From positions 26,908,001 through 26,972,000 of the forward strand of contig OX597818.1 in assembly GCA_951406725.2 (NCBI GenBank): DNA of 64,000 nt. The letters run 5' to 3'. The position numbers were made by a program, and so were the translations under genes. This stretch comes from Octopus vulgaris. Taxonomy: Eukaryota. Under the pieces are notes generated by a model. That model had not been told where the DNA came from. It saw only the letters and a list, made by a program, of their open reading frames with translations, and ran no database searches. Positions 1 to 64,000 of the stretch are shown here, piece by piece. Each line of letters begins with the position of its first letter. The stretch's first letter is position 1.

Positions 1-890
1 CAGTTTATCCACAATCATCATAAGTCTGCCCTCCACTCTAAGAGAAAAACTCCCTGTTAGCAGTAGAATAGCTTTATAAGCTTTTTCTAACCTGTATTAA
101 CTGTCATTATGCTTTCAGAATATACCTTTCCCTCCACTGCTAATTAGGTCCCCAAAGTAACAGAAGCCAGCAATTACTTCCAGAGAGCTGTTCAAGTATT
201 TGAGAAGATCTATTTCATGTGTTTTTATTTTATATGTGCTTTGTGCATCACTTACATACAAAATCTATTTCTCTGTCCCTGTGATCTCACTACCACTCTT
301 TCACCTCCATAGTTTACACGGGGCACAGTGGAATTTCTACCTTCACATTTTGATGACAGCACTTTGAGAACTTTTAAGCCTAGGTTTTGCTTGCACATCT
401 GGAATTTCCTGTCTTAATTCTATAACAGATTCACAATAAAAACTAGGTCATCAGCACATAGCAGTTACATGGATAGCTTGTCTCAACTTCTTTCTAATAG
501 CCTAGAAGATTATACTGAACATTATATTTAATATGCAAGTGAGGGGACCCTTACACATTAAATTTCTTGCTCTCACCTTGCTGACTGACCCTTTATACAT
601 TGCTTGCACAACCCACAAAAAACATTCAAGTTTCCTAAATAACCACTTTTCAGAGAATGGTACACTGTCAAAGCCCTTCTCAAAGACAAGATATACTATG
701 TACAGCAGTATACTCCTAGCTAAGGACTACTTCTGCAGTCGTCTCACTTAAAAGAAAGCATCAGTAGTACCCTGCCTGGCACAAACCTGAACAACATCTC
801 ATTTAGACTAATTCTGTTTCTAAATCTAATCTTTCAGTAACTTTCATAACCTATTCCATCAACTTGATGTCACGCAGTTTCCTCTAAGTG
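1..890 (-). mobile_element. Degenerate RTE LINE reverse transcriptase fragment
   Basis: Minus strand shows FVPGR, EKGFDSV and LCADDLV remnants with stops and frameshifts. Confidence 0.75.
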
Positions 891-1305
891 TCATTTTACT
901 AGATATTTTTATATAACCACATGAAGTAAAAAATTATATCATTTCTCAACAAGTATTTAAAATAGTCACTGGAACCAAAACCATTAAATCACCAGCTGAT
1001 CATATTCAATTAAAACTGATATTCTTAATAATTAAAAAAAAAACTGTACTCCAAAGTTTAAACCATTTGTTATATTCCTTTTGAAATATTCCCATCTTTG
1101 TTTCAATTAATTTTGAAAATAATGAAGAATTTTAGTAAAATAATTTAATCATTATTAAACTGTTGTGGGACATAAATTGGCATGAAATTTTGAGGGGAGG
1201 TTTTAATTCAGAACTCTTTAAAACAGGAAGTTTTTATCATAGAACCAGGGATAGTCTCAGGTAAGTTGGTATCAGAAGGATTAATGAGAAACAAAAAGTT
1301 CATAC

Positions 1306-1447
1306 CTTCTGGTCTGAAGATGTGTGTCACAGGAGTCATCAAAGGAACAGATTCAGCTCCATCTTGATTAACCATTTCATTCTCTTGATCAACTTCTTGC
1401 TCCTTTGAAGCAGCAGCAGCTGTAGGTTTTCTACGTTTTGATACCAT
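1306..1447 (-). CDS. Probable first coding exon of an unidentified gene continuing left of the window (MVSKRRKPTAAAASKEQEVDQENE...HIFRPE)
   Basis: Minus-strand acceptor ttttcttttatttgtgattcag|A ATG and donor GAAG|GTATGA at 1305; protein-like composition. Family not recognised. Confidence 0.55.
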
Positions 1448-3287
1448 TCTGAATCACAAATAAAAGAAAAGAAAATCTTAAAACAATCAAACAGAACAAA
1501 AGTATTATTGTTCAAAACAATGTCATCTCTTCAAAACTCATCTGTTTCAATCCAATGACAGAGTCTATGTGTCTGTTCAACTTCCATCTAAAAATATACA
1601 AATTGTGCTCAAATCTCTCTCACATCCCACCCTGCATTGTATAAAAGCTACATCAGACAATGTGACAAAAAAAAAATGGAATGGTGACTGGCAAAACATC
1701 TTTGATCACCTTAAATTCATTGATTGACATCAGCAAACTTCTGACAAATCAGAAGTTATTGATTGAAAAACCAATCGAGTTTTGATTAAGTTAGCTCTTA
1801 AAAAAATAGCAAACAACAAGCAGAGCTTGGACAGAGACAAAAGAGGCACAATCAGGTATGAAGTTAAGTTCAATATCAATTGTTGTTTGACAATTAGACT
1901 GGTCAGCATAACATTCTGCAATACCCAAAGACCAAACAGCTATTAACCTAAAATTTAACAATGGCAGAGGACACTGATATTCACTCACTCTATTCATTTC
2001 TATATACAATCACATAACCAATCCAATTAAATTACTGAAACAAGTACAACATTCTCTTAGAGAATCAGGACACAGCGTTAATTTCATTTTCTCAACAATT
2101 TTGTCAGTTTCTTTTCTTGGAGCAGTCATGTCCATTTTCAACAATTAATAATAAAGCAGTTGACATTGGCAAACTTAATAGATAGACTGCAGTTATTTTT
2201 CTTTGGATCCTTTCATACTGTCAAATTAATATTATTGTTAAAGTGGTTTCTGTGTTAATGTTTTCTTTTTCTTCAGCACCATACAAAAGAGCCTCAAAAT
2301 AAAGGATCATTTTTTAAAATAAGCTCCTTGTGACTTACAAGACAGAAAGTTGTGAGAGTAAAACTGAGAGTTGAAACAAAGTGGGTATTAAGATTTATTT
2401 AACTGTATCGGTTTCAATTTCTTTTGTAACATTTTCATTTTGGTAGCATTATTAGTGCCCTCAAGACAAGATTACTGCAACTGATTACACCCCGCCTTTA
2501 AACGTGGCTCATCAAGTGTTAATAAGGCATTACGACTGTGTCCATCCTGTCTTTTCAAGGATATCTTAGACTACTTCATCCAAATGTCACCAAAAGTTTT
2601 GTTTTTTTAAAACAATTAAAAAGTGATCTGGCTATATCTAGTAAATTGAGTGACTACGTAGACACCTTCATTGATATGTTAAATTAAGGTACCTATATAA
2701 TCAAATGCATATGAGACATGTCCTGATATGGAATGAATGCGTTTAGTTTACCAAAACTGATTTTTTAGTATATACTAATATAATAATAAAGCTTAACTGT
2801 TGTACATACAATCTTCATAAATAACACCGGACAACAAAGCTGTGTTGTCACATAATGTTAATGAAAACCTTCCATTCCTGTGGGTCATGTTGTCGGTATG
2901 GAAGAAACTTATTCTGAAAGGATTTAATTACTGAGTTTCCCTCTCACATGCTTCACTTGAATATTTGTGGTGATTTAAAGGTGATTTCCGTCCTCCTAGG
3001 ACTGCACCTGAGATATACAAAAAATGTGCTTCTTATGTGTTTTTGTTACGCTGAAAACCGATGGTGTATGTATTCTTTACCTCCGCCGAACATAAATTTA
3101 CTATTAAGTATTTGCTTTGAACCCGATTCTAATATAGTATTCTAATATAGTTATAATTATGCGTAAACTCAAAATCCTGATGTGCTGCAGCAATTCTGAG
3201 ATCGGATTCGGAATCAGCGTACTCGATTTAGTTTGGTACAGCATCATTTGACTGGGTAGCAAATTTTGTTTTGTTGCCCTGTTTGAA

Positions 3288-3455
3288 ATTTTGGCACAAG
3301 CCAGCAATTTCAGGGGAGGGGATAAATCGAGTACATTGACCCTGTGTTCAACTGGTATTTATTTTATCGACTTCGAAAGGATGAAAGGCAAAGTTGACCT
3401 CGACGGAATTTGAAAAAATATATATAAAGACGGACGAAATGCCGCTAAGCATACA
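3288..3455 (-). mobile_element. Second tRNA-derived SINE family (Meta-domain-like core)
   Basis: Minus TTCAAATTCC (B box) then GGTCAACTTTGCCTTTCATCCTTTCGAAGTCGATAAAATAAATACCAG; relics at ~4710-4790 and ~5200-5290. Domain assignment is from memory. Confidence 0.55.
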
Positions 3456-3847
3456 TAATGCAAACTGCAGAATTAACATTTCGTAACTAAGTACACGATA
3501 GGAATCAAACCGTTTATTTATTTAATATATATATTTAAAGAAATTGAAGATATATTTAAAGAAATTGAAGACAATCGATTGTTCATAACTAAAAGTGGAT
3601 ATAATATTAGAAGCAAAGAAACTGACAGAAACAAATAATATTTTTAATTTTTTATAACTGAGTAATACTCGCCTTTAAAAAAAATGACAATCATTAGATA
3701 CAAACATAAGTTTTTACACTTTAAACATCCAACATCCATTTATTTCATAACTAACTTTTTTAAAAGGCACGATATATAAAGAAACAAAGATTTGTCCTAA
3801 ATCAATGCAAATTTTGTAAATAAAAGAGAAGTAAATCGAAAATATAC

Positions 3848-3975
3848 CTCGGTAATTTCTGAAAGTGCCAACAACTTGATTATCCCGCCATTTAAACTGA
3901 ACTACAGACACAATGATTGGATAATATTTTGTGAAGTACAGAAATACGCATGCTCAGATCGTTCTGAGCATTTCG
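3848..3975 (-). promoter_or_regulatory. Putative promoter and non-coding first exon of the minus-strand gene
   Basis: CpG-retaining island ~2.8-4.5 kb; YY1-like AAATGGCG (plus CGCCATTT ~3886-3893); donor CGAG|GTATAT at 3847; short inverted repeat TGCTCAGA-tcgt-TCTGAGCA ~3951-3970. Confidence 0.4.
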
Positions 3976-4045
3976 TATACTTCCGATAGAAAATGTTAGA
4001 CTATCTTTGGTGATGCAAAGAGGAAGATAGAACTCAAAATATTGA

Positions 4046-4085
<40 letters not shown>

Positions 4086-5884
4086 CATATATATCAATAT
4101 AAAAAATATTGCAGAAATTACAAAGTGACTTAAGGGTCAATAGTTTCTTTCATTGGTACTTATCAAACGTTAGAATAGCGATATTTAGTTACTTCCCTTC
4201 ACGGTCTACGTTGAAATCCATTCGATATTTTGCGTTTTATCTTTTAGTAGTCGACAATCGACTGTACCTCTGCATCAGATCATTATTCTACTCTTCGTTT
4301 AAAATGTTTCTTAATGTTATTAATTTATTGAATCCATACATTGTGGAACCAAAATTAAAAGCAGTTACAATACAGTAAATGCGCAAACATGTGCGCGACT
4401 TTTTCATATCCAAATTTCGATTCGAAAACTTTGGGGAAATTTTGAAATATTAAAAATGTTGAAAGATTATAAAATTTAAAACAGTCATAATCTCACACGT
4501 TTAAAACATGAATCTGAAAGAAAAAATATTTCAAAACATATTAAAACTGAAAAATTATAGAAAGGAAGGAGGAGCAAATAGGTTTTTAGTTGTTTTATAA
4601 AAAAATATATATTTTAAACCAATCTGTGATGCTTAAAACATACTCATCTGAGAGATTAAGGTTTTGTTCTAGCTAGTTTCCGACTCTATTGCATAGAAAT
4701 GTCCTACAGTAGTACTTCATTTTATCGACCCATTCCCATCTAGATAAAAGATAGCATTGACTTCAGCAGGATTTGAACTCAGAACATAAAGGGTATTATT
4801 TTAACACGGTGTATTACATGAAGTATCCCCCATTCCCATGTGTTAAGGTAGTAGCAATTGCAGTTGTATCTTCCATCAAACTTAAGTTAGAAGACCCATT
4901 ACAGTAGTCGTTCTTAAAGTTAGTGTTATTTCATAATGGGAATGGAGGCATTGGAATTACTGGGATGAGCTATGAGTGAAGATTTGTTGCCATCACTTGG
5001 AAATTTCAATTGTTATTATCTATTATACTGTTGCTAACAAAACTTTTAGGATTATTTTATTAGGCATAGGACACTAGAAATGAATATTGTATTTAGAGCC
5101 AAGTAGGTGATGGCTCCAAAATTCTGAGAATTATTCTAAGATCAAAATCATTCTGAATATCTGGTTCAAGTTTTGCTTTTCAGCATGTAGTTTTGTCAGT
5201 ATTTTAAATTCAAATCCTGTTTGAGTCAACTGAGACTTTCTTCCATCCTGAGTCTATCAAATGTAATAGCAGTTATACTAGTTCAATTTATTCATTTGGC
5301 CAATGTTGGAAATCAGTAGTGTTTAGCATAACAACATTTTCTCTTCAAATAAAACTGTCTTACTATTGACTTCATGTATGTGATGACCATTTAAGAGTAC
5401 ATTTAATAAATAAATACTGAATAAAGCGCAGTTCTTATGACTTTAATATCAATTTTCATAATGAATTTTTCTTTAGTGTAGATTGGAACGTGAACTTTGA
5501 CCAAATTTTCAGACCATTAGCAGTATAAAAGAAATAGCTTATTGGAAAGTTTTATAAACAAAACTGTCTTAAAGATTAGACCTTTTAAACACTTATTTCT
5601 TAATACCAAACTGTTGTACACTGCCTCAACTGCAGCTATCACCAGAATTTAGTGTTATATAGGACCATAGACAATGGAAAAAACAACATAACTGGACTGT
5701 CACATCACAAACTACTAGATGTTAAAACAAATGAGAGAATTTCTTCATGGTCACTTGAACTTCTAGATACAACACCCAAATTTACCTCAAATCACCCAAT
5801 TGTCTTAAGGAAAGGAAAAACACATTAGACAATGTAATTCTAAAGATACAAAAAAAAATAGGGTTTTTCAAGGCTTGATCAACT

Positions 5885-6520
5885 ATAATGAACAGGGTTG
5901 CTTAAGAAGACACATCAAGCTAAGTAAAATCCATGTCCATGCCCACCTCTCACCCACAACCCACCCATGCTCACCACCACTATTTCCTTTGCTCCTCTTC
6001 ATACCTGCACACAATATGTCCCTGTTAAATCCCTTCCCCACGACATATTCTCCTAATACACTCTCTATCAACCAGTGCCCCACCTCTAACTCCCATCCTC
6101 CTTATAAAATCTTGTGAACTCACCCACCCACTCATCCTCTCCAATCTCTGGTCCACTTCACTATATACACCTCCTTGTACCTTGGGGGTTACATATTCAC
6201 CATTTTTCTTTCTGCTCTCACTTTCCATCCGATGTAGCCATGTTTATCTTCTCATGCAAGACACCTTTTCTGTCCCTCAATACTACTCCCCATAACTGAG
6301 GGGGTTTTGTCTTGCTAGTTACTTGGTGACTTCACTGCTGCTGGTGTCACGTAAAAAGCACTTAGTACACCCTATTAAGTAGCTGATGTTAGAAAGGGCA
6401 TCCTGCCATAGAAACTATGTCAAGATAGACAGCAGTGCTTGGTGCAGTCTTCTGACTTGCCAGTTCCTGTCAAACCATCTAATCCATGCCAGCATGGAAG
6501 GAGGACCTTAAGTGATGATG
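5885..6520 (+). mobile_element. Old RTE LINE 3' end (ORF end, CT-rich UTR, conserved tail)
   Basis: Tail GTCACGTAAAAAGCAC...AAGGGCATCC...CCATGCCAGCATGG...GATGATG. Confidence 0.65.
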
Positions 6521-6869
6521 CTGTCCCTGATACTAAAAAGATTCTCATCTGTGCAGAAATTTCCACATAGTTATGCTGATACACTAGTAATTTAACCAAC
6601 TATATACCCTCGTACAAATCTGTGGAATAAATTTCAATGCAAGAAATCTATATTTTAAAGAAGAAATAATAGAATGTCAAAAGGACTTTTGAAATCTTTT
6701 ATTATAAAGAAAATCCAGGAAAATATCCTGGCTGCACAATCTTTTCCTTCCCCCTATCTCTGAAGTAAAATGGGTTTTCTATTGAATGCTTTGGAGACTT
6801 AAGATTTGCATTTAACTCACTCCTGACAATATTTCTTAATTTACTGCCAGCAGCAATAGCAGAGAGGCA

Positions 6870-8390
6870 AGAAATGAGTGGGTGGAAGGAGTGTGACAAA
6901 AGAGTAAGTATAAAGAGTGCTCAATAGCCTAAGGAATTTATATTTTCTCAGATTACTGAGAAGAGGAAGGCGAGAGAGAGCAATGATATTAAAAGGACTA
7001 GAATAAGTGGTATGAAGAACAAAGTGGGGTTATTTGGAGTGGAGTTAAGAGTGTAGTGATTAACAGTAACAGAGGTGGACAAAGGTAAAGGTGAGTAATG
7101 AGATAAAGACAAGACTAGGTGATGAGTGTCAACAGAAGTGGCCCAGAGGAGAGAGAGTGGTGATGGGCAGTAGATAATAGCAAAGTTAGAGTGTATTGGA
7201 TAGGGAGATGAAGGTGGTCTGATGCAGTCTCTTACTGACAATCCTCATGAAGGGCAAGAGAGTCAGAGTGATGAAGATAATGTGGTCAGTACATATGGTA
7301 GGGTGATTAGAGTTATGAGTGAAAGAAGCTTAAGCAATGGGTAGATGAGAAATAAGAGTCAAGTATGCATGATGAAAGGGAAGCAAATGTAGGTTTTGCA
7401 GGGTACAAAACACTACTCTTGTGTCAAGGTATATTTTACCATGGATGGTTGAGTCTACTTCAGTACAATGTATCACCAATCAGTACAATCCTTTCTTATC
7501 TCTTATGTGAAGTACAGTATCTTCACCACACCATTCCAAGTCTTTCTTGATCTTTCTTTTCCACAGGTTACTCTAACTTGGAGTACTCATCACTTCCTTA
7601 TGCAGAGTCATCCTCCATACACATCACACCAGGACAGTCTTCTTTCTTGCACTCTACACTTGATTTCTCTTATACCCAATTTTTTTCTCAGCCACACACA
7701 GTACTCTTGCATTCATGCACATGACATTACACATCCACTGGAGCATGCTTGCCTCATTTCTCTTTAGTCTTTACAAATTTTCTGCATTTAAGGTCCATGT
7801 CTCTCTAAGAGAGAAATCATTTGTAGCCAGCAGAGGTAATAGCTCCCTGATTGCTTTTCCAACCTGCTCTTATCCTAGCTACTATACTTTCTGAACAACC
7901 ACCTCCACTGCTAATAAGATCATATCAGTAGTAAAAGCTACTCCTGGTAAGCCAGCTAAGAAGTTAAGAGTTTACTTTAGTGTACGCCTAGTACATATTA
8001 CTCCAGTGCATTTACCACATGCATATCTTGCTTTCTCTGAATGCCTACCTCTGATTTCATCCACTATTCCATGTCCAAAGGTTACACTGGGTACAGCAAA
8101 CAATTCCTACTTACTCTTTATCTGCATATAGAGCAAGGCCATTTCCCTGATATTACTGGCATCCTTTCCTCTTCCCTACTTTCTAACACCTTACTCTTTG
8201 CTAAGTTGACCTCGAGATTTTTTATACTAGGTTTTGCCTCCATGCCAGAAGTTTCTTCTCTAATCATACTACAGATTCAGTTATAAAAATTAGATCATCA
8301 ACGTATAGGAGGTCACATGGACAGCTGCTCTTAAATTCCTATGTGATGTCCTGTAAGACAATGATGAATTGGAGGAAGCTTAGGACTTTC
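6870..8390 (-). mobile_element. Degenerate RTE LINE (RT + 3'UTR)
   Basis: Minus-strand LLYVDDL near 8290-8312, KWPCSIC remnant near 8125-8145, GRKTWNGVVK ORF end near 7520-7560; purine-skewed UTR. Confidence 0.65.
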
Positions 8391-9065
8391 CAATACTTTT
8401 GAGGAGTGAGTTTGTAATGGGAAACCTTGCCATGATTTTATCTACTAAACTTGTATTCTACTAATTAGAGACACAAAACTCATTTTTAAAAATTCTGTTT
8501 GACCTTTCTAACTGCTGTCTTATTAAATTATCTGCTTAACTCCACAATAAAAGTAGACAGAGAGATCATTCTGACTTTCTGACAGAGCCACAGAAATGGG
8601 AAAGATCACACTTTGGCTCATTGGCTCTTAGCTGAAGAAACAAAGGCCAGTTACCTCATATTAAGTGAAACACAACCAGCTATGACCAAAACTATGAAAA
8701 TAACTGGATACTACTAAGTGGAAAGTCATCCAACCTATCACAATAAACATTTTCACAACCATATATATTGCCTCACAAATACATATATTTGTACACTTCA
8801 ATTGAAAGAAATTCAATGATAAATTTTTGTAAATGTTCATGAATAAATACATGGCTGCTCTCAAGCACTTCTCATGAGGAATTCCAGAAGGAGCTTTGTG
8901 AGACCACTGTAGAGACGCTTCTGAAAAAAAATTTCAGTAACCGTTGGAAAATCAATTATAGCAGTGACTTGATCAATTCCCAGTAATATCTGATGAAGGA
9001 ATTTTTTATATTCCAAAACATTATATCAGACTATGTATAATTAAATTATAACAGTTATTATTATA

Positions 9066-9229
9066 GTCCACTCTGCTCAACTGGTTATGGTCAAGCAAAT
9101 CTGTGGTATTGAGCAGAGTATTTGCTGTAGCCCATCTTTTATACCAAGACAAAACAATATACATGATAACACTTCCAATCAGTTAAGATCAGAAGCCTTG
9201 AGAGCCACTACCTGGCACTGCATCAGGAC

Positions 9230-9281
<52 letters not shown>

Positions 9282-9860
9282 GAGTGAGAGAGCTGTGCAT
9301 GCCATCAAAGTGACACTGGGGTAAAATATACAAAGCCCAGTATACCCATCGTGACCACCCATCTGATAAGGGTACACCAGACACATGCATCACAATTATA
9401 TGTGCGTGACATGGTGATCTCATATCAAGATAAACAGCACATGACCTTGCAGGTGGGGCCCAGTTAAAATTTTCTTCTGGTCAAGTAACCCATCCCTCTC
9501 AAAAGGTCCCTGAACAAGGGCTGTTTAAGGATGTTGAACGAAACACCCATGTTTCCAGAGGTGAATTATTCAAACCCCAAAGAATCCCGTTCAACATATG
9601 GCTATGATGCTCTCCCACTATTTCTGCTCGTGATCAGAGATGCACATATCATCAGCCACCAAGGGACATGCTCAACTAGTTAAGGTCAAAAAACTGAATA
9701 GCAAATCTGTGGTATTGAGCAGAATATTTGCTGTAGCCCATCTTCTATACCAAGACAAAACAATGTACATGATAACACTTCTAATCAGTTAAGATCAGAA
9801 GCCACGAGAACCTCTGCCTGGTACTGCATCAGGACATTATCATTATTATTATTATTATTA
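9066..9860. repeat. Tandem partial + full copy of a ~555-bp interspersed element embedded in (TTA)n
   Basis: 9075-9231 duplicates 9669-9837; (TTA)n at 9232-9281 and 9838-9860. Confidence 0.75.
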
Positions 9861-11427
9861 AGCTATTACAAGCTTGGGCTGGTAAGCTGCAATATACTGC
9901 AATATTTTCACAGCTGTCCCCTTCTTTACAAAGATCAGACTCTCTTTTTTCTATAATCCAAGAAATTCTTAATCTCTTGAAATTGTCTTTCACTTTCACT
10001 GAAACTCTCTAACAATTGCCACTAGGTTTTTCAATTAAGAATTTTTTGCATGTGGCATTCAGTATATCAACCCTTTCACTTGATTATCCAAATTTGAATT
10101 ATTTTCCTTAATTCATTTTACAATCAATGAATGTTCAGTTTGTTCACAGGACTAACTTTAACCCTTTTACTGCATAAATTAGATATATCCATTCAAAATT
10201 ACTTTTGACTGTGGAAAGTAGTTTTATATACCAATCTATATTTTACTTAGGAATATTATGTTTGAAACTATTTTCTGTTGAGTTTATTGAGACAATGTGA
10301 CTTGCAGAAAATACCAATTCTATTTTTTGGTAGATATTTAACCCTTCAGCATTTAAAAATATATTCTACCTTTCTTATGTTCAAACTGGTCAGATCCAGC
10401 TTCTCACACCTATCTGAAATGTTATTCTTAAAATAAATAACCACATAATCAAAATCTCGAAACTATGAGATAATGCATGATAAACTCAAAAGAATGTGTA
10501 TAAATATATATTACATTTGAAAGAATAATCTTAATGCTAAATAATTAATATCATTACTAGAATAGCCATGGAATTTAATTTCACTGTGAAAGGGTTAAAT
10601 CTTCCTTTGTGTCTGAAACAGGAAACATGGAGCCAATTATATTTTACCTACTCAAAGAAATCTTAAAACTGACAAAAATTACCAGAAATTTAATCTTCCT
10701 CTAAAACTTCTAACTGTTTCTATTGTTGTTAAAAAGAAGGAAAAAGCATTCTCAAAAAAAAAAGTTATCTTTAAGATATTTTATTTTAGCAGTCAAATTC
10801 TTGCACATAGCAACATGCATACCAAATAAACCATTCTATTTTGGGCTAATGAAACTGCTTAATTACTTCACAAGTTGTTTTATCTGAGATAGGGTGTGGC
10901 ATTTTCCAGTGAGATGATGTCAGTTGCTGTACATGAAGATTACAAATGACATAGCACCCACGACATTGCTTCACTATTCTACTTGTGTATAGTTATTTAT
11001 TCAACCAGTTACTCTAGTTAAACAACTATTTTCTTTTATTTACTTTATATCTGTACAGCACATTTGTTTCCTATAGACAAGTCATATAACTAAACTGGGA
11101 TTGACAGTATATGTATATGTAAGAAAGGGGGAGGGTGGGAAAGAGTAAGTAAAAAAGACAGAAAGCACATGTGCAAGAGGAGTGGGCCACTACACAGCTA
11201 ACAGGAAGAAAATGAGTGTATGACCTACAACACATGTAAATATATATAGAAAGAGAGGGGAGGTGACATTACTATTACTTATTAAAGTTCCTTATAATTT
11301 TTTATGTCCTTACATATACATATATACATCATCATCATCATCATTTAACGTCCGCTTTCCATGCTAGCATGGGTTGGACGATTTTGACTGAAGGCTGGCA
11401 AACCAGATGGCTGCACCAGGCTATGTC

Positions 11428-11452
11428 TGTATATATATATATATATATATAT

Positions 11453-11492
<40 letters not shown>

Positions 11493-11610
11493 TATATATA
11501 TATAATATATACATATATATATACAATATATATATATATATATATATACATTATATATATATATATATACACACATATATACGTAATACAAACACACATA
11601 TATTGCAAAC
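11428..11610. repeat. Compound (TA)n/(GA)n/(CA)n microsatellite
   Basis: Read directly; similar tracts at 4047-4080, 12190-12520, 19780-20101, 20610-20739, 27560-27615, 39145-39222 and 59559-59622. Confidence 0.95.
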
Positions 11611-12385
11611 ACATATTAAAATATAATACTGATGCATAGAGAGCTGGTGGTGGATCAAGCATTATTTTGGGATCATTTATATTCATTACCTATCTCCTCA
11701 TTGGTTGATTTTTGTCAACAGAAATTGTGTTATCAAAGTTTAAAAAAGCATATATAGTTATACATTGGCGTACCTACACAGTGATTTATTAGCAGCTTCT
11801 ACACAAAAACAATTCTGTTGTGTAAAAAAAAAGTCAGTTTGATAACAGGATTTATAGGCTGGATTTATGAATAGTCAACAAAATCAGATTTTAACATGTT
11901 TTTTTTTTCACCTTAATGAAACTAATCAAATTATGAAGGAATTTTGTTGGATTTGAAACCAAATTTTTCAGTATTTTATTGTGTATTTTTTCACCAGATC
12001 AGATTTGTTTGAAGGAAGAAACGATTACAAGGTAAATAATTATTTATGAAAATTACTTCTAAAGATTCTCATAATGAATCTAAAATTCAGACAAATATCC
12101 ATCGTCAAATTGGGGCATATATTAAATATAGATATTTGCAAATAATAACAATATCTATCACAACCTACACACACATACACAAATCCATAAATATGTGTGT
12201 ACACATGTATATATCTGTATATGTTTGTATGTATGTATTTATGTATATATGTATATATAAATATATATATATATGTATATATCTGGCTTCCCAGATCCCC
12301 GGTTGAACCATCCAACCCATGCTAGCATGGAGAACGGACGTTAAACGATGATGATGATGATGATGATGATGATGATATATATATG

Positions 12386-12427
<42 letters not shown>

Positions 12428-14029
12428 CGTGTGTGTATCTATATCTATATATGTGTGTGTGTGTGTATGAATATATATATATATATCATCATCATCATAT
12501 ATATATATATACATATATTTGTATATTTGTTTTTATGTCAAGTTATATGTATATAAACAATTTAACATTAAACTGAAAGATTACTCAATGCTTTTTGTAG
12601 AGTACGTGTTTATTAAACTTTTTCAAGGACAAGGCTGACTGACTTTTTGAAGTTTTGCTTTGCTTTCCTTCATCAGTCAATTTTAGTAACATGTATTCCA
12701 GGAAAACCTGGTGCATGGTCATGTCATCCATGACTAAACCAGCAACCCTACCAGGCCTGCTTGTATGTGTGTGTGCGTGTGTAAATGTTTGTATATGCAT
12801 GACTATAAACATGAAGCATGACATGGAATTTTCAGTGTGAATAATTGTGTATGTGTTTGAGTATATTTCCTTGTGTCTATCTATCTGTCTATCTCCTATC
12901 TTTCTATCTATCTAGCTATCTAGTTTTGTTTGTCTCTGTTTCTCTGTCTGTCTTTCTGTCTATCTATCTATCTTTCTCCCTACCAGTCTGTCTATGTTGT
13001 TCAAATACATGCCATTGGCTACTCTGAGTTATTTCTTTGGTCTCAGTTTTGCTTCAATTATGCAAATTACCTAAGCTGTAGATGTGTTCTACTCTTTTTG
13101 TCCTAGTCTAAGAAGTTCCTTGGCTACTGGACAGAAGGTGATCATGTTGATAATGCCTATTGAGACAGAAACATGTATTCTCTTATCTCCAAACAGTAAG
13201 CTTGTCTTTTTCCTGGATGGGATGTCAACTTTGGAGAATTCCTGATCGTTGAGACTCTCTCCCCTTCTTATATAGAGCTAGTTTCATTAGCCATTTGGTA
13301 ATTATGACACATCCACTAGAGGCAGGGACCATTTTAACAAATCAAGAATTTATGTTGTATGTTGTCTGTTTTTGAAATAAATGCCACTGGCCACTCTTAG
13401 CTGATTTTGTCAGCAAAACCAACATAACATCAACACCAAAACCATTATAGCCATTGCCATTAACATTAACAGCCAGCCAACCAACCAACAACAGCAACAA
13501 TAGTATGAACAAAAATAAAGCAATCATATGAAATGATGTAGTACCCTAGTGTATTTTAAAAGTTGAATGACATGTATTTGATCTTAGGTCAATAAGGATT
13601 GACTTGTGACAAAACTATACAGACAATACAATTAACAAGATCAAAATGACTGTTGCCATCACCAACAATACCTCTAATATCACTATCGCTATTACTATCA
13701 TCACCAAAACTCATACAACCAATACCATCACCACCAACCCGTTAAGTTTTAAATAACTAAGCAATAATAAGGATACTAGCAATGTCTATAGCTACATGTT
13801 ATTTGTCAATACAGTGGAGAGTGAGTGTGTATGTGTGCACGTGCACACGCACACACACGTGTGCATGCACGCGTGTGTGTGTAAGAGAGAAAGAGAGAGA
13901 GAGCAAGAAAATGTGATTGTTGAGTGTGGAGTTTTTATGGCTCTCATTAAAGATGTAAGGGACAAAGCAAACATGACTCTAGTAACTTTTCTGTCCTCAA
14001 CCCTTTCATCTTTTTATTTCCATTCTTAC

Positions 14030-15290
14030 ATCCATAAGGTGACAAAGGTGGAGCAATAGTTATCATGGACAAGAATCATTACAGGTGATGGAACAACTCA
14101 ATGACCATCACTTCTACAAGAAGCTAAATCAAAACGAGAATAAAAATACCATGGGCAAGATACATAGACTGGTCTCAAAATATCCTAATAACCTAACTGA
14201 GAATGAAGTTAATTATTTAACCAACTTCGAAATCAAAACCAGTAACTTCTATGGCTTGCCCAAGATCCACAAATCAAAAGAAATCCAAGACAGCATAAAA
14301 GGAAGCAACTCATCATATGTCGAAATTCCAAAACTCAGAGACCAGAAACTATGCCCAATCATTGCAGGACCAGCATCCAGTACACAACGCTTAAGCAACT
14401 TAATAGATATAGTACTAAAACCTCTATACAAAATGATACCAAGTTTTGTCTGGGACGGTATGGACTTTTTAAACTACATACCTAAAACTGTCCACTAGGA
14501 GATAATTCTTGTTAGTATCGAAGTAACTAGTCTGTACACCAATATCCTACGTGACCTAGGAATTGATGCTATAAATTTCTGGTTAAGAAAACACCCAAAT
14601 CATATCATAGAAAGATTTTCAAAAACTTTCATTTTAGAAGAATGAAAATTAATACTGGAAAATAATCACTTCTTCAACAACAACTTCTACTTATAAATAA
14701 AAGGAACGGCAATGGGTAAAAAAGTAGCTCCCGCCTAAGCAACACTTGTAATGGGCTTATTAGAGGTCAAACTGTATTCCCAACTAACAGAAACATTTAA
14801 CGAACAATTCTCCATCTATATTAAAAAAAAACAACAACTGGAAACGGTACTTGGATGACTGCTTTATATTCTGGACCAAAAATCAATAAGATTAGGAATC
14901 TTTCAATCACTTTTAAATAATTTACATACTTCAATAAAGTTCACCATGGAACAACACATAAAGGAATTACCATTTTTAGACATACTTCTAATTAAAGAAA
15001 ATAACACCATAAAAACAGATCTCTACTACAAACCTACAGACACACACCAATATTTGAATATTCATTCCTCCCATCCTTCACATACCATAAGAAACATACC
15101 CTTTAATATGGCAAAACAAATTTGCACAATAGTAATAGATGCAGAATTAAGGGATAAAAGATTACAGGAATTAAAAATATTTCTAAAAGAACAAAAATAT
15201 CCCACTAGTTTAATTGACACAGCAATCACTAAAGCAAAAAAACATCCCAACTACAGACCTCTGAGGAAAACAAACACAAAAATAAAAATG
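14030..15290 (+). mobile_element. Penelope-like retroelement reverse transcriptase pseudogene
   Basis: DKGGAIVIMDK, FYGLPKIHK, CPIIAG, SLYTNI, GTAMG, RYLDDCF, LPFLDILL, DLYYKPTDTHQYL; several stops and frameshifts. Confidence 0.88.
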
Positions 15291-15296
15291 AATTCA

Positions 15297-15950
15297 TAAG
15301 TTGAGCAGCAAATCTGCATCAAATTTTGCCAAAAGCTTGGTGATACCTGCTCAGGGGCCTATACAAAGTTTTTAAAAAGTTTTCATTGTTCTTGACACAA
15401 TCAATGAGATCTTGTGAAACTGAAACCCAAGTGTCTTTTTATTCAGCTGAAAGCAGTTATGGCACAAACTTGGCAGACATGTACCTCATACCTAAATCTT
15501 CAGTGATAATGGATTGAACTAATCTGCACATCTTCTGATAACTCACAGATGTTAATTCAACAATTTCCCCTCACAGCTGCATGCACATTTACAATGTTTT
15601 TCTCAGTTCTGCTAGCTGTGGGTCTTCCAGAACGTTTGTATATAACAAAATTTTTACAGCCATCTTCAAAACATCTGAACCACTCGCACACTTGTGTGCA
15701 GTTCATACACTCCCCTCTATACACTTTCTGCAATTTTGAGTAGGCCCCTGAGCAGATATTGTCATGATAACTTTCTCTGTCATGGTCAATGCGATGATCA
15801 TACGCTATGCACCTTCCTTCTAAGCTCTGCTGTAAACAGTAGAAGTGAGCTAGAAAGTTAAAACTTAGTGTGCATGCACAGCAGAGTTCAAGGTCAATAT
15901 ATGTCAAATGTTGTCACTCTGCATGCTTTAGCTTTATTACTATAAGCAAT
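15297..15950 (-). mobile_element. Mariner-family transposase relic with a short inverted piece at 15297-15380
   Basis: Minus strand: LQKVYRGECMNCTQVCEWFRCF...RSGRP (mariner HTH); plus strand: EQQICIKFCQKLG. Confidence 0.75.
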
Positions 15951-16038
15951 ACTCCAGATGCTTATTGATGAGACCTCACATGTATGTATGTGTGTATGCA
16001 TGTGTACATATGTACATGTATGTGATTTTGTGTGTATA

Positions 16039-16345
16039 TCATCATCGTCGTCGTCGTTTAACATCTGCTTGCCATGCTGGCATGGGTTGGACGATTTGAC
16101 TGAGGACTGGCGAACCAGATGGCTGCACCAAGCTCCAATCTGATCTGGCAGAGTTTCTACAGCTGGATGCCCTTCCTAATGCCAACCACTTCGAGAGTGT
16201 AGTGGGTGTTTTACATGCCATCTGCATGAGAGCCAGTCAGGCAGTACTGGCAACGGCCATGTTCAAATGGTGTTTTTTATGTGCCACCTGCACAGGAAGC
16301 AGTCCATTAGCACTCGAATATTTTTTCACATGCCACTGACACAAG
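16039..16345 (-). mobile_element. RTE tail insertion
   Basis: Reverse complement of the family tail; related short copies at 11328-11428 (-), 12283-12376 (+) and 61358-61395 (-). Confidence 0.75.
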
Positions 16346-17079
16346 TGCCAATAAAGAGGAGTAAGAGAGAGGGAACGGTGAAGGAGAGAGGAGAAGAATA
16401 GGGAAGGGTGGGAGAGAAAACCAGAAAGGATGATGAACAAGAGAGGGAGAGAGCTTCACCGTTCCCTCTCTCTTACTCCTCCTCCTCGACTCTCTCGTCA
16501 CTGACACCTGACCAGAGGGAAGCCATCTTTCCAACTGCTATCTTCAACAAGACAAGATGGCATATCCTGTCCCCCTCATAAGCTGTCTCATTAATGTGTT
16601 CAGAATAATTTTTCCATCGTCTTGGCTTAACAGCCCTCATTGTTTGTTTTTACTGTGTTATTCTCTTTGTCCTGTCTTTTACTGTTTTTACTTGTATTGT
16701 TTTTACTGTTTTGTTTTGTACTTACTGTCCTGTTCTTGTTACCACTTTCACCCTCCGCAAAAAATCCCAAATTTTATTTAATTTATTTTGCGGGAAGGAC
16801 TATTTCAACGAAGTCGCATCTTCTCCTTACCTTCGAAATGCAGAGTAGACAAAACAGGGACAGCTGAAGAAGGGGAATATTTCTTGTGTTGTATGTCTTG
16901 TACTCTGTTTTTTTTTGTTGTTTGAAAAAAATTTGTTTCCCTGTTTTTGTATTTATGTTTTCGTTTCTCATTGTGTTCAACATTTTTCTGATGTCCTGTA
17001 CCCATATATGCATGTATATATACATATAGATGTAGGTATGTACAAATATGTATGTATATATGCATATATTTATATATTA

Positions 17080-17457
17080 CTAGCAGTATCGCCCAGCGTT
17101 GCTCGGGTTTGTTTCGACCCTTTAGAATTGGAATTTTTGAAAATTAAAAATTTTGCATTATGTAGCTTGTTATTCTCTTTAAGTGAACATTTTTCTGGTT
17201 GAAAAATGGTGACACAACAGTAAAAACATCGTAAAAATAGGGATTTTCATAGAAAAAAAGCACCTTTTTGATGTAAGTAATTTTTGGTCTTAACATATCC
17301 GATTTGAATTTTATCTTCTATGGAATGAAGAGCAAGCCTTCTTCTATCATACTCTCAATTTTGGTTAACTTGTACCGCAGGGTCTCGGGGGAAATAGTGT
17401 TAGTTGAAGGCTACCAAACCTGCCACACACAGACAACTTCAGTTTTATATATATAGA
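17080..17457 (-). mobile_element. Non-autonomous Helitron
   Basis: Minus strand begins TC(TATATATATAAAA) and ends CTAG, with subterminal hairpin CCCGAGC-aac-GCTGGG; inserted between A and T with no TSD. Confidence 0.75.
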
Positions 17458-18282
17458 TTTATATTATTATATGATCGAATGCCACGCATCCTTTTCCAAG
17501 CAAGTTTTATCTATATATATATGTAAATGGATAAATGAATTAACCTTTGTTTACAGTTTACATGGAAAATTCAATAAGCAGTCATCAAAATTGTTATAAT
17601 GTCTTGTTGTTGAGATAGGTTCTCTTTCTTTTCGGATGAGAAGATTACATTATTTTACACCATTTATTCCTTTGGAATAAAACCAATGTTGTCTTCAAAA
17701 CATGTCAAAAGTAAAAGAATTTGAATAACGCCTGCGTTCAACTCCACTTATTTACTTATATATATATATATGTATGTATAATTTCAAATTAATAATAAAA
17801 GGGTAAAATTAACTAATTAATCAATCAATTAATTAATAATTTTCCGCAGTAGATCAGTATGTTAGAATAACTTTTATAGGTAAAATTATACAAATATTCT
17901 ATGATTATAAACATAATTATAATTAGGGCTCAGCTAATTGCTTCACCACATACCAAATTTAGAAATAGAAGTTAAAAATCCCTTTTCTACTTCTGTAAGA
18001 ATCTCCACTACAGTAAAACATTTTTTACATAGGCAAAGAGAAAAACAATGAATCAACATGACTCCAATTAGCCACAGGCATGTTTAAAGATTAAAGTATT
18101 TTAAATTACTTTTCTCTTCAGTGTAGCATTTCCAATAATAGAATTTGAAATTGCTAGGGTTAAATATGCACACGATCATGTGCATATTTAACTCTAGCAC
18201 TAAATTCTAAATTCGGTATGTGGTGAAACAATTAGCTGACTCCTGATTATAATTATGTTTATAATTATAAAATATTTGTATA

Positions 18283-18314
<32 letters not shown>

Positions 18315-19165
18315 ACCTGTGGAAGAGGTAGAGCCAGGAAAACCTGGGACGAGGTGGTGAGGCACGACCTTCGAACTTTAGGTCTCACCAAGGAAATGAC
18401 GAGAGACCGAGACCTATGGAAGTATGCTGTGCGTGAGAAGACCCGGCAAGACCAGTGAGAACAGTCAAAATCAAACCAAATCAAATCAGATATCAGAAAG
18501 CAGAACCAAAATTGAGGTCGATCAACATCAGTGGAAATTGCAGCTCTGGTTAAGCGAACCATCTGATCGTGGCCGTTGCTGGCGCCGCCCCATCTGGCCT
18601 CCGTGCCGGTGGCACGTAACAGCACCATCCGTTCGTGTCCGTTGCCAGCCTCGCCTGGCCCCCGTGCCGGTGACATGTAAAAGTACCATCCGCTCGTGTC
18701 TGTTGCCAGCCTCGCCTGGCCCCCATGCCGGTGGCATGTAAAAGCACCATCCGCTCGTGTCCGTTGCCAGCCTCGCCTGGCCCCCGTGCCGGTGGCACGT
18801 AAAAGCACCATCCGCTCGTGTTCATTGCCAGCCTCGCCTGGCCCCCGTGCCGGTGGCACGTAAAAGCACCATCTGCTCATGTCCGTTGCCAGCCTCGCCT
18901 GGCCCCCCGTGCCGGTGGCACGTAAAAGCACCATCTGTTCGTGGCCGTTTGCCAGCTCCATCTGGCACCTGTGCGGGTGGCACGTAAAAAGCACCCACTA
19001 CACTCACGGAGTGGTTGGCGTTAGGAAGGGCATCCAGCCGTAGAAACACTGCCAGATCAGACTGGGCCTGATGCGGCCTTCCGGCTTCACAGACCCCAGT
19101 TGAACCGTCCAACCCATGCAAGCATGGAAAGCGGACGCTAAATGATGATGATGATGAATGATGAT
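18315..19165 (+). mobile_element. RTE LINE 3' end with a 61-bp tandem array in its 3'UTR
   Basis: [22 protein letters not shown]...TRQDQ* is nearly the same as the 51033 copy; shared tail ending (GAT)n. Confidence 0.88.
18601..18995 (+). repeat. GC-rich 61-bp minisatellite, ~6.5 copies, each with a CGTGCC-ggt-GGCACG hairpin (degenerate in some units)
   Basis: Unit starts at 18601, 18662, 18723, 18784, 18845 and 18907. Confidence 0.9.
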
Positions 19166-19504
19166 ATGTATATATAATGTTTAATCATATCAAAGGGAAA
19201 TGGAATTTAATTAAATTTAAAATATTCAATCAAAATTTACATTTCCAGTAGTCTAACGTGCAAAAAAATTAGCCAAGAAGACTATATATTAGTTATACGA
19301 TATAGTGCATATTTATACAGATAAGGAATCCACTTAGTGTGAGATTCAACACATTAGAGAGAACATCTAGGTTCTATAAACCTCAAAAATAACGGATAAA
19401 AATCTCTAACGGATAATTCTCTCTAATGTGTTGAATCTCACACTAAGTGTATTCTTTATGTGTATAAATATGCACTATATCGTATATATATATAATATAT
19501 AATG

Positions 19505-19780
19505 AAATTATTGTATACAGTGCTCAGGTGCACCACAACTTGTCAGAAAGTGCATATAAAGTAAATGCAGTAATGTAGAAATGTCTGGAAAGCGAACAAT
19601 GTATGAGTCAGATACATGCTTGTGTGTGTATGGAGGGGAGAAAATCAAGTGTAGTGTTGGCGAATCTCAGGAAGCATGGAAGTTTTGAAGGATGCAGTGC
19701 TCCGACAACTAACAACTGATGCCGGCAGTTTGTTCCATGCTTCAGCAACTCTCAGCGTGAAAAAATGTTTCCTGAAGTCA
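19505..19780 (-). mobile_element. CR1-clade LINE 3' end
   Basis: DFRKHFFTLRVAEAWNKLPASVVSCRSTASFK, a typical CR1 ORF2 C-terminus, then 3'UTR. Confidence 0.75.
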
Positions 19781-20070
19781 TATATATATATGTGTGTGTG
19801 TGTGTGTATGTATACAAATGTATATATATGTATATGTATGTATATATATATATGTTTATATTTGTATGTATGAGTCTGTATATGTGTATATATGTACATA
19901 TATATATATATACGTGTGTGTGTGTGTATGCATGTATGTATATGTACGGATGTATGCATATATGTGTATGTACATGCAAAGGTATAAAGGTTAAGAGGCA
20001 AGTAAGTATGTGTGTATATGTACACATATGTATGTCTGTCTGTATATATATATATATACATAAATGTGTT

Positions 20071-20101
<31 letters not shown>

Positions 20102-20634
20102 GTACACCATACCACCTGTGAGAACTGAATAGATGATCTCAAATCAACAGGTACCACACAAGTCATCTTTTGGCAAGAATACAACACAATATTGACCACT
20201 ACAAAATATTCCATTTCTTTATTCTTGCTGGACTTAACTCTCCTCCCCACTGTTCTCAGTTACTATTATTCTTATCTTTATTTTTATTTCTGTTTATATA
20301 CTCATTTTTCTTTTTTCTTTGTCATTTACTCTTCTTCTTCTTCTTCTTTACATGCTTTTGTAATTGTATATATATATTCTTTTATATTTTCCCCCTTTTT
20401 TTTGTGTATATATATATATATATTTGTATGCATACTTGTAAGAAAAAATCTTTTGCTATTTAAGAAACCAGTGAAACATACAGTTTTCAGTTTGAAAACA
20501 GCTACGAGAAGCTTGGAACTCATATCAGAGTAACTCGCTGTAAACATCATTATTAAGATTAAAATAAAAATTGTTCCCTCAAAGAAGCCATCTCTCCTCA
20601 TTCTTTCAAATACATATATATATATATACATACA

Positions 20635-20684
<50 letters not shown>

Positions 20685-21030
20685 GATATATGTGTGTATA
20701 TGTATATGTATATGTGTGTGTGTGTGTATATATATATATTTCGTTTTTGGATTTGGTTTGCAAGATTCTTTATATGAGTTCGTGTGTGAAGCATATTCTG
20801 TTGTGTCTGGGGAGAGGCATTTTCTTTTTGTGCCTTATAATTTAACACACTCACTGGTAAAATTTCCACTTATTTCTTATTTTTATTTTCCTAAAATTTT
20901 CGTTGCATCTTGCAGACTTTTCAATAGTCTTGACTATTGAAATTTTACTGGTGAGTGTGTTAAGTTATAAGGCACAAAAAGAAAATGACTCTCCCCAGAC
21001 GCAACAGTATATATATATATATACTTGTAT

Positions 21031-21790
21031 ATCACCATCATCATCATTTAATGTCCATTTTCCCTGCTGGCATGGGTTGGATGGTTTGACAGGAGCTGAT
21101 AAGTCAGGAAATTGAGTCAAGCATGACTGTTGGTTTTAGCATGGTTTCTATGGTTTGATGCCCTTCCTAATGTCAACCACTTTTGTAGCAGTAGTATTGG
21201 TGAGGTTAGCAACTAATTTACAAGACAGGATCCCCTCAATTGAGGTGGGGAATATTATTGATGAGAAGTTAGAGTATGATAGAAGGACAGAAAGAAGTGT
21301 TTTGTAGTAAAGGAAATACATGGTTACTTTAGTTGGAGAGAGAGAAAGAGAGAAGAGGAGAAAAATGTGATGGTAAGGTGCACACTGAAGAAGCAGCGAG
21401 ATGTATGTAATTGAAGTGGGTTTAAGAATTGAATAGAGTGGGTAGGTACTTTTGTAAGATTGCAAAAGGAGGCTGAGAGTTGGAGGAGAGAGAATGCAGT
21501 GAGTGAACACAAATAGAGGGAGCGGGTGTTAAGAGTATCTGTTGTGGAGAAGAAATTTAACAGGAATACATTATGTGCAGGTTGGTTTGCAAGGGTGTGA
21601 ATGGAGAGTGGAAGATAGAAACGGGGGAAATACAGCAAATGGTGGACTCAGGTGGGGGGACAAGTGAAGTTTTAGGAAGAGGTTTGTCAGGGACAGATTG
21701 TGAGCAGAGGCATGGACATAAATGATATGCCTTTATGGCCTCAGTCTTACTTAGCTGGACAAGTCTTCTCAAGTACAGCAAATTGCCAAT
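21031..21790 (-). mobile_element. RTE LINE 3' end (tail + purine-skewed UTR)
   Basis: CATCATCAT-TTAATGTCC...GCTGGCATGGGTTGG...GATGCCCTTCCTAATG, the reverse complement of the family tail. Confidence 0.65.
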
Positions 21791-23029
21791 CATCTCAGTC
21801 CTTTAATCATCATCATTTCACATTTTTTCCCCAAAAATTTACTTTGTTTTGGGTAGGTCTTTCTATCATGGTATTTCCTCATCTGTTGCAATCCTTTGTT
21901 TAGTCTTTCGTTACATTCAGCCTATTTGAGATAATATTAGTTTTTTCCCATGTCTCCCTTTGTCTTTGTTTCCCCACAGATTCCTACTCTTTGGATCACT
22001 TGACATTTCTTTACCCTTTTGTCATTCTCCATATACATCACATGTCTATTTCATTCCTAATCTGGTTACTAGTCCCTCAGAGCATTCACCTACAAATTAG
22101 ATCACATTGGCAAGAGCAGCTATTAGGGAATCTTAGGAGCATTCAAAAGATTTTATTTCATGGTTACACCTAATAACAAACACTCCTGTGCATCTGCGAT
22201 ATACAAAGACAACCTTCTTTGTCAGCTTTCCTGTGATTTCACTATATGTCTTGTGCTCACATGCTTCACATTAGTTTTTAGTTATACCCAAGGTGGTAAC
22301 AGATTATGCTAAGAGTCATGGTCTTGTTAGAACTGCTGTACTGAATGTTGATAATAAAATTAATCAACTCTGTTGTGTGTCTGATGTAATTAATAGATAT
22401 ACTTAAATCTTATATGTATAGTATTAAATTATATAGAAAATCTACATCCATCATACTTTAAGTCTTATAAATCCAATTCATGTTTACCCATAACCAGATT
22501 ATATTTATCCGTAAATAACTGAGGTCTCAGAAAAAACTGACTAAGGTGTAGCAAATTGGTGTTATTTATCATTCTTGAATGTAAATCAAACAAATATTTC
22601 TGCATATGCTGCCATTACAAAGTAGGCATGATTTAATTAGATTCATACCTAACTCTAAATAATGAATCTGGTCTTCATTTATCATATGGAATTTTTTGGA
22701 AAAGTGCTTACCACCAAATAAAATTTGATAATTTTCAGGATTGAATTAACATGGCTATTGGTTTATTGAGATAAATATAATGCTGTATGGCAAAAATTGT
22801 ATCATTTATCAAAATGCAATAGAAAAGATATTAGTGGCATGTATCAATAATAAAATAGTTTATCAGAATGATGTATGTTTTAAGTGTAGCACCCCAGGAT
22901 TAGCTGAACTTAAAGGCTAAGATTATGTCGGATCATTTGAAAAAGTTGGCTTGACTGCCAACTAAGAATAATAAATATTTATACAAGCTAGTATAATGGC
23001 AAGAAGCAAGATGCAATTTGGAAGAAATG

Positions 23030-23946
23030 TATCTTGAATGATAGAAACATACTTCTTTATTGTTGATGAAAAGAAAGAGACATGGAAATGCTATTACGAG
23101 AGGTTGTTGAATGAAGAAAATGCATGGGGAAAAGAAGCTCTACTACATGTTGACTCAACAGACAAACCAGTCATTTAAGTCAATAAGAATATGGTAGAGA
23201 GTGAGAGAGCATTCAAGAATATGAAGGTAGGTTAAGCAGCTGGTCTAATGGGAATAGTATCTGAAATGCTTTAAATATCTGGAGAAGTAGAGCACATGTT
23301 AGTCACTTCAATAGAGGACAGTATCATACCCAGTTACTGATGTGGCAGTATCATTGTAAACTACTGCAAGGGCAAAGGAGATGCACAAGAGAGCAACAAT
23401 AGCAGAAGCACCAAAGTATTAAACAAGATTATGAAGGTTGCAGAAAGAGTTATAGCATAATTGGTTAAGAACAGAATTAGCCAACATGAGATACAGATCA
23501 GGTGTATGCCTGGAAGAGGTAACACTGATACCATCTTGCTTGTTAGACAACTGAGAGAGAAGTATTTAGCTAAGAATAATCTGCAATATCTAGTATTGGC
23601 TAACTTAGAGAAGGCCTTTGGCAGTATGTTATGCTCTGTAACTTGATGGTCACTAAGAAAACTAGGTGTAAATGAATGATTTGTGAATGGTGTACAAGCC
23701 ATATACAGGAGTCTAATTTGTAGAGTGAGAGTCAGCAGTAAGTTCAGCAAAGAATTTACTTAGAGGTTCATTAGGGCTAAGTTCTTTGACTCCTCCTGTT
23801 CGTTATAATCATACAGAAGAATTAGCCACATGACACATATAAGCAACTTGCCTTTGGGAATTGTAGCTCCCAATGGAAGGTACCTTGGACTATGACAATC
23901 TATCCATCTCATGCCAGCATGATAAACAGACATAAAATGATGATGA
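23030..23946 (+). mobile_element. Degenerate RTE LINE RT fragment plus tail
   Basis: MPGRGNTDTILLVRQLREKYLAK...ANLEKAF; tail CATGCCAGCATG...ATGATGATG. Confidence 0.75.
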
Positions 23947-24619
23947 TTGCCAAACAAATATCTGCTGTTGCAACATTTCTTTAGTGCAGCTTTGATGTGA
24001 TATGGTGACCAAAGTCCTTTCCATCCTGATGAACAAAGTCTACGTTTCTTGAACACACCTTACAAATATACCCATATGTGCTGCACCTAGCACATTTGTG
24101 ACTGAAATTTCATTTGTATATTCAATGTTTTAAATTCTACACCAGTTTTACTCAGCACAGGCTTTATGAAGGCTCATCTCCAAATCTTTGCCATTAGAGA
24201 TTCATCCATTGTTCTGGCACATATCACATACCTAGAAACATTTTGACTTCCACTGTACACAAATGGTTATGTTAAAATGCAAGCCTTGTCTAAATCAATA
24301 ACAAACCTTTTTCACATACTTTGGTATGAGCTGAAAAACAGCTTGAATCCCAAATTATGCAATCAGCAGTGCGCTAACAAAGAGGATATCAACACAATAG
24401 AAAATTACATATTTAGGCGAACTGCTAAAATGCAGGAAGAGCCAACAAATACAAGAAATTCCCTCATAATGTAGAAAGGATGACCTGCATTTGAAACCTA
24501 TCAGTTCGATTTCACCCCAAATTGTTGACAAGCTCACATGGACACAATATCCCAGTGAAATTAAATGCGTTAGGATATGAGTCAATATAAGCAACTCGGT
24601 ATATTTATTTATTCTAGCA

Positions 24620-25010
24620 AACTACAAGGGAGCCCCCATGATGTCACTCGAGCTGTAGGAAAAGCAGCCAAACCTCTAAATCACACCCTAAGATCTTAAA
24701 AAGAAGGTAAGACACATCAGATAACGTCATCATGGATATCACTAATTAAAACAAAATCCTCAGGGTTGAACGACCTAGATCTAAAGATGATCCCGAAGAT
24801 GTCTGGGTTTTTTTTGTATATACGAAAGAAATTGTAGAGTAAGCAAAATGGATACAGCAGCCAAATTTCCTTCAAATAAACATCCTACCATAAAATAAGT
24901 AAATAAACAAACAAAACGATGTCTTTCTTGAGATATATTACATCTAAAAGACAAGGTGAACCGTCTTTACCCATAAGTCTGCCTGTCCGGGATGACCTAA
25001 ACTAAACACA
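24620..25010 (+). repeat. Dispersed repeat family (AGCAGCCAAA...TCAAATCACACCC...GGATGGTCATGG)
   Basis: Related degenerate copies at ~1590-1720, 2500-2680 (-), 5730-5880, 32860-33010, 36870-37160 (-) and 47230-47420. Confidence 0.5.
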
Positions 25011-25188
25011 TTATACAAACTTAAGGTATATTTTAGAATTCTTAGATTGCAAATGCTTATGGCAAAATCACTCCGCACAAAATCCTATTTTTCGTTTCCC
25101 ATAAGACCAGTAACCTCGTTTCTAAGAGAGAACCAATAACTTAAGAGAATAAATATAACGAAACAAAAGAAATTTTTTTTCACACTCA

Positions 25189-25263
25189 TCACACAGAACG
25201 ATAGAGAGAGAGAAGCGGATATGACGTATCTGCATTTCCGGAATAGTTAACTTCTTACACGTG
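25189..25263 (+). promoter_or_regulatory. Promoter cassette A: ETS/CRE-like CGGATATGACGT, reverse ETS ATTTCCGG, E-box CACGTG
   Basis: CGGATATGACGT 25216-25227 and CACGTG 25258-25263; same order and spacing as the cassettes at 34674 and 37308. Confidence 0.65.
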
Positions 25264-25444
25264 CTGTTCCGAACTTGGTGTCCGAAGAAAATTTGCTAAA
25301 ATATAGCAATATATTTGTTAGCTGAGTGTTTTGTTTCTTTTAAAACCTCAGCATACCAATTTGTCTTCTTTGAAATATATAAATTCAGCTTATCAACGGA
25401 GAAAAACGAAACAAAAAAAAAAAATTGAGGATTATCAAAAAAGT

Positions 25445-25492
25445 ATGACAGCGAAGGTTAATGAAGATTCAAAAAAGAAAATAAAGAAAAAA
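25445..25492 (+). CDS. DDX21: Candidate alternative first coding exon A of the DDX21-like gene (MTAKVNEDSKKKIKKK)
   Basis: 16 codons then GTTGGT at phase 0; homologous to the exons at 34908 and 37506; purine at -3 (agtATG); no ATG between the E-box and this ATG. Confidence 0.55.
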
Positions 25493-26049
25493 GTTGGTAT
25501 TATTTTTTATATATAAATATATTTTAACGTTCCTTTGTTATCGAAAAATGTAATTGAACAACTTAAAACCGCTATTTTATTCAATGTACTAGTAATGAAA
25601 ATTCTAGAGAATTCATTTGGATTTAAGTATGTATAACTCTAGCGTGCGCCTTCTATCAATTTTTCTGTACCCACGAGGTTTCTGAAGACTGCACCGACTC
25701 AAGTTATCTTGAAGTGACGTTCGATTGCCTTCAATTTTTATTTAATAGTAAAAATATTTTTAGAACATATTATTTCTACGTGATTGATAATGAAAGCCTT
25801 ACATTTTCCTCCAAGGCCCTCTTGTACATGATACCGTTACTAATAAAATTATAACTTTGCATGAGGGCCGCGTTACTTTCATGGCTTCTGCACCAACAAA
25901 ATTCTTGCAGATGTGTTGGAGACAGCGTCTGATATCTAGTGCTTAGTGCGATAGTTCTCTTTAACTCTTTTATGAATATTTGACGACTTCTGCTTTCACT
26001 TTCTAATCCTAAAGCGAGAGAATATGAAACAAATATCCCTTCTCCATTA

Positions 26050-26273
26050 CGGTACTATTTAAGAAAAGTGGTCCCGGTGCGCGCTAACTAGTCGTGACTA
26101 GTCGATCTTCCAACGACCACATAGCAAAGTAAATAAAACAGGAAATAAATAATTTTTTTACACAAAGTAAATAAAACAAAAACACAGTGAGGATCGACTA
26201 GTCATGACTAGCGAGCGCGGATGCACGAGTACGTGAGTGCGCGCACCGGGACCACTCTTCTTAAATAGTACCC
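26050..26273. mobile_element. CpG-rich MITE, PIF/Harbinger (Tourist)-like
   Basis: TIR (G)GGTACTATTTAAGAA(A/G)AGTGGTCCCGGTGCGCGC at both ends, inner IR CTAGTC.TGACTAGTCGATC, flanked by TTA and TAA. Confidence 0.7.
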
Positions 26274-26276
26274 TAA

Positions 26277-27330
26277 TTCTATCGGTATCTTTTGCCGAAC
26301 CGCTAAGTTACGGGGACGTAAACACACCACCATCGGTTGTGAAGCGATGTTGGGGGGAGACAAACACAGACATAATATCTCTTTTCTCTTTTACTTGTTT
26401 CAGTCATTTGACTGCGGCCATGCTGGAGCATCGCCTTTTAATCAAGCAACTCGACCCTAGGACTTATTCTTTTGTAAGCCCAGTACTTATTCTATCGGTT
26501 TCTTTTGCCGATCCGCTAAGTAACGGGGACATAAACACCCCAGCATCGGTTGTCAAGCAATGCTAGGGGGACAAACACACACACGCATATATATATATAC
26601 GACGGGCTTCTTTCAGTTTCTGTCTACCAAATCCACTCACAAGGCTTTGGTCGGCCCGAGGCTATAGTAGAAGACACTTGCCCAAGGTGCCACGCAGTGG
26701 GACTGAACTCGGAACCATGTGGTTGGTAAACAAGCTACTTACCACAATATACACACAATTTTTCAAAGAAAAAAAAATATGTATAAATTTTTCCGGAATC
26801 GGATCCTTCACAACAAAAAACATGGGATTCCGTAAAAAAAAATCTATATATCCATTTTACCGGAAGTTTTGACCGAAAAATCAGATCTTGTGAATTTTCC
26901 GAAAGCCCCTCACCCCGGCTTGGTTTTTTTTTGTTCCCGGATGAAGGTTTTTATATTGACCCAAATGTCTTCTACTTATACCTTGGGACAATCAAAACCC
27001 TGTTACACGACGGCTTCTTTCAGTTTCCATCTACCAAATCCACTCACAAGGCCTTGGTTGGTTCGAGGCTATAGTACAAGACACTTGCTCAAGGTGCCAC
27101 ACAGTGGGACTGAACCTGGAACCATGTGGTTGGGAAGCAACCACAGTCATTCTTGGCCTTTGAGTCACAAAGCATGGATGTGTGGTTAAGATATTTGCTC
27201 CCCAACTATGTGGTATTGGGTTCAGTCCTATTGTATGGTACCTTGGGCAAATGTCGTCTACAGCCTCAGGTTAAGGAAATCCTTGCTAATGTGTTTGGTA
27301 GGTAGAAACTGAGAAACTCACTGCGTGTGT
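26277..27330 (-). mobile_element. Cluster of tRNA-derived SINE copies (26277-26375 -, 26380-26745 -, 27005-27170 -, 27170-27330 +)
   Basis: Reverse-complement and direct matches to the 33675 copy. Confidence 0.8.
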
Positions 27331-27561
27331 GTATGATTGGATGTGCTCAACATGCAAAAATTAAACCAATCAGGTTTTGGCTCTAGTATTAATCTTCTTT
27401 AGCTGTCTGATGATGTGTCTCTACTCACTATTTGGCCTCTATAGGGTGCATTTACTAGTCACATTGCTGAATACTGAAACATAAGTAACAGCTGGAAAAA
27501 CAAGTACCCAGTCAGTGCCCATGTTCATTCTTATTATTGCTGTGCTCTCCATTTCTCTATC

Positions 27562-27611
<50 letters not shown>

Positions 27612-28022
27612 TACACATGTTCTCATACTTTATTTAAAAATTCATCACTCACACATGCTTGCCCACAAATACACATCTCGAGTAACAACTTCCAAAACCT
27701 AAGCAAACAAATTCAACTCCAGATTTTTTTAAACTAACTTATATATATAAAAGGTATGGATTTTCTAAAAATAATAACCTACATATGGTAAGCGTTAAAT
27801 AAAGTTATCCAAATCCTGACTACTTTCGTTTTCTTAGTATATAAACTCTGTACTCCACTTCAGACAAGCTACATACACACACGTGTGTGTGTGTACTCTT
27901 GTCATACAAGTGAAGTTGTTCATTTATAGTCTTTCTTGAGAGTTGGCAACAAGAAGGCCAGCCAGCCATAGAAAACAAACCATGGGTTTTGTCTGGTCCA
28001 TGTAAGCATCATGATGTAGACA

Positions 28023-28586
28023 TTAACTCTTTAGCATTTAATCAGGCCATATCTTGCCCAAATATTCTACCTGTTTTATGCTAAACTGACCACATCCAAC
28101 CTCTCACACCTATCCTACAATGTCATTCTAAAAATATTCAAACACATCTTTAAAATTCTGAAGCCACAAGATAATTTATGATTAATTCAAAACAATGTGA
28201 ATAAATAAGCATTATATTTGATAGACTAATAGGCGCAGGAGTGGCTGTGTGGTAAGTAGCGGGTTCAGTCCCACTGCGTGGCACCTTGGGCAAGTGTCTT
28301 CTACTAAAGCCTTGGGCCGACTCACAAGCCCGTCATATATGTACATATATATATATATGTGTGTGTTTGTCCCCCTAGCATTGCTTGACAACCGATGCTG
28401 GTGTGTTTATGTCCCTGTCACTTAGCGGTTCGACAAAAGAGACCGATAGAATAAGTACTGGGCTTACAAAGAATAAGTCCCGGGGTTGAGTTGCTCGATT
28501 AAAGGTGGTGCTCCAGCATGGCTGCAGTCAAATGACTGAAACAAGTTAAAGAGTAAAGAGAGTAATCTGAATGTTAAAGGGTTTAA
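28023..28586. mobile_element. Short TTAA-flanked piggyBac-type MITE interrupted by a SINE (28232-28560)
   Basis: ttaactctttagcatt...aatgttaaagggtttaa; same family at 10338-10545 and 62097-62316. Confidence 0.6.
28232..28560 (+). mobile_element. tRNA-derived SINE (octopus-type family)
   Basis: GGCGCAGGAGTGGCTGTGTGG (A box), GGTTCAGTCCC (B box), internal (TA/TG)n, 3' GCTCCAGCATGG...GACTGAAACAAG. Confidence 0.85.
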
Positions 28587-29814
28587 GTGACATTGATGAT
28601 GGTTGTGGTCTTACTCAACTTTAAGTGGCAAAGGAACCAGCTAAACTTTTAAAAAATCTCACTCCAAACTGCAACCCTTTTGTTGAGAATTTTAGATAAA
28701 AATATTTCCAAGCTGTAGAGAAGGTATCTTGGAGCCAAATAATTCCCCAGGGTGAATGCAATTTCTGTTGTAGAATATCCAATTATCAAGTAGGAAAAGG
28801 CTTATAATAAGTTTAATCTCAATCTTAGCAAATCCAGTTGGAAAAGGCTTGTAATAAATCTGTCAACCTTTCAACTGTTTTACAGAGTTTGATGCTTATC
28901 AAGTTCCTTGTGTAGATGATTTGGTCAGTGGTGTATCCAAACTTAAATACTAATGATCTTTGTGGCCCCTATTATCAAGTTGGTATACTACCTGACAAAA
29001 GACAATATGCTCTTTCCAAACAGTTGGGTTCTTTACCTTTTTACTTGATTTCCTATATCACAAATGGTGTATCTGTGTTTTTGGTGAGTCATTAATAAAT
29101 TTATGAACAAAAATTTTCTTAGAAGTATCTATTCATGTTTAGCTTGTGGTGTAAAAAAGCATGATGCATTTCCAATTTCTTAAAAGCTAACGATCATGGT
29201 AATCTGACTGTAAACATAAAAAATGTAGATATGATCTAACCTCTATTAACTTCTTAAGGTATCTGATTTCATATGGAGAATCAAGTTATCATTATCACCG
29301 TTCCAGAATATTCAACTCTCAGGCTTTTGAAAAGCTATCTATACCTCAGAATATTGAATTACAATGGTTGCTTGGGTTCTTCATGTGTTACATACACAAC
29401 TCCAAATAGATCCTTTTCTGGTTTTGAAAATTGGGCCAGTGATGTAAATTTCATCCAGTCTGAGGATGATGTAAAAATGTATTAGTTCTAGTAAAGATCA
29501 TATAAAATGGCAGCTGTTATTGCTTTTGGTAACTGTTTGCCTTTCACTATTGAAACATACATTACCACCAGGTGATAGCTGTGTGGTGTTTTCATCCCCT
29601 ACCACATTGCTGAAATAAAAAAGCTTATGTAGTTATAAAATCATTTCTTTATGAAACAACTTAATAAAAACCATAGAAAAATAAGGATAAAAATCTTATA
29701 TTGGAGAAATTGAACTTTTCCCTCATACATGATAAACTATAGACCTAATTTAGAGAATCTTTGAGCTGTACTTTTGCTACTACTTCAGTATTTATGAATT
29801 TAGAATTACTACAT

Positions 29815-30830
29815 ATGGCTGGATGCCCTTCCTAATGCCAACCACTTTACAGTGTACTCAGAGTTTTATTGTAACGGGACAAGTGTTAGAAAGATTGCGT
29901 TGTCCTGTATAACTAAGGAGGCAAATTTGAGTGCGAGAGTGAAACAAAGAGACTATGATATGATGGATGGAACATAATGGGAGCAAGAAAGTGTTAGGCA
30001 AGTGAGTAATGAAACATAGTGATTGCTATATGTCACATGTTGGAAAGCAGACTGAGTAATGTGTGATGAAAGTGAGAAAGAGCGATTTATGTCAACATAG
30101 CAACAGAAGAGAGAGCGAGCGTGTATTTGAGTGAGAATCATAGCAAAAAGCCATGATGAAAGAGTAATTGCAATAGAGATAGGTGATGGTTATTAAAGAG
30201 TGACATGGAGAAGAATGAGGTAGCTAGTCATAGAGAAAGTTGATGATAGCGGATAATGAATATGGATAAATTGAAACCATCCCTCATTACATCAGGATGG
30301 AAAGGAGGTAATGTAAAAGGCGATGTTGTGGGGGTGAATAAAGAACATACGATACCATCCTTCATTATGTAGTGTGCTACAGTGGTTGGTGTCTTAACAG
30401 ATGTAAATAATCATCTCAACTTATATTTACCAATTTTAACATCTATTTGCAAAACTTGCATAGGTTTTCTCAAGTACTGTTGTATTGACTGTTATAATCA
30501 TCCACTTTCTTTGCAAAGTTCAGCTTTTTGAGATCAGTCTTCAAAATTTCATGTCGTTTTAAGTCTTTTTCACTTAGAACAACTACTACTTGATAAAACT
30601 GACATCCTCCATATGTGTCATACTCATATCGATGCAGTCTCTCTTGCACAGTACATCTGATTTCTCTTATATCCAGCTTTTCTCTAAATTCATTTGTGCT
30701 CTGTTGCTTAAGCACGCTACAATTACAAATTGAGTAGAGCTTATTTCTTTCTTTCTGCATTCAAAGTCCTCGCCGCACTACCATGCAGCATTGCACTTCA
30801 TACACAAACATAATACAATCTGCCAATTAC
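29815..30830 (-). mobile_element. Degenerate RTE LINE 3' part
   Basis: Tail motif GGATGCCCTTCCTAATGCCAACCAC at 29821; minus-strand REKLDIREIRCTVQERL remnant. Confidence 0.6.
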
Positions 30831-31258
30831 CCTAAAACAATTTTTTTGTTATCAGAATAACTCTGAACTCAATTACTTTTAACCCAGAATTTTTTCTCTA
30901 AAATTTGGGTAGATTCTTCTTAGATGGTTTATAACAGTGCCAATTAGGTAGACACTATTTTTAGCCTGGCACATATTTGTACCATTTGGGTTTTCTAATC
31001 TACCAGGCATGTAACATTGTATTTAGATGAAGTACCATGTATGTACCAGTTATATCAAAATATCGCAGTGAATCTTGCAAAAAAAGAAATATTTCAAATA
31101 TTAGGGAGTAAGATGAAGGTTGATTGAAAAACTGTGTTTGATTCCCAACAAAAAAAGTTCCTCTAACAGTTTTATAACACAACTGGTACAATCTTAGCTA
31201 TACAACAAACTACAATGGTACAAGTGTGTACCTATACAAAACCACAATAGTACAAGTG

Positions 31259-31483
31259 TCATCATCATCATCGTTTAACGTCCGGTTCGACCGGGGATCT
31301 GGGAAGCCAGAAGGCTGCACCAGGCTCCAGTCTTATCTGGCAATGTTTCTACAGCTGGATGCCCTTCCTAACGCCAACCACTCCGTGAGTGTAGTGGGTG
31401 CTTTTTACGTGCCACCTGCACAGGTGCCAGGCGAGGCTGGCAACGGCCACGGTCGGATTGGTGCATTTTACGTGCCACCGGCT
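31259..31483 (-). mobile_element. Young RTE tail insertion, near-identical to 51470-51701
   Basis: Direct sequence match to the reverse complement of the intron-6 LINE tail. Confidence 0.85.
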
Positions 31484-31859
31484 TGAGTGTGTACTACTCA
31501 AAATTATTTACTCTTAGAAATATGTATTGCAACAGTGTTGCAAGAATATTACTATCCAATGTTTATAAACTATGCATAATGTGTTTATGATAAGTTTACA
31601 GTGAAGAAAATGTTATTAATAGCTTACTAAAGCATGAGAACCAATAATAAACACTTAAGAGCTGTCTTTAATGGCGAGGGGTTTGTATGCATTCGATCCT
31701 TTTGAGCTGTCATTCACTCCAATCATATGTCTGGAGTGGTACTATACTGATTTACATAGAGTGGGAATTTTTAAGATTTGGGTTGTAAAATTTTTGACTG
31801 GTACATATATGTACCAGCTGAGCCGAAAGTGTTAAGGAGCCTTTTAAGCATTTCAAGAA

Positions 31860-32190
31860 ATTTGTTCTAATCTCTTATTGCTTACAGTATGCCTTCTCTG
31901 CCAGCCTGTGATCTGACTATGCCTCTTCATTTATAGAGTACGCCATATGGAGTTCTATGTACTCCTTTTCTACATATTGAGCATGACTATTTCCCTGATA
32001 GTAGCAAGGTCCTTTCTTCTTTTGTATAGAGTAAAATTTCAGTCTTTGCTAAGTTTACTTTGAGATCTCTTGAGTCTTGATTTTACTTCCATATCTGGAA
32101 TTTAAAAAAAATCTTCTGATTCAGCAAGGTCATCAGCATACTGAAATTTTCACAGCCAGCCAGTTTTAAATTCCTCTCTTATGGCTTGAA
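31860..32190 (-). mobile_element. Degenerate RTE RT fragment
   Basis: Minus-strand YADDLAE at ~32120-32141. Confidence 0.55.
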
Positions 32191-33674
32191 TCAATGTTTG
32201 TCATAGGTGTGTGTGTGTGTGTGTGTGGAGTGGTGCTATAGAGATAGAAAAAAGAAGCAGACAAAATACTACTTTTAAGGATTTTAAATTCCGAAGGACA
32301 AGTATCTAAAACGTTGGATTTTCACTCCTCACAACAATATCTGATCTTTATGGATTAACTTTAGTTGACGCAGACCCGTTTCTTTGGATCCCAGATCTTA
32401 CCCAATTAAGTCTATAGCTGATGTATGGACATCAGCTATATAGTCTTGCTGTGAAATGAAGCACACGAACCCATTTTTGGCTGCATGGGCTGAGTGTTGA
32501 GCGGATTGGTTTCATTGTTTGACAACTCAAGATTTGCTCATTTCGCTGTCCCAAAACAGTGATAGTAATTGAAGGCTACTTAGGACATTTTAAACATATG
32601 CTTAAGTGCAGTCTGACCACGTCCTATTAATTGGCACGTAGACAGCCTGACAGTAATTACTTAAGTGGGTTATGAATACATATACAGTTATAGGGTTATG
32701 GATAAAGTATATGTATTTGTTTCCGTATGTATTCTCAGTGCGCAATTAAACCAAAGAGGGGATTTTTTGGTAGCTTCGGATCACAAAACGAGTCAATTCG
32801 ATCTTCGCTACAAAACCCTTATAAAATGTCTTGGCCTTATATCGCAATGAAACTAAAATCGTATGGATGTGAGAAATAGAAGGAAAATTCTCCTTCGAAA
32901 TTACCTTAACATATCTAGAGAGAGATTTAAGAAATGTAAAAAAAGACGGGATGGTCATGGCTGGAATGTCTGTTTAGAAGTTTGCTCGATCATGACTATC
33001 CTGGTTCTAATCGTCTCCTTTTGAATACTTCCTAAGTGCGTGTTGTGACTGCGTTTTGTTATTGAAAGAAATTTACTACTAGACTGTCCTCTTCTATGTT
33101 ATTGTAATCCTATACCTTGTACTTAAATGTTTCTTTCACAATACTGTATGCAGGGTTATAAATAAATAAATACCCCCCCCCCCCCAAAAAAAAAACCGGA
33201 GTGGATTTTTACTGTGAAAATTTCGTTCATACTCTCACCCTTTTCTGTAGTCATACATTCTCAATGTATAAAACAAGTTTATAGAACATATTTGTTGGAA
33301 AAATATTGCGCTAACTGCCGGATTGTTCGAAAGAATGAATCCTCACGGGATTTGAATTTTAAAATGTAGTTGAGAGTTAACGAGAGGAACTTCTACGCAA
33401 TATGTTGAATATAGAAGTTACAGCTCCCTCAACTCTGTTTTAGGAAAAGAAAAACACAGTAGGTGGTCACAGCGGAACACCTTCACTCACAGGGCTGTCT
33501 GAACGGCTGATCTAAATAGAACAAGTAACTATATGGAGAATCATAAACTTTCTAGGTGAAATATTTCTTTTTCGGAACAGTGGATCTCGAAGCACAAATC
33601 TATAAATAACAGCATGCAAATATTGAGTTGAAAAAAGTGCTTGAGGATCCACTATTCCATAATAGAATAATAAA

Positions 33675-34066
33675 CGTAGGAGTGGCTGTGTGGTAAGTAG
33701 CTTGTTTACCGACATGGTCCCGGGTTCAGTCCCACTGCGTGGCACCTTGGGCAAGTGTCTTCTACTATAGCCTCGGGCCGACCAAAGCCTTGTGAGGGGA
33801 TTTGGTAGACGGAAACTGAAAGAAGCTCGTCGTATATGTGTATATAATATATATATATGTGTCTGTGTTTGTCCTCCCAACATCGCTTGACAACCAATGC
33901 TGGTGTGTTTACGTCCTCGTAATTTAGCGGTTCAGCAAAGAGATCGATAGAATAAGTACTAGGCTTTCCTAAGAATAAGTCCTGGGGTCAATTTGCTCGA
34001 CTAAAGGCGGTGCTCCAGCATGGCCACAGTCAAATGACTGAAACAAGTAAAAAAAAAAAAAAAAAA
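33675..34066 (+). mobile_element. tRNA-derived SINE, full length with A tail
   Basis: Same family as 28232. Confidence 0.88.
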
Positions 34067-34277
34067 GTGTTAATATGGGTGTTAATATATTGCTGACTTG
34101 AGGTATATTTTGCAATGTTTCCCCCATAAAGAAAGCTAAATTTCAATTATCATATGCTGAAAGTGTATTAATGAAAATACTGTCTGTCACACACATACAC
34201 ACCCACTCCATTCGCCTCTCTTAAGATCTGGGACCTTTGTGTCTGAGTCAGACCAATTTTGAGCAATAGTAAGAAAA

Positions 34278-34625
34278 TGCAGGTGTGGTTTTATGGTAAG
34301 GAGTTTGCTTCTTTACCACACGGTTCTAGGTTCAGTCCCACTACGTGGCACCATGGGCGAGTGTCTCCTTCTATAGCCACGGACCGACCAAAGTCTTGTG
34401 AATAGATTTAGAAACTGTAAGAAGCCCATTGTATGTGTGTGTAGTTTATGTTCGCGTTAATGTGTTTATTTCCCTCAGTTACAATAAAGACAATTTTACA
34501 AGTACCAGGCCAAAAAAAAAAAAAAATCCCCAGAATCGATTCCTTTGACTATAATAAATCTTCAAGGCGGTACCCTAGCATGGCCGCACCTCAGTGATAG
34601 AAATAAGTCTAAGATAAAGTAAAGT
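34278..34625 (+). mobile_element. tRNA-derived SINE, older copy immediately upstream of promoter cassette B
   Basis: Same family, diverged. Confidence 0.75.
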
Positions 34626-34648
34626 AAATGGAAAAGAATTTCCAATTG

Positions 34649-34721
34649 TCACACGGAATGATAATGAGGTAAACGGATATGACGTTTTCATATTTCCGGG
34701 TTTGCTAGAATTTTACACGTG
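34649..34721 (+). promoter_or_regulatory. Promoter cassette B: CGGATATGACGT, ATTTCCGG, CACGTG
   Basis: CGGATATGACGT 34674-34685 and CACGTG 34716-34721. Confidence 0.65.
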
Positions 34722-34907
34722 CTCTCGAACCTTGGTCAAGAAAACTTGCCAAACTATATTTGTTACTTTTAACAAATTTATATTTGTTAGCTGAGTGTTT
34801 TGTTTGTAAACCTCGCCGTACTTGTTTGTCTTGTGGGTAAATATATATACATAAGTTCAAAGAAGAAAACAGTAGAATTGAAGATTGTCGAAAAGTTGTT
34901 ACCTGGA

Positions 34908-34955
34908 ATGACTACGAAAATTAATGGAGATTCGAGAAAAAAGATGAAGAAAAAA
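34908..34955 (+). CDS. DDX21: Candidate alternative first coding exon B of the DDX21-like gene (MTTKINGDSRKKMKKK)
   Basis: 16 codons then GTTGGT at phase 0; leader shares TATATTTGTTAGCTGAGTGTTTTGTTT with copy A; ggaATG context. Confidence 0.55.
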
Positions 34956-36303
34956 GTTGGTATTATTTTTATTCACATAGAGGTTGTATTTTGATTTTGT
35001 TGTAGAAGGATTTTCACTTGTATAAACAACTTTACTTACCTTTATCTACTCTGCTCTCAGTTGTATATACTGAAACAATAAGCAAGTGGGATTTTCTGTT
35101 GAATTTTCAATCAATTCTTTGAATAGAGTGAGTGAGTTAATGTAAATTCAGTTGTTATTTAAAAAAAAAATTGTCCACTATATATCTGTATGTATATATA
35201 TATTACTTTTGTCTTCTGATCGGATTTTTAAATGTATACGTTTAAGAAATAAAGTCACGTGAAGTATCTGAAAGGATAATTTCTTTTATACTTAATCTCA
35301 TGTAAAATTTTGTAATTTATATTTATGATAATTTGTCAACAACGACGAAATAGAACATAACATTTTTTGAGGCGGTTTATCATTTGTACTTGAAGCTTTT
35401 TTAGTCATTGATCGATCGATGTCAAACCACAAGAATTATGACATACCTCGTCCAACTTTGTTTCCTCATAACTTTTAGAAAAATGGAGATTTTAATTTTT
35501 ACGATCTATATTGGCATTTACTACGCTTACCAAAAATCGGTCGTTTTAACCAATATAGTTGTGTGAAGTACGTGTGTGTGTGTGTGTATGTATGTATATA
35601 TATACATGTCAGTGAACAGGTCGCGGATTTTAGCGACGAAAATATTTTGACAAATTAAACTTAAATGTTGAAGTGAATCGAACGGCTTTTGTGTGTTTCT
35701 TAAATATCTTATAAACACCTTCCACGCTGCAATTGTGTATATTTATATATATATATATATATAAGCTACCTCCGCTATGATATGGAAGGGATCACATAGA
35801 AACTACTGTACAAAAATATAAAAGTAGATACTTTCTCCAAAACATCTAAAAATGTGCTGTTTTGTTTATCCCTGTAGAATATACCATAAACTGTAAATAA
35901 CAACTAAGTTCATTTAATCCTAGTAGTCACTTGTATAAAATAATGTAGCGTGTAGTTTCTATATTCACGTGCATATTCGACAACTAAACGTACGAGGAGT
36001 TTCTGTAGTAATCGTTGGAATCGAACCCGGAATCGCGTATTTGCGAAGTGAACTTTTTAACCACAGCCATGTTTACATCTCCACATAAATATTCTACAAT
36101 AATACAAGCTTAGACTTAGCCTTCCGAAGTGCATTTTCGGAAAAGGATAATCAACCTAATAAATATAGAATCTAAAATTGATATATACCAGTAATGTTGA
36201 GGAATCTAAGAGTAGATGCTTGTGCAAATGCGCTCCGCCCCTCCTGTCTTCAGTATTTCAGTGTCTGTAAAAGCTACAATATCGAATTGATGCTTGTATT
36301 TTG

Positions 36304-36664
36304 AGGTGGAGTTCTTGCATAATCGTAAGATTTTCTGAAAATTCCTAAAAAGAAAAATGGGGGCTAATGCAGTTTCGCACCTCTCCTTGAAAAATGCATT
36401 TTTTTGAAAAGTTGGGACAGGCAGAAGTCTTTCCATGTTGTATATTTAATTTACATTAAAATATTACTTACTGTTAATTAAGGTAAACAAAAGTAAAACG
36501 CAAATTCTTTTTCCTTTAATGTTTTTGTCTGTATTTAATTTCGATTTGCATGTCTAAAACGTAGGAATCCGAAAAAAAGTTTTTCAAAAAAATTCATTTT
36601 ACAAGATGCGAAACTGCATTAGCCTCAAAAAAATTTATGATGTACTTCGATCAGAACTCCACCT
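36304..36664. mobile_element. MITE with nested inverted repeats
   Basis: AGGTGGAGTTCT / AGAACTCCACCT termini and GGCTAATGCAGTTTCGCA / TGCGAAACTGCATTAGCC inner arms. Confidence 0.65.
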
Positions 36665-37282
36665 GTTATTTTTACCTTGTCGCGTATAATTCGAAAACTA
36701 TTTTGCTGCTATTTCTAAACCCGGTGAAGCAACCACGCCGATATCAACTTGGTAGTAATATAGTTTCGTGTGTTGTCCATTCCAAAATCAACCGTGATTG
36801 AGTGGTTCTATGACTAGTGGCTCTGAAGCCGTTCGTCTTTTTTCCCCCAAGTAGTATTTCCTCAGAACTGTGTTATCCAATACATCCATCCTTCTTCAGA
36901 CGGTAAGATGCGACTTAAAAGATATTTGGCTGGTATTTCTAGCAGGCTGTAAGAAAGGGGTGACGTTTCGAACAGTTCTTCTTTGAAGGGATAGCTTAGC
37001 TCATCATTAAGCAGACATGATGATTTAAGGTATTACAGTCGTGACCACCTCGTCTTTTTTATTGGTATGTTTAGGACTACTATATTAATATGATGTGTCC
37101 TTTATGTGATGAGACTTGTGTGGCTTGAGGAAGATTTGGATGCTGTGTCTAGCGACCACAGAAGAAAAATTAACTTGCTCATTGATTGCCGAAACGATGG
37201 TTTATATTAGATGCGAGCCACAAAGTGGAACGTGGTGAAATTAATTTCAATTAGTAGTTAAAATTATATAAGAGCTAACGTG

Positions 37283-37355
37283 TCACATGGAAGGAAAGCA
37301 AGTTGAACGGATGTGACGTTTTCATATTTCCTGAGGCGTCAGCTTCCCACACGTG
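37283..37355 (+). promoter_or_regulatory. Promoter cassette C: CGGATGTGACGT, ATTTCCTG, CACGTG
   Basis: CGGATGTGACGT 37308-37319 and CACGTG 37350-37355; the surrounding DNA retains CpG. Confidence 0.7.
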
Positions 37356-37505
37356 CTTATCTGATTTGGGTACGCGAACCAAGTTCAGTGACGTGTTTAG
37401 TCGAGTTTATTTATTTGAAATTCTCGGCATTACCAGCTATTTCTGAATATTGTAAAATCGAATTCTCAAAGGCGGGAGAAGATTGAAAATCGTTAAATCA
37501 AAAGG

Positions 37506-37553
37506 ATGACTGCGAAATCTAGTGATGATCCGAAAGAGAAACTCAAGAAAAAC
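37506..37553 (+). CDS. DDX21: Proximal first coding exon C ([16 protein letters not shown])
   Basis: 16 codons then GTCAGT donor at phase 0, in frame with the exon starting at 43193; aggATG context. Confidence 0.7.
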
Positions 37554-39162
37554 GTCAGTTTTGTTTTAATCTTTTAAATATTGTATCGAGTGTTTCACTC
37601 ACCCCATTTTCAAATATATATTTCACTTATATTTAGTATGAAAGAGATACCAGGTTTCAATCACTAAAAAAAAAAAAAAATTTTTAAGAATGAAAATATA
37701 ACGAAGATTTTTAACATATATGCAAGTCTTTGTGGAGCTCTCTTACGTTAATAATCCGGTTTAAAATCCATTTATGTATTTATTATAATCATAAACGAAT
37801 ATTAAATTTTAAAAAATTCAATTTAGATGTTTCTATTATTCCAAGTCTGTTTTGTCCTTGATTAAATATATTTTGATGGAAGATATGGACACGTGCACAG
37901 AAACAATATCATTTTAAATTTATGGCATTCTTTTCCGATTTCCAGCTTAAGTGATTTTTCTGTCGTAACCATTCGCTTTGTGCATATTACGATTTTGTAC
38001 TGTCGCAAGTAGAATATATATATATCCAGAATTGATAACCACTTGTTCACATGTATACATCCACACAGGTATCACAGATATATTTGACACACTTATTACG
38101 TTAGCAATGTGAAAAATTTCCCGACTGTTTTATAGCGATCGAGTCACACTCGGGCGCACGCGTGAATTCTCAATGCGATTGGAAGACTAATTTTGTTTAT
38201 ATCCTTGTCCGGACACACATTAAAATTGAATATATTCGCGCCCATTTGTCAATTGCGTTCATCTAATAATGGATTAATTTACATTTATTGTTTGATAATT
38301 AAAGAATACCTTAACTCTATCGTTGGATATATAAAGCATGGCAACTTTTAAAGTAAGTAATTATTATACATCAACTTAAGATTATTTTTCAGATCTGTAT
38401 AAGAAAATAAACGCGATTCCGTTCGTTGATTATGAACTTCCTAATATGACATATGCCTCCAGCTTGTATATGTAATTACGGTTTCTTGATTGACTTATTA
38501 ACTTAGGTTTGGACATTTAGGTGAACTGTACTTTATTTTCTGGCTTAGTGTTGTACGTATCTAGTAGCATTCGGTCAGTGACCACTTGGTCACCAGTGTG
38601 CGGCGAAATTTTCGGCTCCTTGCTATTAAGAAATATTCGAAATAAGTTTCTATGTTCTTAAATTTGTTAAAATGACTGGCTCTTCCATAATATAATTATT
38701 TCGTTACTCATTGTGTCAGATCAAGTCACTCGCCAAACGAGTACAATTACGAAATATTTTCAGTTATATTTTAATACAGTAACGTTTAACAAAATACAAT
38801 TTTGATCTAAAAGGCAATTTGAGGTCTGAAAAACTAGTTTAATTTTATTTTGTAATTAATTTCATTTGGGGGTTTTCATCTCAAGCTCAGCATTTTTAAT
38901 GCTTATTAAGATTGTTATTTTAAGCTCGTTACGAACGTGTCGTTATTGGTTGCATTTTAGTATCTAACAGAATACTTGTAACTTAGGAAGTGCTGCTAAC
39001 TGGGTCATGGCTGATGGTTTGTTTAGCTCTAGTTTGTCGTGCTGGTAAAAACGTGAAAGCTTTTCGTTAATCAATACGAACGTTGCTTTTACTCACATTA
39101 ACTTTATATCGATTGTATTATACTTTTTACTCTGTTGCATATTATATGTATGTGTATGTATG

Positions 39163-39216
<54 letters not shown>

Positions 39217-42200
39217 CACACACATTTCGCAGAGAAACTGAACATTCACGGAGATAAGCTATAATGAATATCTATATTTATAAATTTGTAAAGTACATCG
39301 AGAACCCCCTGCTCTCTATCTCGTTAGAAAACCACACACATACATACATACAAAAGCATGGGGCGATATTATAATTCTAACTTCAGGAAAAGAAAAGTGC
39401 TTTCACCTCAGTCCACTAATTGAAACTTATATGAATTCCAATTTGATAATATTACTTAATAGTATATCCATGATCGATTAGTTTATGGGCATATGTTAAA
39501 GATAAATTTTTATTTTTCATGTCATGTTCCGTTGCATGACCAACAACACATATTTATCTATTTTCCCTTTTACTGCTTAAAAAATAAATTTCAGTGCTAT
39601 CTTGGTCGACTGTCGTTCGTCCATCCCTTTTCCGCCATTACTGCAACTAAGTCGCCCGTTCCTCTCAGTCTATGATATTCAGAATATGAAGTGCATAACG
39701 TTTATTCACTGTTTTACTTAGAATTCATGTCTGTAGTTATCTCCAGTAACTTTATTCAATATTAAAGATATCTTCGATTCCTGTAATCTATTCAAATCAA
39801 GTTTCCTCCTTCATTGTACTAGACACGTGGATGTCTACAGAAATGCACTTTTAAAAATAGTTTCTTTGTTGCAAACGATATATAAATGCTGTACTTTGTC
39901 AAATGGTAGTATTGGCACAGTGCCAAATATAATGTACTATTATAATATTTCAAGTTTCCAAGATATCGTCCTTAATTTTTTCTTTTAATTTGGTTGGATT
40001 TAAAATAACGTAGCATATATATATATATATATATTGTATTTTGGAATACAATTTCTTAGGAAATTCAATCTCAATTTCTGTTGATAGATCAATTTTCGAT
40101 TATTGTTATTATACAGTAATGTAAAATCTGCAATGTCTATCTTCTAACGGTTATTTTCTCGTAAAATAAAATTTGCAATGTTTATCTTCTAACAATTATT
40201 TTCTTTTGATATCCGACTGCTACGACCTCAGTATTAGTAGCTATTTAAGATATTTGTAATTTTGGAAATTAGATTGTAATCGTTATTAGAAATAGCTCCA
40301 ACTATATAGGCGCAGGAGTAGCTGTGTGCTGGGCTCAGTCCCACTGCATGGCACCTTGGGCAAGTGTCTTCTAATATAGCCTCGGGCCGACCAAAGCCTT
40401 GTGAGTGGATTTGGTAGACGAAAACTGCAAGAAGCCCGTCGTGTATGTATGTGTGTGTGTATATATCTATCTATCTATATATATATATATAGTTTTCGCC
40501 ATGATAGATCGCTAGCCACTATACATTCTTTATTTTCTCTCCGTTTCTTTGTGTTCCTTTCTGTGGAAGAGCGTAGGCTCGAAACGTTAGACTTTTTCGC
40601 TTCTCGAGGGTTAAACTGATACATCTTTTTGTTGTCTACACCACCTATCTTCGTCTTTCTTTGTGTGAATTCTCCCCATATATATATATGTATATGTGTG
40701 TGTGTGTGTGTCTTTGTGTTTGTGTCCCCCTCCATCGCTTCACAACCGATGTTGTGTTTACGTCCCCGTAAATTAGCAGTTCGGCAAAAGAATCCGATAG
40801 AATAAGTACTAGGCTTACAAAGAATAAGTCCAGGTGTCGATTTGTTCGACTAAAGGCGGTGCCCCAGCATGGCCGCAGTCAAATGGCTGAAACAAATAAA
40901 AGAATAAAAATATATTTTAAGATTGTGGTATTAAGTCTAATCCCGTGTTTCATTGGTTTTATTGATTTCATTTGAGAAGTTTTAAAATTATATAACATAC
41001 ATTGCCATGCAATTCAGAAGTTTTCATACTACATGGTTCCGGAATCGATTCTATTGTGCGGCGCCTAGTGCAAGTGTTATCTGTAACTTTGACTTGAGTA
41101 AGGCTTTGATAAATTTGGTAGTGAATTTCGAAACCATATTATTGCATCGGTTTGTCTATATTGCTGTAAAATGGTGCGTCGAATTACGTCCCTTCCGATA
41201 ATCAGATCGGTAAAATATGTACTGGGTCGATATGATTGACTAAGACCTGTGAAAGCGGTGCCCAAGCATGGCTGCAGGCCTGTGGCAACCCAACCAATAG
41301 AATACTTAACTTCTCTATAATAAATAGTACGTTACTTTTTGATATTTACAATGTCTTTTTAGTTTATACTTTTAATGAAAATTATTCCTTTAAATAAAAA
41401 GTAATTTTACCTTGTAAGGAGTAACTAAACAAAAAGTTTTGCTATTGAACCACCACCTAAATAGTGTCAATTAAAATAGTTTGCAACAATTTATTTTAAT
41501 GGTACTTGAATATAGTAATTATTAACTGTAAGTTTTCACTAGATCATTTAAATTAACTTATCTTGTGTTGGAAAGCGATTTCATTTATCAATATAGAATA
41601 TTGCGGAATTTTACATGGTTTTAGTTTTTACATGCTGCATTTTAATTCTGTATTAGTTAAGGAATGGGATGGATTCATTTAGCCCTTTTGTTACTGCTTG
41701 AACTCATTTTGAAAATAAAGAATTTGGTAGGATTTAGTAAAATGATCTTACCCTTTTAATACCAACCAGCTCAGTTTAAAGGTATGTTTTTAATCAAAAC
41801 TGCCTTTCATGATTTTGTTGATTATAAACACTGGCTTTTAAAATTAGTTGAAAAGTATTCAGTTAGCCAAAAAGTTCAGTTTTTGTTGGCACTAAACTCC
41901 AAGCACTCTAATGAGTAGCTAACTTCAGTCTGTCCCTTGTGCATTAGCTACTTGACACTTAAACACAGTTTGCAGACTTGCTGCTATGAGAAAGGTTGCA
42001 TTTTTGTGTGCTTGGGATTACCCTGAAAATGGAAAACTAAACTGTTTTATTTTAAAAAAGGCAAGAAAGTGGCAGAAACCTGCAGGATGATATGTACTGT
42101 ATATGGAGAGGATGTTCTTATGGAATGTGTGTGCCAGAAATAGTTATCAAGTTTTTTGGTTCCAGATGCACCTTGTAGCTGAGATTAACAGCAGCATTAA

Positions 42201-45200
42201 TCCCCATTATACAACCAGGATATCCAAATTGAGTGTTGTAAACCATCTACATCAACTTAGGTCAGCAGGCTCAGTCTTTGGGTCTCTCACATCGAACGAG
42301 ACTGACCTCACGCAGCAGATTTCAGTCTGATTCGTTACAGAAATGTAAAGAAAACGTTCTTTTTTTTTTTGAGGAGAATGGTGGTCGGAGATGCAAAAAG
42401 AGTCATCTGTAACAATGTGAAATGCAAACAAATTATAGGGGAAGTGTGTTGAATCACCACAAACAACCGTCAGAGCAAAATTTCATTTGAAGTTTGTATT
42501 TTCAATTTGGGATTGGAAAAATGTCTTGCACGAGCTTTTCATGGACAGGACTATCAGTTTAGATGTGTGCTGTGACCAGCTGAACAAATTAAATGGAGTG
42601 ATTCACCAAAAGCTTCCAGCACTTGCTAATTATAAGGCAACTGTCTTTCATCACCACAGGTGTGGTAGAAGTTACTGGGGCTTCACTAGGTTTTGCCACA
42701 CCCTAAACATTGGCCCAAAATTGAACCTTGAGATTTTCACCTGGATGTGTTTTTTTACTGTAAAGACGGAAAATAATAGATCTGCCCACAAGATGGCAGA
42801 AGATACTGGAATGAAACAGTAATTATATCATTGACTAAATAAATCACTTTGTGTTTAAAACTGGTTTTATTTTCCCATAAAAAAGCTGAATGGACTTTTT
42901 GACCAATTCAGTACTTAATTAGAAATATGATAAAAAGTTAGCATACAAGTATTTTTGACTAAGTTGAATGAGACAAAGTAGATCAGTCTTCGGGTTGTAA
43001 TTTTTTGTCATTTTAGGTAAGACTAAAATATGCTGAAAATACTTTTGTATATCTTCAAGTAAATCAATTTGCCAGTTTCATCCTTTCCCAAGCCATATCA
43101 AGAGAAATTAAATACACAATCAGATAGCATTTTGTTTGAACACTTGTTTCTTCATTAGAAAATTTCAGTTTTCTTTCTTTTTTTACTGACAGGAAAACAA
43201 AACCAATATGAATGGAAATGCGTCTAGTGCATCTGATAGTGACAAAGTTGATCCCCAGGTGGAAATTGGTGCTTTTGGCAATTTCCGTATTTCTGACACC
43301 TCTATTCAAAAATTGAAAGGTATTGTTTTTTCTTTCTTCAGCTAAAACTCTTTTTTATTGTACTAATTTTCTCTGCTAATAAAGTCAATATGACAATTTC
43401 AATTCTGATAGTATATATTCAAATAAATATTTCCCCTAAAACTTGATTGGTTCAGTAAGTTGAATTTATGTTGGTATAGTATATAGAATAGATGGAATGT
43501 ATTGTATATATATATTCTATTAAGATTTTTATCTCTCTGTATGCAGGGCTTACGCAATGTATTTAATTCCTGCTCCCCTTTCTATTTATTTTATTTACTT
43601 ACAAGATATACTCAGTCTTCAACAGTTGACCATTTCATAGTTTCTTCTCTTCAAAACATAGCTATACACAGTGCTGTATAAATGTGAAATATAAATAGTT
43701 AAAATTGTGTAATCAGAACTAACCTGATTCAATAGGTATGCAATTTGGACCAAAGATCTGTTGAGTCAGTTAATGTGGAATATATGAGAATAAAGAGAAA
43801 AAATCCACTAGTATGGCATCTAATATAAACTGAATTGTGCATGTGAAGTAATATGAAGTGCTAACTAGTCAAAACCAACCATGGTTCACATGAAATTGTC
43901 AGAAGGCAGATTCATCGATACAAGAACTCATGCTTGCTGTCAGTAATAGCTAGGATCATGTCACTGTATTACAAAAGAGAAAACCAGATACATTGCTTTC
44001 CTGTTGCAAATCAGATATGTGTTACTACATCTTGCCATAAGTTCATCCATAAATTACATTCTTCACTTACGGCTACCATTATGGGCTTATATTTCATTAA
44101 TGACTGGCTATAAAGATTGTTGTACTGTACAGTTTACCATATAAAGACTTTGTGAGGTCTGTTATCCTTACAACTTTTCACTTTAGTTGCTGTTATTTTA
44201 GTCAGTGTAATACTGAAGACCAGCATTGATATGCATTATCTAAATTATTTAAATTAATCTTTCATATTTCAGCACTGTTTCATTATCTTATTGTCATTTA
44301 ATTTTTTGCAGCCAATGATATCAATTATCTTTTTCCAATTCAATCACAAACTTTTGATTATGTCTATGATGGCCACGATGTTATTGCTCAAGCACGTAAG
44401 TCCTGTTCCCTTCAGTTCTTTATGGTGTTGGTTTCATAATGCAATCTATGTTTTTGTCTATTGCTTAACCCTTTCGTTACTATATTTCTGACCAAAATAC
44501 ACCCCTTATGTGTTTCAATTAATTTCTAACATAATCATAAATTTAGTCTAGTTTCATTAAACAACTATAACTTTTTTATTTAGCAATATATTAATGTGAT
44601 TTTTGGAAGATAATTTAATGAAATGTTCTCAACCAATTCTATACTATAATTTTTGTCACAAAGTGACTCTAATTGCAGGTAGATACAGGTAAATTCAACA
44701 AAATATAAAATTATTAAAATTTTGTTCAAACATTGCTATAGAAAATGGGTTATTAGCTAATATTCAATTGGGTATACAACAAAATTTTACGATAGAATTT
44801 GTTATTCTGGGTAACTTTCTGATACCCATAATAATATTTATGGCAAAATAGTCTTAATTTCATTTAAGGTTGTGGGAAACCACAAACTATCCCTTCTTTC
44901 GCTTTGTTTGCATTTAGCGTAACGGTTCATTTCTGCCGTAATGATTTCAAATAGGCTCATTCGAAAAAGTAAAAAGAAATAGTCTAAGACTTTACTCTCC
45001 TGGGAAAGTCTGTGGCTTGGTCCAGTTTCTTCAGAAAAATCACCGAAAGAAACAGTATTAAATTTTCACTCCATTCAGGTGCCAATTCATTTTCTTTATC
45101 GCTGTCGGAGCTCTCTGATTCACTGTTTTCACTTTCGGAAAATGAAACATCAGATTCATTATCAAATACCACGTGCTTTTTTTTTTTTCAGTCATAGAGT

Positions 45201-48200
45201 TAGATTTATCAAGGTCTTCAGTAGAAAAGCCTTCGAATTCTGACTCGCTGCTTGATATAATGAAATTCGTATCCATTTTTTGTCAGAATTACAAATTTTG
45301 AAAACGCAATAGGAACAAATTTTGGGAAAAAATCTCCCAAAATTCACGGAATTAAAATTACACTTCGATCTTTGTACAAAACTGTAGATGAACTGTTTAC
45401 AAAGTATAATCACGTGTTTTCACGAATGTACTAAAGAGATTTGCTCTGATATTCTCATTTAAATATGAATAGGTAAATACGGGTGGGTTTGGTCACATTA
45501 ACCAAAATTTTTTTGGGCGGTTTGGTAACGAAAGGGTTAATCAAAGAAGTGCAGCACTTGTGACCCTTATCAGGTCCTTTGAAACTTGTGGAAGTGAGTT
45601 ATCCTCATATCAGAGACCCGGTTTTGAATGGTTGGAATAAAATATATTTCACTAAAGGCTGCTAATGACCAGTTGAAGGTGTTGTGCTACATGATAAAGT
45701 CTACCCCCCAAGAACAGTAATGGTCCTCCAGTGGGCTTCCACGCAGTTTTATCAACCAAATTCCACGAATAAGGCTAAGATTGAATCACGGCTACTTGCC
45801 CAAGATGCCAAAACACCATGTCTGCATTCATGCCTGTTGTAAACAGTAATATAATTTCACTATGTAAACACTTACTACACATTACCTCACAATCTTATGG
45901 AAATGTTCTCTAGATTTTATGGTAGTCCTTCTATTTAAACCTTAGTATTTTTACAGTGCTTTATCCTTTTTTGAAAAGAGTGCCAAATTTAGAAATTCAA
46001 ATATTCCAGATAACTCTGGAGGCTAATTGCTTTGCAAAATATAAACAAAGGAATAAGGAAGACAAATAATGAATTTGCAAATGTTAGTGTAAAATCCAGC
46101 ATTCTTCCTTTTTCCCATTAATATATTGTTTCTAGCTTACTGACCTACATGTGATTTTTTTTTAAAGCCACTTGTTTCATACTCTATAAAGATAATTGTT
46201 TTATATGCCAATAAAACCTGTCTAGGTAAGGAAGGAAGATTATAAGGCCAGATAAATGTTTTGGCTATACACAGACATTTCAAAAGTAAATAGGCACCAT
46301 TTTTGAAAGATTTATTTCTAGAAATCAAATAATATCAAGTGATGTGTTGAAATACCTAATCTAGTATTTAGTAGACATGCTTTGTCCAGTTTTTAATGAT
46401 TTAAACTGTTTGGGGATCTTACTCATGAGTAGGAGTGTCTGCTGCACACACGAAACAGTATAATGAGGAGTGTCTGAGGTGCCTGTGTATATCCTAGGCA
46501 ACCTCACAAAGTGTGTATGTCAAGTTATGTGGAGTTGTTTTATATGCTATCGAGTTCAATTGAAAATCCAATCCCTGCACGGTTCTTTCATGTCAGATAT
46601 TACAATTCTGTCATTTGTTCCAGTTGAATTTTGATTAAAATTTGTATTTCATAGTGATATTTAAACAAAAGTATAAATATTACATTCACCTGTATTTACC
46701 TGTAATTAGAATCCTGAATCATAAAATCCACCATAAATTTAAGTATCTTTTGCTAAGTTGATCCAAGCACCACCTTTAAATGTTGATAAACAAAAATGTT
46801 AATTCACGATTATTTTAGTATTTACTAATATACTTGAAAGTTTAAACAAAAAACACTGAATTATTTATTACATTCTTTGTCATCTGTTTCTTTGTAATTT
46901 ATTTTAACATTTTTCTGTCTTCAGGAACTGGCACTGGAAAAACAGTAAGTTTGCTCATTTGATGATTTCTTTGATTTTCATTCATTCATAACTGTGAATG
47001 AAAATTGTTGGTATATTTTGACTTTTGCATCTACACTTACAAAGTTAAGAAAACCACTTTTCATTCAAAAAAGTTACTTGGACCATCTTCATCCACATTA
47101 AAGTTTAGATAGAAGTGAATGACTTAAAATGATTTTGGTGTGTGTTACAGAATGACTGAAGGTGAAAGTAATTGTTTATTAGTTATATGGTCTTTGGAGG
47201 TAAATCTATTGAGATTAATGGATCAACCATGTCTGAACCTAATAATCCTCCACTAAATCTACCTCCATTATAGACATTCTTACATACAACTTTATTTAAA
47301 AGAGGAAGAACATATTGGATGATATAGTACATTGCTTGAAAAAAAGATGTCATATCATGACAGGAATTCTTTTCAGCACTAAACCTGCTTAATCAGTGCT
47401 GAACTGAGACTAAACATTCTTGTTCATGGGAGAAATGGTATTACTACTATTTAAATGTCCTTTAACTTAACTCTTTTGAGTGACGCAAAAGCGGTGGTTT
47501 GTGGAAAGATTATGATTTATTTATATTTTGAATGTAACTTCTCAACCATTGTTAATGGAATTTATATAGGTGTTGTTTAGAAAACAAATTTTAAGTATTC
47601 CTCTTATTTAATCAGCAACATTATATTAAAATTTTGTTTAGGGACAGTTAAACAAATTGTACCTTAATTATCTCTTTATAAATAGATGTTAACTGCTTTG
47701 TTTTATTTCAGCTTTCCTTTGTTTTGCCACTGGTAGAAAAACTGATTAAAAAAAAGAAAACAAAAGAAGGTCGAATGCCTAGGGTAAGAAAATAATTATG
47801 CTTTATGACACACCTCTGTAATAATTCTACATAATTCTTACGTTTTCAAAACTACCTAAGATTTCTGTTTGTATTTAAATCAAAATATTGATGAGAATCA
47901 TGATATTACATTAGTGATAACAGAATTTCATTTTGTAAACAAGCTGTAAACTATTGCCAGTTGTTTAGGATTTTTTGATAGTTTCCCCTCATCATTCCTA
48001 ACGCCAACCACTTCACAGAATGTACTGAATGCTTTTTAAGTGGCACCAACATGAGCACTTTTATGTGGTACTAGCATGGGTGCTTCTATGTGGCACCAGC
48101 ACGAGTACTTTTTCTGTGACACCAGCATGAGTACTTTTTCTGTGACACCAGCATGTACTAAGCCCCCAGGACAAGGACCCCTTTTTGAGAATAGGACGTA

Positions 48201-51200
48201 TAAGACATACCTGCATGTATGGACAGCCACAGTCTTACTTAGTTTGATGTATCTTCTCAAACAAACTGCTTGAAGTCTTGGTCTCTTGTTATATCCTCTG
48301 TGGGGCCCAACGTCTGAAGATCCTCTCATTACTTCATTCCATGTCTTCCTGTGTCTGCCTCTTCCACAGGTTCCTTCCACAATTAGATATTGGTATCTCT
48401 AAACAACTGTTCTCATTCATATGCTTTACATGAACCATACCAGTGCAGTCTTCTCTCGTGCACACTACAACTGATGCCTCTTACCTAATTTTTATCTTAA
48501 ATCATTTACATCATCATCATTGTTTAATGTCCGCTTTCCATGCTAGCATGGGTTGGACGATTTGACTGAGGTCTGGCGAACCAGATGGCTGCACCAGACT
48601 CCAATCTGATCTGGCAGAGTTTCTACAGCTGGATGCCCTTCACTCTGTTGTAAATGCATACTGACATTACCGATCCAGTGGAGTGTGCTAGTTTCATTTC
48701 TTTCAAGCCTTTGCATGTCCTCTGTAGTTGTAGCCCATGTATGCACGCAGGTATCATAGATCTGCTTTTCACTCTTAGGGAGAGGCTCTTTGTTAAAATA
48801 ACAGGCTGTGGTAGTGGAAGTGATGATAAATTGATTAAAAATAAAATAAAATGAAGCATTTGAAAGTATTTCTCATCCAATATTTTTGAAACTAACTACA
48901 CCTAATTGTTAAATCTTCAGAAATCACTCAAAATTTATTGACTATTTACATTAGTATATTTCCTTTCAAGTGTTCTCTATGACATTGGAGATCAATCAAT
49001 GTGCACAGTTCTTTTTTCTGCGCTTATTATAAAATAACTGCTATATCTGTTTATTATTATATATAGTCATATTTCAACAAAAATTTCACAATTATTTTAG
49101 AATTTAATTGAAACACATAATAGTGAAAGGTATGTTGAATAATTATTATTCTTTATATGATGTTTTGCATATATTTTCTGAATTTTATTTAAAAAAATTT
49201 TTTATTTCAATTCTCATGTTTTCTAGGTATTAGTCTTACTCCCGACTCGAGAGTTGGCTAAACAGGTATATGAAGATTTCTTAAAAGTCTGTGGAGAGCT
49301 TTCTGCCTTTTGCTTTTATGGTGGAGTACCATATGAACCACAAGGTTAGTAATGTTGGTTAATAATGTAAGGTGCATGCATACACATGTATTGTCATCTG
49401 TTTTTGCATTGGTTGTATTCCCTTTCCCCACCAGAAAGGGTTTTTTGAGGAGTTTTTTTTTCTATCAGTCTTCGCACAACAAAACCACTGAGTTACAAGA
49501 TTTATTATCTACAAAAGACTTATGGCAATGTAAAAACAAGCTGAGAAAGGTACTTGGGTACACACCACCTGCAGGCTTCCCTATTCTTTCCATCTAGCAG
49601 TTACATTCAAAATATTAGTCACCCTGACCTACACTTCCATGCTAATGTAGAAATTAACTTACACTTACATGCAGTAGAAATCATGAATTTGCAAAGTGAA
49701 TTTCATAAGTCATTTATATATACATACAGATACATACGCATGTGTGGAGGTGCGTAGGTGGAATGTAGTATACAGAAATCGACATATGTATGTTTAGGTG
49801 GCTCATCATGCAAAAGAAAGGCAGCCAGAAAATCTATGGCTGTTACAAGCTAGTATGGCTCAGTAGTATGTATATGCTTTTGTTTGTTGCTCTGTAGCTG
49901 TGAGCAAACATTGCCCCCACCCACCCCACCCAATAGAATATCAAGGGGGTGACACTTTGAAAGAAGACCTGCCTACACAAGCACTTGGTAATACTCAATG
50001 TTGGCTGAATAGACTGGAACATGAATGGAGTGGCCTTGCAAAAGCACAATGTACCATCTGGTCCTGGAATTGAACCCATAGCCTTCACTAAGCAGTATGC
50101 CTTCAATAATAAAATATATATTTTTGTGTGTACATTTATAGAATTCTATTGTGACATTACTGATTTGGTGTATACAGTTACAAATTAATTTTGTGAGGAC
50201 TGATTTTATTTGTAGCTTGTGAGCAATTTATAAAGCTCATTGATTATTAACAATAGTATTCTTAATGAAGCATTAATAAGTAATACTTATTTCAGTAATA
50301 TAAGCTATGGACACATAAGAGGTGCAGCAATGTCAAAGGTAGGCTAACTGGGAAGATAGTTTTTGTATGTGGCAGATGCTCGGGAGCATTAACCTCCGAA
50401 AATCTGCAGAAAACAACTTCCGTCACTTTCCAGGGGGAAAAACTAGAAGTAGTTGATAGCTTCCGTTATCTAGGTGACCAAGTCAGTAGTGGGGGTGGGT
50501 GCGCTGAAAGTGTAACTGCTAGAATAAGAATAGCCTGGGCAAAGTTTAGGGAGCTCTTACCTCTGCTGGTGACTAAAGGCCTCTCGCTCAGAGTAAAAGG
50601 CAGACTGTATGATGCGTGTGTACGAACAGCCATGCTACATGGTAGTGAAACATGGGCCGTGACTGCTGAGGACATGTGTAAGCTCGTGAGGAATGAAGCC
50701 AGTATGCTCCGATGGATGTGTAATGTCAGTGTACATACTCGACAGAGCGTTAGCACCTTGAGAGAAATGTTGTACCTAAGAAGCATCAGTTGTGGTGTGC
50801 AAGAGAGACGATTGCGCTGGTATGGTCATGTGGCGAGAATGGATGAAGATAGGTGTGTGAGAAAGTGCCACTCCCTAGCAGTTGAGGGAACCCGTGGAAG
50901 AGGTAGACCCAGGAAAACCTGGGACGAGGTGGTGAAGCACGACCTTCGAACTTTAGGCCTCACTGAGGAAATGACCAGCGACCGAGACCTTTGGAAATAT
51001 TCTGTACGTGAGAAGACCAAGCAGGACAAGTGAGCCCAGCCCACTTATGAATGCCTTTCCTCCCTTGGACACAAAGACCTGTTGAGGCAAGCGAAGTCGA
51101 TATAGAACCTCATCCGACGACAGGCACCCATGCCAACCCCCTTTGCCTGCGAAGACATGTTGGGGCAATCGAAACCGAATTGAACCAGCCAGGATCCCTG

Positions 51201-54200
51201 GTCTGGTGGTACGTAAAAGGCACTATCCGACTCGTGGCCGATGCCAGCGCTGCCTCCGCTGGCTTCCGTGCCGGTGGCACGTAAAATACTCCAATCCGAC
51301 CGTACGACAGGCACCCATGCCAACCCCCTTTGCTTGTGAAGACGTTGGGGCAATCGAAATCGAATTGAACCAGCCAGGATCCCTGGTCTGGTGGTACGTA
51401 AAAAGCACTATCCGACTCGTGGCCGATGCCAGCACCGCCTCGACTGGCTTCCGTGCCGGTGGCACATAAAATACACCAATCCGACCGTGGCCGTTGCCAG
51501 CCTCGCCTGGCACCTGTGCAGGTGGCACGTAAAAAGCACCCACTACACTCACGGAGTGGTTGGCGTTAGGAAGGGCATCCAGCTGTAGAAACATTGCCAG
51601 ATAAGACTGGAGCCTGGTGCAGCCTTCTGGCTTCCCAGATCCCCGGTCGAACCGTCCAACCCATGCTAGCATGGAGAACGGACGTTAAACGATGATGATG
51701 ATTTAAATAAGTAATTGTATAAAATGCAATAAATATTTTCATGTGATCCCCAATTCCTTACATTCTGAGGGTTGCATGTGGTAAAATAATTTATTTTAGC
51801 TGTGTAATTAGCCAATTCATTACATAGATTAGCAGATATTTATATCTTTATATCAATGACTTGTTTTCTGCTATACTATCATTTCATGTATTCAACAAGA
51901 TTCTTATTTCTTTTAGAGCGTGCATTGTGGAAGGGCCTGGACATCTTGGTTGGCACACCAGGTCGTATTCTTGATCACATCCAGAAAGGCAATATGTCTT
52001 TGCAGAAAGCTAAACATGTCGTTTTGGATGAAGTTGACCAGATGTTGGACATGGGCTTTGCTGAATCTGTTGATGAAATTTTAAAGGTTGCTTATGACAA
52101 AGGTAATACCTGTAGAAATTTTGAAATTAACCATTTGATGATAAGAGCAAGTTTATTGTAACACTTGGTACACAAAATCTATTTACTAAAAGTAAAAGCA
52201 TAGTTAAATATATGTAGTTCACATTTTTCTATACAAATAATACATATTTCCTTATTAAAATAACTTTCAGTGGACCCTCTCTCATTTTTCATTGCCATTC
52301 ACATCTTTATCAATGACATACCCTTTCTACCTAGTTTACTAATTCTTTATTTATATTTATGAGAAGGTGAGAATATCTGACTGACATGATGTGGATTCTT
52401 TATGTGAGAGTGTGTGTGCATGCACACATGCCCACATATTTGTATAGTGTGGATTCTGTGGAAAGTGTGAGTGGCTAAATGTTTATCTACTTTATGGTTA
52501 GTGTCTTTGCATGTATGGACATTCACTTCATGTATTCTTAGGATGGTATGTACCAAATTAGAATTATATTACTGTTCATCTTACATTCTTATAATTCATA
52601 GGAATAAGGGATGGTAAATTCCTTATTTGCATCATGTGGGTTTTTTAATAGATAAATTCTTTGATGTATAACTTAGCTAATGTTATTCTGATTGAACTGT
52701 ACATTCAGCAATTTATTTTTTGTAATTCCACAGAGGATGAAGGACATAAACCACAGACGTTACTGTTTTCTGCAACTCTGCCGCCCTGGGTGTATAGAAC
52801 TGCCCAAAAATACATGAAAAAAGATGTTAAGAAAGTTGATTTGATTGGCCAGCAACAAATAAAGACTTCTACAACTGTACAGGTATGTTATGCAGCTCTA
52901 AAGTTTACATTTTAATTGCTCTGCTATTAAAAGAAATATTTGTTTAGGTTCCAGTTCAGGATAGATTAGCTGTTAATATTACATCTAATTTACCATAATC
53001 TGGAGATTTACATGGGTGTTATAAAATCTCATAAGTATCATAAATTTCTGACCTTTTGCCAAATTCATGTTCAATATTAGTCTTGTAATCCTATGGTATT
53101 TCTTTTAGCAGCATTATAAGCTTTCACTCAGCTGTTACTTGTGGTCAAAGAAAATTTTAGCACTTTAAAAAAATCAGCTTTGTTTTGCTGTCTTAGACTT
53201 TTCAGTACTAAGAAGGCTTACTTTTAAATAGAAACATCAACCAAAATCTTATTGCACAAAGGAAAGCAAGTGATTTCAGTGGGTAAAAGTTCTATCAGTA
53301 TTATATAAGACTTTTTTGCTGCGTTGTATTTTAAACACTAATTATTTATAACAGTTAATACAAAGGTTGGTTAAATTTTCAATCATTTCAAAACTAGAGC
53401 ATGGATCTTATTTGATTTTGTCACAAAGCTATTGAAATAACATTGATTATAAATGCAGACTTTTAAAAAAATATAATTTTTACTTTCCAGCACCTTGCTA
53501 TCAAATGTAGCATTCAAGACCGTAACAGTATTATTGCTGATATAATCCAAGTGTACAGTGGTAATCATGGCCGTGCCATTGTGTTCTGTCAAACAAAAAA
53601 GCAAGCTGATGAGCTTGCTGTTAGTGCTTCAATGAAGTTAGATGCTCATGTGTTGCATGGTGACATTCCCCAAGATAAGAGAGAACTTGTCCTTAAGGTA
53701 AGATATTTATTTAAACTTTATATCTTAATTAAATTTTAAGTATAATTAATGGTTACATTGAACTTAATGAAAGACTGCTCATTAATTAGTTTTATTTATT
53801 TCTGTGCAATATTTGTTTAACCCTTTCGTTACCAAGCCGCCTGTATTTACCTATTCATATTTAAATGAGAATATCAGAGCAAATCTCTTTAGTACATTCG
53901 TGAAAACACGTGATTATACTTCGTAAACAGTTCATCTGCAGTTTTGTACAAGGATCAAAGTGTAATTTTAATTCCGTGAATTTTGGGAGATTTTTTTCCA
54001 AAATTTGTTCCTATTGTTTTCAAAATTTGTAATTCTGACAAAAAATGGATACAAATTTCATTATATCAAGCAACGAGTCAGAATTCGAAGGCTTTTCTAC
54101 TGAAGACCTTGATAAATCTAACTCTATGACTGAAAAAAAAAAGCACGTGGTATTTGATAATGAATCCGATGTTTCATTTTCCGAAAATGAAACAGTGAAT

Positions 54201-57200
54201 CCGAGAGCTCCGACAGCGATAAAGAAAATGAATTGGCACCTGAATGGAATGAAAATTTAAAAACTGTTTCTTTCAGTGATTTTTCTGAAGTAACTGGACC
54301 AAGCCACAATCTTTCCCAGGAGAGTAAAGCCTTAGACTATTTCTTTTTACTTTTTCGAATGAGCCTATTTGAAATCATTACAGCGGAAACGAACCATTAC
54401 GCTAAATGAAACAAAGCGAAAGAAAGGATAGTTTGTTATTTCCCACAACCCTAAATGAAATTAAGGCCTGTTTTGCCATAAATATTATTATGGGTATCAG
54501 AAAATTACGGCGGAAACGAACCGTTTCGCAAAATGTAAACAAAGCGAAAGAAAGGAGAGTTTGTGGTTTCCCACAACCTTAAATGAAATTAAGGCTTATT
54601 TTGCCATAAATATTATTATGGGTATCAGAAAGTTACCCATAAATATTATTATGGGTATCAGAAAGTTACCCATAAATATTATTATGAGTATCAGAAAATT
54701 ACAGCGGAAACGAACCGTTACGCTAAATGTAAACAAAGCGAAAGAAGGGATAGTTTGTGGTTTCCCACAACCTTAAATGAAATTAAGGCTTATGTTGCTA
54801 TAAATATTATTATGGGTATCAGAAAGTTACCCAGAATAACAAATTCTATAGTAAAATTTTATTGTATACCCAATTGAATATTAAGCTAATAACCCATTTT
54901 CTATAGCGATGTTTGAACAAAAATTTTAATAATTTTATATTTTGTTGAATTTACCTGTATCTACCTGCAATTAGTCACTTTGTGACAAAAATTATAGTAT
55001 AGAATTGGTTTAGAACATTTCATTAAATTATCTTCCAAAAATCACATAAATATATTGATAAATAAAAAAAGTTATAGTTGTTTAATGAAACCAGACTAAG
55101 TTTATGATTATGTTAGAAATTAATTGAAACACATAAGGGGTGTATTTTGGTCAGAAATATAGTAACGAAAGGGTTAAATTCTTCACTGAATAGCAGTCCT
55201 AAATTAAATACATCTAGAAATAATTATCTTAAGATACAATATGAATTTTGTACTTATTAGTACGGGGGGGGGGGGGGGGTTCACTGGTTAAATTGGTGTA
55301 TATGTAAATAAAATTTATGATGACAGCTGCAGTTATTTCAGAAATATTACTACTAGTACAGAAGATAGCATTAAATACATAGGAATAATATGGATTTAGT
55401 TTTGTGTGTGTGTGATTCAACATTTTTCATTTGTATACTTTTGTTTTTTTGTGGCTTTTCTCCTTTTCTGAATCTATCCTTCTACTTGTGTTAATATTCA
55501 GAGCTTCCGCGATAGTAAGTACAAAGTTCTTCTAACAACTGATGTTGCTGCAAGAGGCTTAGATATACCGGAGGTTGATTTAGTTGTGCAGTGTAGTCCA
55601 CCAAAAGATACAGATGCCTATATACATCGCTCTGGAAGAACAGGACGTGCTGGCCGTTCAGGGATAAGTGTTTTATTTTATTCACCGCGCCAAGAAAGTG
55701 ACCTTATGCAAGTTGAACGAAGAGCTGTGAGTTATTTTATATTATGCATATCATTTTATTCTCTTATTGTTATCAAATTAAAGTTCATATATGGAATAGA
55801 CATAGTCCTTTAATCTGTTTGACACCACTACTTGACCCATAGGTAGGTCAGTAAAAAAAAAAAAAAAAAAATTAAGAAGTTTGCTATACCACTATTTTGG
55901 TCTTGGGTTTCAAGCTACTGCACAGTACCTTGGGAAAGGTACTTTTGACTGAAACCTCAGGTTAACCCATGCATTGAGTGGAATTTTGTTGGTGGAAACC
56001 ATGTTGACTTTGCACGTGTGCACGCACACATGCGTGGCTGTGTGGTTAACAAGTTGTAATTGTAACCACATGGTTTCAGCTTTGACCTCACTGCATTATA
56101 CCTTGAGCATATGTCGTTGGCTGAAACTATGCTGAGGCTTGTTTATATGTGTGTATATTGTTTGAGCTTCTCCATGCATCCTTACATTGACATTGTGCCA
56201 TGTCCCCCTATAAAGAGTATATCTAGCAACTCTGGAGAGCGGTGGAATATAGTGAGAAAGAACTGGCAACAGGAAGCATATTTGGTTGCTTTAAACCTTT
56301 CATTACCAACCTGGCTGAAACTGGCTCTGGCTCTGAGTACAAATGTCTTGTTTTTATAAGTTTTGAATTAAGATCTTCCACCAAACCTTAGTCAGAATTT
56401 ATGTTCCTAATACTAGCTGAATGATAACTAAGTTATTTTACTAAATTCTTTCTTATATTTAAAGTAATTGAAAGAAACAGAGCATCTCAAAAATAAATAC
56501 AGTAACAAAAGGTTTAAGAAGAGTGTGTTGAATTACCTCTCTCTAACATAGCAATTTGCTGAAATATGTACCAGATTGAGATATATATGGAGGTCTGTAG
56601 GATCAACTAAAACCCCACACTGGTTGCATTCCTGTAATTGAAACCAGTAAAAATAAAGTAGATTAAAATAGATATACACTTATATGATGTATTTGGAGTA
56701 ATTGTTAGATTTTCAACTTTGCTTTTATTAAATAAAACATTCTTTTATAGGGTGTCAATTTTAAGCGAATTGGTCCACCAACCACAGTAGATATCATCAA
56801 AACGTATGCTAAAGATGCTGCAAGGTAATGATGTGTAATATCTTTTTATTGTAGGTTTATGTTTGATATGTATATTTATTATTGAATGACTAGGGAACAG
56901 GACATATGCAATCAACTTCATTAGCTTACAGCTGTTTCAGATTTAAAATGTAGAAAAGCTATTAAAATTCCAGTAGAATATATAAGCACATACAGAAAAC
57001 AAAGTATTGATCTTAATAAAAAAAATCTATACCTGTTTTACCTGGGAATTGTTGTAACTTGTAATTTGACTGATTGCTTGCCCTTGTTCTGAGTAAGTTT
57101 TACCCAAAGAAAAGTAAATTTGAATAAATTCTCATCCTAATTTTTGTGTTGGTGCTGAAAACTCTGATCTTTTACAATATGGTATTGTTGCACTAGTTTA

Positions 57201-59490
57201 CATAATTTTCTTCCTCTTCAAATATCGTTTTTACTATTAACACCCGAAATCTCTTTTTGTCTAATAAAGTTGAATTTCAGTAATTTCAATATCTTGAGAG
57301 ATGACCTATTTCTTCAAGATGTCTACTCCAAGATAGCCTAGTGCAGTTTATGATATTTCACTTTTGAGGCAAGATATTAGAAATGTCAATATTCCATGTC
57401 AAGTTCTTAATATGGGTTGATTTAATTCCTTATGTAGTCCATTAAATTGTTTCAAGAACCCAGCTATGCACAACCTTTTCAGTGAAGATTTATTTTACTT
57501 TTGGCCTTTAGTAATATGCCTTTGAATCTGAAAGTAATGATGGTAGGCAAAGTAATTACTGATCATTTTAAAGCTTAAGTGACTTGATCCTCTTCCTCCT
57601 CTCCCCAATAAATTGAAAGAAAGCAAATTGGTACTAATTGTTTTTCTGTTTCTTTTGTAGATCTTTAGATAATGTTCCTGATGAAACTTTAGATTATTTT
57701 AGAGACTCTGCCAATATTCTTATTGAGGAACGAGGAGCTGAGAATGCTCTTGCCGCAGCACTTGCAGTTATTTCTAAAAGCACAAAAATTATTTCTCGAT
57801 CACTTTTAAGTGCTAAAGAGGTAAAGTATCCTTTAATTCTGTTGTATTGTGTATATGTCTGTATTTTGGAGGAATGGTGAGTGTTTTGACAGTTTGGTAA
57901 AATGTAGCAGATCACTTTGTATACAGTATATTTCTAGTAGTTATGTTGGTTGAAGATAAAAGATTTAAATTGAAGCCCACTTTTTCTAAATGTTTTTTTT
58001 CTAAACCAAGATAACAAGAAGTCCACTTTATTAAATGTACAATATGTGCTAGAGGAGTTAATTATAAATGCAATAGTGTGAAAGTTATTAACCAATACGG
58101 CAATTATATTATAAATGTATGTATGAAGTGTTGAGTTGGATGTTGGAAATGGTGTGAAAGCATTGTTACTTAGGAGATATATTGAATAGAGGAGTAGGAT
58201 CAGATTTGACAGCAGTAAGATGTGCATAGATAGTGTTGCCAGAATTGCATGACACTCCAATGAGGAGAGCAAAATATTTGTGAGTAATGAATGCAAAGCA
58301 GTAGAAGAGGCTAGAAAGTGTAAAACGATAATAGTTATATTGATCAGTGTTTATTGCTTAGATAGGACAAAACGATGAAGTATAAGGGATGATGGGAATA
58401 GACTCTGGTGGAATGTATGAAGATAAATAAGTAGGTGGTGTGTTACATGCTGTGGAAGGATGTGAGTGAGTAAGAAGAATGATAGAAATGAGTGTGGGAG
58501 AAAGTAAAAGAAAGAGAACTAGCTAAAAAGTAATAAAGAAGGAAATAGGAGCAAGCAAGTTACTGAGGTTGTAGAGTGGAGAAGACTTATGAGTCTGTAA
58601 AGCTCTCTATATTCGAGAGAACAATCCTACAATGCTTGTTGCAGGCCATCGCCGTTTTCCTGAGATTCCATAAGTTCTTTACCTTTGTGTATATCCAACT
58701 TCTTGAGTAAGGATAGTATTGGAGAGCCATGCTAACAATCATCTATTATAGAACTCTTATAGTTACATTACATTATAGCTTTTGTATTTGTTCCATTGTT
58801 CAGATTTTGGAGATGTCTTTTTATTAGTTTAATTTCTTTTTATACATTTTAGGGTTATGTATCTTTTGTTTTGCGAACCAATACAGAAATTCGTTCCCCA
58901 GGCTATCTGTTAAATTGTTTGGAGCGACAGGTGCCAGAAATGTCCTATAAAGTCGGAGAAATTCGTTTAACAAAAGACAAAAAAGTGAGTATTTGTAAGA
59001 ATTTACCTCTATTTTTAACATTCATTATTGATATGTAATACTTGTAGTAAATATTAATTGCTAGATTTTTTGGTTTATTTTTCTATAATGGCTAAATTAT
59101 TTATTCTGTATAGATAATATATAGATCAAATTTAAACTCCTTGACAATTCTGTTTTTGTATTTTAGGGTGGTGTCCTAGATGTCCCAGCAGATATGGTAC
59201 GGCTTTTGGAAATGAAATGGTTAAACTCAAAACATGAATCATTAGAAAAAGCAACTGAACTGCCAGAACTAATAGAAGACAACAACGCAATGAGGAATGG
59301 AAGACGAGGCTATGGAGGTGGAGGAGGAGGAGGCGGTGGTGGCGGCGGTTATGGAGGTGGCTGGGGACGTGACAGGAACTCTAGAGGCGGTGGCGGTGGT
59401 GGGTTTAACAGAGGCCGCAGACCAGACTGGAGAAATAATAGATTTGATAATCATGGAGGTCCACCCAAGAAACGCTTCAGATTTGACTAA
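37506..59490 (+). CDS. DDX21: Nucleolar RNA helicase 2-like DEAD-box helicase (DDX21/DDX50 family), spliced CDS: proximal first exon + 13 common exons, ~641 aa
   Basis: Manual splice: 37506-37553, 43193-43319, 44312-44395, 46925-46944, 47712-47783, 49227-49344, 51917-52102, 52734-52882, 53491-53697, 55502-55726, 56751-56824, 57661-57820, 58853-58984, 59167-59490. All introns are GT-AG and phase-consistent with no internal stop. Motifs: GAFGNF..LFPIQ (Q), ARTGTGKT, PTRELA, GTPGR, DEVD (typical of DDX21/50), [34 protein letters not shown] tail. Confidence 0.93.
40309..40910 (+). mobile_element. tRNA-derived SINE with a ~190-bp insertion (40490-40680) in its internal microsatellite
   Basis: 5' and 3' halves of the family flank an unrelated segment. 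Confidence 0.82.
41990..42915 (+). mobile_element. Degenerate mariner element in DDX21 intron 1
   Basis: [21 protein letters not shown] (HTH) and [18 protein letters not shown] (cf. mariner IVTGDEKW). Confidence 0.7.
43193..43319 (+). CDS. DDX21: DDX21-like exon 2 (ENKTNMNG...[17 protein letters not shown])
   Basis: Polypyrimidine tract + ctgacag acceptor, GTATTG donor; encodes the aromatic residue region upstream of the Q motif. Confidence 0.9.
44312..44395 (+). CDS. DDX21: DDX21-like exon 3 (Q motif, [27 protein letters not shown])
   Basis: ttttttgcag / gtaagt; phase 1 to phase 1. Confidence 0.93.
44469..45536 (-). mobile_element. Non-autonomous piggyBac-family element, copy 1 (intron 3 of DDX21-like gene)
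   Basis: TTAA on both sides; TIR CCCTTTCGTTAC...GTAACGAAAGGG; minus-strand transposase N-terminal remnant (acidic SDSE tract, LDYFFLLF). Confidence 0.88.
46925..46944 (+). CDS. DDX21: DDX21-like 20-nt micro-exon (Walker A, R-TGTGKT)
   Basis: tttctgtcttcag|GA ACT GGC ACT GGA AAA ACA|gtaagt. Confidence 0.92.
47712..47783 (+). CDS. DDX21: DDX21-like exon 5 ([24 protein letters not shown])
   Basis: ttttatttcag / gtaaga; phase 0-0. Confidence 0.92.
47990..48795 (-). mobile_element. Old RTE LINE 3' fragment interrupted by a younger RTE tail (48510-48640), intron 5
   Basis: Minus-strand [25 protein letters not shown] and [16 protein letters not shown]; nested CATCATCAT...GGATGCCCTT tail. Confidence 0.75.
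49227..49344 (+). CDS. DDX21: DDX21-like exon 6 (motif Ia PTRELA, YGG)
   Basis: ttttctag / gttagt; [14 protein letters not shown]...[11 protein letters not shown]. Confidence 0.94.
50302..51701 (+). mobile_element. 5'-truncated young RTE-clade LINE (RT C-terminus + 3'UTR + (GAT)n tail) in intron 6
   Basis: Uninterrupted 243-codon frame 50302-51033: [53 protein letters not shown]; 3'UTR with ~187-bp duplication; ends AAACGATGATGATG. Confidence 0.9.
51917..52102 (+). CDS. DDX21: DDX21-like exon 7 (GTPGR, DEVD)
   Basis: ttcttttag / gtaata; VGTPGRILD...[13 protein letters not shown]. Confidence 0.96.
52734..52882 (+). CDS. DDX21: DDX21-like exon 8 (SAT motif III)
   Basis: ttccacag / gtatgt; [14 protein letters not shown]. 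Confidence 0.95.
53491..53697 (+). CDS. DDX21: DDX21-like exon 9 (motif IV, LHGDIPQ)
   Basis: tactttccag / gtaaga; HLAIKC...AIVFCQTK...[15 protein letters not shown]. Confidence 0.95.
53821..55173 (+). mobile_element. Non-autonomous piggyBac-family element, copy 2, with internal tandem duplications (intron 9)
   Basis: TTAA TSDs 53817-20 and 55174-77; same 12-bp TIR; remnant ETNHYA...[25 protein letters not shown] typical of PGBD/DDE_Tnp_1_7 proteins; ~127-bp unit x3 plus 33-bp repeats at 54381-54830. Confidence 0.88.
55502..55726 (+). CDS. DDX21: DDX21-like exon 10 (motifs V and VI)
   Basis: attcag / gtgagt; [16 protein letters not shown]...[12 protein letters not shown]. Confidence 0.96.
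56751..56824 (+). CDS. DDX21: DDX21-like exon 11 ([24 protein letters not shown])
   Basis: tcttttatag / gtaatg; phase 0 to 2. Confidence 0.92.
57661..57820 (+). CDS. DDX21: DDX21-like exon 12 ([10 protein letters not shown]...SRSLL)
   Basis: tcttttgtag / gtaaag; matches the conserved post-helicase segment of DDX21/50. Confidence 0.93.
58853..58984 (+). CDS. DDX21: DDX21-like exon 13 (GUCT-domain region)
   Basis: cattttag / gtgagt; [18 protein letters not shown]...; phase 0-0. Confidence 0.88.
59167..59490 (+). CDS. DDX21: DDX21-like last coding exon (GUCT end, Gly/Arg-rich RGG tail, [12 protein letters not shown]-like end)
   Basis: ttttag acceptor; GGVLDVP...ATELPEL...GGG/RGG; TAA at 59488-59490. 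Confidence 0.92.
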   Translation, partial: GGVLDVPADMVRLLEMKWLNSKHESLEKATELPELIEDNNAMRNGRRGYGGGGGGGGGGGGYGGGWGRDRNSRGGGGGGFNRGRRPDWRNNRFDNHGGPPKKRFRFD

Positions 59491-59897
59491 CAACTCATGA
59501 ATAGAAACTTTAAAAGGAAAGTTTTCTAAAGATATACAGACTGACTTCATAAAAAATGATATATATATATATATACACATATATATGTATACACATATAT
59601 ATATACACACATACACACACATAGGTTGACTGCCTCATGGTTATATTGGACCAAAAAACTGGGCTGTAGAGAAGGTGGAGTTATGTGCTGTCAGCTAAAC
59701 TGTACCAAAATGTTTCTTTTTTTAGTCTTCACTAATATTTCCACCATCACAGCATACAAATCTTTTTGCTTCTTTCAGGTGAATCTGTAATATAACATTA
59801 AGCATAACTTCTTCTTGTTATTTATTTATTCTGTGATGTGATTGTGTGACTATATTGTGACTGTGAATGTCATCAAAGTGCTGATAAATTGTGAACA

Positions 59898-60088
59898 TCT
59901 GTGCGGGTGGCACGTAAAAAGCACCCACTACACTCACGGAGTGGTTGGTGTTAGGAAGGGCATCCAACCGTAGAAACACTGCCAGATCTGACTGGGCCTG
60001 ATGAAGCCTTCTGGCTTCACAGACCCCAGTTGAACCGTCCAACCCATGCTAGCATGGAAAACGGACGCTAAACGATGATGATGATGAT
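59898..60088 (+). mobile_element. RTE tail insertion just downstream of the DDX21 stop (possibly in the 3'UTR)
   Basis: Near-identical to 18968-19155; ends (GAT)n. Confidence 0.85.
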
Positions 60089-61400
60089 GGTCTACTACAG
60101 CTGTATTTGATTAGGTAGAATTACGCAGTGCTCACAGAAATTCTTAATGCCTAGTCTATTGATTGGAAATATTTTTACTAAAGTTTGCATGTATCATAAG
60201 TCATAGTTTTATGATAATAGTTATGATCTATCCATGTCTCTAGTGAGCCTTTAACAAGAAAGTTAAGACATCTAATGCAATATACTATTTCTGCAAATGT
60301 AAGCCTATTTTGAAATGGCATATTTATAGGTAACTATGGATTTAGTGCCCTTAACAACAAACTTAAAGAATGACCAGCACAATATGCTAAATGTGTGTGT
60401 TGAAACATCCTTTTGATGAACATGTTCCTGTTGTTTATCCTGAATCAGTTCTGCACAAGCATTTTTTTTTTGTTTTGTTTTTTAAAGAATAGTCTGCCTT
60501 GTTTTCATGTTTATCTAACATCCACTTTTTTCATGCTAGTATGGCTTACACAAGGACTTATTTGAAGCAGGATTTTGCAGCAGAATGTTCTTCCTAAGTA
60601 CCTGGTTATAATGTTAGCAAAGAATGACAACAATATTATCATTTGCTCAAGCAGTTAGTGACGAGCATAAAATATCAACATTAACCTGTGCACACACATA
60701 CGTCTTTATTTACCATAGTCTTCTATTGCCCTAGCTATAATAGAAGACATCCAAAGTGGGATTGAACCCAAAACCACATGGTTGTGGAGCAATCCTTTTA
60801 ACCACCCAGCCATTTCTGTGGTATAGAAATTTGAGTTGGTGTAACATAATAAAAGGTGTCCTATCTCAGTTGTAGGAACATTATACATTCAGCTTAAGAG
60901 TATATTAGATGAGTATAACAAAAAAAATGTGGCTTATGATAAATATCTTTGTTAAATCTCCTCTGTAACTTAGGTCCTAACTAGTGTTCAGAAAGTTGAA
61001 TCCCTATATATGATTCCTCCGACAAAAATGATGCCAATTTATATAAATCTATAAAATATTTTCTAAAAGCTTGGATCAAGAAAATTAGTTGAGCTTCAGT
61101 GTTTATAAACACGACTTTTCATGTTCAGCATGATGTTATACGCACCCCCTCCCACTTCCAAATATAACGTCAATTTCTAAGAAATTATTTTCCCTGACTC
61201 CTCAAATATTCACTAAATGACCAGAAGTTCAGGTGTATCCTGAAGCAACATTTCGAAATTTGTTTTGATTTTATTACATTGGGATCGTTAATGAGGTTAA
61301 ATTTAACTTCTGCTGTACCAGTGAAAATATTTCAGTTGTTAAAAAGCTTTAAGTATTCATCATCGTTTAACGTCCACCTTCCATGCTAGCATGGATGTAT

Positions 61401-61590
61401 GAAAAGGAGATATTGAGGCAAGATATTGTTTTTCTTTGGAATAGGTGCTTGCAGTAGATCTTGTGAAATCATTTCATATACCCTTCAGTATTATGTAACT
61501 TGTCAGATGTGTGGAAAAAGATACTGAGGCAAGACATTTTTTTCTTTGGAATAGGTGCTATGCAGATCTTTTGAAGTCATTTCATATACA
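61401..61590 (+). repeat. Local direct duplication, ~80-bp core, ~113-bp period
   Basis: GATA(T/C)TGAGGCAAGA...TTTCTTTGGAATAGGTGCT...TCATTTCATATAC occurs twice. Confidence 0.75.
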
Positions 61591-62096
61591 CTGCTTGATG
61601 CTAAGGCCTTAAAAACTCTTGGTGCTCAAATTCTACAGCCAAATTAAGATACATCAATGTATTACAGAGCTAGATGTTAATGAACTCAAAGACATACTTT
61701 AAATAGGAAAGAAAAAATTTAATATCTACTCTTGTCACACGATAGACTTATAGCAATGCAGGTTGATCACCACATATGAATGTAATTTCAAAGCATTTAA
61801 TTCTTGGTTTCATAGTGATGAAGTAATTAGTTTTATGGTTCACTATAATTTTAAATCTTCATGCAAGATAATTTTCATCCATATAAATTGCACATTAAAT
61901 ACTAATTAAACAATACAATATTCAATATTTGAAGAATATTTCTTGGTATCAACTTCCAGGTAATAGTCATTAATTTCAAATCATATGTTGTTTTTCATTT
62001 ACCTCTGAAGCCAGCTTTGCCATGACCAGAACTGGAGTTTCTCTCGAGAAATAAATTTTTTTTCCTAGGCCAGGAAAGAGATGTTCTCTGCAAAGT

Positions 62097-62316
62097 TTAA
62101 CCCCCTAGCATTCAGATTACTCTATCATATGCAATGCTTATTTATCCGCATTGTTTTGAATTTATCATACGTTATCTTGTAGCTTTGAGATTTTGATTGT
62201 GCTTATTTTTAGAATGACATTGTATGGTAGGTGTGAGAGGCCTGATCTGGTCAGTTTGAACAAAATACAGGGGCTATTTGGGCCTGGTATGGCCGGTTTG
62301 AATACTAAAGGTTAAA
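62097..62316. mobile_element. Short TTAA-flanked piggyBac-type MITE
   Basis: TTAACCCCCTAGCATTC...GAATACTAAAGGTTAA; reverse-complement homology to 28023-28586. Confidence 0.6.
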
Positions 62317-63430
62317 ATGCCCAAGACATGATGACATTACTAAGTGAGAGCATAAAACAATATATAAATTTACAGGCCACATTGTTAACATACTTTGTGC
62401 AGGTGTAATGCATTGACTCCTTCTAGCTTATGATTGCACCTTCAAGATGTTTACGGAGAACTTCTATGCAGTCTACCAACAGTTTTTTCCCTCTGGCAAG
62501 TGGACTTCTGTTATTGACATGAGGCTATTTTATACAAAATCAACAGATAAAACTTATAAGATTAGTAATTAAGTATTTATACTTAAATGGTGACATGCAT
62601 AGAGAAATGAGTTTAAAAATAAATTTTTGTTGTTTCTATTCCAGTTGAAAATAACATGCACCAAAAGGCTAGCTTACAACATACCTGTCAACATTTGTAG
62701 TTCAATGATATTGAGAATGCAATAATTTAAAAAAAATAATTCTCAAACTTAAATTTATTAAACCTGTATAGAAAGTTTATATTAAAAATATTTTCAAGTT
62801 ACATACATATACAGAAATAAACCTGCATGACAAACAAAAATAAATTATACAATCACATGGGCCAATCAGTGTTATAAATGAAGAAGAAAAAATGAATAAA
62901 AAGGGGTGCAAAGATACCTTATGGAAGTTTATTATACTGAATTATTTATAAAAGGTGTTATACTTTTTACTCTTTACCAAATGATAAAATTTTTACTGTA
63001 GGAGAACAAATGAGATTGCTGTATTATCTATACATCAATCTGGAGCGTAACAGATGAGTACCTAAGTTGCTGCTAACTCTGCAAAAAGTACCAGCCATGT
63101 GATGGCAATAAATTCATAGATACTCATACTATATAAAATGTAATTATTTCTGATCAATGTTATTTTTCTTTGAAGTACTAGCCTGCTATCTAGGTGTTAC
63201 TAGCAACTGAAGAGTACCCTGTGATTGCAAATGAAATGTTAGACTCAATGATTACATCTGTTGACATGGAAGATGCACTTAAAACACCCTGCAAGAAAAG
63301 AATTATTAACTTGTGGACAACAAATGCACATACAAGGTATTAAATGCAAAAGCAAGAAGCAATGGTGGTGGTGTGAGCTAAGCATTCATGGTAACTCGTA
63401 AGGGGGTGGGGGTACTTTCATCTTGAGATT

Positions 63431-63536
63431 CAACTAGGTTTCCAAACTTTTCACTAACAAGGACCCCTTTTATTTAAATGAGTTTTCTCATGGATCCACT
63501 GTACTACTTTTGCAGTCTACAGGTTGGGAACCACTG
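63431..63536. mobile_element. Small hAT-type MITE relic
   Basis: Right end GTTGGGAACCACTG (reverse complement CAGTGGTTCCCAAC, hAT/Charlie-like); degenerate left end GGTTTCCAAAC. Confidence 0.45.
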
Positions 63537-64000
63537 AACTAGGCTAATGTTCTAGTGCTACCATACCCTAACTTGCTGTTCATCATTTAAAACAGTGTTG
63601 TGTACATCAGCCAAATGGATTGTGGAAACCAGTTGTACTTACTCAGCAGCACATCACTGATATGCTGTATGTGGAAGGTTAATTATGTCAATGGATATGT
63701 ATTTCATATAATTTTTATCAGTTGCATTGAGGTTAAGCAACAACCAAAAACAAGATACCTTGCTGGTTTCAATCATTGTACTGTGGCCATGCTGGGACAC
63801 TGCCTACAAGGGTTTGGTCAATCACCTCAAACTTATTTCATTCTTGCAACCTATTTTCTTGTCCTCCATTTGGCAAATTGCTACATGTGCACACATATTT
63901 ACAATGGACTTCAACTGAGTATGTGTCTAAATTATTCTCACAAAGTATTGGTGATTCTTAGGATATGGGAGAAGATACTTTCCTGAAATACAACACTGGT

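Follow-up and report, generated by a model that had tools for sequence, protein, structure and literature searches.

Results

The window, that is, the whole stretch of 64,000 nucleotides analyzed here (Octopus vulgaris contig OX597818.1, assembly GCA_951406725.2, positions 26,908,001 to 26,972,000, forward strand), contains a DDX21/DDX50-family helicase gene whose common body is preceded by several first exons (Table 1). An earlier reading made from the sequence only had proposed three homologous cassettes, A, B, and C, each with promoter motifs and a short first exon. All three are present, but three is too few: at least four first exons have to be counted, because an unrelated one, exon D, follows 0.8 kb downstream of C and is not homologous to any of the three cassettes (z about 0). 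In addition, exon 2 contains an in-frame Met, which serves as the start in RefSeq X5.

Table 1. Features of the octopus DDX21 locus, numbered from the first nucleotide of the window
Feature	Position	Strand	Properties
CpG-rich domain over A	24500..27000	.	O/E 1.04; flanks 0.18 and 0.33
Cassette A	25189..25498	+	TCACA block, ETS-CRE-like 12-mer (25216), reverse ETS (25234), E-box (25258), leader, first exon
Cassette A first exon	25445-25492	+	16 codons; donor GTTGGT
CpG-rich domain over B, C, and D	32500..41500	.	O/E 1.02; 0.24 immediately downstream
Cassette B	34649..34961	+	Motif set as in A: 12-mer (34674), reverse ETS (34692), E-box (34716)
Cassette B first exon	34908-34955	+	16 codons; donor GTTGGT
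Cassette C	37283..37559	+	Motif set as in A and B: 12-mer (37308), reverse ETS (37326), E-box (37350)
Cassette C first exon	37506-37553	+	16 codons; donor GTCAGT
First exon D, coding part	38338-38352	+	MATFK; donor GTAAGT; RefSeq X4
Exon 2, first common exon	43193..43319	+	Phase-0 acceptor TGACAG
DDX21/DDX50-family body common to all starts	43193..59490	+	13 GT-AG exons; 625 codons plus stop

The body is identical to the O. bimaculoides orthologue P0001 at 615 of 625 residues (98.4%). Pfam identified DEAD (4.5e-45), Helicase_C (1.2e-32), and GUCT (8.7e-22) domains in this orthologue; when single exons of the window were searched, Helicase_C was matched and GUCT stayed marginally below the cut-off. 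A DEAD and Helicase_C core plus GUCT places the protein in the DDX21/DDX50 family. Genome-wide, the helicase-C exon is closely matched once, and octopus DDX21 appears to be single-copy. The first Pfam domain begins at residue 67, and the 16-residue tags encoded by the cassettes lie outside every Pfam domain. All isoforms carry a C-terminal RGG tail and the basic motif PKKRFR, a putative nuclear import signal.

Cassettes A to C contain, in the same order, the ETS-CRE-like 12-mer CGGAT(A/G)TGACGT, the reverse ETS motif ATTTCC(G/T)G, and the E-box CACGTG. The distance of 42 nt from CGG to CACGTG is, as had been stated, the same in all three, and the 48-nt coding parts, the peptides given for them, the purine at -3, the phase-0 GT, and the reading frame shared by each donor with the exon at 43193 also proved correct. 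The C peptide has 16 codons in this window but 15 residues in O. bimaculoides. The E-box precedes the ATG by 181 nt in A, 186 nt in B, and 150 nt in C with no intervening ATG; the leaders, which had been described as ATG-free, are so below the E-box but not above it, where an ATG lies inside the ETS-CRE motif and transcript contigs reach past the motifs on the 5' side. A TTAG-like block is kept in all three leaders.

By their letters, the putative elements match ETS-CRE, ETS, and Myc-type E-box sites. Compared with the ETS-CRE 11-mer CGGAAGTGACG, C is mismatched at 1 of 11 positions and A and B at 2 of 11; ETS-CRE is described as a promoter element defined with GABPa/CREB co-binding (PMC3464117). 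The E-box flanks ACACGTGC agree with the fly consensus MAACACGTGYG at the adjacent bases only, and the location of CACGTG 150 to 186 nt before each ATG falls within the 500 bp of the holozoan Myc E-box position. CACGTG is described as typical of holozoan ribosome-biogenesis promoters (PMC2570694). The 12-mer occurs 646 times in the genome versus about 142 expected (about 4.5-fold), the reversed 12-mer used as a control 847 times versus 931 expected, and 11 of 12 sampled sites of the 12-mer were CpG-rich. The CpG-rich context and the motifs together support a separate candidate start at each cassette.

Paralogy of A, B, and C, as proposed before, is firm (z 39, 22, and 16 versus shuffles): their local alignment scores of 221, 117, and 90 were reached by none of 200 dinucleotide shuffles. 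The full motif trio occurs three times in the 2.8-Gb genome, always at the DDX21 locus (control, 0), and thus a transposon-borne cassette was ruled out, there being three genomic copies only. The search with the trio revealed no additional cassette elsewhere in the genome, and a profile search revealed none in the window (next match, E=1.9). A genome-wide DNA search with A likewise yielded no additional cassette, but it must be regarded as insensitive because it recovered A and B alone. No copies of exon 2 or 3 were found between the cassettes (best other match, E=0.03, 28 nt), in agreement with the earlier claim, and neither was a remnant of exon D downstream of A or B. Rfam families had no matches in the window. 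A longer duplicated block was rejected, since flank homology was missing in five of six comparisons; the upstream flanks of A and B showed weak similarity (z 3.6, 0/100 shuffles), which may reflect a shared repeat.

Within the cassettes, 35 of 40 columns of the motif blocks are identical in A to C versus 10 of 37 spacer columns (Fisher p 6e-8, with the blocks chosen after inspection). The leaders are 51 to 65% alike, and every reading frame and donor is still intact. Near-identical core motifs in A to C are consistent with redundancy as much as with tuning.

All 24 runs listed are assembled contigs without tissue labels, and none is recorded as RNA. The joint from 37553 in C to 43193, flanked by GT..AG, was seen directly in runs X1 and X23 (2 of the 4 runs inspected). 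Contigs of cassette A stop at 25492 with 20 and 21 extra letters in runs X1 and X7, and contigs of cassette B stop at 34955 in runs X1, X23, and X7, with 21 extra letters in X7 and no overhang in X1 and X23; the overhang predicted at these donors is 21 letters. Use of an alternative A/B donor 4 nt downstream (GTATTA) was rejected, as it would shift the frame and the contigs stop at the first donor. An exon D contig in run X23 (37924-38352) stops at the donor with 30 extra letters, and a C contig in the same run reaches about 0.9 kb upstream of the C motifs. Joints of A, B, and D to exon 2 were not among the matches listed, and A, B, and D are likely spliced to the common body as C is.

Cassette A sequence is present in 20 runs from nine studies, and two or three first exons co-occur in runs X1, X23, and X7. 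Run X23 does not cover A despite having a deeper body contig than run X1, and run X24 has no first-exon contig listed for A or B. These two runs are not evidence of tissue-specific use, because the absence of A was the reason for choosing them and rare variants are lost from contigs.

RefSeq models of the sister species O. bimaculoides contain the same N termini: X1 begins with the A peptide and X2 with the B peptide (16/16 each), X3 with a C peptide carrying one substitution and one residue fewer, and X4 with the exon D peptide. The identity of the A and B peptides says little about constraint, given that the body, too, is 98.4% identical. Comparison of the A to C peptides with one another gives 5 to 9 differences in 16 residues; between Argonauta and cuttlefish there are only 3 in 16. 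The net charge of the tags is +6 in B, +5 in A, and +2 in C, and D has one lysine; the single cuttlefish and Argonauta versions carry +6, and C has thus lost most of its net charge. Triplication of the start module is probably octopod-specific, because in cuttlefish-type proteins the 16-codon segment comes in essentially a single version.

Discussion

The RefSeq X1 to X3 N termini, the C joint, the ends of the A and B contigs, and the CpG-rich domains agree with the sequence-only reading of a locus with variable first exons and a constant body, and none of the outcomes it had named against itself (dead relics, splicing to other exons, or an assembly artefact) was observed. With moderate confidence, we propose that the three diverged promoter-like/first-exon copies, found alongside the unrelated exon D, were kept since each copy supplies part of the DDX21 output in certain cells or conditions. 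Two partial tandem duplications of an ancestral coleoid start module would have taken place in the octopod line, and the flanks would have diverged beyond recognition. Putative ETS, CREB/ATF, and Myc/Max-type factors would drive every copy via the conserved cores, transcription from one copy would join the cap-proximal exon of that copy to 43193, and the diverged spacers and leaders might make the copies differ in level, timing, or translation. The N-terminal tags would be mostly interchangeable, so that duplication would chiefly yield control of dose and context. The role of the start copies is likely expression control rather than the production of very different proteins. Human DDX21 lacking its N-terminal 185 residues is described as keeping about 87% of its unwinding activity (PMC7721647).

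It seems rather unlikely to us that the locus works as a miniature protocadherin-style cluster, in which tissue, stage, or temperature picks one of four starts and thereby sets both DDX21 dose and tag charge; if this were true, nucleolar output would be tuned in a very fast-growing animal, and the locus might belong to a broader class of duplicated start modules across cephalopod genomes. We give a similarly low probability to redundant ("shadow") promoters that co-fire at a fixed ratio and serve dose or robustness only, under drift and mild selection. The nearly invariant cores and 42-nt spacing would fit such promoters, as would the joint occurrence of first exons in runs X1, X23, and X7, but spacers and leaders have strongly diverged, A lies in a CpG domain of its own 9 kb upstream with CpG-poor DNA between, and D has unrelated upstream sequence. 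Diversification of the protein, with promoter choice swapping tags of graded charge and tuning nuclear import or nucleolar partitioning, appears improbable. The excess of differences among the copies over those between Argonauta and cuttlefish points in this direction, and so does the shortfall of C from the +6 charge retained by the versions in these animals; however, a speed-up after duplication equally fits relaxed constraint, C is unlike between the two Octopus species, the RGG tail and PKKRFR motif are common to all isoforms, and the human N terminus is reported as dispensable for unwinding (PMC7721647). A literature search on N-terminal localization signals of DDX21 found nothing relevant.

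We regard it as very unlikely that only one or more upstream promoters are strong and that downstream cassettes are partly incorporated into longer transcripts, as internal or extended exons. This arrangement has a described precedent in sDscam (PMC4835542), and both the TTAG-like block in all three leaders and the contigs of C and D that extend 0.4 to 0.9 kb upstream would suit it. Yet no cassette-to-cassette joint is among the matches listed, contigs cross the TTAG block unbroken, and every copy has retained the complete motif set. The view of A and B as dead relics or as products of misassembly is largely refuted and hardly credible: their joints are not among the matches listed and their GTTGGT donors are only modest matches to the consensus, but independent RefSeq models exist in O. 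bimaculoides, contigs from two organisms stop at these donors, frames are intact in CpG-rich surroundings, and cassette A recurs across the 20 runs.

The isoforms are already in the automatic RefSeq annotation, without comment, and our literature search found no paper that describes the triplication at octopus DDX21. Tandem arrays of homologous first exons, each with a promoter of its own, are known chiefly from recognition and detoxification genes, in which the exon carries the specificity. Octopus DDX21 has the same layout on a single-copy housekeeping gene, with variation almost confined to the regulatory part, and it therefore offers a clean natural setting in which to ask why duplicated promoters persist, be it for dose, robustness, or division of labor. 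Comparison of the three diverged copies also yields a natural footprint of the promoter of an octopus growth gene (ETS-CRE, ETS, and E-box at fixed spacing), which is of value for studies of gene regulation in cephalopods and for the design of reporters.

The likeness to PCDH and UGT1A loci put forward by the sequence-only reading is sound for the layout but not for the variable part, which is a 16-residue, unstructured-type tag without a specificity domain. As described for PCDH, UGT1, UGT2A, and GCNT2, tandem homologous first exons, each with a conserved promoter motif, precede common constant exons, and such vertebrate clusters have expanded by lineage-specific tandem duplication; GCNT2 is nearest in number, having three variable exons (PMC1885805). 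These four are reported to be the only human loci with highly similar alternative first exons. The octopus cluster has homologous tandem exons (A to C) and a promoter motif at a fixed place, and splicing to the constant exons is direct for C and indicated by overhangs and RefSeq X1 and X2 for A and B; a folded specificity domain is missing. Whereas the variable exon of the vertebrate clusters is described as large, encoding an ectodomain or a substrate-binding or catalytic domain (PMC1885805), that of octopus DDX21 encodes 16 residues, and unlike those clusters the locus belongs to a housekeeping helicase of a mollusc and has one nonhomologous first exon, D, mixed in. Chelicerate sDscam is a similar invertebrate case of 5' segmental duplication, with promoter and first exon(s) placed before a constant region, but its cassettes are described as comprising two to four exons with Ig domains, numbering up to 13 per gene, and serving recognition diversity (PMC4835542). 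With several starts and a single body, the locus also resembles ordinary multistart genes, a type that exon D and the cuttlefish alternatives fit; in such genes, alternative first exons usually have unrelated sequences, whereas A to C are true paralogues. The protein itself resembles DDX21/DDX50 (nucleolar RNA helicase II/Gu) as described, with DEAD, Helicase_C, GUCT, and an RG-rich C-terminal tail (PMC7721647), and its N-terminal region is much shorter than in other molluscs. As in the holozoan Myc E-box regulon (PMC2570694), CACGTG lies within 200 nt before the ATG, and octopus DDX21 has three such candidate promoters.

Structure of the cassettes and their promoter-like sequences

A re-check of motifs and reading frames in the window bore out the three homologous modules, cassettes A, B, and C, that a sequence-only reading had placed upstream of a single DDX21-like helicase body. 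Each combines a CACGTG E-box with an ETS-CRE-like 12-mer and a reverse ETS core upstream of it, and the distance from the first CGG to CACGTG is 42 nt in all three. Between E-box and start codon lie 150-186 ATG-free bases; the ATG has a purine at -3 and begins 16 codons that end at a phase-0 GT, from which the exon at 43193 can be joined in frame. Local alignment scores were 221 (A-B), 117 (A-C), and 90 (B-C), and none of these was reached by shuffled sequences (0/200). The shared homology extends over only about 350 nt, and five of six flank comparisons were at chance level. Identical columns across the cassettes account for 35/40 positions in the motif blocks, 10/37 in the spacers, and 58/196 in the leaders; the associated p value for blocks versus spacers (6e-8) is too strong, because the blocks were picked after inspection. 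A profile built from A, B, and C detected no fourth copy in the window, and the motif trio occurs three times in the 2.8-Gb genome, always at this locus (control, 0). As had been proposed, the body was not duplicated along with the cassettes: neither exon 2 nor exon 3 was found again between them.

All three leaders have a TTAG(C/T)(T/C)GAG block in common, at which contigs assembled from public sequencing runs are unspliced. In A and B, an ATG within the ETS-CRE motif begins a frame of 9 codons with aligned stops, and in C it is directly followed by a stop; these frames matter only if transcription begins above the motif. Small MITE-like elements with terminal inverted repeats lie just 3' of A and between B and C.

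Observed/expected CpG amounts to 1.04 across A and 1.02 across B-D (exon D being a further first exon), compared with 0.18-0.33 in the flanks, between the CpG domains, and in the body. We take the CpG-rich domains to be unmethylated promoter DNA within a methylated genome. The first cassette motif is one or two bases off an ETS-CRE 11-mer which, in the available text of its report, is bound by GABPa and CREB and overrepresented among promoters of mRNA-processing genes (PMC3464117). A degenerate version of the 12-mer has 646 genomic sites versus ~142 expected (~4.5-fold; control, 847 versus 931) under a rough model fitted to the window. Of 12 sites looked at, which come first among the 646 (loci L006-L017), 11 have CpG-rich surroundings, which suggests that the composite may be a general promoter motif in octopus. 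CACGTG near the start is described, in the accessible part of a comparative study, as a mark of ribosome-biogenesis genes across Holozoa (PMC2570694). We infer that transcription factors would bind the cassette motifs.

Features of the DDX21 locus and its surroundings (window positions)
Feature	Position	Strand	Remarks
Cassette A	25189-25498		first-exon module
Cassette B	34649-34961		first-exon module
Cassette C	37283-37559		first-exon module
Exon D, coding part	38338-38352	+	MATFK then GTAAGT; matches RefSeq isoform X4
Exon 2	43193-43319		first common exon
DDX21 body	43193-59490	+	13 GT-AG exons, 625 codons, no internal stop
Leader block	25313-25330; 34781-34798; ~37396-37410		A; B; C
ATG in ETS-CRE motif	25221; 34679; 37311		A; B; C
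MITE-like elements	26046-26277; ~36360-36625		
Intron elements	44465-45545; 53812-55177		intron 3; intron 9
Exon-like frame	1211-1453	-	no Pfam match
CpG-rich patch	3000-4500		upstream of exon-like frame

Gene body and neighborhood

The body protein shares 615/625 residues with nucleolar RNA helicase 2 of Octopus bimaculoides, so the window stems from another, closely related species of Octopus. Pfam domains on this orthologue are DEAD, Helicase_C, and GUCT, the first beginning at residue 67. Four genomic matches were obtained with the helicase-C exon; since the three outside this locus are at most 51% identical, DDX21 appears to be single-copy in this genome. Introns 3 and 9 harbor two oppositely oriented copies (94-96% identical) of a 1.1-1.4 kb element with terminal inverted repeats and TTAA on either side, presumably piggyBac-like, which could pair in the pre-mRNA and give an editing substrate. 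The exon-like frame on the minus strand and the CpG-rich patch upstream of it are putatively part of a neighboring gene.

Usage of the first exons

Five of the six members of one protein cluster are RefSeq isoforms of O. bimaculoides. X1 and X2 open with the A and B peptides (16/16 identical each); X3 has a C peptide of 15 residues at its start, X4 has MATFK, and X5 starts at a Met within exon 2. The three first exons of the sequence-only reading are hence matched by X1-X3, but exon D, unrelated in sequence to A, B, and C, raises the count to four.

Cassette A sequence is present in 20 of 24 listed public runs (9 studies), none of the 24 being on record as RNA. Four runs (X1, X23, X7, and X24, labels unrelated to the isoform numbers), from two studies and two coded organisms, were examined over 24500-44450, two picked for having cassette A and two for being without it. 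All four showed the exon 2-exon 3 joint and therefore include spliced RNA. The junction predicted for C, a GT..AG joint from 37553 to 43193, was listed in X1 and X23. For A and B, contigs did stop exactly at the predicted donors, 25492 (X1 and X7; overhangs of 20 and 21 letters) and 34955 (X1, X23, and X7; 21 letters in X7), but joints to 43193 were absent among the matches listed, as was that of exon D in the four runs. An overhang of 21 letters is predicted if A and B, whose last 9 bases are common, both join exon 2, assuming a 31-mer graph, the word length itself being an assumption. Zero overhang in the B contigs of X1 and X23 speaks against the predicted joint. At the D donor, 38352, a contig of X23 ends with 30 letters versus 27 predicted if the B joint exists. 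Contigs begin at 25100 (A), 34565 (B), 36572 (C), and 37924 (D), all upstream of the motif blocks, and thus give no start-site map. Of the differences listed within cassettes, two lay in the TCACA block, and neither the three core motifs nor the 48-nt exons had any.

A body contig in run X24 (record 23, 43191-43193) starts three letters ahead of exon 2, one of them unmatched and followed by AG. Together with the X5 start in exon 2 and a CpG domain reaching 41.5 kb, the contig may indicate a fifth first exon that is non-coding.

Evolutionary history

In a 14-protein cluster including Sepia pharaonis DDX21, of which three members are fragments, 7/14 have the same 16-residue start; in six it is uniform, and the seventh has a single changed residue, possibly an allele or a second cassette, as the body in its record matches another member exactly. 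In four members (P0128, P0131, P0130, and P0135), two other, unrelated N-termini stand in place of this start and meet exon 2 at the same boundary; decapodiforms, too, therefore have alternative first exons for DDX21. The single start peptide of Argonauta (one model) differs at 3 residues from each of A, B, and the cuttlefish version and at 6 residues from C. The 16-codon module is thus ancestral in coleoids, alternative starts are older than the cassette duplications, and the triplication is older than the split from O. bimaculoides; judged from proteins alone, the triplication is probably octopod-specific. A and B are more alike than either is to C, and thus C split first or evolves faster. 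Pairwise, the A, B, and C peptides differ at 5-9/16 residues, above the Argonauta-cuttlefish difference.

Among coral DDX21 proteins (P0140-P0143, P0147, P0018, and P0023), Montipora has two forms of the N-terminus, one lysine-rich, the other arginine-rich and acid-poor and kept in other corals. Our impression is that the latter resembles a mitochondrial presequence.

Proposed mechanism and relation to known systems

We propose that two partial tandem duplications would have taken promoter and first exon, leaving the body uncopied. With core motifs and frame retained in each copy, transcription could likely begin at any of four places, the first donor then being spliced to 43193. The gain from duplicated starts was probably regulatory, considering that the N-terminal region of human DDX21 is nearly dispensable for unwinding, with ~87% activity left according to the accessible text of PMC7721647, and that the basic tail at the C terminus is common to all isoforms. 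Plain redundancy of the cassettes seems to us not very likely. The start peptides differ in net charge (B +6, A +5, C +2), and localization tuned by this charge is a doubtful reading. Use of the cassettes as internal exons is improbable, and we give hardly any credence to their being relics.

A search of mostly non-subscription papers agreed with the sequence-only reading in finding no description for octopus DDX21, for tandemly duplicated alternative first exons of cephalopods, or for duplicated promoters/first exons; the isoforms themselves are already in the automatic annotation of O. bimaculoides. The likeness drawn to PCDH and UGT1A loci holds for layout, which the octopus locus shares with the PCDH, UGT1, UGT2A, and GCNT2 clusters (PMC1885805) and with chelicerate sDscam (PMC4835542), as far as the available text of these sources describes them. 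It fails for the variable exon, which encodes a specificity domain in those clusters and none in DDX21. The locus therefore works like such clusters but stays outside their class, and the octopus DDX21 starts are a real, undescribed, small-scale regulatory version of a known architecture.
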